A stretch of DNA of 64,000 nt from Marsupella aquatica (taxonomy: Eukaryota; Plantae; Marchantiophyta), in the NCBI GenBank assembly GCA_973895155.1, contig OZ316891.1:24365899-24429898 (forward strand). Direction: 5' to 3'. The notes below the pieces were generated by a model. It made no database searches. It worked only from the letters and a program-made list of their open reading frames with translations, and was not told the origin of the DNA. Positions 1 through 64,000 of the stretch are shown in pieces (position 1 is the first letter of the stretch; every line of letters begins with the position of its first letter). The translations under genes and the position numbers were made by a program.

Positions 1-1737
1 CCCTCCTCCAAAAAAGTGAGATGTCAATCTTCTCACCCGACTTTGGTGGCCAAATCTGTGTGAAAAAACGAGATTTCACTCTCATTTGGAAATCTTCAAA
101 GTCCTCCTCTATGTCAAGGATCAGCGATGGCTTTGTCTTCTCAAAGGAAGTAAGGATCCTTGCATCTGGAACAGTTGGGATCATCTCTGAAATAATCTCA
201 GACATGAGCGAAGAACAAATTGACTCAACCTGCTTCCATACAGCCCATCGGTGAAGCCAAAGTTTTGTTTCGCTGTCCGAGAATTGACCAGGGTGGAAGT
301 ACTTCTTGCGAAGCTCAGGTCTGCATTGTGCCTCGAGGAGTACACATCTGAGCTGCAGAGTCAACGATGAGACACCCGTAAATAGCCTCGCACGATCGAG
401 ACCACATGACACATTACCCCTTCCTTTATCGTCTGTTCGTTGGGCCTCCTTCCTCTCATGTTTGCAATAGTTGTGCATCTCAACACACTTCTGGAAAAAG
501 TCACCAAACTCAGGATTCAGGAGAGGTCGAATCTTTGGCACCTTCACATTCCAATCTGCTAGTTGCTCCTTCATCATGTCTTTCACTGCCATGTCTTGCG
601 CAGCTTTTGAAAGAGGTTCTCCTTGCGCTTCTTTCAATTGGAACTTCTTCTTCAAATCTTCCGTCTACGCTGCAATATTAGCAGCAGACAAAATGTACGT
701 GCAGGCATCGAGTGTCATGTTCTTCGAATACCAAGCCGGTTTCCTGATATTTGCCATCTTCTGCTGGAAAAGTTTGTAGTTGTCTGCATCGATGATATCT
801 TTGTATACAGAAAGGTCATTACTGAGCACCTTCTAGACTCTCTTTGCTTGAAGGACCCAAGAATTCTCAACGTGACATTGAGTCAACCTGAACAAAAGAA
901 ACAGGTCAGCGAGATCGCTAACAAGAGGAACTGAAAGAATTTTATATACAATTTAGAGCTTGAAGGAAAAGAAACAAACCTATTCAGCGCATGCATCGCC
1001 GACTCAATCTGAACGAATGAGTTCTTGTCACCCTTGAAAATTTGGCAAACAACTCGAGGATGATATTTGACATCATGGGGATTCTCGTCCGCAAGCTGCA
1101 TCCATGAGTACAGACGATGATTTCCATCGAAAACACAGAACATTTTGTCTTTCAAAATTTTGAAAGCTTCGTGAGAATCACATTCCCTCTCGAATTCTTC
1201 ATTTTGAAGAATCCACATGTCATCCCACGACTCCCGAATCACATCCTCGCACATCTGGACAAGGCCATCCTTGCCGGTCATTTGGACGTAAAATCGAGGC
1301 GCATCTTTGATGTATCCCTGCGTCCGGAATTCATTCTTGAGTGTCTCGATTGCAATCGAGTTTGTTTGCAAGGACCGAACGATCTGCATGTTTCGCATAC
1401 TGCAAAGGGGAATCCTTGGAGGAGCGAGGGGGAATCCAAATTTGTCATTTCCAAAAGGGAAAAGATGGCGATTGATGACAACATAATAGGGTTCTGAAGC
1501 TCCAAGTTGAAACGTAGGATTCACAACATCTACTTGGTTCACCATCTTGGGCCTCCTTGGTGTTTTCAATCCCGCCTGGAGCGCCTTCTTGTTCACTGTA
1601 GACCTTGTCTCCCTTCGGCTTGACTTGACTGACTTGAACGATCCTATTGATGACAAGCTCTTGGGTGAAGACAATGGCTCCATCAGCGGGTCCGTGAAGT
1701 GATAAGGGTATGAACAGGTCAAGGTCGAGGGCGACAC
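1..1737 (-). pseudogene. ParB/Sulfiredoxin-fold protein gene of the MULE-like element; spliced, exon 2 has stops and runs off the left edge
   Basis: ORF 883..1737 has 'IETLKNEFRTQGY' and 'CVFDGNHRLYSW' (ParB/Srx DGxHR motif). A GT-AG intron 979..888 joins 'HALNR' to 'LTQCHVENSW'; the downstream frame has in-frame TAG stops. Confidence 0.6.
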
Positions 1738-2359
1738 GCTTTGCGAATGTAAAGAAACCCAAGAATTGATCTTCCAGTCAAAGACAGAATCGTACCCTCG
1801 TCTATTGCTTTCACCTGAATGCAGCGCCCGGTCGTGAAAAGAGATACAGATATTCTGTATGACTCTCCTCGCAATCTTTTTTCAGACACCGTCAGGTATA
1901 CATGTACTTCTGGAAATACGAACCACCGAACTCACGACTAAAAGAAAAGTATCTATTGGCAAAGAGATAGGTGTTCGGTACTGTACCGTACCGTTGACAT
2001 ATAGGTACCCGTTGACCAATTCCAACGGATATAAACAGTCATAATGGTCTCTTATGAGAAACTATTTTTGCTAGCGACATCGCTAGCCAAAAACTGATCA
2101 CTAAATCCATGAACTCGTGAAGGGTGTTTTGTAAGGTTTTGAACCATTTTACTTGGTTCATTGAGCTAGCGATCTTGCTAGCTTTATCATTCCGTAAATA
2201 GTGTCATATAAGACAAAATAATGGTCAGATAACGGGAATAAGAGGCATTTATTAAATAAATACGTTGAGTCCAACACCTACACAAGCACGTTTCCTCATA
2301 TGTATTTGGAGAAAGAAGAGAGCGAAGTATCTCACATTTGAGGATTGTTGTAGACTGTA

Positions 2360-5300
2360 ATGTCCAAAAGTGTCAGCATGTCTTCATTGGGATCGAAGGT
2401 TGTGATCGAGAGAAAGACGACGGGTGATGTTGTTGTTCTGGATGTTCCGAAGAATACTATTATCTCTGTCAAGGAGTCTTTTCTCTCATCGAGGTTTGGG
2501 CTTTTGAAAGATGATTTCATCTGGAAGTTGTTCGTTCTTTACTCTCGGAATGGATCCAGAAGTCACAAGGTGTTGGATAATGGTTCAGGAATATTGCCAG
2601 AGAGAGCTTGGGACCTGAAGTGTGGTTCAGCTGTAGAGCTAGTCTCATGTAAGGATGACATTGCACATATCAATGTTTCCGATCCAGAATCCCCGACTCG
2701 CCCATCACCTGCAGTACCAGAAATTATCGACATCTCCCCTGAGAGTGTGGGTCGGGATCTCTCTTCTGTGTCGACAAAGTCTTCTGAGAAATCCGTTTTT
2801 GAAGCAGTGAGTCAAAACGAATTTCAATCTCAGCCAGTTCTTTATCAAGTTAGTGCATATGATGCCTTCCTCAATATTACTGGGTCAAGCGAGTTGGCAA
2901 ATTTCCGCAGGGGAAACAATTGGAAGGAGATTCAAGTGCAGACTTTGCCCACTTCATACAACGGAAACTGCGTTTTTGAGCTTCCTCCGGTCGATGGTCA
3001 ATTTCGTCGAGCATATGGTCTTCAGGACATGGATAGGGATAATGACGGCTACCCATGGATGAGACTTCTCACAACTTCAGCTAATCTCAAACCTCGCAAT
3101 CACTGGTCTGTGTCAAAAGTCAGATGTGCCGGTGTACTTGAATGTCAAAATCTGGTCTGGAGAAAGTTGAAGCACACTGGTTCAAAAAATGACTCTTCCT
3201 TCCAAGGAAAGGGACAATTTACTGAGCCATTTCATCTTGGTGAGCTTGTGGAGGAAGGAGGGTTGGTGTGCGGATTCTGTGAGGAGAGGCCTCTCTGCAT
3301 CCGTGAATGTCCGGCTAAACTTTTGTACATCTATCCTAAGCTGTCTCTTGAAACAAATGTTGCGAAACATATGTCTCGATTGGCTGTTCACATGGGTTTC
3401 CATGACCACGTTGTTTGGAAAGGGAAATCTCGATTGGCAAAACAGAAGGCGGAGGTGATAGTTTATGGTGTTCATAAAGCGAATCCCGTGTGTACGCCAG
3501 GGCGTGTTCTTAACAAGTCTATAGGAAACCTGGTTTCTCTTTTGCATCCAGAGTCTTCTTCAGAACTATCAAAAGAAGAAGAGAGAGAGATATGGGAATC
3601 GATGAAGGTTGTGTCCACTGTTGAGAAATTCCAGGCCATATTCCGGAGCGTGAAAATGGATAACCCAAAAAAAGGTGAGTTGGATTCTCTTCGTGAGATG
3701 CAAGCACGGAATAATTTTCCTTTTGTTGAGAGGTACCTTTTCCCTAGTCAGGGGAGCAAGACCGATAGGGCTCATGTCTTCAAAATGAGTACAAATGGCC
3801 CAGGTTCTGGTGTCGATATTCTCAAGCAGATGAAGAGTGGAGGTGAGCTGGAAGGAGCATGGGTCAGTTCTGATGTAATGCAGAGAATAAGCACTGGCTG
3901 GCTGACTTTCAGCGCCCATGTGTACGACCATAATTACAGGTCCCTTTGTACCATCTTCACTTGTGAGCTCCGTGCGGAGGACTCCTTATCTCTTAAAACC
4001 GCATGGAGATATATGATTGAAGTTGCCTCTGATCATGACGTGCATGACCCACTCATTGGAGGATTTATTGCCGATAATGCCGAGGCTAGATGGATCGCCA
4101 TTCAAAATGTTTTTTTTTGAGGTGTCCGTCACCCACAGAAGGAGCACAGTGACGCCTTTCACTTTGCTCAATCTCTTTGTCGTCACACATTGGAGGGTAT
4201 TCGGGAAGATCGCCATCGAGAGCACTATAAACTGTGGGAAAGGCTGAGAACAGCACCAACATATGTTCAGGCCTACCGTGGTGCTGACAAAATCCATCGT
4301 TGGTGGAAGGAAGGAAACTGCTATGCTGGGAAATTGAAGTCTCTCCAAGGATGGTTATCTTGGTGGGTTGTGAGGTGGAGGCAGTGGGGGAACTTCATCC
4401 GCGTTGTAAGTGTCCAATTTCATTTCTCTTTGACGTCATTGTTTTTGCTAGCAACCTCGCTAGCATATCAGGTCTGACTGGGGACTACTTTTTTGCAGAC
4501 GCAAACCGCAATGGAGTCAGCCTTGATGCCAAATTGTACTAGAGCGGAATCAGTCCATGCATCCATGAGATCCTGCCAAATGAAGAAACTAGTGGGATTG
4601 ATTGAAGCATGTGAGGTGGACCAGAATCGTGCTACGGGGAAAATTGCTGCTTTTACTGCCTACAGTGAAGGTGTTCACAAAGGCCAGAGGCCGACCATTT
4701 TCGAATTAGCATATAGGAACGCCGATGCTATGGGATCCATGGATGCTTACAAAAAGGCAGCAAATCTTTTGCTTGAGTCTTCAGCTAAGTATGAATTCTA
4801 TAGAACAGTTCCATTACATGGCGATCTCCGATAACATCCACAAAGAGGAAAGGGAAAGCTTCAGCTGTAATCCACAAGAATGACTCCCACAGACATGACA
4901 AGGTGTCACGCACAACAGCTTCTCCTTCAGGACTAAAAAGGCGTAATCTCTATCCTGAATTTCGCTTCGTCAATGTTTCGGAGACTTTTGCGGACCCAGA
5001 AATAGCAAATAATACAACTTCGGCAACCCCTGTTGGAGGTTGTTCTGCTGAAGTTATCCATATTTCAGATGACAAATGGTGATGATGCAAGTCGTAATGT
5101 CAATGATACCAAGAAGATGGGGACTCAACCTTTGTGTGATGTCGGGGATGACCATCAGGATGCACCCCAAAGGATCCCTTCCATCCGAGAGGTTGATGTT
5201 CCTTATGGGACCTGGCATCTCAGGCGGAGCGGTAGAGGTGCTGGACCTGTTTGCAACGGGTCGGTTGACCAAAGCGTTTTTGGAAGAGATGAATGTAGAA

Positions 5301-6063
5301 ATCTCATCAAGGAGACTGGATGTAAGTCCGCGCAAGGGGGAATTGTTGGAGTCGCCATTCACGGGTTGCGATTATCGTCTCCACATCGCGAGTTGTTGTA
5401 CTTCTGTCCTAACAATAAGTGTCACAAGAGCCGAGGACGCAGAACTCTAGCTCAACTACCCCCCCCCCACCCAAGTCGCTCAAGGTTCAGCGTGGGACTT
5501 GCCTCTCCCATCCCGAGATAGAGTTTCTGCTGGGATTAGGATTCCAGATCAGTGGACTCTCCTATGTGGATGCAAATTAAGTTGGAGAGTTCCCGTCCCC
5601 CAATCGGGTCAACCTACGAATTGATGTTAACTCATTCCCCGAACAAATTGATCTAACTAATGTGGACCGTCGGTTGAAAACCCGAAATGGTAAGGGTGCA
5701 CGACAGCGTTTCAGCAATACTCCAGAGTTGCTCAAGCGCATCGTTTCCGCTACACAAGAATACATGAGAGTTGTCAGAAATGAGAAGGTAACTACCGGAA
5801 ATGGATGGGGTTGGAGATACTTGATCGCCACTCACGAGACTGATTCACAAGTTCCGCACACATATTGGGTGCAAATCTGTTGTTTCCCTTCGTGTTCTTG
5901 TGAAGACTTTTATAAGAGGCATACACGAGGGAAACCATACATGTCTTGTAAACATCTTTTGTGGGTGTATTTAAACAAGTTTTCACTCAACCTGGAGAAG
6001 GACGACCTTGTCAAACAGCCGATTTTGACTGTTGTGGAAGTGAGGAGTTTAATTCCGTTATAG
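2360..6063 (+). pseudogene. Mutator/MULE-type transposase with C-terminal SWIM finger (frameshifted, stops)
   Basis: Cys/His region (CAGVLECQN...CGFCEERP...GFHDH), MULE-like core 'WVSSDVM...GFIADNAEARWIAIQNVF' followed by a degenerate 'xxFHFAQ' after a poly-T frameshift near 4115; intron 4406-4498; SWIM 'CSCEDF...MSCKHLLWV' in ORF 5662..6063. Confidence 0.75.
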
Positions 6064-6725
6064 ATAGGGGAGTAGTCGTTTATTGGTGATGCTAATTATA
6101 GGGTGGTGGGATGGATTACTCAAGTTTGTGGTTTCACAAATATCAATCTGTTTTCACCGAGTGAATCATAATGTTAGCAAGGTCCATAATGGTAACTTTT
6201 ATGGTGTTTGAGTTTGTTATTTATGGCTAGCGATCTCTCTAGTCTTAGGAAGTCTGCTACATCTAGACAGAAACATCCGACTTCCAGCCGTTTTAACCTA
6301 TCGACAAGTATGTATAGAGTTCACGGTTTGATCATTAAAATGACGCCAGTTTTTTGCTAGCGAGATCGCTAGTCTGATCAACGCAATAAAGTTTACTGTA
6401 GAGTGACAGGATGTGTTCTTGGGAGGGAAGTTTTCTCTGAAGTTGTTGCGGTAATACTCTGTCGAATTGATTATCTAAGATGAACACATCGAAGATTGAT
6501 CTGAAATGTAGAGGCAGTTCTATACTAGCGATATCGCTAGTCTGGGAAGGGTCCAACTGTGACTCCCAAATAAACGTACTATGTACAAAATGACATTCCA
6601 GAGCAACACATAGAAAGGAAAGGAACACCAAAACTTTACTTCCCATACATATTGAAAGTACATGAGGACATGTCATTCGCTTGTAACTACAAAATTTTTA
6701 GTAAACCCACAACCTGACTCTCCCC

Positions 6726-7154
6726 TCAGGGGCTGGCCGCCTTCCATGCATCGGAGTCAGTGTCTGACTCAGAATTGTAATCCGAAGAGGCGAGGCGTTC
6801 CTCGGTCCAATAGTCATAGATCTCCCTCTCAATCCAATACTGCTCCTCTTCTGCGAGCCTCTTCCTCTTCGATACAACCTCGCGCTGTGTGGTATCCACC
6901 TTTGGCTTCGGTGGAGACTTCGCTGCTGGAATTAACTTTGGAGGAGTCGGTGTTCTCCTCAATGATGATGACGATCCAACAGATTGACCGAGTTCAGTTG
7001 GGACACTGCTGTCTGCGGAGACCTTCACAGTCTCTGCGTCGGGTTTTTGCTTCGGAGGAGAGTCATCTTCTAGCGGGCCATCCGTCGCTGGGTTGTAACG
7101 ACGGATCTCAAGTCGCCATTTCCCCTGAGGAGGATTGCTTGGAACCCCTGACAT
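6726..7154 (-). CDS. Small accessory ORF or last exon within the MULE-like element; unknown function
   Basis: 142-aa ORF, low-complexity middle, KRKR basic patch, acidic tail 'YWIEREIYDYWTEERLASSDYNSESDTDSD'; lies between palindrome copies. Confidence 0.4.
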   Translation of the reverse strand: MSGVPSNPPQGKWRLEIRRYNPATDGPLEDDSPPKQKPDAETVKVSADSSVPTELGQSVGSSSSLRRTPTPPKLIPAAKSPPKPKVDTTQREVVSKRKRLAEEEQYWIEREIYDYWTEERLASSDYNSESDTDSDAWKAASP

Positions 7155-9290
7155 TTCTCTGCACTTACAAAACCCAAACAGTGATTAAGAAGAACGACAT
7201 TCAACAAATGGAAACACTATTCACGATGAAATACGATGAATGTCATGCCTTGTCGGAGAGTGATTCTCTAAAAACAGCTCAGAACCATAGACCCGCGCTA
7301 ACCTGATCTGGATCTCAAGTACTAGGAACACTGATAGCAGTTTCGAATGAAAGAGCTCGAGTCGGACGCGGTGGAAGTGATCGGAAGAATGATTCGGAAG
7401 ACTGGTGGTTTTTGGGTGAGCGGCTTTGTTTAAGTGGACGGTTCGCCGCCTTGGATTCGCCTCTGGTTCGAACGGTAAGTGTCCGTTCACTTGCAAGTGA
7501 CTTAATCAGTGTCCAAACGGCCTTAATCCTCCTTTCCTCGACAGTAATGAGACGTTGATTCTTTTCACGCAAGAATTGCGCAGTACTTTTTCGTTATTAC
7601 TCTTCCTCGGGTGGGAATTTTCACATGTGGAAGCCTGTACGTGGAGACCATACCTTGTTTGAGTGGCTCAATGTGTTGGCATCATTAGACTAGCGATTTC
7701 GCTGGCCTGAAGAAATGTCATTTTGATTGGTCGAAAATGGATCTAGTGCGTTCACGGGACTAGAATCGTCCATGGGTAGCCGTCAATATTTACTGATCGA
7801 ACAGGGTCTCCATGCTAAAGGGGAATATTCCAGACCTTTTTTGGGCCCCAACACAAGATGAAATCTTGCCCGTGCGAGCAAAAATTCTACTGTTTGCTCG
7901 CACGTTACAATTACCCCTGTGCACTTCCCACTCATCCGCGCCAGTCCAGCTAGATAGTTCACTAATGAAATTATCACTGATGGAGTCTGGACTCGAGCCT
8001 TGGTCTGACTATTAACGTCCACAACAGAGCTTACCTAGTTGGAAAGTATGTACGAAATAGGAAACCAGAAAGTGGGACACCAAAGAGCAGGTCGAAAAGT
8101 ACTAATGGAGAAAGCACTCATGAGTATGGCAAGGGCGCGGATGACTGTTTAGGGAGAAGAGACAACTACATATGGCCACCAGTCCTGTGACGGATGATGT
8201 GACAGTACTCAGGTCTCGCGAATGGCTTGGAGACCTAGTAGCTCCGGCGGAAAACGATAGTTTCCCACTTTCACTATATGTGATTAGGTGTCTAGCCTAA
8301 ATCCAGTTCCCAGGTGGGATTGTTATTACCAGTTCAAATTCTTCGGAGGCGAAACAACTATCTCCTCTGTCCCTTCCTACAGAAAACACAGAGGCAGTTG
8401 CGAAGAAATTGTAACACAAATACGGACAATAAGATAACCTCTGTCAGAAGCTGAAGGCAGTAAAGCATTGGCTGAAGGCAGCATTGGCAACTCCGTGCCA
8501 GCGATGAGGACGCCAGCTTACAAGAGAACGTGTCAATTTTCCGTCGTAACAACGCAGCCTGACAGAGGAAGACGGTTCACCCATCCACAAAGTAACAGAC
8601 TTGGAATGAAATTAAAGCATTTAAAAGAAGGGTTGAGTTAGATAGTCTAGCTTACAACCATAAAACAAGTTACCATAGTCCTGATCATACGTGCATTGTC
8701 CATAATTCAATCCAAAGCAATGCGGGTAACAACTTTATCGCACAGACCCACAGAAAACAGGGACTGACTGACTAAAGTTCCTGAGAATTCAGCTTCTACA
8801 AAAAGTGCTCATTAATCACCACAGCAGATTCAAGAACTGACTGTTCGGGATCTAGCCCAAATTGGACATAAGCTGATTTGATCTTAATTCTTCAAAATTT
8901 TAAATACAAAATGTGAATTGCTCACAGCAGGAGAAGATACCCAATCGGGTAGGAGACCAATGCTAGGACGACAGATCCGCTCTACAAAAGATTCGTGCTG
9001 GCAACAGAACTCTCTGTACGAAAATCGCCGAGATAAATCCTTTCCTTGACGTGTAAGTACCGTTATGAGCAGGTTATGAACCTGCTCCACCATGAAATAA
9101 TCTTCTGAAGCGTACGACAAAATATCCGATAACGGGCTTTCTCGAATCTCTTCTTGCCCCTAGACATTGTATGGCTATCCTTAACAATCTTTTCGAGGGT
9201 CAGGCAGTTCTCCCACCCAATGCTGGTCTAAACTTTGGGACCCATCCCAGGGAGACTGTACAAAAGTTTCGATTGAAGTTTCAAAATTTA

Positions 9291-11751
9291 TCACTCCGTG
9301 AAAGGTAGCGTCCCTCCAGCAGCCAGGAGTCGTTGCTCCAACTTCAAACACCAGGTAATAGGTCAGACGAAAACATCTGGGACGAAACAAACCTAACCTA
9401 ATTCAACACTGTTATCATCCCCAGCTTGTTTGTACAAACTAAAGCAATTGTCCTGCTTTTGAAGGATGAGTCCACAATATAAGTCCTCTTCATGAAAGCC
9501 TATCATGCCAAAATTAGAAAGGCTACTTCAATCACACCACAGGCAGGACCACCAAAAGAGTCAACTACTCCTTGACCCATTACTAGACTTGTGAAAAAAT
9601 AGGAAGCCCAAAAATGCACAAACCCTCCAGCTCCCGAGTAACGAGATTATTTAAAGGGAATCAATAATTTGCTTCCACGACACATTCATAGGGGAACAAA
9701 TCCCTCACACACCAGAGACTTCCGGCCCAGCAATTCGAATCGAAACAAAGCACCAAGCAGGCATTATAAGAGAAGAATTTTACCGCAAGCATGGCTTCTA
9801 GTTTAGACTTTACTAAATAGAACTCCTGCTTAACCTGAGCCAGCGCTTGCTGGCACCTGCGACAACAGCATGTCCAGTAAGTAGAAAATATTGCCCGATA
9901 AACTTGCCTCGTCAAAAGAAAATCTTGAAGCAACTCATTAGTGCCGGACGCGGCTACCTCAAAAGAGACATACTGCAAGGAGTGACATCCACTCATTTCC
10001 GAGGAAGTGCCTGGTTGAGACGAACAGAACAGTACCACACCAAGCCTACCCAGATCTCCCTCATCATAGCTCCAAAATCTAGGAACAAAAAGTTGCAACA
10101 TGCACAATACGCCGGGAGAACGCATGATGTAACCAACTCCGAAAAGGAGTCCTACGACCCTGATAATAATATTCGCACGGATTGTACCACGAGATTGGCA
10201 AAGGAGTGGCAATTGCATGCCCGGAAAAGCGTGAACAGCATTACCCTTGTTTATTTTCTTCCTCACAACACGCACGAAATGTAATGCACGCGGTTTTCAC
10301 TCGTTGAGCTCCAATACTGGAAAAAGACAACCACATCAATACCGTTAGTGCTACGGTGGGTACCATATGGCAAGGGACACTCTTGGAATACTGCCGTTCT
10401 CGGCTGTAATGCAAGATTTCAGCATTTGAAACGGTGTAGTAGCCCAACCTGCTATGATCTACATATCATAGACGCTGGACTGTAATCAAAACCCCATAAA
10501 AACATAAAAACAGGTTACTCCCGGAGAGGACCGAGAAACTCACTGGACCAACGAATCCATAGTTAGCATTCATGCTTACATATCACAAGCAGAAGTAATA
10601 TGCCATAAGCATAAAACCCGACGGGTTTGTACCTGGAACTGCTCCCCTTAAATTGATGAACGTTCGCATCAACCCTCTTGTAATCAATCGGATCCGTCTC
10701 TCTGTCGATAGCACAGAACAGAAAGTTCAAAACCGTGAGATTAATGTCCACATGCTTCAAAACAGAAGGGATGCAGGAATCGGTGAAGAGTTCCCTCAAT
10801 CCCACAAAAGAGGTCCTACATTACATCCAGGATATGGCGCTAACAAACACCGGCGACACAAAAAGCAACAATTAACGCCATTCGTGGCCAGTTTCCAATT
10901 TCACAGCCGCATGCAGTAGTGGCCTCCAACGACCCATTCCAAATCATTGCCGAGCGAGCCATCACACACAAGCAGGCGACACGAGAATTACACCAACCAA
11001 AACGTGAACCGTCCGACAAAGGGCCACTAAGATCACCGAAAATCACGAATTCTGTCAGGGGAAAAAAGAGAGGTCCTGCAGGCCAACTTAGATGGAGGCT
11101 GGTCGATCAACCAATTCAGTCATGATGTTTCTAAACGAAGAAGTACATGAAGGGAGGAAGGATTCATACAGAGATTCCGTTAATTGTTCCAATAGCTTCT
11201 CCGAATCATCGAAGAACAGAGAAACCACCTCCGAGACGAACTCAGGGTTATTTTCATCCTGAAGTAGCTGAAGTTGAGTAAACTGATCGTCCAACAACCC
11301 CTGCAATCAATCGGAATAATGGCGTGAGCACAAATGCGATAGGCCCAAACAGAAGAAACCGCTCCAACTGCATAAGGAGCAAAATCAAAATATCCCAGCT
11401 TCGCGAATGCTACAAAAAGTAAGATTCGGGCAAACTGTCCAGTGCCTTCTACTTAAGTGACGGCTTCAAGCGAATAGGACCCCGCAAGGACACATTCCAA
11501 AGAGTCCACAGTGAAAATCTCCTTGCTTCTCATGAATGTCTCCAAAGCCGGGGAGGATGGAGAGTAAAAATTCGACTGTCAGAGTGAGGGTGGAATCGAG
11601 TATAGTGAACAATGATGGAAATCCAATTCCACCAAGCGGGTAGAATGGGAAAGGCGCGAAGAGGATTCGAGAAAATAAATGTAGGTCTTACCTCCAAGAA
11701 TAAACTATCTGCGTAGTCCGAGAGCTGCTGCTGCATCTTGGTCACCTCCAT
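9291..11751 (-). CDS. AHP: Histidine-containing phosphotransfer protein (AHP/HPt, two-component/cytokinin signalling), 6 exons, 151 aa
   Basis: Exons 11751-11692, 11300-11170, 10701-10633, 10316-10245, 9856-9784, 9341-9291, all GT-AG and in phase (456 nt). Protein [46 protein letters not shown]...[20 protein letters not shown]...[16 protein letters not shown]; phospho-acceptor His intact. Confidence 0.96.
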
Positions 11752-12029
11752 TTCACTGGTCGGGAATGGGTCGAAGGCCCCACTGCCCTGCTGCTGCTCC
11801 TGGGTGAAGTTACTACTAGAAGCTTTGCCTCCTGGTATGAAAGGGACGCCACCACCAATACTCCGGCCAACGTCACATAGTGCAGTTGTTGGCACAGTGC
11901 CAACATCCGAGACACTGTAGAGGATTGGGGTCGTTAGGTCATCTCGCCTCCGGTCGCCGCCACCTCCACATCCCCCGTCTCGCTCTCTTGCCGTGCTCTC
12001 CAGCGACACACTGTTACTAGTAAGGTTAT

Positions 12030-13330
12030 TTACCGACGATATCACGGCTGCTGATGTTGGCGTCAAAGGACCTGGTGCTGCTGTTCCAGGACCTCCTCTG
12101 CCTCCTTCTCTTCCTCCTCCTCCCGCGCCTCTCTTCCCCTCCAGGAGGTGAGAGGAAGCAGGCGGCTCCGGCATGGAAGTCCCCACTACTGTCTCCCACC
12201 GCCCTCTTTTTCTTCTTCTCGTCACCACTCCTCACTCCACCTACGCTCTTTGCGTCCTCCAACGCAGTCGTCCTCCCACCACAACAGTACTCTACTCCAA
12301 TCCTGTCCACTTCCCAACCAGCAACTCCTCCACTCTTTCTCTCTCTAGCCTCGTTCTCAGAATGCGAAATCCAAAGCCAAGACCTCTCCTCGTCGCCTCC
12401 TCTCCCCTCTCCTCCCCTCCCTCGCCTTCCTGCCTACGACTGGTCTTGTCCGGAGCTTCAACAGACGAGACAGCGTCCAGTCCAGTCCAGTCAAGTCCAG
12501 GCCCTCCCTCCTCGTGACCACGCACAACGAGGTTTGCAGCGCTCCTTCCTCCCTGCCTGTACACCCGACCACTGCGTCTCCTCCTCCTCCCCGTCCCTGT
12601 GCCAGACGAAGCCAGGCTCCGCCTTGTTCTCCTCTCGGGATGATGATGATGATGGCGATCAATCAACTCGTCGCTCGCCACTACATCCTCGGAGTGATGC
12701 TATATTTGCTACACTGCTGCACTCACACCGAAACCTATATTTTATGTCTGTCCGCCTGTCGATCTACCCCTATCCATGAATCTACGATGCTGGTGCTGAG
12801 ATCAGCACACCCACCTCCCGCCTATCCACATCAGGCAGCATCCACTCGACGTACACTCTTCCTTCAGTTCCCCACTCTCTCGTGACGATGCGCTCACGCG
12901 CTCCCCCTCCGCTCCTCCTCGGGGATTCTCCGCTCTCGCACTGTGGGTACCCTCTCTGCGGTATGTCGAAGCCCCTGACTCCTCACACCCACCATACACA
13001 CCACAACAAACGGCGTGTAGTTAGTAGAAGGAGAAGAAGAGAGCGCCCGGGCAATCCCTTTCTTTCCGGTACGTAGAGAGGAAGAGTCGCTCACTACTCC
13101 GGTGCCCCTGTTGTTTGTGAACGCCACGAGGCTGGGGTGTGGTCCTCCTTGACCAGCCTCCACGACGACAACGAGCATGCGCATGGAACCCGCTCGCCTG
13201 CCTTGCTGTCTGCCCCGCAAGTCGTCCCCAGTAGCGTCTCCGCCTCACACGACGACACGGGGCGGGTGTCCCTGCGGCCCAAGCCACCCGGCCGGGCCCT
13301 CGCTTTGGCCCGCTGGCCCTGGTTCTAAGC
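12030..13330 (-). promoter_or_regulatory. GC/CpG-rich, CT-rich 5' leader/promoter region of the HPt gene
   Basis: CpG-dense relative to neighbouring TE bodies; CT tracts, CCAGT repeats near 12477-12500, (GAT)n at 12639-12653; immediately upstream of exon 1. Confidence 0.5.
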
Positions 13331-13469
13331 TGTAACCTTGGATTCCGGTTCTGTTTACCACTTTACCCGTCCCTCCTACCATGCGCGTGTGGGGTTTCTA
13401 TTGGGAAATTTCGGCAAATTTTATTCCAAGGATTTTATTTTCGAAAGGGGAACTTCCTTCCAACAAAGC

Positions 13470-13860
13470 TGCGCAACTAACTTGGAGGCAGGGAAACCTC
13501 TACTTTAACCAAATTTTGTTCCGAAGATTTTCTTTTCGACAACAACCGGCTAACTTGGCCGGCAGGGGAAACCTCTATTTCAACCAAATTTCATTCCAAA
13601 AAATTTCTTTTCAGAAAGAGCCAAATAACTTGTAGAACCGGCTAACTTGGCCGGCAGGGGAAACCTCTATTTCAACCAAATTTCATTCCAAAAAATTTCT
13701 TTTCAGAAAGAGCCAAACAACTTGTAGAACCTCTGTTTCAACCAAATTCCATTCCAAAGAGATTCTTTTCAAAAGGAGCCAAACAAATTGGAGAACAGGG
13801 GAAACCTACCTCTGTTTCAACCAAATTTCATTCCAAATATTTTCTTTTCAAAATGGAACC
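13470..13860. repeat. Degenerate tandem repeat, ~92-bp unit
   Basis: 'aaccggctaacttggccggcaggggaaacctctatttcaaccaaatttcattcc' recurs at 13544 and 13636; partial copies near 13490, 13728 and 13808. Confidence 0.85.
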
Positions 13861-15272
13861 CTGGCCTCTGGAGAGGGTACTCAATTAGTTCGTGGACCCC
13901 TTGGCTAATAAAATCAGGGGGAAGAGTCGATCTGAGCCGTCTCCATTTCTTATTTCCGGAAATCTCGTCCGTCCATCATAATGGCCAATCTATGGCTCAA
14001 AAGAAAGATCTCAAATAGATCTATGGATGGGTTCTGTCCATTTTGCAAATGGGTTAATATTTTTCAAATGAAAAATCAAACAAATCCAAGCCTTCCTAGC
14101 CGTCGATTTTGTTGATTTTACGATCTTTGCCATCCATTTTGTAATGCCTCTAGAAATCTTATTCATCCATGTTAGAAGGCGATCTAGGGTGCAAAAGAAA
14201 GATCTCAATGAGATCTACGACTGGGTATTTTTTGTTTTGAGAATGAGTAAATAGTTTTGAGTATAAAATTTGATGAACTTTCAAGATTCCAGTCATTCCT
14301 CCTCCCCGATCTTGGGTTTCTATGTGCTCTTCCCAGCATTAATGGCCGTACAATACGAGAGGTCCTTACATACCGGGAGTTGCGGTTTAAGAAGGAAGTT
14401 ATCAAGTTAGTTATTAGTCATTATTTATTATATGAAAAATACTTTTTATAAATCTTTGAATTTAAGTTTTAAAATTGGAAATGTAACTAAAACGGTTACA
14501 TAGTGACAGTTTTAACCATCTTGCTCTTTGCATTTCCAAAGTTTTTACTTTTCTTTTTACGGCACGGCGTCCCAAAATTTACACCCAAATTGACACAAAC
14601 ACGAATGAAAACTATAAATTTGATTTACAAAACCGACGAGTCTTGTTTGTTGCGGTTGTTGTTGACGTGGCACGCTGTGGTGCCAGGAATTTTGGAAGAG
14701 AACTCTAGTGGGGTCCGTAACTAGCTTACAGGGGAGGGAAAACCTCTATTTGCTATTTTGTATTTCAATTTGTTTAGCTTTATTTGGGAGTTTTCTATTG
14801 AAAAAGGAGATTTACTACTTACCAGTTATCTTAGCATTACACACTGATATGGTGCTTTTTGTGATATAGAGACTAGTATTCCATGGATCTACCTTTTGAT
14901 GGCCCGTATGGTGCCACACACCCCCCCTCACCACAGCCTGAGATTTGTCATAGACTAAACCCTTGCTGCGATTGGGTTTGACCCCCCCTACTCCTAGCCC
15001 TCACCTGTGTCTATGATGCCTAGCCCTCACCATCACATCTTGGTCCCAGGTGCCCCCTGTCGTGACATATAGTATCGTAGCCATAGTGTATCGAAAACAT
15101 ACAAGTCACCGGCAAGGCATATGTGCAAGCTGCTAGCAACCAACATACATAGAAAAAGTCCAATCACATTCACGAGTGCCAAGAAAAAGCAAATGAAGTG
15201 GTATGTACGTAGTGGAGGTGTAAACCTCTGTATCCCCCCCAGACCACAGCCAAAAGGAGGGCTGAAGAAAAT

Positions 15273-16769
15273 TCAGGTAGCACGTGGAGCACAGGAAGGG
15301 CAAAACCCTTCTGGCACCTGGGTAAGTTCAGGCAGAAGGCAGAAAAGATGGTACCCTCCATTGCAATTGTCACACAGCAGCATTTGGTCAGCATCATCAA
15401 TTCGCAAACACACTTTGCAAGGGTAGTCCACAGGTGGAATCCAGGTAGAAGTCACAATGGTGGGATCCAGGTTAGGCAGATGACAAGGGGCGCAATTCTT
15501 GGCATTGTCAGCAATTGTGCGCCCATCTGCCCCTTGTAACTCTAGCACTCCAGACGATCGAATAGCTTTAACCCTGAGAATAGTACGACTGGTAGAGGTG
15601 TCCAGGGTGTCGTTAGCTTGCCGTTGCAAGTACACAAAATCTCCCACTTCAAACTTCCTGACCTTGGGCTGAAAAGTGCCCCCTCGTGTGTGTGTGCATA
15701 ACGCAGTGTGTCCCTGTGCTGTGCGATGGCCAAATTCTCCATGGCCATGGGCACAACCCTCCTGAATAGGGCAGCCCTCTCAGAGATCACATCAGACCAA
15801 GTCACAGCTGAATCCAAGTCTACCACTTGAAGCATGTGAGCAGCAATAGCAGAAGGTGGAACTGGGTGACGACCAAACAACAAGAAGTAGGGAGAAAAGT
15901 TAGACAGTGATGCATGTCTGGACATCCTATACCCCATGGCAATGTAGGGTAAGGCCAGGTCCCAATCCTCCTTGTTTTTGGTGAGGCAAATCTTCCGGAG
16001 ACCCTTCTTGCATGTCTGAACTATGCGCTCTGCCAAGCCATCTGCCTGTGGGTGATCTCGTGATGTCTGACGATGATCAATGAGGGCCTGATCAAGCAGC
16101 TCTTGGAACTCTCCTCTAAACTCTGAGCCCTGGTCAGTGAGACATTCTACACAAGCTCCAAAGCGGCTGAGAACTTGTTGCAGGAATGCCTAGCTGGTGC
16201 TACGGGAGGTCTTATCCGGCAATGCCACAAGTTCTATCCACTTGGAGAAATGCTCTATCATGATCATGATGTAGAGATTACCCCGAGATGTGAGGGGTAA
16301 TTCTCCAGCCAAATCACATGACCAACGATAAAACATGCCCTAAATAGGGAGTGGATGAAGTGTGGGTTGCCGAGATGTGAAAGAAGTCCTTACCCTATCA
16401 CACTGCTCACACCGGGCAATAACATCTCGAACCTGGCCATGCATGCCTCTCCAATGATAATGAGGGACCAAGAGGCTGTAAGTCCTCTTAACGCCAAAAT
16501 GATCAAGCTCAGAATGTACCTTACGGATAAGGCCAACCCTCTCATGAATGGGTGGAACCACCACTTCCCTATCTGGCAAGCAGCGCACGAGATGATCTCC
16601 CTTCCACAAGTAACGCTTGGACCTTTGCTGAATTTGGTCTCTCTAGGCAGCAGTAACATGGGTGGGGTACTCCCCATGCTGCAGAACTCTCAGAGTGTCG
16701 CTGTCCTCCCATATGTCCACCATAGGTTGGTCAACAACGTAGCATGGCAGCAAAGCAAGATAGGTAGAT
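15273..16769 (-). pseudogene. Gypsy integrase (HHCC, DDE core) with C-terminal PHD finger
   Basis: 'HSELDHFG...CEQC' zinc site; core includes 'IEHFSKW', 'LTDQGSEF', 'GLAERIVQ'; PHD 'CKVC...MLLCDNCNGGYHLFCL...FCPSC' in ORF 15273..15647. Stops and a frameshift present. Confidence 0.9.
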
Positions 16770-17139
16770 GCATGTGTAAGAAACCGTCAACTTCGGACTA
16801 GACAGCAATGCGGAAACATGAGAGACACTCAATCAGACGCTACACCGGCGAGACACCCCGAGTGGAGAAAGTCCTGAAGGCTCCATAGCAAATGAGAGTA
16901 CATGTGAAGAATGAGGGAGAGAGTTCTCTCCCTCCAGCCTATACCCCCCAAGGGGGCCAAGATGAGTGGGCCTAAACAAAGCGGATCTTATCCTAATGTA
17001 ATCCAGGGTTAACTAACCCTAGTAAGGCCAAACTAAATAAACTAAGTTGGGAACTCAAGTCAATTCCTAACAATCTCCACCTTGACTCCAGTTCACACAA
17101 TGAGTCAGGTGATATACAATACGTAACTAAGTAACATAT

Positions 17140-20100
17140 CTACATAGTCTCCGGTTTGGCCCTAACATTAATAATATCCACACAATGACTAAAGCTACTG
17201 GTAGGTAAAACTTTGGTAAGCATGTCTGCCGCATTCTCCTCTGAAGCCACCTTCTCCAGAAACATCTGCTTCGTCTCAATCACCTCACGGATGAAGTGAT
17301 AACGAATATCAATGTGCTTTGTCCTGGCATGGAACACAGGGTTCTTAGCCAGATGCAAAGCACTTTGACTGTCACACAGCAGCACCGGTCTTTCAGGTGA
17401 AAGACCCAGATCACTCACCAATCTCCGTAGCCAGATCAGCTCCTTGGTTGCCTCACATGCAGCCATGTACTCAGCCTCAGTAGTAGACAACGCAACACAA
17501 GATTGAGTTGCTGACTTCCAGCTGAACAACCTCCACCCAGCATAAACACATAGCCTGTAGTAGACTTCCTGTTATCCAAGTGACCAGCATAATCTGAATC
17601 TACAAAACCTTCCAACTCTAATGTAGAGTCTGCTTTACCGTCAAATAAGATCCCACAATCTAAGGTACCTTTCAGATACCGCAAAACCCACTTCACTGCT
17701 TCCCAGTGAAGCTTACCAGGATTTGCCATAAATCTGCTCAAAATGCTAACAGCATGGGCAATGTCAGGTCTAGTGCATGTCATTGCATACATCAAACTAC
17801 CCACAACACTATCATAGGGAACATGTTTCATTGCCAATCTATCACTCTCACTAGAAGGGCAATCATTCTTTGAGAGTTTAAAGTGAGAAGCCAATGGAGT
17901 ACCAACTGGTTTTGCATTCTCCATTCCATACTTGGCAAGTACCTTCTCCAAATACTGCCTCTGAGACAACCATAATTGCCTTTGCTCCCTGTCACGATGA
18001 ATCTCCATCCCTAGTATCTTCTTGGCCTGACCCAAGTCCTTCATTGAAAACTCCTTACTCAGCATTGCTTTCAGATGGGCAACATCAGACTTATTCTCAG
18101 CCAGGATCAGCATGTCATCCACGTACAATGCCAACACAATGTAACCAAAGCGTGAGTAATTCTCCACCTCCTTCATGTAAATATAACAATCATGTTCACT
18201 TCGTGTGAACCCCTGAGATAACATGAAGGAATCAAAACGCTTATTCCACTGTCTGGGACTCTGCTTCAATCCGTATAACGAGCGCAAGAGCTTACACACC
18301 AAGTGTCTGGTCTTCTCGTGAATAAAACCTGGAGGCTAAGTCATATAAATCTCCACATCAAGCAATCCATGCAGGAAAGCAGTAATTACATCCATCTGAT
18401 CTAACTCAAGATCATAGAATGCCACAATCGCAAGTAAAACACGGATAGGGGCGAGTTTGACAACTGGTGAGAAAATCTCCGTGTAGTCCAAGCCCTCCTT
18501 TTGGGTGTATCCTTTGGCCACAAGGCGTGCCTTGTAAGTGCCATCCTGCTTCTTCTTGTACAACCATCTACACGGAACCAGTGTCTTCCCGCGAGGCATG
18601 TCAGTTAAGCGCCAAGTTGAATTCTTCTTCAAAGAATTCATCTCCTTCAACATTGCCTCCATCCACTTATCCTTCTTTGGAGAGGCCATAGCGTCTTCAT
18701 AGCTAGAGGGGTCTCCATCTTCAGTAAGCAAAACAACACCGGGATCATCTTCATGTTCAACAACTTGAACACGAGGATCTGCAAAACCAAATCTATCAGG
18801 GGGTTGGCCAAAATTGGCCCTGGTGGAGCGCCTTGGTTGAGGAACTGCACCTCTACCAGAGGGACCAACAGTTTCCTCATCACCACCAAGCTCCACCGTA
18901 GTGGGTTCCTCCACCTGTTCCTCCTGAATATCCCGAGGTCTTGACAACCATTCTTCGTCAAAAACAACATTTATGCTCACAACTGCCTTGCAATCGACAG
19001 GATCCCACAATTTATAGCCCTTCTAGGCTTAAGACTAAAGCCTAGAAAAATACATTTCTTAGACTTGGGATCCAACTTAGACCTGTGTGTCTGCTCAATG
19101 TGAACATAGGCAGCACAACCTCGGGGGGGTCACTTCCATGGAAGTGACACATCACGTGCGACGAAGTATAGGCCCATTTAAATGGGTGTGACGGAAGACT
19201 TCCAAAGTTTGGTGGAAGAACACATAGGGCATGTTTTATTGATTGGTCGACTTTAAAGAACACATAGGCCTATTTAATTGCAAAAAATACTTTCTATAAA
19301 GTTTTTAGGGGTTTTTTAATAAAAAATGACAAAATTTTAAGAAAGAAAGGGCTTTGCAAAAAAATATTTTTCACTTTAAAGTTAGGGGGGTCAAACCCTA
19401 AAACGTCGCACGCGATGTATGACCCTCCATATAGTGACCCCCCCGAGAGCACAACCAAAAACTCGGAGTCTAGAGTAATCAGTAGGTCTCTTATACCACA
19501 ACTCAAATGGAGTCTGCATCAACTTACTACTGTGCGGTGACAGATTGTAGACGTATGCAGCTTGGTTGACAGCTTCAGCCCAAAAGTTGTTGGGCAACTT
19601 GGACTTACATAGCATGTTGCGTGCTTTCTCCAGTAATGTCCGATTCAACCGTTCTGCAACTCCATTCTGTTGCGGGGTCTCCGGTATAGTGTAATGACAC
19701 TTGAGGCCAAGGTCCCGACCAAATTGATCAAACTCATTGGACTTATACTCGCCACCGTTATCGGACCGAACACACTTCAACTCCTTCCCAGTTTGTAGCT
19801 CTACCATGGCTTTCCACTCCTTGAAAATCTCAAAGACTTGAGACTTCTCCTTCATGTAGGACAACCAGCACATTCGAGAGTAATCATCTACAAACGTCAC
19901 AAAATATCTGGCTCCACCCAACGACGGCTCCGGTGCTGGACCCCAAACATCCGAATGTACATACTCAAGAATCTCATGAGAATGGTATGAACTAGAACTG
20001 AAAGTCACTCTCCTCTGCTTGCCGAAGATGCAATCTTCACAAAAAGAGAGTTTACCAGATTGAGCGCCTTGCAGCAATTCTCTGTTTGCCAAGGCTGCCA

Positions 20101-21367
20101 ATCCTTTACCACTCAAGTGCCCCAACCGTGCATGCCACAAATCTATGGCTTGTGTGCGACCAGATGTTGAGGGTGCTTCAATTGAAGCAGCCATAGATGA
20201 TTCTATAGCAGATGTTGCTGTTGCATCCGAACATTCCACCACAGAATCCACATGCTCTACTCTAGGAGCAATGACATCTCCTTCCAAGATGTACAAATTA
20301 TTCTGCCGTAGTGCCTTAATCAAAGATACATCATCTTTGACGACAAAGAGCGCACCATCACGTGCGGTGAAATGAGATCCACCAGCTTCCAAAGCACCAA
20401 GAGAAATCAAATTCTTAGAGATGTCTGGTATGTGTCTGACTCGCGTCAGTGCTCGCACAACACCATCAAACATCCGGAATTTGATAGTCCCCATGCCAAC
20501 AATTGTACATCGGACTCCATTTCCGATTTCCACAGTACCGGTACAAGGTTGGTAAGTGGAGAAATATGATTGCGTTGGACACACATGATAAGAGGAACCC
20601 AAATCCAACATCCATTTATTGTCATACACTGAATTCACAGCACCAATACATAGCACTTCAGCAGCATCCTCATTGTCAGCAATCACAATACCAGCTGATG
20701 ATGAGGACGCACCATTGGAAGCAAGACGCTTCTGCTTTGATAGAGAAGGACAATTCCACTTGGTGTGGCCCTTCTCATGGCAATGCCAACACTGAACTTT
20801 CTTACTACGGGACTTAGATTTAGATCTACTGTGTGATTTAGATCTAGACTGATTCATAGTACGCTCCGTCGATCTACCTCTAACCACTAAGGCAGCAGAG
20901 TCATTGTCACAGCCAGAAAGTTGTCGCTTGCCCCATTCTGCAAGAATGGTATCCTTTACCTCATCCAGCTTCAACGTAGACTTGTCATGTGTGATGACCG
21001 TCACCAACGTCGAATAGCTTTGAGGAAGCGACATCAACAAATGCATCGCAAGATACTCATCGGTCAACTTGTCTCCTGCCGTGGTCACCTCGTGCACAAT
21101 CTCATCAAAGAGACTGAGGTGATCACGCATGTTGCCACCATCCTTCAACTTCAACCTGAATAGCCGCTCCAAGTGATAAATGCGAGTAGTCAACGAAGTA
21201 CTCTGGTATAGCTGAGTAAGCATATCCCAAATCTTCTTGGCATTCCGATCCATCCCCAACACGTTCTTGAGAATGTTGTTTGCCAAGAACAACTCAATTG
21301 TGCTACACGCCTTCCCGTCAAACTTCTCCACCTCAAACTTTGGCGCCGCAAGCTTTCTTGAAGTCAT
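17140..21367 (-). pseudogene. Copia-B gag-pol (gag, CCHC, PR, INT, RT, RNase H), disrupted
   Basis: 'CWHCHEKGHTKWNC', 'WMLDLGSSYH', 'LWHARLGH', 'VHSDVWGP', 'RSDNGGEY', 'YVDD', 'TKHIDIRYHFIRE'; broken by a MITE, stops and frameshifts. Confidence 0.93.
19120..19447. mobile_element. MITE, 328 bp, 15-bp perfect TIR, 8-bp TSD
   Basis: Ends ctcgggggggtcact...agtgacccccccgag (imperfect to ~45 bp); AGCACAAC at 19112-19119 and 19448-19455; removal restores 'FGCAAYVH' in Copia integrase. Confidence 0.92.
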
Positions 21368-23280
21368 TGATGCTGCCACAAACACACAGGAAATACACAA
21401 CCGAAATACCTCCACCCAAAAAGTCACCAAAAAATGAAAGTTGGTGAAAGTGGAAATGGAATGCATCGCCGCGTAGCCTGCAAGGTACACTGCCAAGATC
21501 TGAAAATGATTTGGAGAAAAACTTCTCCAGCAAAAACTTATTCAACCCGGACCGGAGGGGGGTCAAAATGGCCGTTTTGACCCCCGTCGGGTATCTTAGG
21601 TCCCGAAAAAATTCTGCAATAGTTAAATGCAAATCAATTTCACAGGCCCGTGCTCAACTCCCTTGAGTATCCCCTTGCAAAGCCGTGCAAAAAAATCCTG
21701 CCTTGACAACCGCCAAATTCATAATTTTGGCCAAAATTCAGCTCTCTGGAAAAGTATCTTTTGGAGGGAATAAAAGTACAGTCAAATTCTACAGCAGAAG
21801 GCACCCGGTGATGACACGTGTCCGGCTCAAAAGAAAAACTTTGCACAAAGGAAAAGAAACGAGAAAGAAGTTTAAAAGAAAAAATAACCGGAAGGCTCAA
21901 GGCAACAATCGCCCCATTCCCCTTCTAATTTTCCTTTAAAAAAAAACTTCGTGACCCTTATGCCCTTTCGCCATGTGTCGCCCTCCACTCATACGTCGTA
22001 CTTACCAGGCTCCCCCTAGTACATACCATAAAGCTCCAACCAATCTTGGAGTACTTAAGTACTCAAGAGCTGCATTAATGCCACACCAGGTGGTACAGCA
22101 GGTAACCCCTTAAATTCCCTAAAGGAATGGAGCACATACGCTTCTTTCCCTCTCCTGGCCTTTGTACCTTGTATCCCAATTATTGCAGGAGTACCTTGTA
22201 CAGGCCTTGACCCTGGATTAAATACTCCCCAAAAAACATGGGAGCAAGTACGCTCAATGCTCTCAGTTGTACTTCGTACCTTCAACTTATGAGCCCTGTA
22301 CCTTGTACTAAGCGGTACATCAGGTACCACAAGCCATTGCCCTATTTTAAATGCCTCGTATCATCTTGCAATACAGCACTCGTACCGGGGTAACAGTCCT
22401 TTGTACCACCCTTGCCACACAAACACAGTCGTATTTGCGTGCTCCTATACGCTGTACAACACATCCGTCCGCACCGCCGCAAATGATTGCGTAGCGGTGA
22501 GTCCAACGAAAAAATACAGGGAAGAAAAATGGCTACTTTCGGCAGTACAACATCGACATTGCTCGAGTAAACGTCAACCCCACCGGCCCCACGTAAGATT
22601 AAACAGAGCACTTAACACCATAGCCAAGAGCTTAGAGCTCTAAACAGCAAAACTCAAAAATGAGATTACTCGACACACCAATGATGAAAGGAAGTGAAAC
22701 CTTCACCAAAACGGAGTGTCCGCCGATGCGCATAAGAGATTGCTAGACTGTCGTCTTGAAATGCATCAAAGAACAGAGACACATCCGACACTCCAAGCTA
22801 GAGCTCCAATCGGGAAACCGTCACCTCTTTCAAACACGAAACCTTCAACGCAAAACGACCAGTGAAACGATCACGCAACCGTCGTTGACGATTCAATCTT
22901 TCACCCCGATCCAGCACAAAAATGCTCTCACCACTGCCCAGGCCACCAAACCACGAACACGAAGCTCTGATACCACTTGTAAGAAACCGTCAGCTCCGGA
23001 CTAGACAGCAATGCGGAAACATGACAGACACTCAATCAGACGCTACACCGACAAGACACCCCGAGTGGAGAAAGTCCTGAAGGCTCCATAGCAAATGAGA
23101 GTACATGTGAAGAATGAGGGAGAGAGTTCTCTCCCTCCAGCCTATACCCCCCAAGGGGGCCAAGATGAGTGGGCCTAAACAAAGCGGATCTTATCCTAAT
23201 GTAATCCAAGGTTAACTAACCCTAGTAAGGCCAAACTAAATAAACTAAGTCGGGAACTCGAGTCAATTCCTAACAGCATG

Positions 23281-24800
23281 AAATATAGGCAGGATGGAAA
23301 CCTGGTCAAAATCCTGTCGTGCATCTGAGGAATCATCAGAGGCAATCAAAGGGCTGCGGGACATAGTGTCAGCATTTTGATGTGTCACACCAGGCCTATG
23401 AATTACCTCAAAATCATACTCCTGGAGTATGAGCGCCCAACGAGCAAGCTTGCCAATAAGCTTGTCGTTGGTCATCAACCACTTCAAGGGCTGGTGGTCG
23501 GTGTAGAGAACAAACCTGGTCCCATAGAGGTAGGGCCTGTAATGTATGATAGCCCACACAACAACAAGGCATTCACCCTCATAAGAAGAATAATGACTCT
23601 CTGCCTGATTGTTGCTCCTTGATGCAAAGGCAATGACGTACTCTTTACCTTCCTCATCATGCTGGCCCAGAATGGCACCAATCCCAAGGGCACTCCAATC
23701 TGTGTGTAACACAAAGACCTTGCTGAAATCAGGTCTTCTCAGCACCGGGTATTCTGAGAGCTTCTCCTTCAAAGTGGCAAATGCTGCCTCAGCATCTGTA
23801 TTCCATGTCCAAGTCACATTCTTTTTCAATAAAGCATACAATGGGTGTGCAATGGTACTGAAATCTTTGATGTAGATCCGGTAGTAATTGCACAACCCAA
23901 TAAAACTCCTCAAAGTGTGAACATCGGTAAGAGTGGGCATTTCCAAGATGGATACCACCTTGGCCCAGTGAGCCATGGTTCCATTTGGAAGAATGCGATG
24001 CTCAAGATATACTACTGATCTGACAACAAATTCACACTTCTTGGGGTGTATCTTTAGGTTCACCTTCTTAAGCCTCATGAATAGCTCCTCAAGGTCAAGT
24101 AGATGTTGGTCAAATCCTTTTTTGCTGTGGACCAACACATCATCAATGTAGCATTTCAGAAACTCAGCACCTTGAAGAACCTGGTCCATGACTCTTTGAA
24201 AGAATATGGGCGCATTCTTCAAGCCAAATGGCATCACCAACCACTCCCATAGTTGGTTACTACCTTGGAAAGCTATTTTCTTGCGGTCCTTTGCAAGCAG
24301 CAAAATCTGGTTAAAGCCTTGCCTTAGATCCACAAGAGTGAAGATGTCTGAGTCTCCAATGCTGTCAAATAGCTCCTCTGGCCGTGGCATGCGGTACCTG
24401 TCCTGGGGTGTGACCAGGTTTAGTGGCCTGTAGTCCCCACACGTGCGCTTCTCTGTCCACAACCCATTGGAATCCTTCTTTGCTGGCATCACTGTAGCTC
24501 GCTGCAAAATCTGATGTAGATGGCTGAATAAGACCAGCTTCATATAACTCTTGGCACCTCTCATCCACCAGCTGCCACTCATGCTTACTCAAATGGTGTC
24601 TCCGCCTGAAGATAGGTGTTTCATCAGCCAATTCAATGGAGAACTGCATAGTCTTGCACTTACCCAAGTCCTTCATAGAGAAAGCAAACACATTCTCATG
24701 CTTGAGGAGCAAATTCAGCAGCTGGTCCTTCTGTCTTTTACTCAGGTGGTTGCCCATGATGAATGTGTAGTTGGCAACACTAGGAATAGGACCTGATGTA
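23281..24800 (-). pseudogene. Gypsy reverse transcriptase + RNase H
   Basis: 'DYRPLN', 'VDLRQGFNQ', 'MPFGLKNAP', 'CYIDDVLV', 'LHTDWS', 'YSSYEGECL', 'YTDHQPL', 'NADTMSR'; frameshift near 24500. Confidence 0.95.
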
Positions 24801-25109
24801 CTCATACTTGAAGAGCCAAAAGTGCTAGCCTCTCCACTGTCCAAGCTGCTAGCATGCTGCTGATAAGGTGAGGAGGCCTCTCCAAGGCCTGTTGTACCTG
24901 CTGATTTGGGTTGGTCCACACCATGAAACTCAGAAATAATATCAGCCACATTACAAGGGACCTCCTCCCCCCAACACTTGGACTGAAGCGGTGAGTGTTG
25001 AATAGAGGTAAGTGCACCTGGTCGGGATGCCATGTAGCAGCACCATGGAGTGGTAGAGTTGGAACTCCAGATGCTGAATGAATGTACATCTGAAAAAGGA
25101 TGCAAGTGA

Positions 25110-26060
25110 CCAGAAGCCAAGTGAGAGCATTAAGATCCATTACCCTGCCAAGTAAAGCATTCCTGGCCAGCCTGGTGATCTGGGTGGGACGTGTAGTACC
25201 GAATTGGAAGCCCATAGCCCATTCTCTCTCCTCAGGACTAGGTTCATCCCAAGTACCGGTAGAATGTCGATAAACCAGACCAGGACCATCACCCTGAAAG
25301 GCATGTGCACCTGGAAAGGATACAAATGTAGGCCAAGCAGCACGGGGTTGTCCAATGGTATTGGCTGGATACCAAGGTGCTAGCTCTTGCCGTGTAACTG
25401 GTTGGCAAGAACTGTCAGGATCCAAAATCTGGTCCACTGTGAGGTTAGTGTCCCTGGATGTGTGGTGAAGAGCTAACTCCAACAAGGAAGGTGGTGCAAG
25501 GTTAGTCCAAAAGTTACGAAGACGATGTGCATAAGAACCACAGTGCACTACATCAATGAGAAGGGGTGGTCCCAAGTAGTGCTGGACCACACTGAAATCC
25601 TCTTTGACCTGTGGACGCTGGTCAAACTGAGATGGAGTATTCTCAATGATATAACCAACAGCAGGACAAAGGGATTGAGCCCAGGTGAGAATATGAACCA
25701 ATGTTGTGAAAAGGCCAGAACGAGAATCATGTAGTCCAGCACCGTGACCAGCAACTGAAAACCCTTGGCATTCCCAACCAGCTATGATCAAATCAAGGGA
25801 GCCAAGAAGAGTTAAGTGCCGGTGCTGGACAAGCTGGATATCTAGAGGAAAGAAAGAAAATGCAGACTTCCATGCACTGTGTGGAAACTACTGGGGAAAT
25901 CGCTCTGAAAATTCCAGCAGACGGGATTTAGCCACTTGCCTTGCACCTGGATCAATATCCACATAGATGTACTGCTTCACCACCATGCCAGACTGTAGGA
26001 GAGCTTCCAGGCCTGTAGAAATGCCACCAAAAATCTCAAGCAATGTAAGGCCATCTAAAG
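25110..26060 (-). pseudogene. C5 DNA-cytosine methyltransferase domain within Gypsy pol
   Basis: Motif I 'LLEIFGGIS', II 'YVDID', III 'LDI', IV 'IAGWECQGFS' (Cys codon 25768-25770), VI 'IIENT', VIII 'HRLRNFWTN', X-like 'LLGRVMD'. ORFs 25888..26604 and 24802..25791 are one frame separated by a single TAG. Confidence 0.88.
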
Positions 26061-26399
26061 GAGGAGTCCATGTAACTGGTGCGCTCAAGATTGGGGCTAT
26101 TGGTTGGCCATTGTGCTGCCCAAGATCCTCAAATTTGCACAATGCAGCCACCAAAGGTCCATGGGCTGCTTGGAGCCGTTGTACCACCTCTGGTTGATGA
26201 TCCACGTTGCTGGAAAGTGTTGCTATACGTGCAGCAGCATGTGCAGTAGCCACCTCATCATCATCTTCCTCAATCCAATCCTGCAATGGGTGGTTGACAT
26301 AGGTAGCTGTGTGCACTGCTTTCAACACACAGTGGTGAGCCATAGGTGTATGGGCACCATGCAAATCAAGTGGAATGTAGCCCAAGTGTGAGCCATCCG

Positions 26400-26760
26400 T
26401 ATGCCAATCAACTCTGTAGTATGCATGCTCATGCCAGTTGTCAATGGTAAAACCTGGTGGGAACAAAGCCGCCTGGCCAATGAGCACATCATACGTAGTG
26501 GCATTGGTAACCAAACATCTGACTGGGAAATGCAATTCCTGATCTGTACATCCATTAAAAGTGAGAGTGAGTAAAGTAGAACTCTCACCCAGCACATCCT
26601 CCACAGTGCCACTAGCAGTCCGAATGTGCCACTTGGATTGCTGAAATGATCAGTCAACAGTCCCATCTTCTTGGCAAACTGAATGCCCAATATCACTGGT
26701 TGAGCACTTGTGTCTAGCATGACCACCTGAGGAGTGTGACCCTCCAACTTGACCACTAAA
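26400..26760 (-). pseudogene. Gypsy aspartic protease
   Basis: 'VVMLDTSAQPVILG' and, after a frameshift, 'YDVLIG'. Confidence 0.8.
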
Positions 26761-27676
26761 TTCCTGTTGTCAACAATGGCAATGGTGGTGGAAACTGAAG
26801 TCCTGTCACTAGGTACCACTCTCGGCAAATGATGAGGTACCTTGTGAAGGGAGTTAGTGTCCATGGTCTTTCCACTCAACAACATAGCCAGGAAAGATGG
26901 AGCAGCATGACCAGAATCAAGTGTAGCTTTGGTCACACAATCAGCAGCAATTGGTACTGGGGCAGCCAAACCAGTGGAAACATGTAAAGGAGAAGAAGAA
27001 GGACCAATATGTACATGAGATTGGACCTCCAAAACCGGTGTCACAGGGGCTGATGAAGAATGCAGTGAACCCTCTAGCGCCCTGAGGACAGCTCTAGCAT
27101 CCAGCTGTAAATCATGGCAATTGAAAAGTGGAGTTGTAAGAATCCTTTGTGCCATACCGGAGGTGAAATGCTCAAGCAGCTCAGGAGAAACAACTCCCTG
27201 TGAAATGTCAGCAGCACCTGGTGGTGGAATGGATGTAGCTACAGCTCCCTCCCCCCTCGCCAACAAGGTGCGCTCTTTAGCAAGTGTGAGGGGCTGAAAA
27301 GATTGGGGAATGATAGCCCGAGCTCCCCTGGCTCTAGTCATAGGACCGGCAGCAAGACCATCAGCCTGTACAATGCGGCGTGTGGGAGAAATACGGGAGG
27401 CAGCACTAACCTGTTGGTAAGCAAAATACGAAGGGCAGAATGAATCTGAAAATTGGGCGGTAAGGCCAGGCTGTGGAGCAGAGGACAGCACACACTTACC
27501 CATATGAGCATCAAATGGCAAGCCATAGAAAGAGCGGGGTAGAGGTGCTGAACTGTCAGTGGTGCCTGGGCCAGGGATGGGTTGCACGTGACCAGCCGGT
27601 TGAGAAGGACCAGCAGAGGCAGTTGACTTGCCTTTGATGTTGGCAAGTTGGGCATGTAGGGACTCAACCTCATGAG

Positions 27677-29140
27677 TCAGAGACTGGAGTTGAGTTGCCT
27701 GTGCATTGTGAGCCTCCTTCTGAGCTGGTGGCTTCTGTTGTTGCTTGGGCAATTTGTTGGCACTGGTTGCTTTGCCACTAGAAGGAGGAGCAACTGATGC
27801 AATAGGAGCCCTCCTAACTGGTGGGGGAGTGGAAACAGGAGCAGGATGAGTGGCCTGTTGTCGTAGCTACTTCCTCTCGAGGAATTTGGCAAACAAACTG
27901 CCTCCAAGTGGCCCACTTTCCCGCAAAAATCACAAGACAGGTCCTCAGCAACAATATCACATTCATTAGCCTTGTGATTAGGATTGCCACAGTAGTTGCA
28001 AAATGGCAACATGAAAGCAGCATGTGTTGGTTTGGTCTTGGAAGCATACTGTGGCACACGGGAAGGGGTGGCCATTGTAGGGGCAGCAGCCTGGTACCTG
28101 GATCACGGTGGACAAGCAATACTAGCCTCATAATGTGCATGGGCCAACTCAAGTTTCTCAGCAGTGTCATAGACATTGAGCAAGGTGTAGCTGTCTCCAA
28201 ACTCTAAGAATACTTGCTGCAACACTTGCGAATGGAGAGCTAGTGTGCCCTCCAATGTGCGAAGATAGCGATGAGCAGCTTCCAGGTCAGTGATGCTCTG
28301 GGTGTCCTCCTTCAACTTGAGAAGCCGACGATACATCATCTTCAATGTTTCATCGCGCTGCCTCACAAAGGTGGCCAACTGCATAATTTTGTCAGCACTC
28401 TTGATTGGGAATTCCAATTCAAGAACCTGGAAAAACTCAGCCACTGGATCAGCAAAGGCAAGGGAATCAATGGTGGGAGAAATGCCTGATGTAGCCTGTG
28501 CCAAGACAGTGGGAGTAACTGGTGCAGTGGTGGGAACTGGAGTAGGAGGGGAAGTGGCAGGAGCAGCAGCATGGGCTACAATGGCATTCTGTAATGCCAG
28601 TTGTGAGGCAGCCGCAATTGCAGTGGCATAGGCAGGGTTAGGCAATTGTGTGATAGCAAGCAGCCGTTGAGAGTGCTGCTCATACACATCCAAAGCCTCG
28701 TGGTGCACATACCTGGCTAGTTGCTTAAATGCAAAAGCATTTGTAAAATTGTTGCCATACTTCAACTCCAATTCGTAAACGACAGTGTAGAAAGTGGATT
28801 TGAACTCACGCAAAGAAACAGTGCCTGGCCGCCCACTGAAGCGTTCAATGCGGCCAGATGAGTGGCTGGCGTCCATGCTGTATGTCGGTGAAGCAGGAAC
28901 AACCACGGATGCAGAAGGGGTAAATGGCAATGAAGTGATAGCAGGCTTTGGAGTAGTGGTGAAGTGACCGCCAAATTGAGCAAAAGGATTGCGTGGTGTG
29001 GGTGCTGCTGCTATCTGCGGATGTCGTCGAAATTGCCGAGACTCCAATGAAATTGGCACCAACAGCCGTGGATCACTCCGCAAGTGGTACCTGGGTGTTG
29101 GTGGCGATGAGCTGCTACAACTCGGCTCCTTTGCAGACAT
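27677..29140 (-). pseudogene. Gypsy gag with two CCHC zinc knuckles
   Basis: ORF 28103..29140 ('IERFSGRPG', 'FVRQRDETLKMMYRRL') then 'CNYCGNPNHKANEC' and 'CDFCGKVGHLEAVC' in ORF 27677..28075. Confidence 0.85.
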
Positions 29141-29339
29141 GCTGCATGCTCACCCGGGGTGCCAATGGGAAAGAAACTAACAAGAAAAAGGTGTGGCAAC
29201 CCCAAGGCTAGGAAATGTAACCGACAAAGGAAACAAACGATGCGAGACAGAAATATGTAGAATGTGTAAACACGGAGAAACCGTCATCGGAGGAAAAGGA
29301 CCCTTAAAACCACCAAATTTTCCCTTGTCGCACTTACCT

Positions 29340-30760
29340 ATGTGTATACATAGGCGAAGCAAAGAATAAGGGAAAATGGGCCCCTAGAACGTGAAAGGAG
29401 GGCCCCCTTTAAGTGTATACCTCGGGCCCCTTGTGGACCCAGAAACTGGCAGCAAAGGTATGCAAAAGTAGGTGGGACGGTCGTCGCACGGCAAAGGAGC
29501 AAGAAGGCCAAAAACTAAAAGAAAAGGGCCCCAATTAAGTGTATACACCTGGGGGCAGGATGTCGGCAGAAAAATGGTCGTAGTGGGGACCGGCCGCGGT
29601 GCCCTATGCACATGCCCTCATGTGAGGCAAAAGACTCTGCAATTGTCGCGCAGCAGACGAGCGTCCATGGAGGAACAGAAAAAGAAATAGAAGAAAAATG
29701 GCTTTGGCAAGGGCGAAAGAAAAAGACGAGACCCAAGGCGAGGCGAGGAAAAAGAAAAATGGGCCTTGAAGTGCTTGAGCCCTGCATAGGGCTTTGGGCA
29801 CCCTCCCCCTCCTCTAATGTTCCATAGGGCCTCGTGCCCTTGTGCTTGCCCCTGACAAAAGCACTCCCGTGTGAGGGAGTTCAAATTGCACTCCCCTGAG
29901 TCCCCTCCCCTGGTTTAATGCTACCTAGGGCCTCGTGCCTGGCAAGATTGTGACTCCCGAGAGGAGGGAGTTGAATGTACTCCCTCTCTCCCCCTCTTTT
30001 AATTCCTAATAGGGCTTTGTGCCCTCCTTTGGCTTCCCCATCCCCTCTGTGGCTGGTGCTCGGCTCCCCCTCCCTCCTCTTTAATGCTGAAATGGGGCCT
30101 GGCAGAGTGGCAGAAGGACTCTAGGGAAAGGAGTCAAATGTAACCCCCCCGTCTTTAATCCTCCATAGGGCCTCGTGCCCTCTCCTTGCGCTTCTCCCCC
30201 TCCCCCTGCTTTAATTGCTTGCTGACAGCTGACTCCACGAAAAGGAAAAGAATCGGGCGAGAGCAGAAGGAAGCGGCGCGCGGCCCTATGCGCCCTGCGC
30301 AACGTTAAGGAAGGAGGCCATAAAGGACCCCCTAGAAAACGCAAACCTCCCCCCTCCGATGTGTATTAGCGGAAGAGAACGGGCGCTCGAAGAGCGCAAG
30401 GCAGGATAAAATGCGAAAGAAAGAGCCGAAGCACGGCCGAGGGAGGAAACAGGGCGCACGATGGCCGTGGCCGAGAAATGGCCATAAAAACCAATGAAAA
30501 AGGGGCCCCAAACTCCCAAACGGTTGTTAAAAACACGAGCAAGGGCGTTGTGCAGACTATGAAGCGCTGGGGGTCGTGCAGCAGCAGTCGGCAGCACGTC
30601 ACGGCCAGAAAGTACCAAAACTGGCCAAAAAAGTCATGACAGTCGGCAGCAATCGCAGCAGCAGCAATTGTGGAAGCAGATTGAGTTGCGGCCGACAAGA
30701 AAAATCCGGGCCCCTTGTTACATGTATACACTTAAGTATACACATAACACCACAATAAAC
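29340..30760. repeat. CpG-rich 5' leader of the Gypsy element with internal sub-repeats
   Basis: 'tagggcctcgtgcc'-type unit near 29826, 29926, 30010, 30166; 'gggcccc..gtgtatac'-type unit near 29400, 29526, 30707. Confidence 0.7.
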
Positions 30761-32638
30761 CCATAACTTTTAACTCGTCACTCCGATGTCCGTCAAAGAA
30801 ATTGCAATGGCTTCACCAGAAATTGTTGAAATCGTCACGAGCAATCTTCTTCCCTTCACCGCTAACTCGAGAGTTCTTCTTGAATAAAAGGAGTAAGAGA
30901 AACAATCGTACTGAAATCGAATCAAAAACCGGCAGGATGCCAAGATCAGCCGGGAGCATCTAACGAATCACTGTGTGAATCCCGTGTACGGAACCGACGA
31001 GCACTGTCTGAGCTCTATCAACAGCGATTCAAGAAGAACTGAAAACCCGAAAGAAAGACATGCCCTAAGCAAGCAAAGTCCTGGCGTCACAGTAACAAGC
31101 ACATTTGCTTCAAGAACGGCCCAGACTTGCTACAAGAACATGTCGCTAACTCAGGTAGTACACTAGCCCTAACTACATACCTAACGGGCAGGCGAGGGAC
31201 ATGCCAATGTGCATAAGAGGCACTGTCCCTCGGCATGACACCCCTCCTCCTATGTCTTGGAGTCATGAATGAGGGTTATGAGGCCACAGTACGGGAGGAG
31301 GGGGTCAAACTGAATGTGGGCGAGGGTGAGTCTATAACAAATCATTGCATGTTAAATCTATGTCAAGTTCATGTGTTTCATACAACAAACCAAAAACCAA
31401 TACACTATATTTATGATCTACAAACCAATTGATTTGAAATACATGTCTTGATTTATGTTCTGGTTGTATGGCTAACGTAAATTTAATGCGTGGTCAACAG
31501 ATCTGAGCCATCAATGAGTGGGCACATGTCGAAGTGTAAGCCATTTAAATCACAAAAATTTACCCAAGTGGTATCCATGGTACATTACTCAATATTTTTG
31601 AGAAAATGGCATATTAGTCAATAACGTTAGTTTCTGTGGTAACCTTAGTAAATCTAAGATAGAAAGGAAAAACAAGAATTTTCTTGAACAAGTTTGCCAC
31701 CTTTTTTGCTCTTTCTGACCCTAGTAGTCAAATCAAAAGCTACTCCTCAAATCTTGAAGTTTTGATAGTGGACATTACAGGTTTAAGTCACCCTTCTCCC
31801 AATCTTTTTGGACTCAACGTCTGGCTCTACTTTGACCCCACACTAAAAAAAACACTGCTAGCTGGGAGGGGGCCTAATGTTCTAATGACTTGTAGGAATG
31901 CATTTTAGCATAGGGGGAGGGCAAGCTGTATGAATGGGCCCACAGTGTTTGAAAGAGTGGTTTGCTATTACTTTAGGTTGACTCCCATCCTTGAATTTGC
32001 TTTTACATGCTGCAAGTCCCCGGCCCCTGCACTGTTTGATCCTGAAACCTGTCTATTCCAATATCATGGACTCATGGGGTCACCCTAGCAGAGTACTTCT
32101 GCCTCTCTGAAGGCTCCTTTCTGTTTTTGAAGTGAAGTCCAATAGTAGGATGTCTCAGTCCATATGGTGTGCATCTAAGGAGGGTAGCCCCGATGGGGAC
32201 TATTGAACTGTATAGAGTCAAAAACCTAGCAGCATATTGAAAGCTACTCTTTGGGGCTGGTCGTCTCGAGTGAAGCCTCTAATATACAGCAAACTTGGGG
32301 GTGTAACTGAACTTGACAATGCTAGTGGGTAACAGAGATTTGGGGCAAGATTAATCTCTAGCTGAGCATGGCTAGTGTAGAGATAGACAATCACTGACCC
32401 CGTATTTTTTAAGAAAACAAAGGAACAATCCATTTAAATGCAATTATGGAGATCCAGCTGGGCTCGTCACAGCAGAAGCTAGGCCACCAAGGAGCAGCTT
32501 TCTATTTTTGGCCAAGCAGCAGCAAGTTATGGCCAACGTATTATTTATGGTTATCATGATATGGTACCATATAGATCATATGATACCATATCATGATAAG
32601 GTCTGTTTTATTTTCAAATTTAGTAGTCATGATATGTC

Positions 32639-34438
32639 TGTGGGGAGAAATCAGATCAGGAAAAACACTCCAAACATACACGTGCTCAATAGTTACATGG
32701 TTCGCCTCAAAGTTGGTTACGTCCACGGGAAGACCAAGCTTTATTAACGGTTATGTGTCTACTCAAGCATCACCATAGCTCTCATCTCTTCAAGCTCTCA
32801 TCTCTTGCTGTATCACTATGTTCTCTCTTTTTAGAACTCGCTTGTGTGTTCTCACACCACATACAAGTTGAAGAGATAAGGATCAATCTCTTCAACTAGG
32901 GTTAACACTCTAACCCTAGTTAACATACTAACCATAGTTCAACCCAAGACTGAGTTAACCTCTACAAACTCCCCCTTGACTCACGTCTTGGGAGGGTTCA
33001 TAACATTGTCTTTTCCTTACAAGTTCCTCCGCAGGAAGTTCAAGACAGTAGGGCCAAAAGACCCTCCCCCTAATGCAAGGGTTAACTAGAACTAAGCCGT
33101 AGCCGATAAGCCATCGAATGGAGTACTCATATAGAGACATTTTCTTGGTTAACTCTATATTTACAATATTTGTAAATAATTACAATGCCTTGAAAAACTA
33201 TTGGAGTCTAATACTTTGGTAAAAGCATCCGCTGGATTAAGCTTTCCATCAATCTTGACAAGCTCAAATTCATCATCCGATAATGCCTGTCGGATGAAAT
33301 GATAGCGGACATCAATGTGCTTTACCCTGCCATCCATCACCTGATTCTTGGCAGTGTAAATTGCACTTTGACTGTCACAATGAAGATATGCACACTCTTG
33401 TGATAAACCCATCTCCGTGACAAGCTTTTTCAACCAAATGGTCTCTGATGCTGCTTCTGCTGCTGCTACATACTCGGCATCCATAGTAGACTTTGCAACA
33501 CACTTTTGGAGAGTAGACTTCCAACTAATGCATCCACCAACAAGTGTAAATACATATCCAGTTGTCGATCTCCTCTTATCTAGATCACCTGCGTAGTCTG
33601 CATCCACATAACCTTGAAGCACTTTCATATTGTTTGAACTTGCATCAAACAATAAACCCTTCTTAGTGGAACCTCTGATGTAGCGCAAAATCCATTTCAC
33701 TACTTTCCAATGAACTTTTTCTGGATTTGCCATGTATCTGCTTACCTTGCTAACGGCATAACCTATGTCTGGTCGGGTGCATACCATGAGATACATTAAA
33801 CTACCCACAATACTTTTGTAAAGAACTTTGGACATCAAACTTTTTTCTGTCGTATTTGATGGACAAAATGTTGCAGAAATATTGAAATGCCTTGCCAAAG
33901 GAACACTCACAGCCTTAGCATCTGCCATGTTGAATTTTGAGAGTACCTTCTCTACATATCTTTTCTGCGTCAGCCAAAGTTTGGCTTTGTTAACATCCCT
34001 GACAATCTCCATGCCTAGGATCCTCTTGGCTGTGCCCAAATCCTTCATCTTAAACTCAGAACTGAGTTGGGCCTTAAGCTTATCAACTTCGCCCCTATCA
34101 TGTGCTACAATGAACATGTCATCCACATAAAGTACAAGGATGACAAGCTTAAAACCTGTGTTGTTCACACGTCCGATGTAAACACATGGATCGTACACGC
34201 TTTGCACAAATCCAAGCGATTTCAAAAATTCATCAAAACGCTTGTTCCACTGCCTTGGGCTCTGCTTTAATCCATACAAGGATTTTAGCAACCTGCATAC
34301 CAAATTTTCCTTGCCCTTTTGCACAAAACCCTCTGGTTGTCTCATGTAAATCACCTCATCCAACGATCCATATAAGAATGTCGTGACAACATCCATTTGA
34401 TCTAAAACCAAATCAAATAAAACTACAAGAGCACATAG
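32639..34438 (-). mobile_element. Copia-C 3' half (RT C-terminal part, RNase H, PPT, 3' LTR 32639-32966)
   Basis: ORF 33161..34462 'LCALVVLFDLVLDQMDV...YVDD...KHIDVRYHFIR'; PPT 32967-32980; the 328-bp LTR is the reverse complement of 49363-49690. Confidence 0.95.
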
Positions 34439-37149
34439 TGGGTAGTGGGGCGTGCTGGGCACATATCACCTCCACCTCCAGGTAAAACCCAACAGAGCAG
34501 TGGGTATGGAACAACAACTGTTGGTGTAGGTGGTCACACTGTTGTGTATGGAGCTGCACCACATGGTGGGCACATCCCACCCTCCTTTGCAAGTAGAGCA
34601 ACAACACATACCCATAGCACAAGTCAGGTTAGAGCAACCCCACGCAGCAAGGGGTACACTATGGTGTATGGAGCACCACCAACACATAGTGCACCCTCTC
34701 AGGGGAGAGCAACCCCACAAGTGGATGGGTATGGACCACCACCACCTGTTGGGCACACTATTGTGTATGTTACGGGTCCACCACCAGCACACATTACACG
34801 GGGCCAAGGTAGACCAACACAACATACTGAGCAGTATGGAGCAACAAGAGACAATTGGAGATGTGAGTAGGGATTGCCCTTCAATTTTGGCATTTATGTA
34901 AATTACTTTGGAAATAAAGGGTATGCTAGTGTGATGTTAAAGACCTAATGAAAGTGCTTAATTATGTGACTACAGATTCTGCCCATCCTGATTGGGGAGT
35001 AACTGACAAGGAGGTTTACTATGAACCTGAAGTAGAGGCAGGACAAGGGACAACTGTAGCCTATGGTTCTGAGCAATGGCCAGAGCCTGATTGGTTGGCT
35101 GGTGGGGAAGATGTACAGGTAGTTGAGCCTGCCTCTTATCCACAGAGTGTCGCCAAAGCATCTGGTAAGTTACACTTATGAAACAATAAACAATTGCAAT
35201 TGGTATCCACTATTTGACATATACAAAGGTATTGATGTTACTATTGTATGATATCACATGGATGTGGGATGATGCAGGGGGCATTATAAGTCCACTAAAG
35301 GGTAGTACAAAAGTTCCAGCGAATCCTAAACCTGTCACACCAAGCAGTACCACAGAAAGCAATGTAGGACCTGATAGAACCAAGAAAGGAGTAGTGGAGA
35401 TTGGGAGCAACCGTTGGGTGAACAGTGCATCTGCAGGGAAGAATCGTTGGTTGGCTGACTTGAAAGGTGAAATATTGCGATGGCTGGATTTGAGTGTGGT
35501 GAATTTTGTGCAGCAGCATCCAGCGGATTGGCAACAAGTTGTTGACAATGTAGCCGCAAAATGGAAATATGTAGGCCATCCGGATGGAGTAGCCATGGAG
35601 TGTCTTCAGGCTCATGCAAAGACAATTCTGAAGAATGAGAGGTGGAGATTGCACGTGTTGTTTCAAGAAGGTGGAGAGGACCAAAGAATGCCTGCTCCCC
35701 CATTGACAGATCCTCTTCAATGGAGCAAGCTAGTCCATCACTTCTTGAGTGAATCCGGCAAGAGTAAGAGTTCCCAGATGGCATATGCACGTGGCAACGT
35801 TCAGAACCTTAACTTGGCAGGAAGGAAAGGGAATGCTCCAATAGTAGAGCAGCTGGTAAGAATAATCGTTGGATTGGCAGACCTAGCTTCTACAGTGTAT
35901 TTGAGTTTTTTTGTGTCCGAGCAAATAATGTGTGAAAATATGTTGTATGCAGAAGGCACAAAATGGACAGTCCCCTACAAAAGAAGAGGTGAGAGCTGAA
36001 GCAAGAAAACATAAGCAGAAATCTGGCCAGAGTGATCCTTCAAACCAAGTGAGTACTCATACCAGATAATGTTTTTTTCGCTCCACATTCCATAGTTTGC
36101 ATGAACAATGGGACCATATATTATTTTTCAGGTGTAATGGATTGACTCTGTTGGACATATGTGTTTGCAGGGAGGTGGATCATGTTCTCTTAGCAATTTA
36201 TCAGATCGTGTGAAATGTATGGAGTCTCATGAGAATGATGTGACCGTGAAATTGAGTGAAATGGCAAGTGAGTTGACTGCTTTAAAGGAAGATGTTCATA
36301 AGCTTATTCGTGTGCAAGAAGACCAATACAAATGTATAATGAATGCAATATGGAATGGAGGTTCTAGAGACCTGCCACATTACTCCAATTTGATGAATCC
36401 AGAGGGTAACATTGAACAGCAAATGGAGGTGGAGTCCACAGAAAGGGATGTGGAGGGTACCATGGCCCCAGCAATGGAAGGTAAGGTTTCTCATATGTTT
36501 CCATGATTGGAGATGAGACAAAAAATGTGTTTTGTTATATGTTTCCATGATTGGAGATAAGGTTGATGGGGTGTTGACTTGCTATTTTGTTATTGCAGAG
36601 GTTACCAATGTACTGAATACCCCCAGTTTGGATCCATATGAAGAGTTCATAGAAGTTGCCAAAGCCTGTGAGAATGGATGCAAAATAGAGGGCCAGGTGG
36701 AGACCCAAATTCCATCACAGGCAGGTGACATACATGGTGTGACCACAGACGGTGGAGTAGAAGTAGAGCTTTCAGCTGCTGGGAGACCTATTCGGAAGGT
36801 AAAGAGTCGGGCCAGGGCAAGTGGTAGAGTGGCAGCGGCAAACAAGCGTAAAGCTGATGCAGAATTGAAGACTCAGGCACATCCTGAGTATGTATTGTTC
36901 TCACCACAGCAAAATGAGTTGTGTGTAGGGTATGGAAAATTGCGCCCAGAGCAAATTACATTCCATTGCAAAGAAGTACCAACAGGGTATTCTGTAGTGT
37001 TGTTGACAAAGCTTGTGAAGCCAAAGACCCCTTTGCCAGTTCCTAATTTGAATGATGACCCGCCACAGACAACTATTGCAGATGCTTTGAACTCTTTGGT
37101 GTTGTGGCCAACAGAATACATAGGGACACCTGAAATGTGTGGTTTGTAG
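34439..37149 (+). pseudogene. 3' part of CACTA second gene (TnpA-like), multi-exon, displaced by inversion
   Basis: G/H/T/P-rich exon 34445-34870, 'LKNERWRLH...QWSKLVHHF...SSQMAYARG' (Ptta/En-Spm-like), coiled-coil exon, C-terminal 'GYSVVLLTKLVKPKTPLPVPN...LVLWP'; followed by CACTA subterminal repeats. Confidence 0.65.
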
Positions 37150-37479
37150 TTTTAGCCTAAACTTACAAACAACTGCATCCATGGTGCCAAATGTTACCGA
37201 GATATTTCATAATGCAGAGTTGAATTGAGATTCACTAGATCATCCACTGATCATGTTGTGACAACTTTGTTTGTATGAAATTATGCACGTGTGTTCAATA
37301 GTTAATATGAGTTCTAAGATTCTAATAGAACTATGTAAGACTTGTGTACTTGTTTGCTTGAGTGCTTGAATGTATGCTTGTATGCTTCAGTTGACTATTA
37401 GTCATGGTTCTAGTGCTATGTGCAGGCTGCAATTGCCTCACCCTTTTGCTCAAAATCTTTGACCAAAAGGGTCAAAGAA

Positions 37480-38031
37480 TGCAATCGTGAACTAGACTAA
37501 TGAGTCATTTTGGGTCATTAAGATATCAAGTGATATATTACATCGTGGTCCCCAATAAGACCAACCAGTCTAGCCCAATCTTAAGATTTTTAAGAATGAT
37601 TAGTCATCTGTAGTCATCATCGGTCACTAATGTGCCCATATACTCTAAACTTTTAAGACCAGGTAGTCATAATCAGTCACCTGTGTTCCGATATTGAACC
37701 ATAGCACCAGTCATATATGCGAAAGGCTACTCTTCCTCACTGACTCTTTGTGACTAATTCATACCTCATTTTGAGTCATACAAATGACTACTTTGCAGTC
37801 ATTTATAAGACTACACCTTCTCCTAATCCCAAAATGCCCAAGTACGGATGTGGTCATTATTAGTCACAAAATGTGTCTTAAACCCTAGTCACATAAATGA
37901 CCACTCGATTTCAGTCACTTTAAATAAGACTATGTCAAAATTACGACTGGCTTGATACCCCCAAACTTTAGTCACAAGGAGTCATGGGCAGTCGTAACAC
38001 TTAGTCATAAACACCCCGGTTTCTACTAGTG
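37480..38031 (+). mobile_element. CACTA terminus with subterminal AGTCA/TGACT repeats
   Basis: Ends ccccggtttctactagtg (TAGTG at 38027-38031); dense short AGTCA(C/T) motifs in both orientations. Confidence 0.8.
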
Positions 38032-39094
38032 TGAAAGTGGAATACGAGTAGGATTTGGCAGAGTGCAGGTTGGTTCTACAATGTTCCATGGCAAGAGGAT
38101 TCCCCCAGGTTATTCAGTAGTGTTAATCACGTTACTAGTGAAACCTAAAGTTGTCCTTCCCATTCCAAACACAAATGATGATCCTCCTCAGAAGACACTT
38201 GGAGATGCTGCAGGTTCTTTGGTATTATGGCCAAGCAAGTTCATAGAGGATCCATAACAATGTCATGTCATTATTTGTTTGTAGTGTGAGTCATGCTCTA
38301 TAGATTTTAGAATTCAAGAAGCAATGCATTATCATGTTTGATAATTGATAGTATCATGCATTTGCTTTCAATTATTTCAAACAATTATCAGTTTACAAGT
38401 TTTTGTTTTCTCTGAATTACATTGATGGCATTGTAATTGATTGATCATCATCTTTTAGCAATATTGTGATTCTGTTGAATTCTTATATCATGCTTATATC
38501 ATGCTTTGTTTCATGTGGATGTCATTCATGCTCTGTTCATTTCTTATATTCAATGTGTTATACTTCTAAAGTGTGAAAATGAGTGTTTCTATGTATTGCA
38601 ATGTGGAGTGCTCATGAATTGACTCTCTCTCCTTATGAACTGTTACACAATTCATTAGTCATGGTTACAACTTCCCTAAATTCCACCTCAACCTTATTAG
38701 TTATGAACATGACTATATAGAGACCTAAATGGTTCTGTTGTGTGACCCGGACCAGGGTCTCCATTGGTCTATTATGTGACACTAAAAGGTCACAAGCTAG
38801 GCGCTATTAAGAGCCAGTAAGTCATGGACATGAATTACCTTGTGACTAATTAAAGTCACATTGCAGTCACGTATCAACAAGGCTAGACTCCATAATGGAG
38901 TCACAGATCAGTCACAAATGGGTATCAAGCAAGTCGCAATGTCCCGTATCAATAGTGACTTCCATTTTTTGGTCTCAACTTTTGCAACTCCAAGGGTCAC
39001 AGCTTGGGTCATGTCACGTTGAGTCACAATGAAGTCACATGAGCCAAAATGAGTCACATATTGTGGTCTCAGATGACCTCAGTTTCTTCTAGTG
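38032..39094 (+). mobile_element. 3' remnant of a second, related CACTA element
   Basis: ORF 38063..38257 is paralogous to the C-terminus of 36532..37149; GTCAC subterminal repeats; ends agtttcttctagtg at 39094. Confidence 0.75.
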
Positions 39095-40503
39095 AGTGTT
39101 TTGTTGGTTAAAGTGTGGGTTGAGTCGGTCTGAGAAAAACCTTCAGCCGGCTTTAGAGATTAAGCCGTAGAGGTACATTCCAAGGCAGAATACAAACATA
39201 CCCAACCAAGTCAAATGAGGAATTAGGCATCTCAGCTATACACAATTCACAAGTCCAGTGAAAGAATCGGTCTAGCAAAATGTGGATCAAAGACTAGATC
39301 GCATTTCCAAGCCGGATAGCAACCAAACCGCCAGAAGCCGACCATAAGTTAGTGGTTTTAGCCGGTTGCGGATGGTTCTTGGGGTTAGAGGTGTTGGGAA
39401 ACGCACCACAATGGGACTTGGACCGGCCATCCCATTGCCTCCTTAGCCGATCAACATCTTGCTTGAGGATTTGAACCTGGTCCATGAGAGACTCATTCTC
39501 TCTCTTTGCCGCGTCCATCTCCTTTGCGGCCTCCTGACACGCCTCTTCCAACTGCTGACCGTCGCTTGTCAGCTTGGCCACCAATTGGTTTTGGTTAGCG
39601 GCCTCACGCTGAAGATGTGCCACCTCCGCCTTCAGTGCATCGACCTCAGTGGCATCCCTTTGAGCCCAAACCTCGGCCTCCTCCATGTCCTTATGCCAGA
39701 TTACAACTTGCCCCTTCAGGCTGTCAATCTGGGTCCAGAGCCGTGCAATTTTGGCGTCTTTCCTGGCTCCGGCCTGCTTGGCCAAGGCTAACCTGGCCTC
39801 GGTGTCGGCGACCTGAGCGAGAGTGGTTGTAAGCTGAGGATGGAGGTGCTGTAACTTGGTATCCCGGTCTGAGGCTTTGTTCAAGAGTTTGGTTACCTCG
39901 GCCCGATACCGCTCAATCTTTGTTGTGGCTTTAGCTTGGGCCCGTCCTGCCTTCACCGCTGCCACCAGCTCCATGCTGAAGAAATAGGCCACCTTGCGGG
40001 CCATGAACTCCCCCATTTCCCAACTAATCTATTGGGAGAAGTCCCCTAGCAGCCCGTTCAAATATGTACCTAGTGCGAAGAGTTCCGGGTTTACTAAGCT
40101 GTGCCCGCTTGGGTTTGGGCAAGGGAAAACCTCTACTTGGGAAGAGGCCAGGGTGTTCACGTCTAGCCCGGAGGCATGATGGCTAGCGGGGCCGAGGCGT
40201 CCAGCCAAAGGGTCTACTGGCGTTGGTGCGGATGGTACCGCGGTTCCCTCCAGACTTATGGCCTCGGGCACAAGGCCGGCTTCCTGTTGCTCAACGGTCG
40301 CTGCATGGGCCTGGTTTTGGGTCTCCAGGGTTGCAATCACCGCCAAGTCTGGCACCAGTGAAGGGCCTTAATGGCCTGTGGTGGGGCCGGGGTGGGCGCT
40401 ACGGGTGTTGGAGCCCGGGATTCAGGCTGCAGCTGTTGTTCCAACGCCGGGAAGACCCACCAGGATGGGATGAGCTTGGGCTTGTTGAGCCACGAGAGGG
40501 TTT

Positions 40504-43500
40504 TGTTGAGCATAGACAACGATCGCAACGGCAAGCCCATGAACCATCCAACGCACAATAGTCGACACAAGAGATACGTGGTTCACCTCCTTGAGGCTAC
40601 GTCCACGGGAACACACAAGAGAGCTTTACTGAACTCTAAGCCCGTCGGCTATACCGAGTCTCCACAGTGTAAGCTCTCCCTATCTCTCAAGTGGCTCCAT
40701 ACAATGAGCCTTGGTTCTTACTCTCCAAGCACACGCCTCTTATGATATAGTGTGCAACTTAGTTAACCTAACCACATTGTTGTACCTAATCACGTAGTTG
40801 TACCTAACCATGTAGTTGTACCAAACCATGTTGTTGTACCAACCCACGTTGTTGTACCAACCATGTCATACCTAACCTAGATGTAAGAGTAAATACCCAA
40901 CAATCTTCCCCTTGACTCTGGTCTAGGGGAGAGTAATACTGCCAATGTATATGATCCCTCAGCGGGAAGTTCTGGACAAAAACCAAACCGATTTCCCTCT
41001 CTAACTAGAGCAAACCAGAACTAAGCCGTAGCCTTATACATAGGAATGAGGAAGAGCATATATCAGTAATTACAATGAATATTAAGAAAACTCTACTTGT
41101 GATACAATTGCAAAACCTGCAATACGTCACGGTGTCTAGAGAAACTCTCCAAAGAAATCGCTTTGGTAAATGCGTCAACCGGGTTGAGTTTACCATCAAT
41201 CTTGACTAGCTCAAACAAATTATCAGACACAGCCTGCCTGATAAAATGGTACCTGACGTCAATGTGCTTCACTTTGCTGTCCATCACCTGGTTCACAGCA
41301 AGGTGGAGCTCACTGACTATCACAATGGAGCTTCACATTCCCCTTTGGCAATCCTATTTCAGTGATAAGTCTATCCAACCAAATCGCTTCCTTTGTTGCT
41401 TCCGCAGCTGCAACATACTCCGCTTCTGTAGTAGACTGAGCAATACACTTCTGCAAAATAGACCTCCAACTTATGCATCCACCGCCAAGTGTGAACACGT
41501 ATCCTGTTGTTGATCTCCTTCGGTCCAAATCTTGTCCATAGTCAGAATCTACATAGCCAATCAATGATCTAGCATTCTTTGCATTCGCATCAAATAAAAG
41601 ACCATGATCCACGGTACCCTTCAAGTACCTAATAATCCACTTCACTGCTTCCCAGTGTACCTTCCCTGGATTCAACATGTATCTGCTCACCTTGCCCATA
41701 GCCATGGCAAGATCAGGTCTAGTGCAAGTCATCAAATACATGAGACTCCCCACTGCCTTGTCATACGGAACCTTTGACATCAACCCCTTCTCTGTGTCAT
41801 CCGTAGGACAAAACGATGATGATAACTTGAAGTGTGGAGCCAACGGGGTACTTACTGGCTTGCTATTCCCCATGTTGAACCTTGCAATTACCTTCCTCGC
41901 ATAACTGCTCTGCGTCAACCATAGCTTGCCAGTCTCCAAGTCCCTAGTGATCTCCATACCCAAAATCCTTTTAGCTGGCCCTAAGTCCTTCATCTCACTC
42001 TGCACTAAGCAGTGCCTTGAGCTTAACAATCTTAGACCTATCCTTGGCTGCAATTAGCATGTCATCCACATAAAGTACTAAAACAATGAACCCAAAGACA
42101 ACATTCTTCACCGGTTTCAAATACACACAAGGGTCAAATACACTTCTGTGAAAACCTTGTGACCGAATCCAATCGTCAAACCGCTTGTTCCACTGTCTTG
42201 GTGACTGCTTCAACCCATACAAGGATTTCAGCAATCTACATATCAATTCCTCTTGTCCTCTCTTCACAAAACCTAGCGGTTGTCTCATGAAGATCACCTC
42301 TTCCAATGTACCATAGAGGAAAGCTGTGACAACATCCATCTGATCTAGCAGCAGACCAAACATTACAACAAGTACACACAATAGTCGTATTGTAGAGTAC
42401 TTAGCAACTGGTGAGAAGACCTCATTGTAATCCACACCTTTCTCTTGTGTGAATCCCTTTGCTACCAACCTAGCCTTGTAGACCTTTGATCCACCTCATG
42501 TGGAATTATCCTTCAGCTTGTAAATCCACTTGCTGTCCACCACTTGCTGACCCTTAGGCAGCTTAACAAGCTCCCAAGTTTTGTTGTCCTTTAGTGACTG
42601 CATCTCCGTTTGCATTGCTGTAGTCCACTTCTGCTTCTCCTTTGAAGCACTGGCCTCATGAAATGAAGAAGGTTCCCCTTCTTCCAAAATTAACGCATCA
42701 CCCTCATCATCAGCTGCAAAATCATCCTCTTGCAGTTGAGATGAATCAACCCACTGTCCATACCTAGGAGGAGCGCGTACAGTACGACCAGATGTTCTTC
42801 TAGCCGATGACTCCGGTTGAATTGCGTCTACTGGTACAATTTGAAGCTCAACAGCATCCACTTGCTGCTCACCAGCATCAACAAACTCCTCTGGTTCCTC
42901 TGGCACAGGAACCAGCTCCATAATTGGAGCAACTTCTTCTCTCCGGTCATGCACTTCATAACCAATCTCCCCCTCAACGAGATCCGGGATAGGAGATTTT
43001 CCTTTGTCAGTACGGGAGACCTGAGTATTCTCCCCCTCCTTCAATAATCTGGATTCATTGAAGGAAACATCCCTACTGACAACGAGCTTACAGGCAATAG
43101 GATCCCATAGCCTAAAAGCTTTCACACCACTCTGGTACCCAAGAAAAACACATTTCTTGGAGGTAGGATCCAACTTGGTCCTATTCTGCTTCGGTGTGAG
43201 AGCATATGCATCACTTCCAAAAACTACCAAGCCATGATAGTCTGCTTGCCGCTTATAGCGCATCTCAAACGGCGTTTTGAAATTGATAGCACTAGAAGGA
43301 GAAAGATTTACCAAATAAGTTGCGATATTGACAGCTTCTGCCCAAAATTCTTGTGGTAAACCTGATTGGCTCAACATACTCCGTGACCGCTCCAATAGTG
43401 TCCGATTGAGCCTCTCAGCGACACCATTCTGCTGCGGAGTATAAACTGTGGTGAGATGGTGAGTTATCCCCTGTTCTAAACAGTACTCTTCAAATTCCAT

Positions 43501-46500
43501 TGAAGTGTACTCCCCGCCATTGTCTGACCTCAGACTCTTCACCCTTGTATCCAAACACTTGATCGTGTTTCCAGTCTGATTCTCCACCTGGGCCTTCCAC
43601 TTCTTAAAAATGGACAAGACATCAGACTTATGCGTCATGAAATAAATCCACACAAATCTTGAGTAATCATCAATAAATGATACATAGTACAACTTTCCAG
43701 AGTGTGAGGGAGTTGGGGATGGACCCCACACGTCACTATGTATGTACTCAAGAACCGCTTTGGAACGATGAGTTCCAACACCAAAAGCACGACGATGCTG
43801 CTTTCCAAGAATGCAATGCTCATAGAACTCTAATTTACAATATTGCAAATCAGAAATGAGTCCATTCTTCCGTAAGATAGCCAAACCCTTCTCACTCATG
43901 TGGCCTAGCCGTGAATGCCACAGTTGAGTCATCTCCTCGTGAGACTTGGTTACATTGGCCTCTCCACATACAGTATTGCCCTGTAACACATACAAATTCT
44001 TTTGTCTGCTCCCCTTCAAAATCACTGTCTCTCCCGACCTGACTTGAAGTTCACCATCAATAACGCTCCATTGATGACCATTTGAATCCAACACACCGAG
44101 TGAAATTAGATTCTTACGCATGCCAGGTACATACCTGAATCCGGACACTGTGCGCACAGCGCCATCAAACATTTGAATCTTCACAGACCCAATTCCCTCA
44201 ATTTGACAGGAGTGATCATTTCCCATCAGAACTGAACCGTTTGAAACAGAGTAAGAACTGAAAAACTCACGAATGTAACAAATATGAAAAGAGCAAGCAC
44301 AATCAAGAATCCACACATCATCTGCTCTCCTAGATGACGTGCATAGGGCATACCCCCGGCTTCATAAAACATACTCATCATTGAGTAAATCAGCTTCTCC
44401 ATCAGCCCTAGCCACATTTGCCGATGAAGTTTCTACTGCCTTTCCCTTACAGTCTCGCTTGAAGTGTCCAACTTGGTTGCACTTCCAACATGTCACCTGC
44501 CTCCTCTGAGGGGATTTACCCCTGGACTTAGATCTGGATTTAGATCTAAACTGGGTTCTACGGTCCCCAGTTGGTCGCTGCATACTCCTCCCACGGTTAA
44601 CATTGAGGGCAGCACCAGATGATGAAGGCTGTGACGTGATGTGCATCTTCTGCTGAAGATCATCACTAAGCAGAGAACTTACCACGTCATTGTATGAAAT
44701 GGTATCCCTATCACGATGCAACAACACTCGTGATAGGGACTGGTAAGATGGAGGCAATGAACTAAGAAGCTGCAGAGCCTTCGTCTCATCATTCAAAGTC
44801 TCCCCAAGGTTTTGCAAGTCAACGACCATGTCGTTGAAAGCATCCACATGGTCTTGCAACTTCATACCGGAGTCCTTCATCCTGAAACTCATCAGTTTGT
44901 AGGAAGTGTAGAGCCGGTTCAACAACTCCTTGCGGTGATACTTGCTCTGCAATTCCGCAAACAAGGACATGCAATCCTTATGTGCACCCAACTGCTTGAT
45001 GATGGGAGGCATGAGATAGAGTGTAACACACCACACTCCCTGCTCCTGCATGCGGTCCCATTGTTTCTCATCAACATCGTCTTCACGAGGGCTCAGTAGT
45101 TGGCCCATCCCTGACGCATAGAGCACTCCCTTCACCTGCTTCTCCCATAGCAAGTAGTCAGAGCGCCCATCATACTTTGTCACTTCATACTTGGGTCCCC
45201 CAAGCTTGAAAGTCCCCATCTTCTTCTTTGGCACTACCGTGAGCTCCGGTAGTAGTATTGCTTCCTCCACCACACGCCGCACCGGTGATGGTATCGGTGT
45301 CATGTGCTCTTCCTCCTGCTCCTCTCTCTGCCCCTCAAACCGCCGCGGTGATCCTCGTGCTTCAAGTTCCACGTCTTCAAAAAACTCCTCCGAATCACTT
45401 GGGAAACTCCCCTGTTTTGATCACCTCAGGGAATAACCGAAATACCAAGTACAACCCGTCGTCAGAATTGCAATGTGATTGGTGCGCCGCGTTGCCAACT
45501 TCAATGGCTTGTTAACAACGAATGTTGATCAATTGCACTTGGTGCCGTCACCAAGTCCAACAGCGTAATTGATTTTGCTTAGCCTTCCTCTTTGCATCAA
45601 AGAGCCAATCCCGGACTCAAAACAATCGTCTTGCCTCAATCTCTCCGTTGAGTCAAAACACTTGACGCTTCTCCCTTCGAGTTGATTGCCACGACAAGAA
45701 ACCCCGATCAGGCAAAAGATGACTCCCTAGCCGGTCAGAAAATCAGAATGTTTCTTTTGCTCGTCCCGTCGCACACGGTACTCACTTGGTAACAAATCAG
45801 CTACCAAAACAAACAGCTCATCCCGATCTACAAGCAGAGCTATAGCATGCGATGCCTCCTTTGCCGTAGAGCTCACACCATCGAGAAAACAAACTCTGGT
45901 CCCTCCTCCGAAAAACCGTCGAACATGAATGTTGCCAATTTTCTTCACAAAATCCAGAACAACAAAAACTTATATCTCTCTGCACCACAAGCTCCGTTCA
46001 GCGATTTCTTCACACCGTTAGAAAGCTCTTGCCCCGATCTATCCGTTGAGCCCATAAACTCCAAGTTCCATGCGACAGAACTCCGGGAAATCCACCGACA
46101 CTCAACACTGGAAAAACCGTCATGAAATCCTATCACAAACACACGTCACCTCCCAAGCATGCTCTGATACCAATTGTTGAGCATAGACAACGATCGCAAC
46201 GGCAAGCCCATGAACCATCCAACGCACAATAGTCGACACAAGAGATACGTGGTTCACCTCCTTGAGGCTACATCCACGGGAACACACAAGAGAGCTTTAC
46301 TGAACTCTAAGCCCGTCGGCTATACCAAGTCTCCCCAGTGTAAGCTCTCCCCATCTCTCAAGTGGCTCCATAACAATGAGCCTTGGTTCTTACTCTCCAA
46401 GCACACGCCTCTTATGATATAGTGTGCAACTTAGTTAACCTAACCACATTGTTGTACCTAATCACGTAGTTGTACCTAACCACATTGTTGTACCTAATCA

Positions 46501-46610
46501 CGTAGTTGTACCTAACCACGTAGTTGTACCAAACCATGTTGTTGTACCAATCCACGTTGTTGTACCAACCATGTCATACCTAACCTAGACGTAAGAGTAA
46601 ATACCCAACA
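40504..46610 (-). mobile_element. Ty1/Copia LTR retrotransposon (Copia-D), full length
   Basis: LTRs 40504-40902 (399 bp) and 46175-46610 (436 bp); TSD GGTTT at 40499-40503 and 46611-46615; iMet PBS 46161-46172; PPT 40903-40917. Confidence 0.97.
41093..45372 (-). pseudogene. Copia-D gag-pol, disrupted
   Basis: 'CWKCNQVGHFKRDC', 'WILDCACSFH', 'IHSDVWGP', 'RSDNGGEY', 'YVDD', 'KHIDVRYHFIR' over five ORF pieces. Confidence 0.93.
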
Positions 46611-49362
46611 GGTTTGTCGATCAAAGCAAGCGTACCCCTTGATGATAATGTTGGTGTGGCTTGCAAGGTACGCTTTCCCTTCAAGGTATAGGGTCAAGAT
46701 CCTTTGGCGCTCCATCTCCTCGTGGAATTCTTGGCAAAGAAGGAGGCCCACTTTCTAGGCTGATAGTTCTCAACCTGGATTACCGGGGCGACGGATATCT
46801 CACCCTGTGGCTCCATCATGTGGAGGGCGTACCGCTAGAATTCCAGCTGCTCTCCTATCTCTGGGATGAGGCACGTCCTCATTAGGAAGCCGTTGTCTAC
46901 CAAACCCTCGGGCGCAAAGCTCGAGGATTGGTACTTTGCTCCCTTGCCTCCTTGGGCCCGTGACTCCACCTGGTTCTGACCCTCGGGTAAGCCAAAGATG
47001 AGCTTAAGCCGCTCCTCACTCAAAGACATCACCCGTCCGTGCGTACGGGTCTGTTGTCGGGCCTTGTCAAAGTTCTGGATGAACTCTGTCATGTCTTGCT
47101 CGTAGTACCTGCAAGTGTTCCAAGGGAGGGCGGCGAGATGTTCAAACCCTTAGGTTTGTAGGTACGTTGCATGCTTTGGATGGAGGATGTTCTTGTGCAC
47201 ATTCTCTCCCATGCGATGCAGGGTCAATTTGGCCACGGTGATGATGGCCAGGGTAGACCAGATACTACAGCCGGTTCCTTCCTCTTCAGTCCCCAAGAGT
47301 TGTTCCTAGGATGGCTCGTAGAAGGGGACATCTCCCCGTCCTCCCTATTTGGTAGGGGTAGCGCGACCACAATCAGAACTGGTGCTGGGGCTGCTACGAT
47401 TACCATGTCATCTATCAAAGCCGTCTCTCGGGTCCGGGTTTGTGCGGGTGGTGACGTGTTACCTGGCCCATGTTGGCCTGCCCCTCGTGGTCTCCGGTTC
47501 AGGGGAGGATGAGCCTCCTTGTCCTTGAAACTGATGTTCACTGCGTTTACCACGGATTGTACCCGGAGGGGTGGTGCAACCGGTGGTGGAGATCGGCTTG
47601 GCTTAGCCAAGGTGGTGTCTGTGATGGTGCCGATGAGTCGGCGACGGTTGTAGCTAGGGGCGGCGCCATAGGATTCAGCAAGTCTGAGGGGAAGCCAAGT
47701 GATGTCAGGATAGATGACTCACCCATATTCAACTACCAAATTGATAGTCTAGGAAAGACTGAACTTTGGTAGGGATATGGTCAAAGTGATGCCGCTGCAA
47801 GTCTATTGTGCTCGGGATCTTGAAGACCTCGTCCGAAAGTCAAAGGAGCGCTTCCTTGAAGCCGAGGTACTTTGTACCGTCAAAGAAGAATTTGGCAATC
47901 TTGTCGTCTTGACAAAACTTGCTCTAGAACGGGAGGCTGAAGTCGCCATTGTAGTGAGAACGCCCGGCTAGACGGATGAGTCGTTCGTACTGTCTTTCGG
48001 CTTTGTACCGGTGCGGGTTGAATTCGGCAAGCAACTTTGCTAGATGATTTCCAATGGACAAAAATTGAAGCCAAAAACAAAGGGCTGAACTGGACACAGT
48101 CGTGACAGACATACAGGGAATGGCGGTGGATGACTAAGGAGCAAATGGGCGAGCTGGGATCAAAGCTGGCGCGAGGAGTGAAGTGTTGATGTAACGCAAG
48201 AGAATGACTTGCCTTTTATACCTTGAGGAGTCGTCGGCCAATCGGCCCCTCCTCCTTTCTGATAGGCCGAGCCTTTCACACTTGCAATGTACCGACCACT
48301 TTGCAGGTTCGGATCAGGGCGTGTTAGAGAGCCGCCTCCTTGATCCGTTATACGGACCTGAGGTAGACGTCCATAACATGCTCGTAACCCAACGGTACGG
48401 GTGGCGCTCTGCCGCCAGCTCGAGCGTGAATGCTTCTTATTGACTAATGGTGTCCTATGTTTCATGATTACTACCTACTTTAGTGTCGTTATGCTAATAA
48501 CTATGGACTACTAAGTCCGTAGCACGCGTGCTGAGCACGGATTAAGCTGGATTACTCATTACCAGCCGTGCTGGCGGCGTCACAATATAGATCACTCCAA
48601 ACAAACTAAAAGAGATGGAAGAAGTGACGCATTAAAAAGAGGGGAAACACTAAGCCAACCCTGAATTCTAATTTTTTATAGCATTTGAAATACTTTCAAA
48701 ACAAAGCTTGAGAAGGCCAGCACAAGAGACGAAAGAAGCCAAAGGGGAGTTCCTCCCCAACTACTGCATGTTAATACACAGGGATTTCCTTTCATTAATA
48801 AAGAACGGTATTAACTAGAAAAGGAAAAGAAGTATTTCTTCATAAAAGAAATCACACTATTTCTTATGTCCAAAAAGCTTATAAATGCCTAACTTGCCCA
48901 CCATGACATTTCATACAATAATTGATTTAAGGAACAAACATATTATTAAAAGGGAAGGAAAGACATAAGAACAAAAAAAACACTTATTGGAAATTTCTGC
49001 ATGCAAGAATTGCCCAATTAATTTCATAAATTCAGGGGGAGATATTTTTCCCCACGGTGCCTACTGCACATAAAAGCTCTGTGCCTACTATACATGGGAG
49101 CAAATGGGTGCCTATTGCACACTCACGCAGAAAGGAAAAATATTTGATAACTTGAGGGGGAGACCTCAAGAAAGGCTTGGCCCCAAGCAATAGAACCCAT
49201 GGGATGTGCCTACTGTGCCTTTTTTGCACCAATCAATATTTAACAATGGAACTATATTCTATGAATTGGAACCATATGGCCAATTCTGAAAAATGAAGAA
49301 TCTTTATAAATACACGATTGGACAGGATGTTCACACATTCACTCACTAATATTGGAGGACAT

Positions 49363-52300
49363 TGTAGAGGTTAACTCAGTCTTGGGTTGAACTATGGTTA
49401 GTATGTTAACTAGGGTTAGAGTGTTAACCCTAGTTGAAGAGATTGGTCCTTATCTCTTCAACTTGTATGTGGTGTGAGAACACACAAGAGAGTTCTAAAA
49501 AGAGAGAACATAGTGATACAACAAGAGATGAGAGCTTGAAGAGATGAGAGTTATGGTGATGCTTGAGTAGACATATAACCGTTAATAAAGCTTGGTCTTC
49601 CCGTGGACGTAGACAACTTTGAGGCGAACCACATAACTATTGAGCACGTGTATGTTTGGAGTGTTTTTCCTGATCTGATTTCTCCCCACAATTGGTATCA
49701 GAGCTCAGTTTTTTTTCAATTGATTAGGAACTCCATAGAACTTGCTTCAAGCAAAGCGAACAGCGGATGATTTCCTCTTCAAAGCGGAGCTATTGAAAGA
49801 AGATCGGACTCAATCTTCTCACAAGTGTGGAGCACACAACCAGGGACTCATTTCAGTGAAGCAATGAAGGCCTGAGGTCAGAAACGGAAACAATTGTAAG
49901 TGACAGTTTTCAATTTACGTTATCGGGCAAGAGATAAGGTCAATTTCTCAGATCAGTCTTTTTGATTGTTCTATCGGGACTTGAAACTGAGATACGCTTG
50001 AGCGCCTTGTCTTTCTAGATGTTTCGATATCAACATCGTTGAATTCCGTCAAACGGTTGAGAAGCAATCTTAATTTCAATTCTCGTTTTTTGAGCTCGAA
50101 ATTTTGGCTATGGCGGATAACTTAATATCAGTCACTTTCACCGAATTTTTTCTCCCTCATTACTCCACCTTTTTGCAAGTTCTGTATATCAATCTTGATG
50201 CCCTCAAAGTCTAGTTTCTGAATCTGAAATCAGAATTGGATTTCGTCAAAAACTAAGACGGGAATTTGAGTGAATCCGCCGAGGGGTATTTTCTGCCGCG
50301 AGTAGTCGCGACTTGCGCGGGCGTGCAAGGAGGTCGAAAAGTTCGAGGAGGCCTTTCTAGGGCTCGACAGGGCTCGGGCAGGGGGAAGTGCCCCCTGTGA
50401 AGTCCCCCACAGGAGCTGTACAAGGGCGGACGGAATTTCCCAAAAAGATTCTTTTCCAGAGGCTTAAAGTTTTACCGGAGGTCAAAGATTCCGAGCGGCA
50501 ATAAAATCGGATCAACTTGAACTTTTGGAGAGGCGTACTTGGGGAAGCTAGGCAAGTATTGGTGCATTCAATTCTGAAAAAGTATACTAGTGGAATCTTT
50601 GGTATAAGAGATTCCCTCGAGGGGTAATTATTTCATCTTTTACCCCCTCCGGTCGGAGTAAAAATTCTCGGCACTCGAGAGTCCATTTGACAAACCGTTT
50701 TCAGAATTCGGAGTGTTACCTTGTGGGCTACACATAGGAGTGATCAATTTCAAAATTCACCAACTTTAATTTTTTGGCCTTATTTTCACACCCCACATCT
50801 GAGCATTCAACATTTATTTCTTGTCGGAAGGCGACTCCACACTACATTTGGCATTCCAGCGATGGCGACTACTAGGATTGGAGGTCAAAGGTTTGAGGTG
50901 AAAAAATTTGATGGTCGGATGGACTATACAATGTGGGAACGTAACGTGAGGGATGCACTTAGGGCGATGGGCCTAGGCAAGGTACTAAGATCTCATCCCA
51001 AGGAGATGGAAGATGATGATTGGCATGATCTCCAGGATCAAGCGGTAAGTATTGTTGGCATGTACCTGAAAAACAATGTGAAGAAGCAGTTTGAGGAAAA
51101 AGCAACACAAACGGTGACGGACTTGTTTCAAGCATTGCGCAACAAGTACTACAAGAAGGAGATGTCAAACCAAATGTATGCAAGCCTGAAGCTCATGAAA
51201 TTCAAAATGGCTGATGGAGTCAAGATTCAAGATCATATCGATCAGTTCAATGATCTTGTGGTTGACCTATAGAATTTGGGGGAGCATTTGAGCGAAGAAA
51301 AGAAAGCCTTACAACTCTTGAGCTCACTACCACCTTCATACCAATCTTTGTCTCGAGTTCTTCTATTCCGTGATAAGACAACTATATCCTACAATGATGT
51401 GGTGAGTGCCCTGTTGACCGATGACATGCAGTCTAAGCTGGTTTCTTCAGCTCATCCTACCTCAACCTCATCATCAACAGCACTGTTGGTAGAAAGAGGC
51501 AAATCAAGGGAGTCATCTCATGAAAACAAAAGGTTTAACCCACTTCCCATGGAGCGAGGAAGGTTCCACAACCGATCTTTTGGTAGGAGGAGGTTTAGAT
51601 CCAGATCTAGATCTCGATCCAAATCACCATCCAAGTCTACTCGTGAGATAAAGTGTTGGAAGTGTGACAAAGTGGGCCACATGAAGAAGGATTGTCGAGT
51701 CAAAGACACATTCAAGGAAGTTGCCGGTTCTTCAGCCCAAGTAGTTGTTCGAGAAGAGGATAATGAAGAATTTGCATTGTGTACCACTTCCCAAGTTGAG
51801 GATTGTCAATGGATCTTGGATTCCGCTTGCTCGTATCACATGTGCTATATGCGTGAACTTTTCTCATCCTACACTCCTTTCAATGGATCCGTTTTGATGG
51901 GAAATAATCATTCTTGCAAAGTTTTAGGGATTGGATCCGTAAAGATTCAACTACCCGGTGGCAAGTACTGTACTCTATCAAATGTCAGACACATTCCAGA
52001 AATGTGTAAGAATTTGATTTCTCTTGGCTACTTGGATGCAAAGGGTTATCAATGGAGTGCAATTGATGGGGTGTTAACAGTCACGCATGGATCAATTGAA
52101 GTTCTTATTGGCAAGAGGAAAAGAAACATCTATGTCTTGGAAGACACCACACTTCTTGCCGAAGTCAATTTGGTCACATCTCAGGAGGAGAAAATCAATT
52201 TATGGCATGCTCGGCTTGGTCACATGAGTGAAAAAATTTTGGAAATCCTACACAAGCGACATCTCCTACCAGGATTGCAAGCATGCAAGTTGAGTTTTTG

Positions 52301-53620
52301 TGATCATTGCATTGTCGGCAAGAAAACAAGAACTCCATTTCCGACTGCCATTCATCATTCTAAAGTTGTACTTGAGTATATTCATTCCGATGTGTGGGGT
52401 CCTGTTCCGATTTCCTCACATTCAGGAAAACAATACTATGTATCATTTATCGATGATTACTCAAGGTTTGTTTGGATTTATTTCATTGCCCATAAGTTTG
52501 AAGTGCTTTCCATCTTCAAACAATGGGTAGCTCAAGTTGAGACAAAGACTGCAAAGAATGTGAGATATCTACGATCAGATAATGGTGGTGAATACACCTC
52601 TGGCGAGTTCAACATGTATTGTGCAAGTAAGGGAATTACTCACCATCTCACAACTGTGTACACTCCTGAGCAAAATGGTGTTGCTGAGCGACTCAACCGC
52701 ACATTGTTGGAGCGAGCAAGGAGCATGTTGAGCCACTCTAAATTGCCACAAATCTTTTGGGCGGAAGCTATCAACATAGCTGCTTATCTAGTAAATCTCT
52801 CTCCTAGTCGGGCAATTACTTACAAAACCCCCTTTGAGCTATGGCACAATCGACCTGCTGATTATTCAACGCTTAGGGTTTTTGGCTGTGAAGCATATGC
52901 ACATGTTCCTAGCAACAATAGGACTAAGCTAGATCCTAGAGCCCATAAATGCATTTTTCTTGGTTATCAGCGTGAAGTTAAAGGTTATCGGTTGTGGGAT
53001 CCAGTTGATTGCAAGTTACTTGTTAGTCGGGATGTATCCTTCAATGAAGAAAAATCATTGAAGGAGGGGGAGATAGATCAATTTCCTACTACTAACAAAG
53101 AGCAATCTCCTCCTCTAGAGGATATAAGGGGAAAGGATGTGTCAGATAATGAATATGTTGACACCACTGTAAGGCAAAGCACACTACAATCAGATCAGCC
53201 AGAGTCTTCAGTGCAAAGAGAAACTCGAAAACATCAAGCCCGGGAAAGGTATGGAACTTGGCTTCCTTCTGATCAAGTGGATTTGGATGAAGAATCTATT
53301 GATGCATTGGTGACAGAAGATGGAGATCCATCCTCATTTCGAGAGGTCCTAGCTTCTATGGAGAAGCAACAGTGGCAGGTGGCGATGCGCATGGAAATGA
53401 AATCACTTCATGATAACAAGACTTGGGAACTCACAAGTCTACCTAGTGACAAGCAGGCTATTGACAGCAAGTGGGTGTATAGGAAGAAAGATGGACCCAC
53501 GGAGGATGCTGAGAAGATATTTAAGGCTCGGTTGGTAGCCAAGGGTTTTACTCAACAGAAAGGTATAGACTACAATGAGGTTTTTTCACCCGTAGCAAAG
53601 TATTCAACAATACGTTTGCT
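49363..53620 (+). mobile_element. Copia-C 5' half (5' LTR 49363-49690, PBS, gag, PR, INT, RT N-terminal part)
   Basis: PBS tggtatcagagc 49693-49704; ORFs 50721..51272 and 51276..53654 with CCHC, 'WILDSACSYH', 'RSDNGGEY', ending abruptly at 'VAKYSTIRLL'. Confidence 0.95.
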
Positions 53621-54003
53621 CGTGCAATGTAATGCACTGTGCTTCGCCCTCTAGATGTTGTTGTACTGTGCCCACGGCCCATACCCCAAGCAGCAAGTCC
53701 ACCTCTCTTAGCCTGCAAGAACATATGTGCAAGGACAATAAACTTAAAAGAAGTAACTTCCTCTGACTTGCCACACTCACATGAGCCAAACATATCACTA
53801 CTGTGATACACTACTTCAACACTTCATTACCACAATTTTCCTGGGCTCCTCGACAGTACGCTTGCCCTGCCCATATTCTTCATCATCTGCATCGGGCTCC
53901 TCCTATGGATAGTACTCTACATCATCAAATTCCTTATGGTTTTCACCGGACCCAACATCTTGCCCATCATCTGCAGAATCTGCCATCGATGGAATGTCCT
54001 TCA
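53621..54003 (-). pseudogene. 5' part of CACTA TnpA-like gene, cut by the inversion breakpoint
   Basis: 'MADSADDGQDVGSGENHKEFDDVEYYP' exon and 'AKRGGLAAWGMGRGHSTTTSRGRSTVHYIAR', compositionally continuous with 34445+. Confidence 0.55.
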
Positions 54004-54369
54004 TTGCTAGTCTCTCACTGCGTCGCCGAGGTCCACTTGCACTGTCACTAATGCTTTGCCTAGCCCTTCTGTGCACTACACTTCTCCTGTCTGGGAGCCT
54101 GCAAGCCATCCAAAAGCAACATCCATTGAACAACTCTAGTAAACATAGCTACATTCATTCCAATTAATGAGCAAAGTCTGGATAGGTTTTGTGGATGATA
54201 ATTGTTCCCTTACAAAGCGGAAAATCCTTGTCTGAGCTCAGCTCCCAAAGCTGCCAGCCTCTCATCAACATATGCTGCACGTATCATGGCTTGCTTTTCA
54301 GACTCACTCATCTCATCATCATCTTCTTCCATCCTATTCAATGACAAACATTATTGCATACGCATGGTG

Positions 54370-57300
54370 TCAGGCCGGCTCAGCCTCTACAAATGGCTCC
54401 TCACCCTCCCAAGCATCCACCCGTGTTAGAGGAACATACTCTGTGCTTGTCTGAACAGTACCAACGTCTCCAGTACGTGGTTGTTCAAATGCACTATGTC
54501 TATCTAAATGAAACTCTAGCTTTGAGCCTTCTACCCTACGATTTCTGGGTTGCTTATGACACACTACCCTCCAACCTGGGTTCTCTTCCACATCCAAGAA
54601 GAAGGCCTGCTCCACTTGACTGGGATACACAAAAGGCTGCTCCCATTCGGGCAACTTGGACTTGAAATTGGCAAGCAGAAAGCCATCCCGGTCTCTTTTC
54701 ATACTGGCCCTGTTACCACGCCACACTTGTCTTACCCATTCACCCTTCATCAAAATTACAGGAGTGGATGTGGCTCCATAGTCAAGAAGCCAGATATCAC
54801 TTAGTTCTCCTACATACCCCATCTGCAACACTCCACTACTTTCATCAGGGCTCTCATGCTGAAATACACAAATGAGCCCACAATCATATGTTACCCTGGA
54901 AGAAGTTGTTTCATCTCTCACTCTATAGTGATTGCCATATGCTGCCATCCGTTTGTAAGACTTTACCAGCAACCGTGGAGGATTGGAGAGGAGATAGACA
55001 TTTGCATCCATATTAGGATGGCTTGCATGATGCTCTCGAACTGTGCATCTCAGCCATTCTGACATGCATGGGAATGTGGTAGGCGTGCTTGATTGAATAG
55101 CCTTTTGTGCCTCGTACTCCCTACACATATAAGTGCATGGATTTAGCAATCAGAGTAGATTCTATACATATCTGCAATTTAGAAACCAAGGGCAGCAAAG
55201 AAAATTGAAAACAAGTTACATACAGGGAGACCAAAGTAGGTACTCACTCCAGCCAGGGTTGTATTGCATCAGTGTTTTCCAGAATGTACTGATGAGCCAA
55301 GTCTCTAATTTTGATGGTCAGCTTCACTGTGGTTGCAGCACCTTGTAGGACTTCCCCAAACACCCCTTCTTCTTCATCAGAATTCCATACTCGCCTTGTC
55401 ACATGCTCGTAATCTGCTAGGTACTCTGTGATGTAGCCCAGAGTTTCATCTTTTATATAACCCCAAGCCATACTTGCCTCTGGCCTATAGTAAGATCTCA
55501 CATGACCCTTCATCAACTTCATGTACCGCTCCAGGGGGTACAACCAGCGTGCTGTCACCGGCCCATACTGGTCTATTTCTTCCACAACATGGATGAGCAG
55601 ATGAGTCATTACATCAAAGAATGCAGGCGGGAAATATATTTCAAGATCACACAACAATAGTGCCACATCTTTCTTCAACTGGGGAAACTGTGCAGCATCC
55701 CACACCTTCACACAAACTCTGCGGAACACATCACTCAGACGCTGTATAACTTTACGCACAGGCTCTTGCATGAGGCCCCTCAGGCACAATGGCAGGACTT
55801 GTTGCATCATGACATGGTAGTCATGGGTTTTCATACTACCAAATTGGAATTTGTTATCCTTCACATGCCTCTTGAATGCACTAGCATAATCTGTGGGAGC
55901 TCGGAGTGAACTCAGCCTTGATAAAAAGGTCTGCCACTCTGTGTCTGTGCAACAATATGGTGCTTGGTACTTCAAAAACATGTTTGCCCTGCTCTGGTGT
56001 TATGTAAGCCAAAGGTGGGGTCGAATTCCCCTATCCTGTAGATCCATACGTACAGAGCCCGTGTCCTTTTCTCCACTCAAAAATTGGAGTAGACTCTCGC
56101 ATATGTTCTTCTCTATGTGCATAACATCAATATTATGTTTGTTTGGATCAAACTCCTGCAACTCCAAAACATCAAGCAGTGAGCAAATCTCAATCTTCAT
56201 AATACATACATACTACTTCATACAATCTAACAACTAAATTGACTGAATCACATATATGGGTTGTTGGGGAGAGGAGCTTACTCGCCAATACTCCAGCTGC
56301 AAGTCCAAAATGAACTGTTGTTTCACACCATACAACCTTGCAGGATCCCGTACTCCATCCTCTGCTCCTCCATCTGCATCATACTGTGCCTTGGCAGCCC
56401 CCCAAGAACTTATTTGCTCCTTCTTCACTCGAGGTGGGGGACTGCGGAGCTCCGTGCGCTTGTTAAAATGTGCTATAAGATTGGGTCTACGTCTATAAGG
56501 GTGATCAGAGGGCAGAAATCGACGGTGACCAAGGTATTTGATACACTTCAAGGACTTTGAATAGTCACTTGTCACATGGGGGCCACATCTTGTGCAAGCT
56601 AAATATCCTTTCCCAACCTGGCCTGCAATCATGCTATGGGCAGGGTAATCTGCAATAGTCAACATTACAATAGCTCTAAGCAAGAATGGATTGGCTTCAC
56701 CAATCCTCTGTAGCATATCATATGTGAGCACTCTAGTGTACCATAGCTTTCTCAGTTCCTCTACTAGAGGAGCGAGATACACATCTATATTGGCTACAAC
56801 AGCACTGTCTAGCCCTGGAATCAACAATGCCAACATTACAAAGAACCGCTTTGTAGTCAACCATGGGGGAAGGTTGTAATTCAAAAGGGTTACAGGCCAA
56901 CAAGAGTACGCATTGTTCTTCTCGCCAAATGGGTTCACCCCATCCAATGATAGCCCAAGCCTAACATTCCTTGTCTCCCTAGCAAACTCAGGATACGCAT
57001 CATCAATCAACTTCCATTGCTTTGAATCTCCAGCATGGCGTTGTAGCCCATCTCGACTTTTGTTCTTAGCTGTCCATGTCATCAACTCTGATATGGCACG
57101 GCTCCTGAACATTCTCTGCAGTCTGGGAATTATAGGAAAGTGACGGAGCACTTTTGCAGGTTGCTTGGACTTCCCATTGTTCCGGTACCTGTGCTTCCCA
57201 CATGTAGGGCATGTCAACTTCTTCTCATGTTCGTTTCTGAAAAGAACATGCCCATCAGGACAGACATGGATTGACTCATAGTTCAGCCCAAGTTTTGATA

Positions 57301-58099
57301 TTAGTCCCTTTGCCTCGTACATGTTTTTTGGCACTAGATTACCTCCTGGCAGCACTGTTTTCTGCAAGAAGGCCAGAACCTTGGACACAAAGATGTTTGG
57401 CACATTGTGGTTCCCACAAATATTCAGAAATATTAGCACAAATGCTAATTTGGAACAATTGCTTCCTGGGAACAGCGGATTGAAGGCCTCCTGAACTTCG
57501 GTTGGGGAGCCAAACATGGTGTCCACTCCAGCTGCAGCCTGTTGCCCAATCTCGAACTCATCTGAAGACTTGTGGTCATCACCCGGTGCAGTCTCAAACT
57601 CTTCTGCATCTTCCATGTCCTCCCGCATTGCATCCATGTCCTGGAAAATATCATGCACCATTTGTTGAACATTGATCCCTTTGTCTGCAGGCTGCTGAAG
57701 GACTTCAGACCCACCCAATTGAGTCATCACATCTGCCAACCCACCAGTGAAGAACTGGTCTCGCCTTGCACTATTTGCATTCTCAAAGTCAGCCCTCCAT
57801 TCCTCATCCGAAGAATCAGCCTCATTCGGATCGTTTGTAACACGCCAACGAGGGTGTCTCCCATGAATTGCCAAGTGCCCATGAATCTGCCTCAAGACTC
57901 TGGTGTGGGAGCCATTGCATTGAGTGCAAGGACATCTCATTCGTGAACTTGGACTTGACCGTGCCACTTTGGCCTGTTCCCGATTCCAGAGCTTCTGGTC
58001 GTGTTGGGAAACCCTCATTGGATGATGTAGAGGCAACCTGGCAGATGTTGGATGGGTCCAAGGGGGAGGGTGACCTATGGACACTCTTCTAGACTCCAT
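54370..58099 (-). pseudogene. CACTA Tnp2/TnpD transposase (Transposase_21, DUF4218, DUF4216-like), 3 exons, one internal stop
   Basis: 'CPCTQC', 'RNVRLGLSLDGVNPF', 'YNLPPW', 'IADYPA', 'IDVMHIEKNI', 'MKTHDYHV', 'FFDVMTHLLIH', 'WLYPLERYM', 'PFVYPSQVEQAFF'; exons about 58099-56282, 56155-55248, 55120-54370; TAA at 56000. Confidence 0.92.
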
Positions 58100-58488
58100 C
58101 TTAGAGTTCAGAACACAGGCACTCAGATTTAATTATCATTTCATTATGAAAGTGGAAAATACATTTCTTGTATAGCTGTGTTCCGATGTTCACACAATCT
58201 ACCAAAACATATGACATGATACAGTGTAATAAATCATGCATAGACTTTCTACAACCACCAAAAAACAAACAAGAAAGGTTCCTGAATTGTGTACCTATTC
58301 TCAGGTCACACTGTAACAAAATTCCTAACTGTCTAAGGGTGTCACCTCCTTTGCTGTCCTCACTTATACTGCCTTAGTCTGCAATGGCCAACCAAGCACG
58401 TACATCCATGACCATATCAGAGTCCAATCACCTATAGTCATAGACAAACGTGCTTGGCGTGAGAGCAGTATGAGATCTCCTCACGTTA

Positions 58489-58980
58489 TTACCAGAGTTC
58501 ATCTAGATACCCACCCTGTTCTCGATGGTAGTCACACCTGAGGTACACTGGCGTGTACATCAGGTCATCAAGGAGTATGCCCTGGGCATACCAGGGTGGG
58601 GTTCGATCTGTGCCTACAAGAAGTGGTTGTAATGCCCTCCACTGGGGGGAGCTAGCTACCAAGTCCCTCCATTGTGTGCTAATTAGTCTATATTTGCAAA
58701 TGTCTTGTGCGTTTGACCACAGACGAATTATGGGCCACACATTCGACAGCATTATATCATCTGGCAAACCAGGCAACAAGGAAGTTCCCACAACATTATG
58801 CTCTTCTATTTCATCTGCTGAAAAATAAGATTCATCGTCTCTTGCATCCTCAGGCGGTGCCAAAATATGTTTCAACACCAACCCATGCAGGAGAGTCCAA
58901 ACAGTGGCCAGCCATGTGGCAACCCATAGGAGGAGCCTACATAGCATCGGGTGATCTAGGAAAGGCAACATACCCACCAA
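58489..58980 (-). CDS. F-box-like protein with hydrophobic N-terminal segment
   Basis: 'LLPGLPDDIMLSNVWPII...YRLISTQWRDLVASS' fits the plant F-box pattern; N-terminal 'LLLWVATWLATVWTLLHGLVL'. Confidence 0.65.
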   Translation of the reverse strand: MVGMLPFLDHPMLCRLLLWVATWLATVWTLLHGLVLKHILAPPEDARDDESYFSADEIEEHNVVGTSLLPGLPDDIMLSNVWPIIRLWSNAQDICKYRLISTQWRDLVASSPQWRALQPLLVGTDRTPPWYAQGILLDDLMYTPVYLRCDYHREQGGYLDELW

Positions 58981-59182
58981 AGTCTGCCGCCAAGATTTGA
59001 GCCCACCCCTAGTAAGTTTACAGTGACACCCCTAGGCAGCAGGAAACAACAATCCGCCAACAGTAAAATAAGTCCAACTGCGACCAACCATAACAAGCTA
59101 CGTTAGTTCAAATATCACATTTATTTAAAAGATGTGATTTGTACAAAAATCTTGTCTCAAAACTGATGCTACTACGTACTCC

Positions 59183-60061
59183 TCACTCTGATTCATAGTT
59201 GCTAATAACCCCTTCCTCACTTGTTGTCACATAGTTTTCACTGTGAGGATCCTGACCCTTCCGTGGCCAGGCCTCAAAAAGATCATAGTCCATTGGGTTT
59301 TGACGCTTCCCAGCTGCTACTGATTCCACAAGCCAAGCATATGAAACCACAAACACATTATGGGACATGACATAAAAGCGAATGTCACCCTTCCCAAACT
59401 TGCGGCAGGCTTTGGGATATGACTTAGTAATGACATGAGTGGTGTCCTCTATTATATTCTCCTCCACTATCCCACCTAGGTCAAGCATTGTGGACTTGTA
59501 CACTTTGCACTTAACCTCTCCAATTCCCGCCTCCACAAAAACCATGCTCAGCCCTTTCAAAATGGGGGTTGGTTGCTTCATCTCCTCAGCCAACATACTC
59601 TTCAGCCTTCTTGAGCTTTGTCCTGTGTTGAGTACAGGTCCATATTGGACATCAGCAAGCCGTGCCTTTGCTTCCCAGACTTCTTGTTCAGCCCAAGCTG
59701 ATGCAATAGCTTCTTCATCCTCCCACAATTCATATTGCTCAGTATCCTGTACAATCTGATGTGCTATGGAATCTGTGATCCAAGAGGCCTCAACTACTTT
59801 TAGGCCTTGCTCAGTAATTGCAGAATTCATGTAGGACCATGACCACTTCTTTATCACTGATAGCCATGTCCCTGCAACAACATGTGTAGTCTCTGGAGTG
59901 ATGTCCTGAAGTACAGTGCCATGGAGCTCAGAGAATCGTTTCTGTAAAGTTGGCCAATGCACTTTGGTCAAGCCATGCTGGCCATGGACCAAAATGGCTC
60001 TGACCCCTGTAAACACTGTTGGGTGGTCACACTTTCTACGTTTCCCAGGCTCCATGTACAC
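59183..60061 (-). CDS. Tandem BRCT-domain protein, 292 aa, intronless
   Basis: Two repeats: 'FTGV...HGTV...TTHVVA...VVEASWITDSI...YEL' and 'LKGL...LGGIV...TTHVIT...VVSYAWLVESV...YDL'. Confidence 0.85.
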   Translation of the reverse strand: MYMEPGKRRKCDHPTVFTGVRAILVHGQHGLTKVHWPTLQKRFSELHGTVLQDITPETTHVVAGTWLSVIKKWSWSYMNSAITEQGLKVVEASWITDSIAHQIVQDTEQYELWEDEEAIASAWAEQEVWEAKARLADVQYGPVLNTGQSSRRLKSMLAEEMKQPTPILKGLSMVFVEAGIGEVKCKVYKSTMLDLGGIVEENIIEDTTHVITKSYPKACRKFGKGDIRFYVMSHNVFVVSYAWLVESVAAGKRQNPMDYDLFEAWPRKGQDPHSENYVTTSEEGVISNYESE

Positions 60062-60641
60062 ACACCCTATGTGATGAGAGTGAATATTGGAAGAATGGGT
60101 TCACCTGCCAATAGAAGGACACCAAAATTCCTGCTTTTTAAGTTGATCCGGTCCACTGTTGCTCAAGTCCAATTTTGATAGGTACAGGGGATATGTGAAC
60201 AATAAGTACTAGGCACCTGCACCGATGTAGGACATTGTTTGAGTATATACTAGGAAATCCATATCAAAGGTGAAATGAAGTGCAACCAACTTGTCATGGC
60301 CGCACATACATATTTTGTTGTAAAGGAGGATACATTCAATGACAAACTTATAGGGCAATTTGATTAATTGCATGCCTGATGCTTACAACTTTGAAATCCT
60401 ATTTTAATTTAGCAGTCTGATGAGAGTGTTTGTGAAAATGACCACTCAGTCTAAATACTTCCAAGAAGGCTTGTAAGGATAAGTTTTTATAGGCATGTAC
60501 CCAGCCAATAACGCCAGGGCACAGGATAAGTGCTCCCTGTATAAACTCGCCTACCCAACTCCTGTTCAAAATTGGAATCTCTGCAATCTCCAAAAATAGT
60601 ACATCCACATTAGGTGCCCTATGCATGTACAATGTTCAGCT

Positions 60642-61322
60642 TCACAGCCAAGATATGTGATCTCTCATAGGAGTGCGCGAGGTAGGATCAATGGCATGGT
60701 GATGACAATAAAATATCCATCGATCAACACCATGTGCAGAGTGATCATAGATTTCTCTGTCACAAGCATAACCCTGTGCTTGACAATCTTTCAAGCAATG
60801 ATAGTGCCACATAGTGGAACACCTAGCACAGTGGACCATGTCAGCCCAGTACTCATCATCATGCTCACCACATGCCTTGCACCTATGAAGTGGGCAAGCT
60901 GTGGCATGAGCAGGCAAACACTCAAAACAGAAAAACCTCACACAAAAACGGTCTGGACATTTCCTAACATCCGGTGCAGCATCAACAGAGCCCTCATAGG
61001 ACCCCAACTTCCCACACTGTGCACACTTAGCCTGCTTCTCCAAACAATCAGTGCACATCCAGTCTCCCTGGTGTGTTGACGGGAGGCCCACCCCTGGACA
61101 GTTGTTTTCTGCAGCAAGGTCAGACTCCGGGTTGAGGTGGAAATGCCTCATGCAAGGGCCCTCACAGATGACCAAGCTCCCACCATCGTCACAAATGGCA
61201 CAACAATGAGCTGCCTTCTGGAAAATCTGACTTGCAGAGAAGTTAGTAACATGTGGCCCAGGTACGCCTGTGTTGCTCACCTCTATCACACGCTTTTTTG
61301 CTGGAATTTTGGGGCGTGCCAT
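60642..61322 (-). CDS. Multi-PHD-finger protein, EDM2/NSD-like cluster, intronless
   Basis: 'CAICDDGGSLVICEGPCMRHFH...WMCTDC...CAQCGKLGS...VRKC...CVRFFCFEC...CPLHRCKAC...CARCSTMWHYHC...FYCHHH'; ATG at 61322 (MARPKIPAKKR). Confidence 0.85.
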   Translation of the reverse strand: MARPKIPAKKRVIEVSNTGVPGPHVTNFSASQIFQKAAHCCAICDDGGSLVICEGPCMRHFHLNPESDLAAENNCPGVGLPSTHQGDWMCTDCLEKQAKCAQCGKLGSYEGSVDAAPDVRKCPDRFCVRFFCFECLPAHATACPLHRCKACGEHDDEYWADMVHCARCSTMWHYHCLKDCQAQGYACDREIYDHSAHGVDRWIFYCHHHAIDPTSRTPMRDHISWL

Positions 61323-62069
61323 ACCTATGCATGAGATAGACAGTACAACTAAGTACACGGTACAGGCACTACATTTTGGCAGACTATACAGACAATGTAT
61401 TTTAGCAGACTTCACAGAAAGTAAAATTTAGCATTTAAGGTACAAAGGCATTAACCATTGCAATGAATTGCAATGCCCACACAAGGATGCAGAGCAGACA
61501 TACTTTTGGTTTGTTGAGCCCACACACAAAACTGAACCCCTAGTACAATTGCTCTACCAACACCTCAAATTCGTGGATGTGATTCACCAAAAAAGATCTG
61601 CAACAACATTTCATGCATTTGAATCACATACAATAGTCATCACATTGAAAAATAGGCATTTTTCCAACAAGATTGGGATCAAGCAGTGTGATGAGGGTTG
61701 TACTTTATACATCCTATATAGGCTATGATAGTGAGACAAATAAGTCATACGTGTAAGGGATGTTTGTAGGTTATCGCATGGCCCATTAATTCTGTCATAG
61801 AATGTTACAATGTTGGCCAAGTTAAAGTAGACATTAAAGCAGTCTTTGAATGGAGAATTTAAAGAGAGCTTGCTTAATTCTTACATTAGAATATTCCACT
61901 TAGTGCAGCCAAAATAGGATAAGTTATACACTCTGGACCCTAAACACTTTACCCAAAATTGCTCATACTTCAAAATTTTAAATTAATATCCTCGGTGCTT
62001 AAGTCAGAGTATTAAGTGTGAGGTCATTCCACTCAGGTTTGTGCATACGGGGTGACAAACTATGCTCCT

Positions 62070-62501
62070 CTACAGCGTGTGATCCAAACATGTGTAGACA
62101 CCAAAAGCACCAGTGGTGGGGTCTGGGAGGCCAGGCACACTGCAGGATGGCGAGTGGTTCCAGATGATACATTGTGCTCTATGCAAAAATTGACATCCAA
62201 GAGAACGGTCATCCAACTCTGGGCTAGATGCCCGACAGGCAGGACAGTCATATTGGCAACTGTGTACACACCCTTGGGCCCTAATTTGTGGCGGGTCATG
62301 TACGAGAGATAGAAATACCAAGGATGTTGGGAAGGGTGGAGAAGTAGGTACAGGCCGGCTGTAGTTATTCATGGCAACAATAGGGTACTCAAAGTACCAT
62401 GCAGACTGGGCAGGAAGGATCCCAAGTCTGACATACTCAAGGCGCAACCTCTCTGCCTTGCGTGCAAGCCGCACATGTTTAGCATTGCGGGTGCTCACCA
62501 T
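62070..62501 (-). CDS. Small Cys/His-rich protein, unknown function
   Basis: 143-aa ATG ORF, basic N-terminus, 'CVHSCQYDCPAC...CQFLHRAQC...C...CLDH'; co-oriented with neighbouring ORFs. Confidence 0.5.
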   Translation of the reverse strand: MVSTRNAKHVRLARKAERLRLEYVRLGILPAQSAWYFEYPIVAMNNYSRPVPTSPPFPTSLVFLSLVHDPPQIRAQGCVHSCQYDCPACRASSPELDDRSLGCQFLHRAQCIIWNHSPSCSVPGLPDPTTGAFGVYTCLDHTL

Positions 62502-63127
62502 AACTGTTGCTTTTGTTCAGATGTCTTGTGTTCACGTCCTCCAACGTCCTTCAATCAGCAAGGTCAGTAGGAGCTGTAATTGCCTCTCCAACAACAACCA
62601 GAAGAGAGACTAATCAGTTCCCACTCACTGTGTCATTCCCTTGGTTCCAACTAGAGGTCATAGTATAAACATAGCATGAAACACTCCTAATGAACAATGT
62701 TGCAAACTACAATATCCAGAAAGACTGAAAGTCTCACCCTGCAGTGAGCAACAGAGAGGTAGTTCACTGCTTGCAAGAGTGAACTGAGCAGGAGTGTAGG
62801 CAGACTGGCATTCAGTTGGCACAACTATATTGTGCATCAGCACAAAAGCTCTTATAAACATGATATGCATGAAACTTGTCGATAAAATAGAAGGAAACTA
62901 AGAGTGGATGCAAAACAAAGTAAATTACATCACAGGTTGGCACAGGAAGTGGCTCGCAGCACTCAGTCAAACTTCATAACCAAAGTACAGACTGTGTTCA
63001 CAATAAGGAGCTTCCTAAAAAAGAGGCCACCAAAAGGGGGTGGCAGAAAGGTCACTTGACAAAATGAAGATGGGAATGAAAAAACTGCCTCCAAGCCCAA
63101 TACATGTGACCAAATATATATTCAAAG

Positions 63128-63670
63128 AGGATCCCCAACAGAGCAGAAGACAGTATGATCCCAATTACTATGTTCTATCCATAACTACACGATCTGAAAA
63201 TGTTATGAGCAGACATGAAGAAGCCAGCAAAACAAAGGAAATAGAGCAAAATAGAGCATGGATCGAGAAAATGAACAACATCTAGTTCTTACACAAGAAA
63301 CTCAGTGACAGCAAACAAATTCACTAGCCCCAGGAAGTGAAAAGCAAATGAGTACCAAGCCAACCAACTAAGACTGACTATGAAATGCAAGTGACATCAT
63401 TTCAACCAAAAAATACAATAAAGCACTTAGGCAACATTAATATAGAAGTGTAGTGGAATTATATCATGCGACAGATAGTACTTGGTTCTACCTGAGGTGT
63501 ACAGGCATACTTCCCTCAGGTAGAATGTGTATGCAGTTACATACACATGAGGATCCCCAACAAAGCACACAACAATATGATCTGAATTCCCAATTACTCT
63601 GTTCTGTCCATACCTATGTTCATAAAAAATGTTATGAGCAGACATTGAGAAGCTAGCAAAACAGAGGAGC
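63128..63670. repeat. Diverged direct duplication of ~115 bp
   Basis: 'gaggatccccaaca...tatgat..cccaattact..gttct.tccata...aaaatgttatgagcagacat...gcaaaaca' near 63128 and 63549. Confidence 0.8.
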
Positions 63671-64000
63671 CAATCGAAGCCAAAATACTACATTCAAATA
63701 CAAGCTCACAAATAGGACTGAATTAGAACTCTTGCCTTTTTGCACTCCACCTGCACCAAAATGAAGTCTTAATACCAGGGACACGAAGAACACAAAACAA
63801 ATGCCGGAGCACATTCAAAGACAAAATGATTCATGAATAGCACATTCAAAGACAGAGCGGAAATAATTGAAAAAACCTGAGTGAAACAATTGTTCACACA
63901 TAACGAGACATTGGAGGTTGAATACAGCAGTCACCGCCAAGAATGTATGCATGAAACAGACATGAAGATATCGAATATGTATATGCATTCCAGACTTCAT

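Follow-up and report, generated by a model that had tools for sequence, protein, structure and literature searches.

DNA methylation normally silences transposons. Two kinds of retrotransposon that themselves carry a DNMT3-related methyltransferase domain, SymbioDIRS-Dnmt3 of Symbiodinium and KnitGypsy-Dnmt3 of Klebsormidium nitens, were described in a paper of 2018 that left the role of the element-borne enzyme unresolved (PMC5890265). In yeast the SymbioDIRS-Dnmt3 domains carried out de novo CG methylation, and the KnitGypsy-Dnmt3 domain produced no methylation, a result regarded as inconclusive by its authors (PMC5890265). A further paper mentions such elements as reported "in streptophytes", citing the 2018 work, and its tree may include land-plant rows (PMC12344493).

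The locus described here lies in a stretch of 64,000 nucleotides of Marsupella aquatica DNA, which was analysed as a whole and is called the window in the following. An earlier note, made from the sequence, had proposed that this DNA holds a retrotransposon-borne C5 DNA methyltransferase inside a Gypsy-type polyprotein, and sequence matches as well as fold matches bear this out. Judged by sequence and modelled structure, the domain is a C5 methyltransferase of the DNMT3 type, with DNMT3A/B as the closest solved enzymes in both respects. The features of the element and of the domain are listed in the direction of transcription; the numbering of the C5-methyltransferase motifs was anchored on an alignment with DNMT3A and is taken by us to apply to the window domain.

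15058..31240, minus strand: whole Gypsy-type element of the form A-coding-B, about 9.7 kb once the nested Copia element is subtracted; ends TGTCATG...CACGACA, 4-bp target-site duplication GGGG
30884..31240, minus strand: terminal repeat A, 5' copy, by alignment to repeat A of the related locus L003; inner end from contigs joining B to A
28103..28876, minus strand: gag, capsid region, from the list of open reading frames; 68% identical to residues 1-326 of relative P0004; in-frame stop at 28105-28103
27900..28102, minus strand: CCHC zinc knuckles (nucleocapsid); PF00098 E 0.004, below the cut-off, and conserved in related loci
26330..26860, minus strand: aspartic protease with a frameshift near 26645-26690; E 0.093 on its first half, relative P0442 passing PF13975
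25090..26067, minus strand: DNMT3-type C5 cytosine methyltransferase domain, 326 codons, assigned from Pfam, sequence matches, motifs and the fold modelled for L003, whose domain is 71% identical
26037-26023, minus strand: motif I, EIFGG
25971-25951, minus strand: motif II, YVDID
25842-25834, minus strand: motif III, DIQ
25794-25759, minus strand: motif IV, DLIIAGWECQ
25770-25768, minus strand: codon of the catalytic Cys
25656-25639, minus strand: motif VI, GYIIEN
25539-25501, minus strand: motif VIII, AHRLRNFW
25236-25207, minus strand: motif IX
25173-25132, minus strand: motif X, LLGRVMD
23490..24796, minus strand: reverse transcriptase (RT; YIDD) and RNase H; PF00078 E 4e-25, PF17917 E 9e-37; frameshifts near 24965 and 24490
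16775..23275, minus strand: nested, unrelated Copia element that separates RNase H from integrase; its LTRs are 97% alike and it is flanked by a 5-bp duplication, GCATG
15680..16774, minus strand: integrase with H2C2 zinc finger and rve core, interrupted by three in-frame stops and a frameshift near 15685
15276..15420, minus strand: PHD finger at the C-terminus of the integrase; PF00628 E 1.3e-8, above the cut-off
15234..15240, minus strand: G7 run immediately before repeat B, resembling a polypurine tract, a role assigned from its position; a purine run occupies the same place in 10/10 loci inspected
15058..15233, minus strand: terminal repeat B, boundaries from loose contig ends

The domains of the element follow each other in the order gag, zinc knuckles, protease, methyltransferase, RT, RNase H, integrase (of the DDE type) and PHD finger; by Pfam no chromodomain was found, the C-terminal reader being the PHD finger. 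With five frameshifts, stops in gag and the methyltransferase, three more in the integrase, and the nested Copia insertion, the copy in the window is dead, an inert fossil. The 3' end of the element at 15058 is confirmed by mixed loose ends in contigs from three runs. Repeat A of the window aligned to repeat A of L003 with a score of 108.5 (maximum of 200 shuffles, 81), and repeat B resembled its L003 counterpart at the termini only, with a score of 58.5 that lies under the shuffle maximum of 69. Neither ordinary paired LTRs of the element nor any tRNA genes were found in the window.

The minus-strand frame -2 at 26649-24802 in the list of open reading frames encompasses the C-terminal half of the protease, a linker of about 87 codons and the methyltransferase, and contains exactly one stop, the TAG at 25890-25888 inside the methyltransferase domain, just as had been noted earlier. 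The ordered series of motifs I, II, III, IV, VI, VIII and X in frame with the protease C-terminus was likewise recovered and could be extended by motif IX; the domain does lie at the proposed 25110..26060, but reaches from about 26067 to about 25090. It had also been placed directly before RT, which is correct insofar as it lies upstream, but in this copy about 100 linker codons and the two frameshifts near 24965 and 24490 intervene, unlike in L003 and P0437, where methyltransferase through RT are read in one frame. The catalytic Cys, the Glu of the EN motif and the RxR pair are all present with the motifs in order and without the rearrangement of the DRM type. With an X at the stop, the domain exceeded the PF00145 cut-off of 22 bits, scoring 27.6 (E 2.5e-6) over a short stretch, so that the profile check suggested by the earlier note was passed. 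Among sequences of solved structures, human DNMT3A was the best match (E 2e-6), followed by DNMT3B, M.HhaI (0.012) and 4onq (0.48); the identity of the window domain to host DNMT3 enzymes is about 25%.

The structure was modelled from the stop-free domain of L003, which is 71% identical to that of the window and stands in for it, by using an alignment of 17 rows; the mean pLDDT was 92.4, and a single-sequence fold with a pLDDT of 33.6 was discarded. A Foldseek search with the L003 model placed DNMT3A/B on top (E 6e-20). In a second comparison, which covers only the 1000 best chains from Foldseek, DNMT3A/B again ranked best with a Z-score of 29.4 and an rmsd of 2.6 over 272 residues, followed by 4dkj (M.MpeI-type; 25.7) and M.HhaI (25.1). 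Of the solved C5 enzymes, DNMT3 thus comes nearest to the predicted fold.

Conservation was assessed in 133 new representatives (50%-identity clusters) among the matches listed. The catalytic Cys and the Glu of motif VI are present in 133/133 of these and each Arg of motif VIII in 132/133; among 167 earlier hits, Cys was kept in 106/107 that cover the site. Immediately ahead of the catalytic Cys, 77/133 have Glu and 46/133 Pro. The window copy has Glu instead of Pro at this position, and the earlier observation that GWECQ retains the catalytic Cys stands, but GWECQ is no oddity of this copy, being the family's majority form. A decay mutation as its origin was ruled out, since Glu before Cys is the majority form among relatives. 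The scan of metagenomes, in which 358/412 candidate stretches were confirmed and 80 loci returned, used a search pattern that demanded GW[EP]CQ, and the occurrence of GWECQ in 80/80 loci is therefore no evidence.

Between the window and 11 of these 80 loci, pN in the domain was 0.17-0.21 and pS 0.69-0.71, giving ratios of 0.09-0.13 that are rough because pS is near saturation. The same comparison gave similar values for gag (0.11-0.18) and protease (0.08-0.12) and tighter ones for RT (0.04-0.07 where defined). For L003 against the other loci, in a set that includes repeat assemblies of the same insertion, the median ratio was 0.33 for the domain (79 loci), 0.28 for RT (60 loci), 0.35 for integrase (38) and 0.39 for gag (46). 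Neutral evolution, named in the earlier note as an outcome that would speak against its proposal, was not what was observed: the ratio of about 0.1, albeit rough, indicates purifying selection, under which the methyltransferase domain of the family is placed by these sequence comparisons. Stops occur inside the domain in 79/80 loci. Contig pieces matching the element numbered in the thousands and came from four runs. Depths of 981-1686 were reached in run X3 by pieces that differ at 1-6 positions in 169-331 bases, one of them, at 1207, lying inside the domain; a contig of the same run without differences over the 3' junction had a depth of 21, and near-identical pieces reached 45-80 times the flank depth. 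These data suggest a young subfamily of many copies that retains the domain, although contig depth is no copy count.

Relatives and multi-copy contigs carry the domain, contrary to the possibility raised beforehand that it is present only in this copy, and the suggested persistence of the lineage in land plants is supported by its presence in Calypogeia, Sphagnum and Marchantia. The nearest named relatives and the neighbouring elements point to a bryophyte as the probable host. The relative in Calypogeia fissa is 78% identical over the domain and 71% over 561 residues, those in Sphagnum compactum, S. magellanicum and S. balticum, which are partial, 57-61%, and that in Marchantia polymorpha, where two gene models combine the domain with RT, 41%. 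Further named relatives stem from Closterium, Haematococcus, Monoraphidium and a Chrzof1 model, which we take to be Chromochloris. No vascular-plant or Physcomitrella names appeared among the matches listed, most of which carry no species name. The profile search counted 642 clusters with an E-value of 1e-30 or below, the best 150 of which were examined. L003 is flanked by a gene of the PPR-DYW type, which is a land-plant trait. Every locus of the 80-locus set that is of sufficient length has the same domain order. Monoraphidium and many more proteins (chlorophyte-type elements) follow a second order, RT-RNase H-methyltransferase-integrase, and most relatives share the integrase PHD finger with the window. 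The search for intact copies, as proposed earlier, led to family members with open frames: 847 aa including RT in L003, 1471 aa from methyltransferase to PHD finger in P0437, 2811 aa in P0440, and a single open frame from gag to the start of RT in P0442 of Calypogeia. Public databases attribute P0473, also a member of this eukaryotic family, to an uncultured cyanobacterium, probably through a binning error.

A quick IQ-TREE analysis of 70 hand-picked sequences out of 127 RT-RNase H sequences, with whatever the search had returned as outgroups, separated 22 other elements from 48 rows by a branch of 0.34 with an SH-aLRT support of 100. The 48 include the window, three Klebsormidium RTs and every row with a methyltransferase. 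Elements of the second domain order form one subclade of 14 with a support of 100, and land-plant rows fall into two subclades, with Calypogeia in both. FastTree recovered the same long stem with all 127 rows, its support labels being unreliable after rerooting. In a tree of the methyltransferase domain (43 rows, all of element-borne domains) Calypogeia is nearest to the window, and the two domain orders separate (99) save for one long-branch row. The predicted proteins of the Klebsormidium RTs in the clade contained no methyltransferase, and for this reason these trees make it only likely that the window family belongs to the same lineage as the published Klebsormidium element. Just outside the clade, the RT-integrase-PHD protein P0250 carries PF05869, an adenine methyltransferase family, and is in this respect like the DAM-LTRs.

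The ends of the element set it apart from canonical LTR elements. Instead of an ordinary direct LTR pair with a tRNA primer site, which was not found, the family has split repeats A and B: of 23 loci with gag and PHD finger, eight showed the arrangement A-coding-B-A-B, six more a 3' B-A-B, four A-coding-B, and five were incomplete. In 15 contigs of run X1 and 8 of run X2, the sequence adjoining the start of B is the end of A, and the full A-coding-B-A-B form hence exists in the window's own family. Twelve loci with both ends displayed an exact 4-bp target duplication in ten cases (L070 and L073 being one insertion), three of four matching bases in one and no match in one. Two letters separate the CA of B from the TG of A at the internal B/A junction in 10/10 loci inspected, and a TGG primer-site start right after A is absent in the window and in 7/7 loci shown. 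The element is of the Gypsy type by its genes and is not a canonical LTR element; its ends may be rebuilt from the internal B/A junction and not through the strand transfer usual for LTRs. At positions 14480-14500 of L003, and in nine other loci, the CA-NN-TG junction resembles joined unprocessed cDNA ends, and a G-run precedes B and not A. Two other groups of elements were rejected as assignments: Troyka elements have CG...CG ends and 3-bp duplications and occur in animals only according to PMC12440569, whereas the ends here are TG...CA with 4 bp; DIRS, PAT and Ngaro elements use a tyrosine recombinase, whereas this element has an rve integrase.

Elsewhere in the window, on the minus strand, a CACTA transposase region (Transposase_21, DUF4218, DUF4216) extends over 54370-61427, and a two-BRCT ORF (59183-60100) and an NSD-like PHD-finger ORF (60642-61427) on the same strand may be cargo of this transposon. 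Four Copia elements are found at 16775-23275, 33161-34465, 40503-46532 and 50691-53654, two of them with paired LTRs 94-98% alike, and a 337-nt inverted pair (32639-32975 and 49354-49690) resembles LTRs of one family in opposite orientation. Tandem units of 75-95 nt at 13400-13860 and 14600-14720, together with a second high-copy repeat end near 14663-14720 that has mixed flanks in contigs, possibly represent a non-autonomous DNA transposon. Long ORFs at 883-6063 had no Pfam matches; one contains a CxCxxF..CKH pattern, which is SWIM-like and suggests a DNA transposon. The one clear host gene of the window is a multi-exon gene at about 9000-11750 on the minus strand, presumably for a histidine phosphotransfer protein (AHP-type, cytokinin signalling) by its motifs; its one translated exon had no Pfam match, and Atlas gave only a weak Hpt lead, with taxonomic leads no finer than Eukaryota or Streptophyta.

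The CpG observed/expected ratio of the element is 0.24-0.34, compared with 0.45-0.52 in the four Copias of the window, and no CHG depletion was found in the element. NCG codons account for 18/630 codons in the element versus 88/783 in the four neighbouring Copias (p 8e-10), and for 0/88 in the domain. In 40 of 309 difference rows there were 28 transitions with A/T in the window, 17 in CHG, 6 in CHH and 5 in CG context; since only 5/28 of these listed private transitions are in CG context, the loss of CG predates the window insertion. The CACTA transposon of the window is equally CG-poor (NCG 9/188; junction ratio 0.13 versus 0.14 for the element), and the junction ratio of L003, 0.35, is on par with the 0.30 of the Copias, so that host methylation alone can explain the depletion. 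A search for same-host Copia controls for the L loci gave no matches. The ambiguous CG footprint fits self-methylation without proving it.

With confidence only slightly better than even, we propose that live copies use the enzyme to methylate their own freshly reverse-transcribed DNA, probably at CG sites. A virus-like particle would enclose the polyprotein together with RT and integrase, and because of this joint packaging the enzyme would reach the cDNA ahead of integration. Guided by the PHD finger, insertion would then take place at a histone-marked site, where the pre-methylated insert might resemble host chromatin or restrain its own expression, and the lineage would be that of the Klebsormidium KnitGypsy-Dnmt3, old in green plants. 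In favour of this reading stand the selection on the catalytic residues, the DNMT3-like predicted fold, the frames shared with RT in open relatives, the low NCG content and the CG activity of the related SymbioDIRS-Dnmt3 domains. Against it stand the negative yeast result for KnitGypsy-Dnmt3, the Glu before the catalytic Cys, the equally CG-poor CACTA and the stops in 79/80 loci. An enzyme that is active after integration or in trans, methylating the target site, sister copies or host DNA together with the PHD-bearing integrase, would profit from the same conserved residues and agrees with the PHD finger at the end of the integrase and with the position beside the integrase, not before RT, in chlorophyte-type elements. 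We regard it as unlikely: the authors of PMC5890265, in the peer-review file, favour cis action since the domain shares its ORF with RT, and the Klebsormidium methylome is described in the paper itself as not unusual.

It is also improbable that the fold was kept for another substrate or context (RNA, a DNA/RNA hybrid, non-CG sites) or merely for binding or shielding the cDNA, a reading that has on its side the non-canonical GWECQ, in which Glu instead of Pro before Cys could alter activity or substrate, the inactivity of the Klebsormidium domain on yeast DNA and a CG depletion that is not specific to the element. The three catalytic motifs are nearly invariant, which a role in binding alone would not need, and the predicted fold is closest to DNMT3 among solved C5 enzymes. 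Far less credible still is an explanation by a domain carried along neutrally, by the one-time capture of a host gene, or by a fusion that arose as an artefact of assembly. The copies in the window and in 79/80 loci are broken, and many RT relatives lack a methyltransferase in the predicted protein; however, the domain holds the same position in every sufficiently long locus, has a dN/dS like that of the core genes, recurs in liverworts, mosses, Closterium and chlorophytes, and is as deep as RT in the contigs of run X3. Conserved catalytic residues and dN/dS have largely refuted this explanation. Methylation of the element's own cDNA stays our preferred reading. A more far-reaching picture is tentative and rather doubtful as a whole: a separate and ancient lineage of integrase-bearing retroelements of green plants, from chlorophytes to liverworts and mosses, described in the literature searched for Klebsormidium only, with an active CG methyltransferase that has the non-canonical GWEC catalytic loop and occupies either of two positions, a PHD reader, recent expansion in some bryophytes and ends rebuilt from the B/A junction (CA-NN-TG).

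The spread across green plants suggests a capture older than the single Klebsormidium event described. With Marchantia and other bryophytes, the question of the enzyme's role would move to plants with genetics and methylome data. Such ORFs also inflate DNMT counts in bryophyte genomes, which is relevant to annotators. The earlier note was right on the domain but did not mention that the copy is dead, nor the split repeats at its ends, the PHD finger on the integrase or the alternative domain order of algal relatives.

Human DNMT3A/B and the moss PpDNMT3b (PMC6453930), as host enzymes, have in common with the window domain the catalytic fold, AHR.R.FW.NL and the C-terminal LLGR; unlike them, the element-borne domain has GWECQ for GSPCN, no introns and no PWWP or ADD, and is part of a polyprotein. 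EpiLTRs and DAM-LTRs (10.64898/2026.05.21.726589) are similar in that a DNA methyltransferase and a chromatin reader occur together in an LTR element, but their cytosine enzyme is presented in that source as sister to DNMT4 and distinct from the streptophyte Gypsy-DNMT3, and they carry a chromodomain and an adenine methyltransferase, whereas the reader of the element here is a PHD finger, and no adenine enzyme was found in it. SymbioDIRS-Dnmt3 shares a DNMT3-type domain in an RT-bearing ORF, the A-coding-B-A-B arrangement and two domain orders, but has a tyrosine recombinase and demonstrated CG activity, as opposed to the DDE integrase, 4-bp duplications and predicted activity here (PMC5890265). 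Closest is KnitGypsy-Dnmt3, for which PMC5890265 describes an intronless DNMT3-related domain in a Gypsy-type Pol ORF, DIRS-like split repeats with Gypsy domains, and purifying selection, all as found here; three K. nitens RTs, in predicted proteins that lack a methyltransferase, moreover share the RT clade of the window (SH-aLRT 100). The main text of that paper mentions no PHD finger, Marchantia or Physcomitrella. Unlike KnitGypsy-Dnmt3 as described, the present family occurs in Calypogeia, Marchantia and Sphagnum, and its chlorophyte-type elements hold the domain between RNase H and integrase; no description of the lineage in land plants or chlorophytes was found in the literature searched, subscription journals and Repbase being outside its scope. 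On the sequence comparisons as a whole, the family most likely belongs to the lineage of KnitGypsy-Dnmt3, with a range that is wider than described and extends into land plants.
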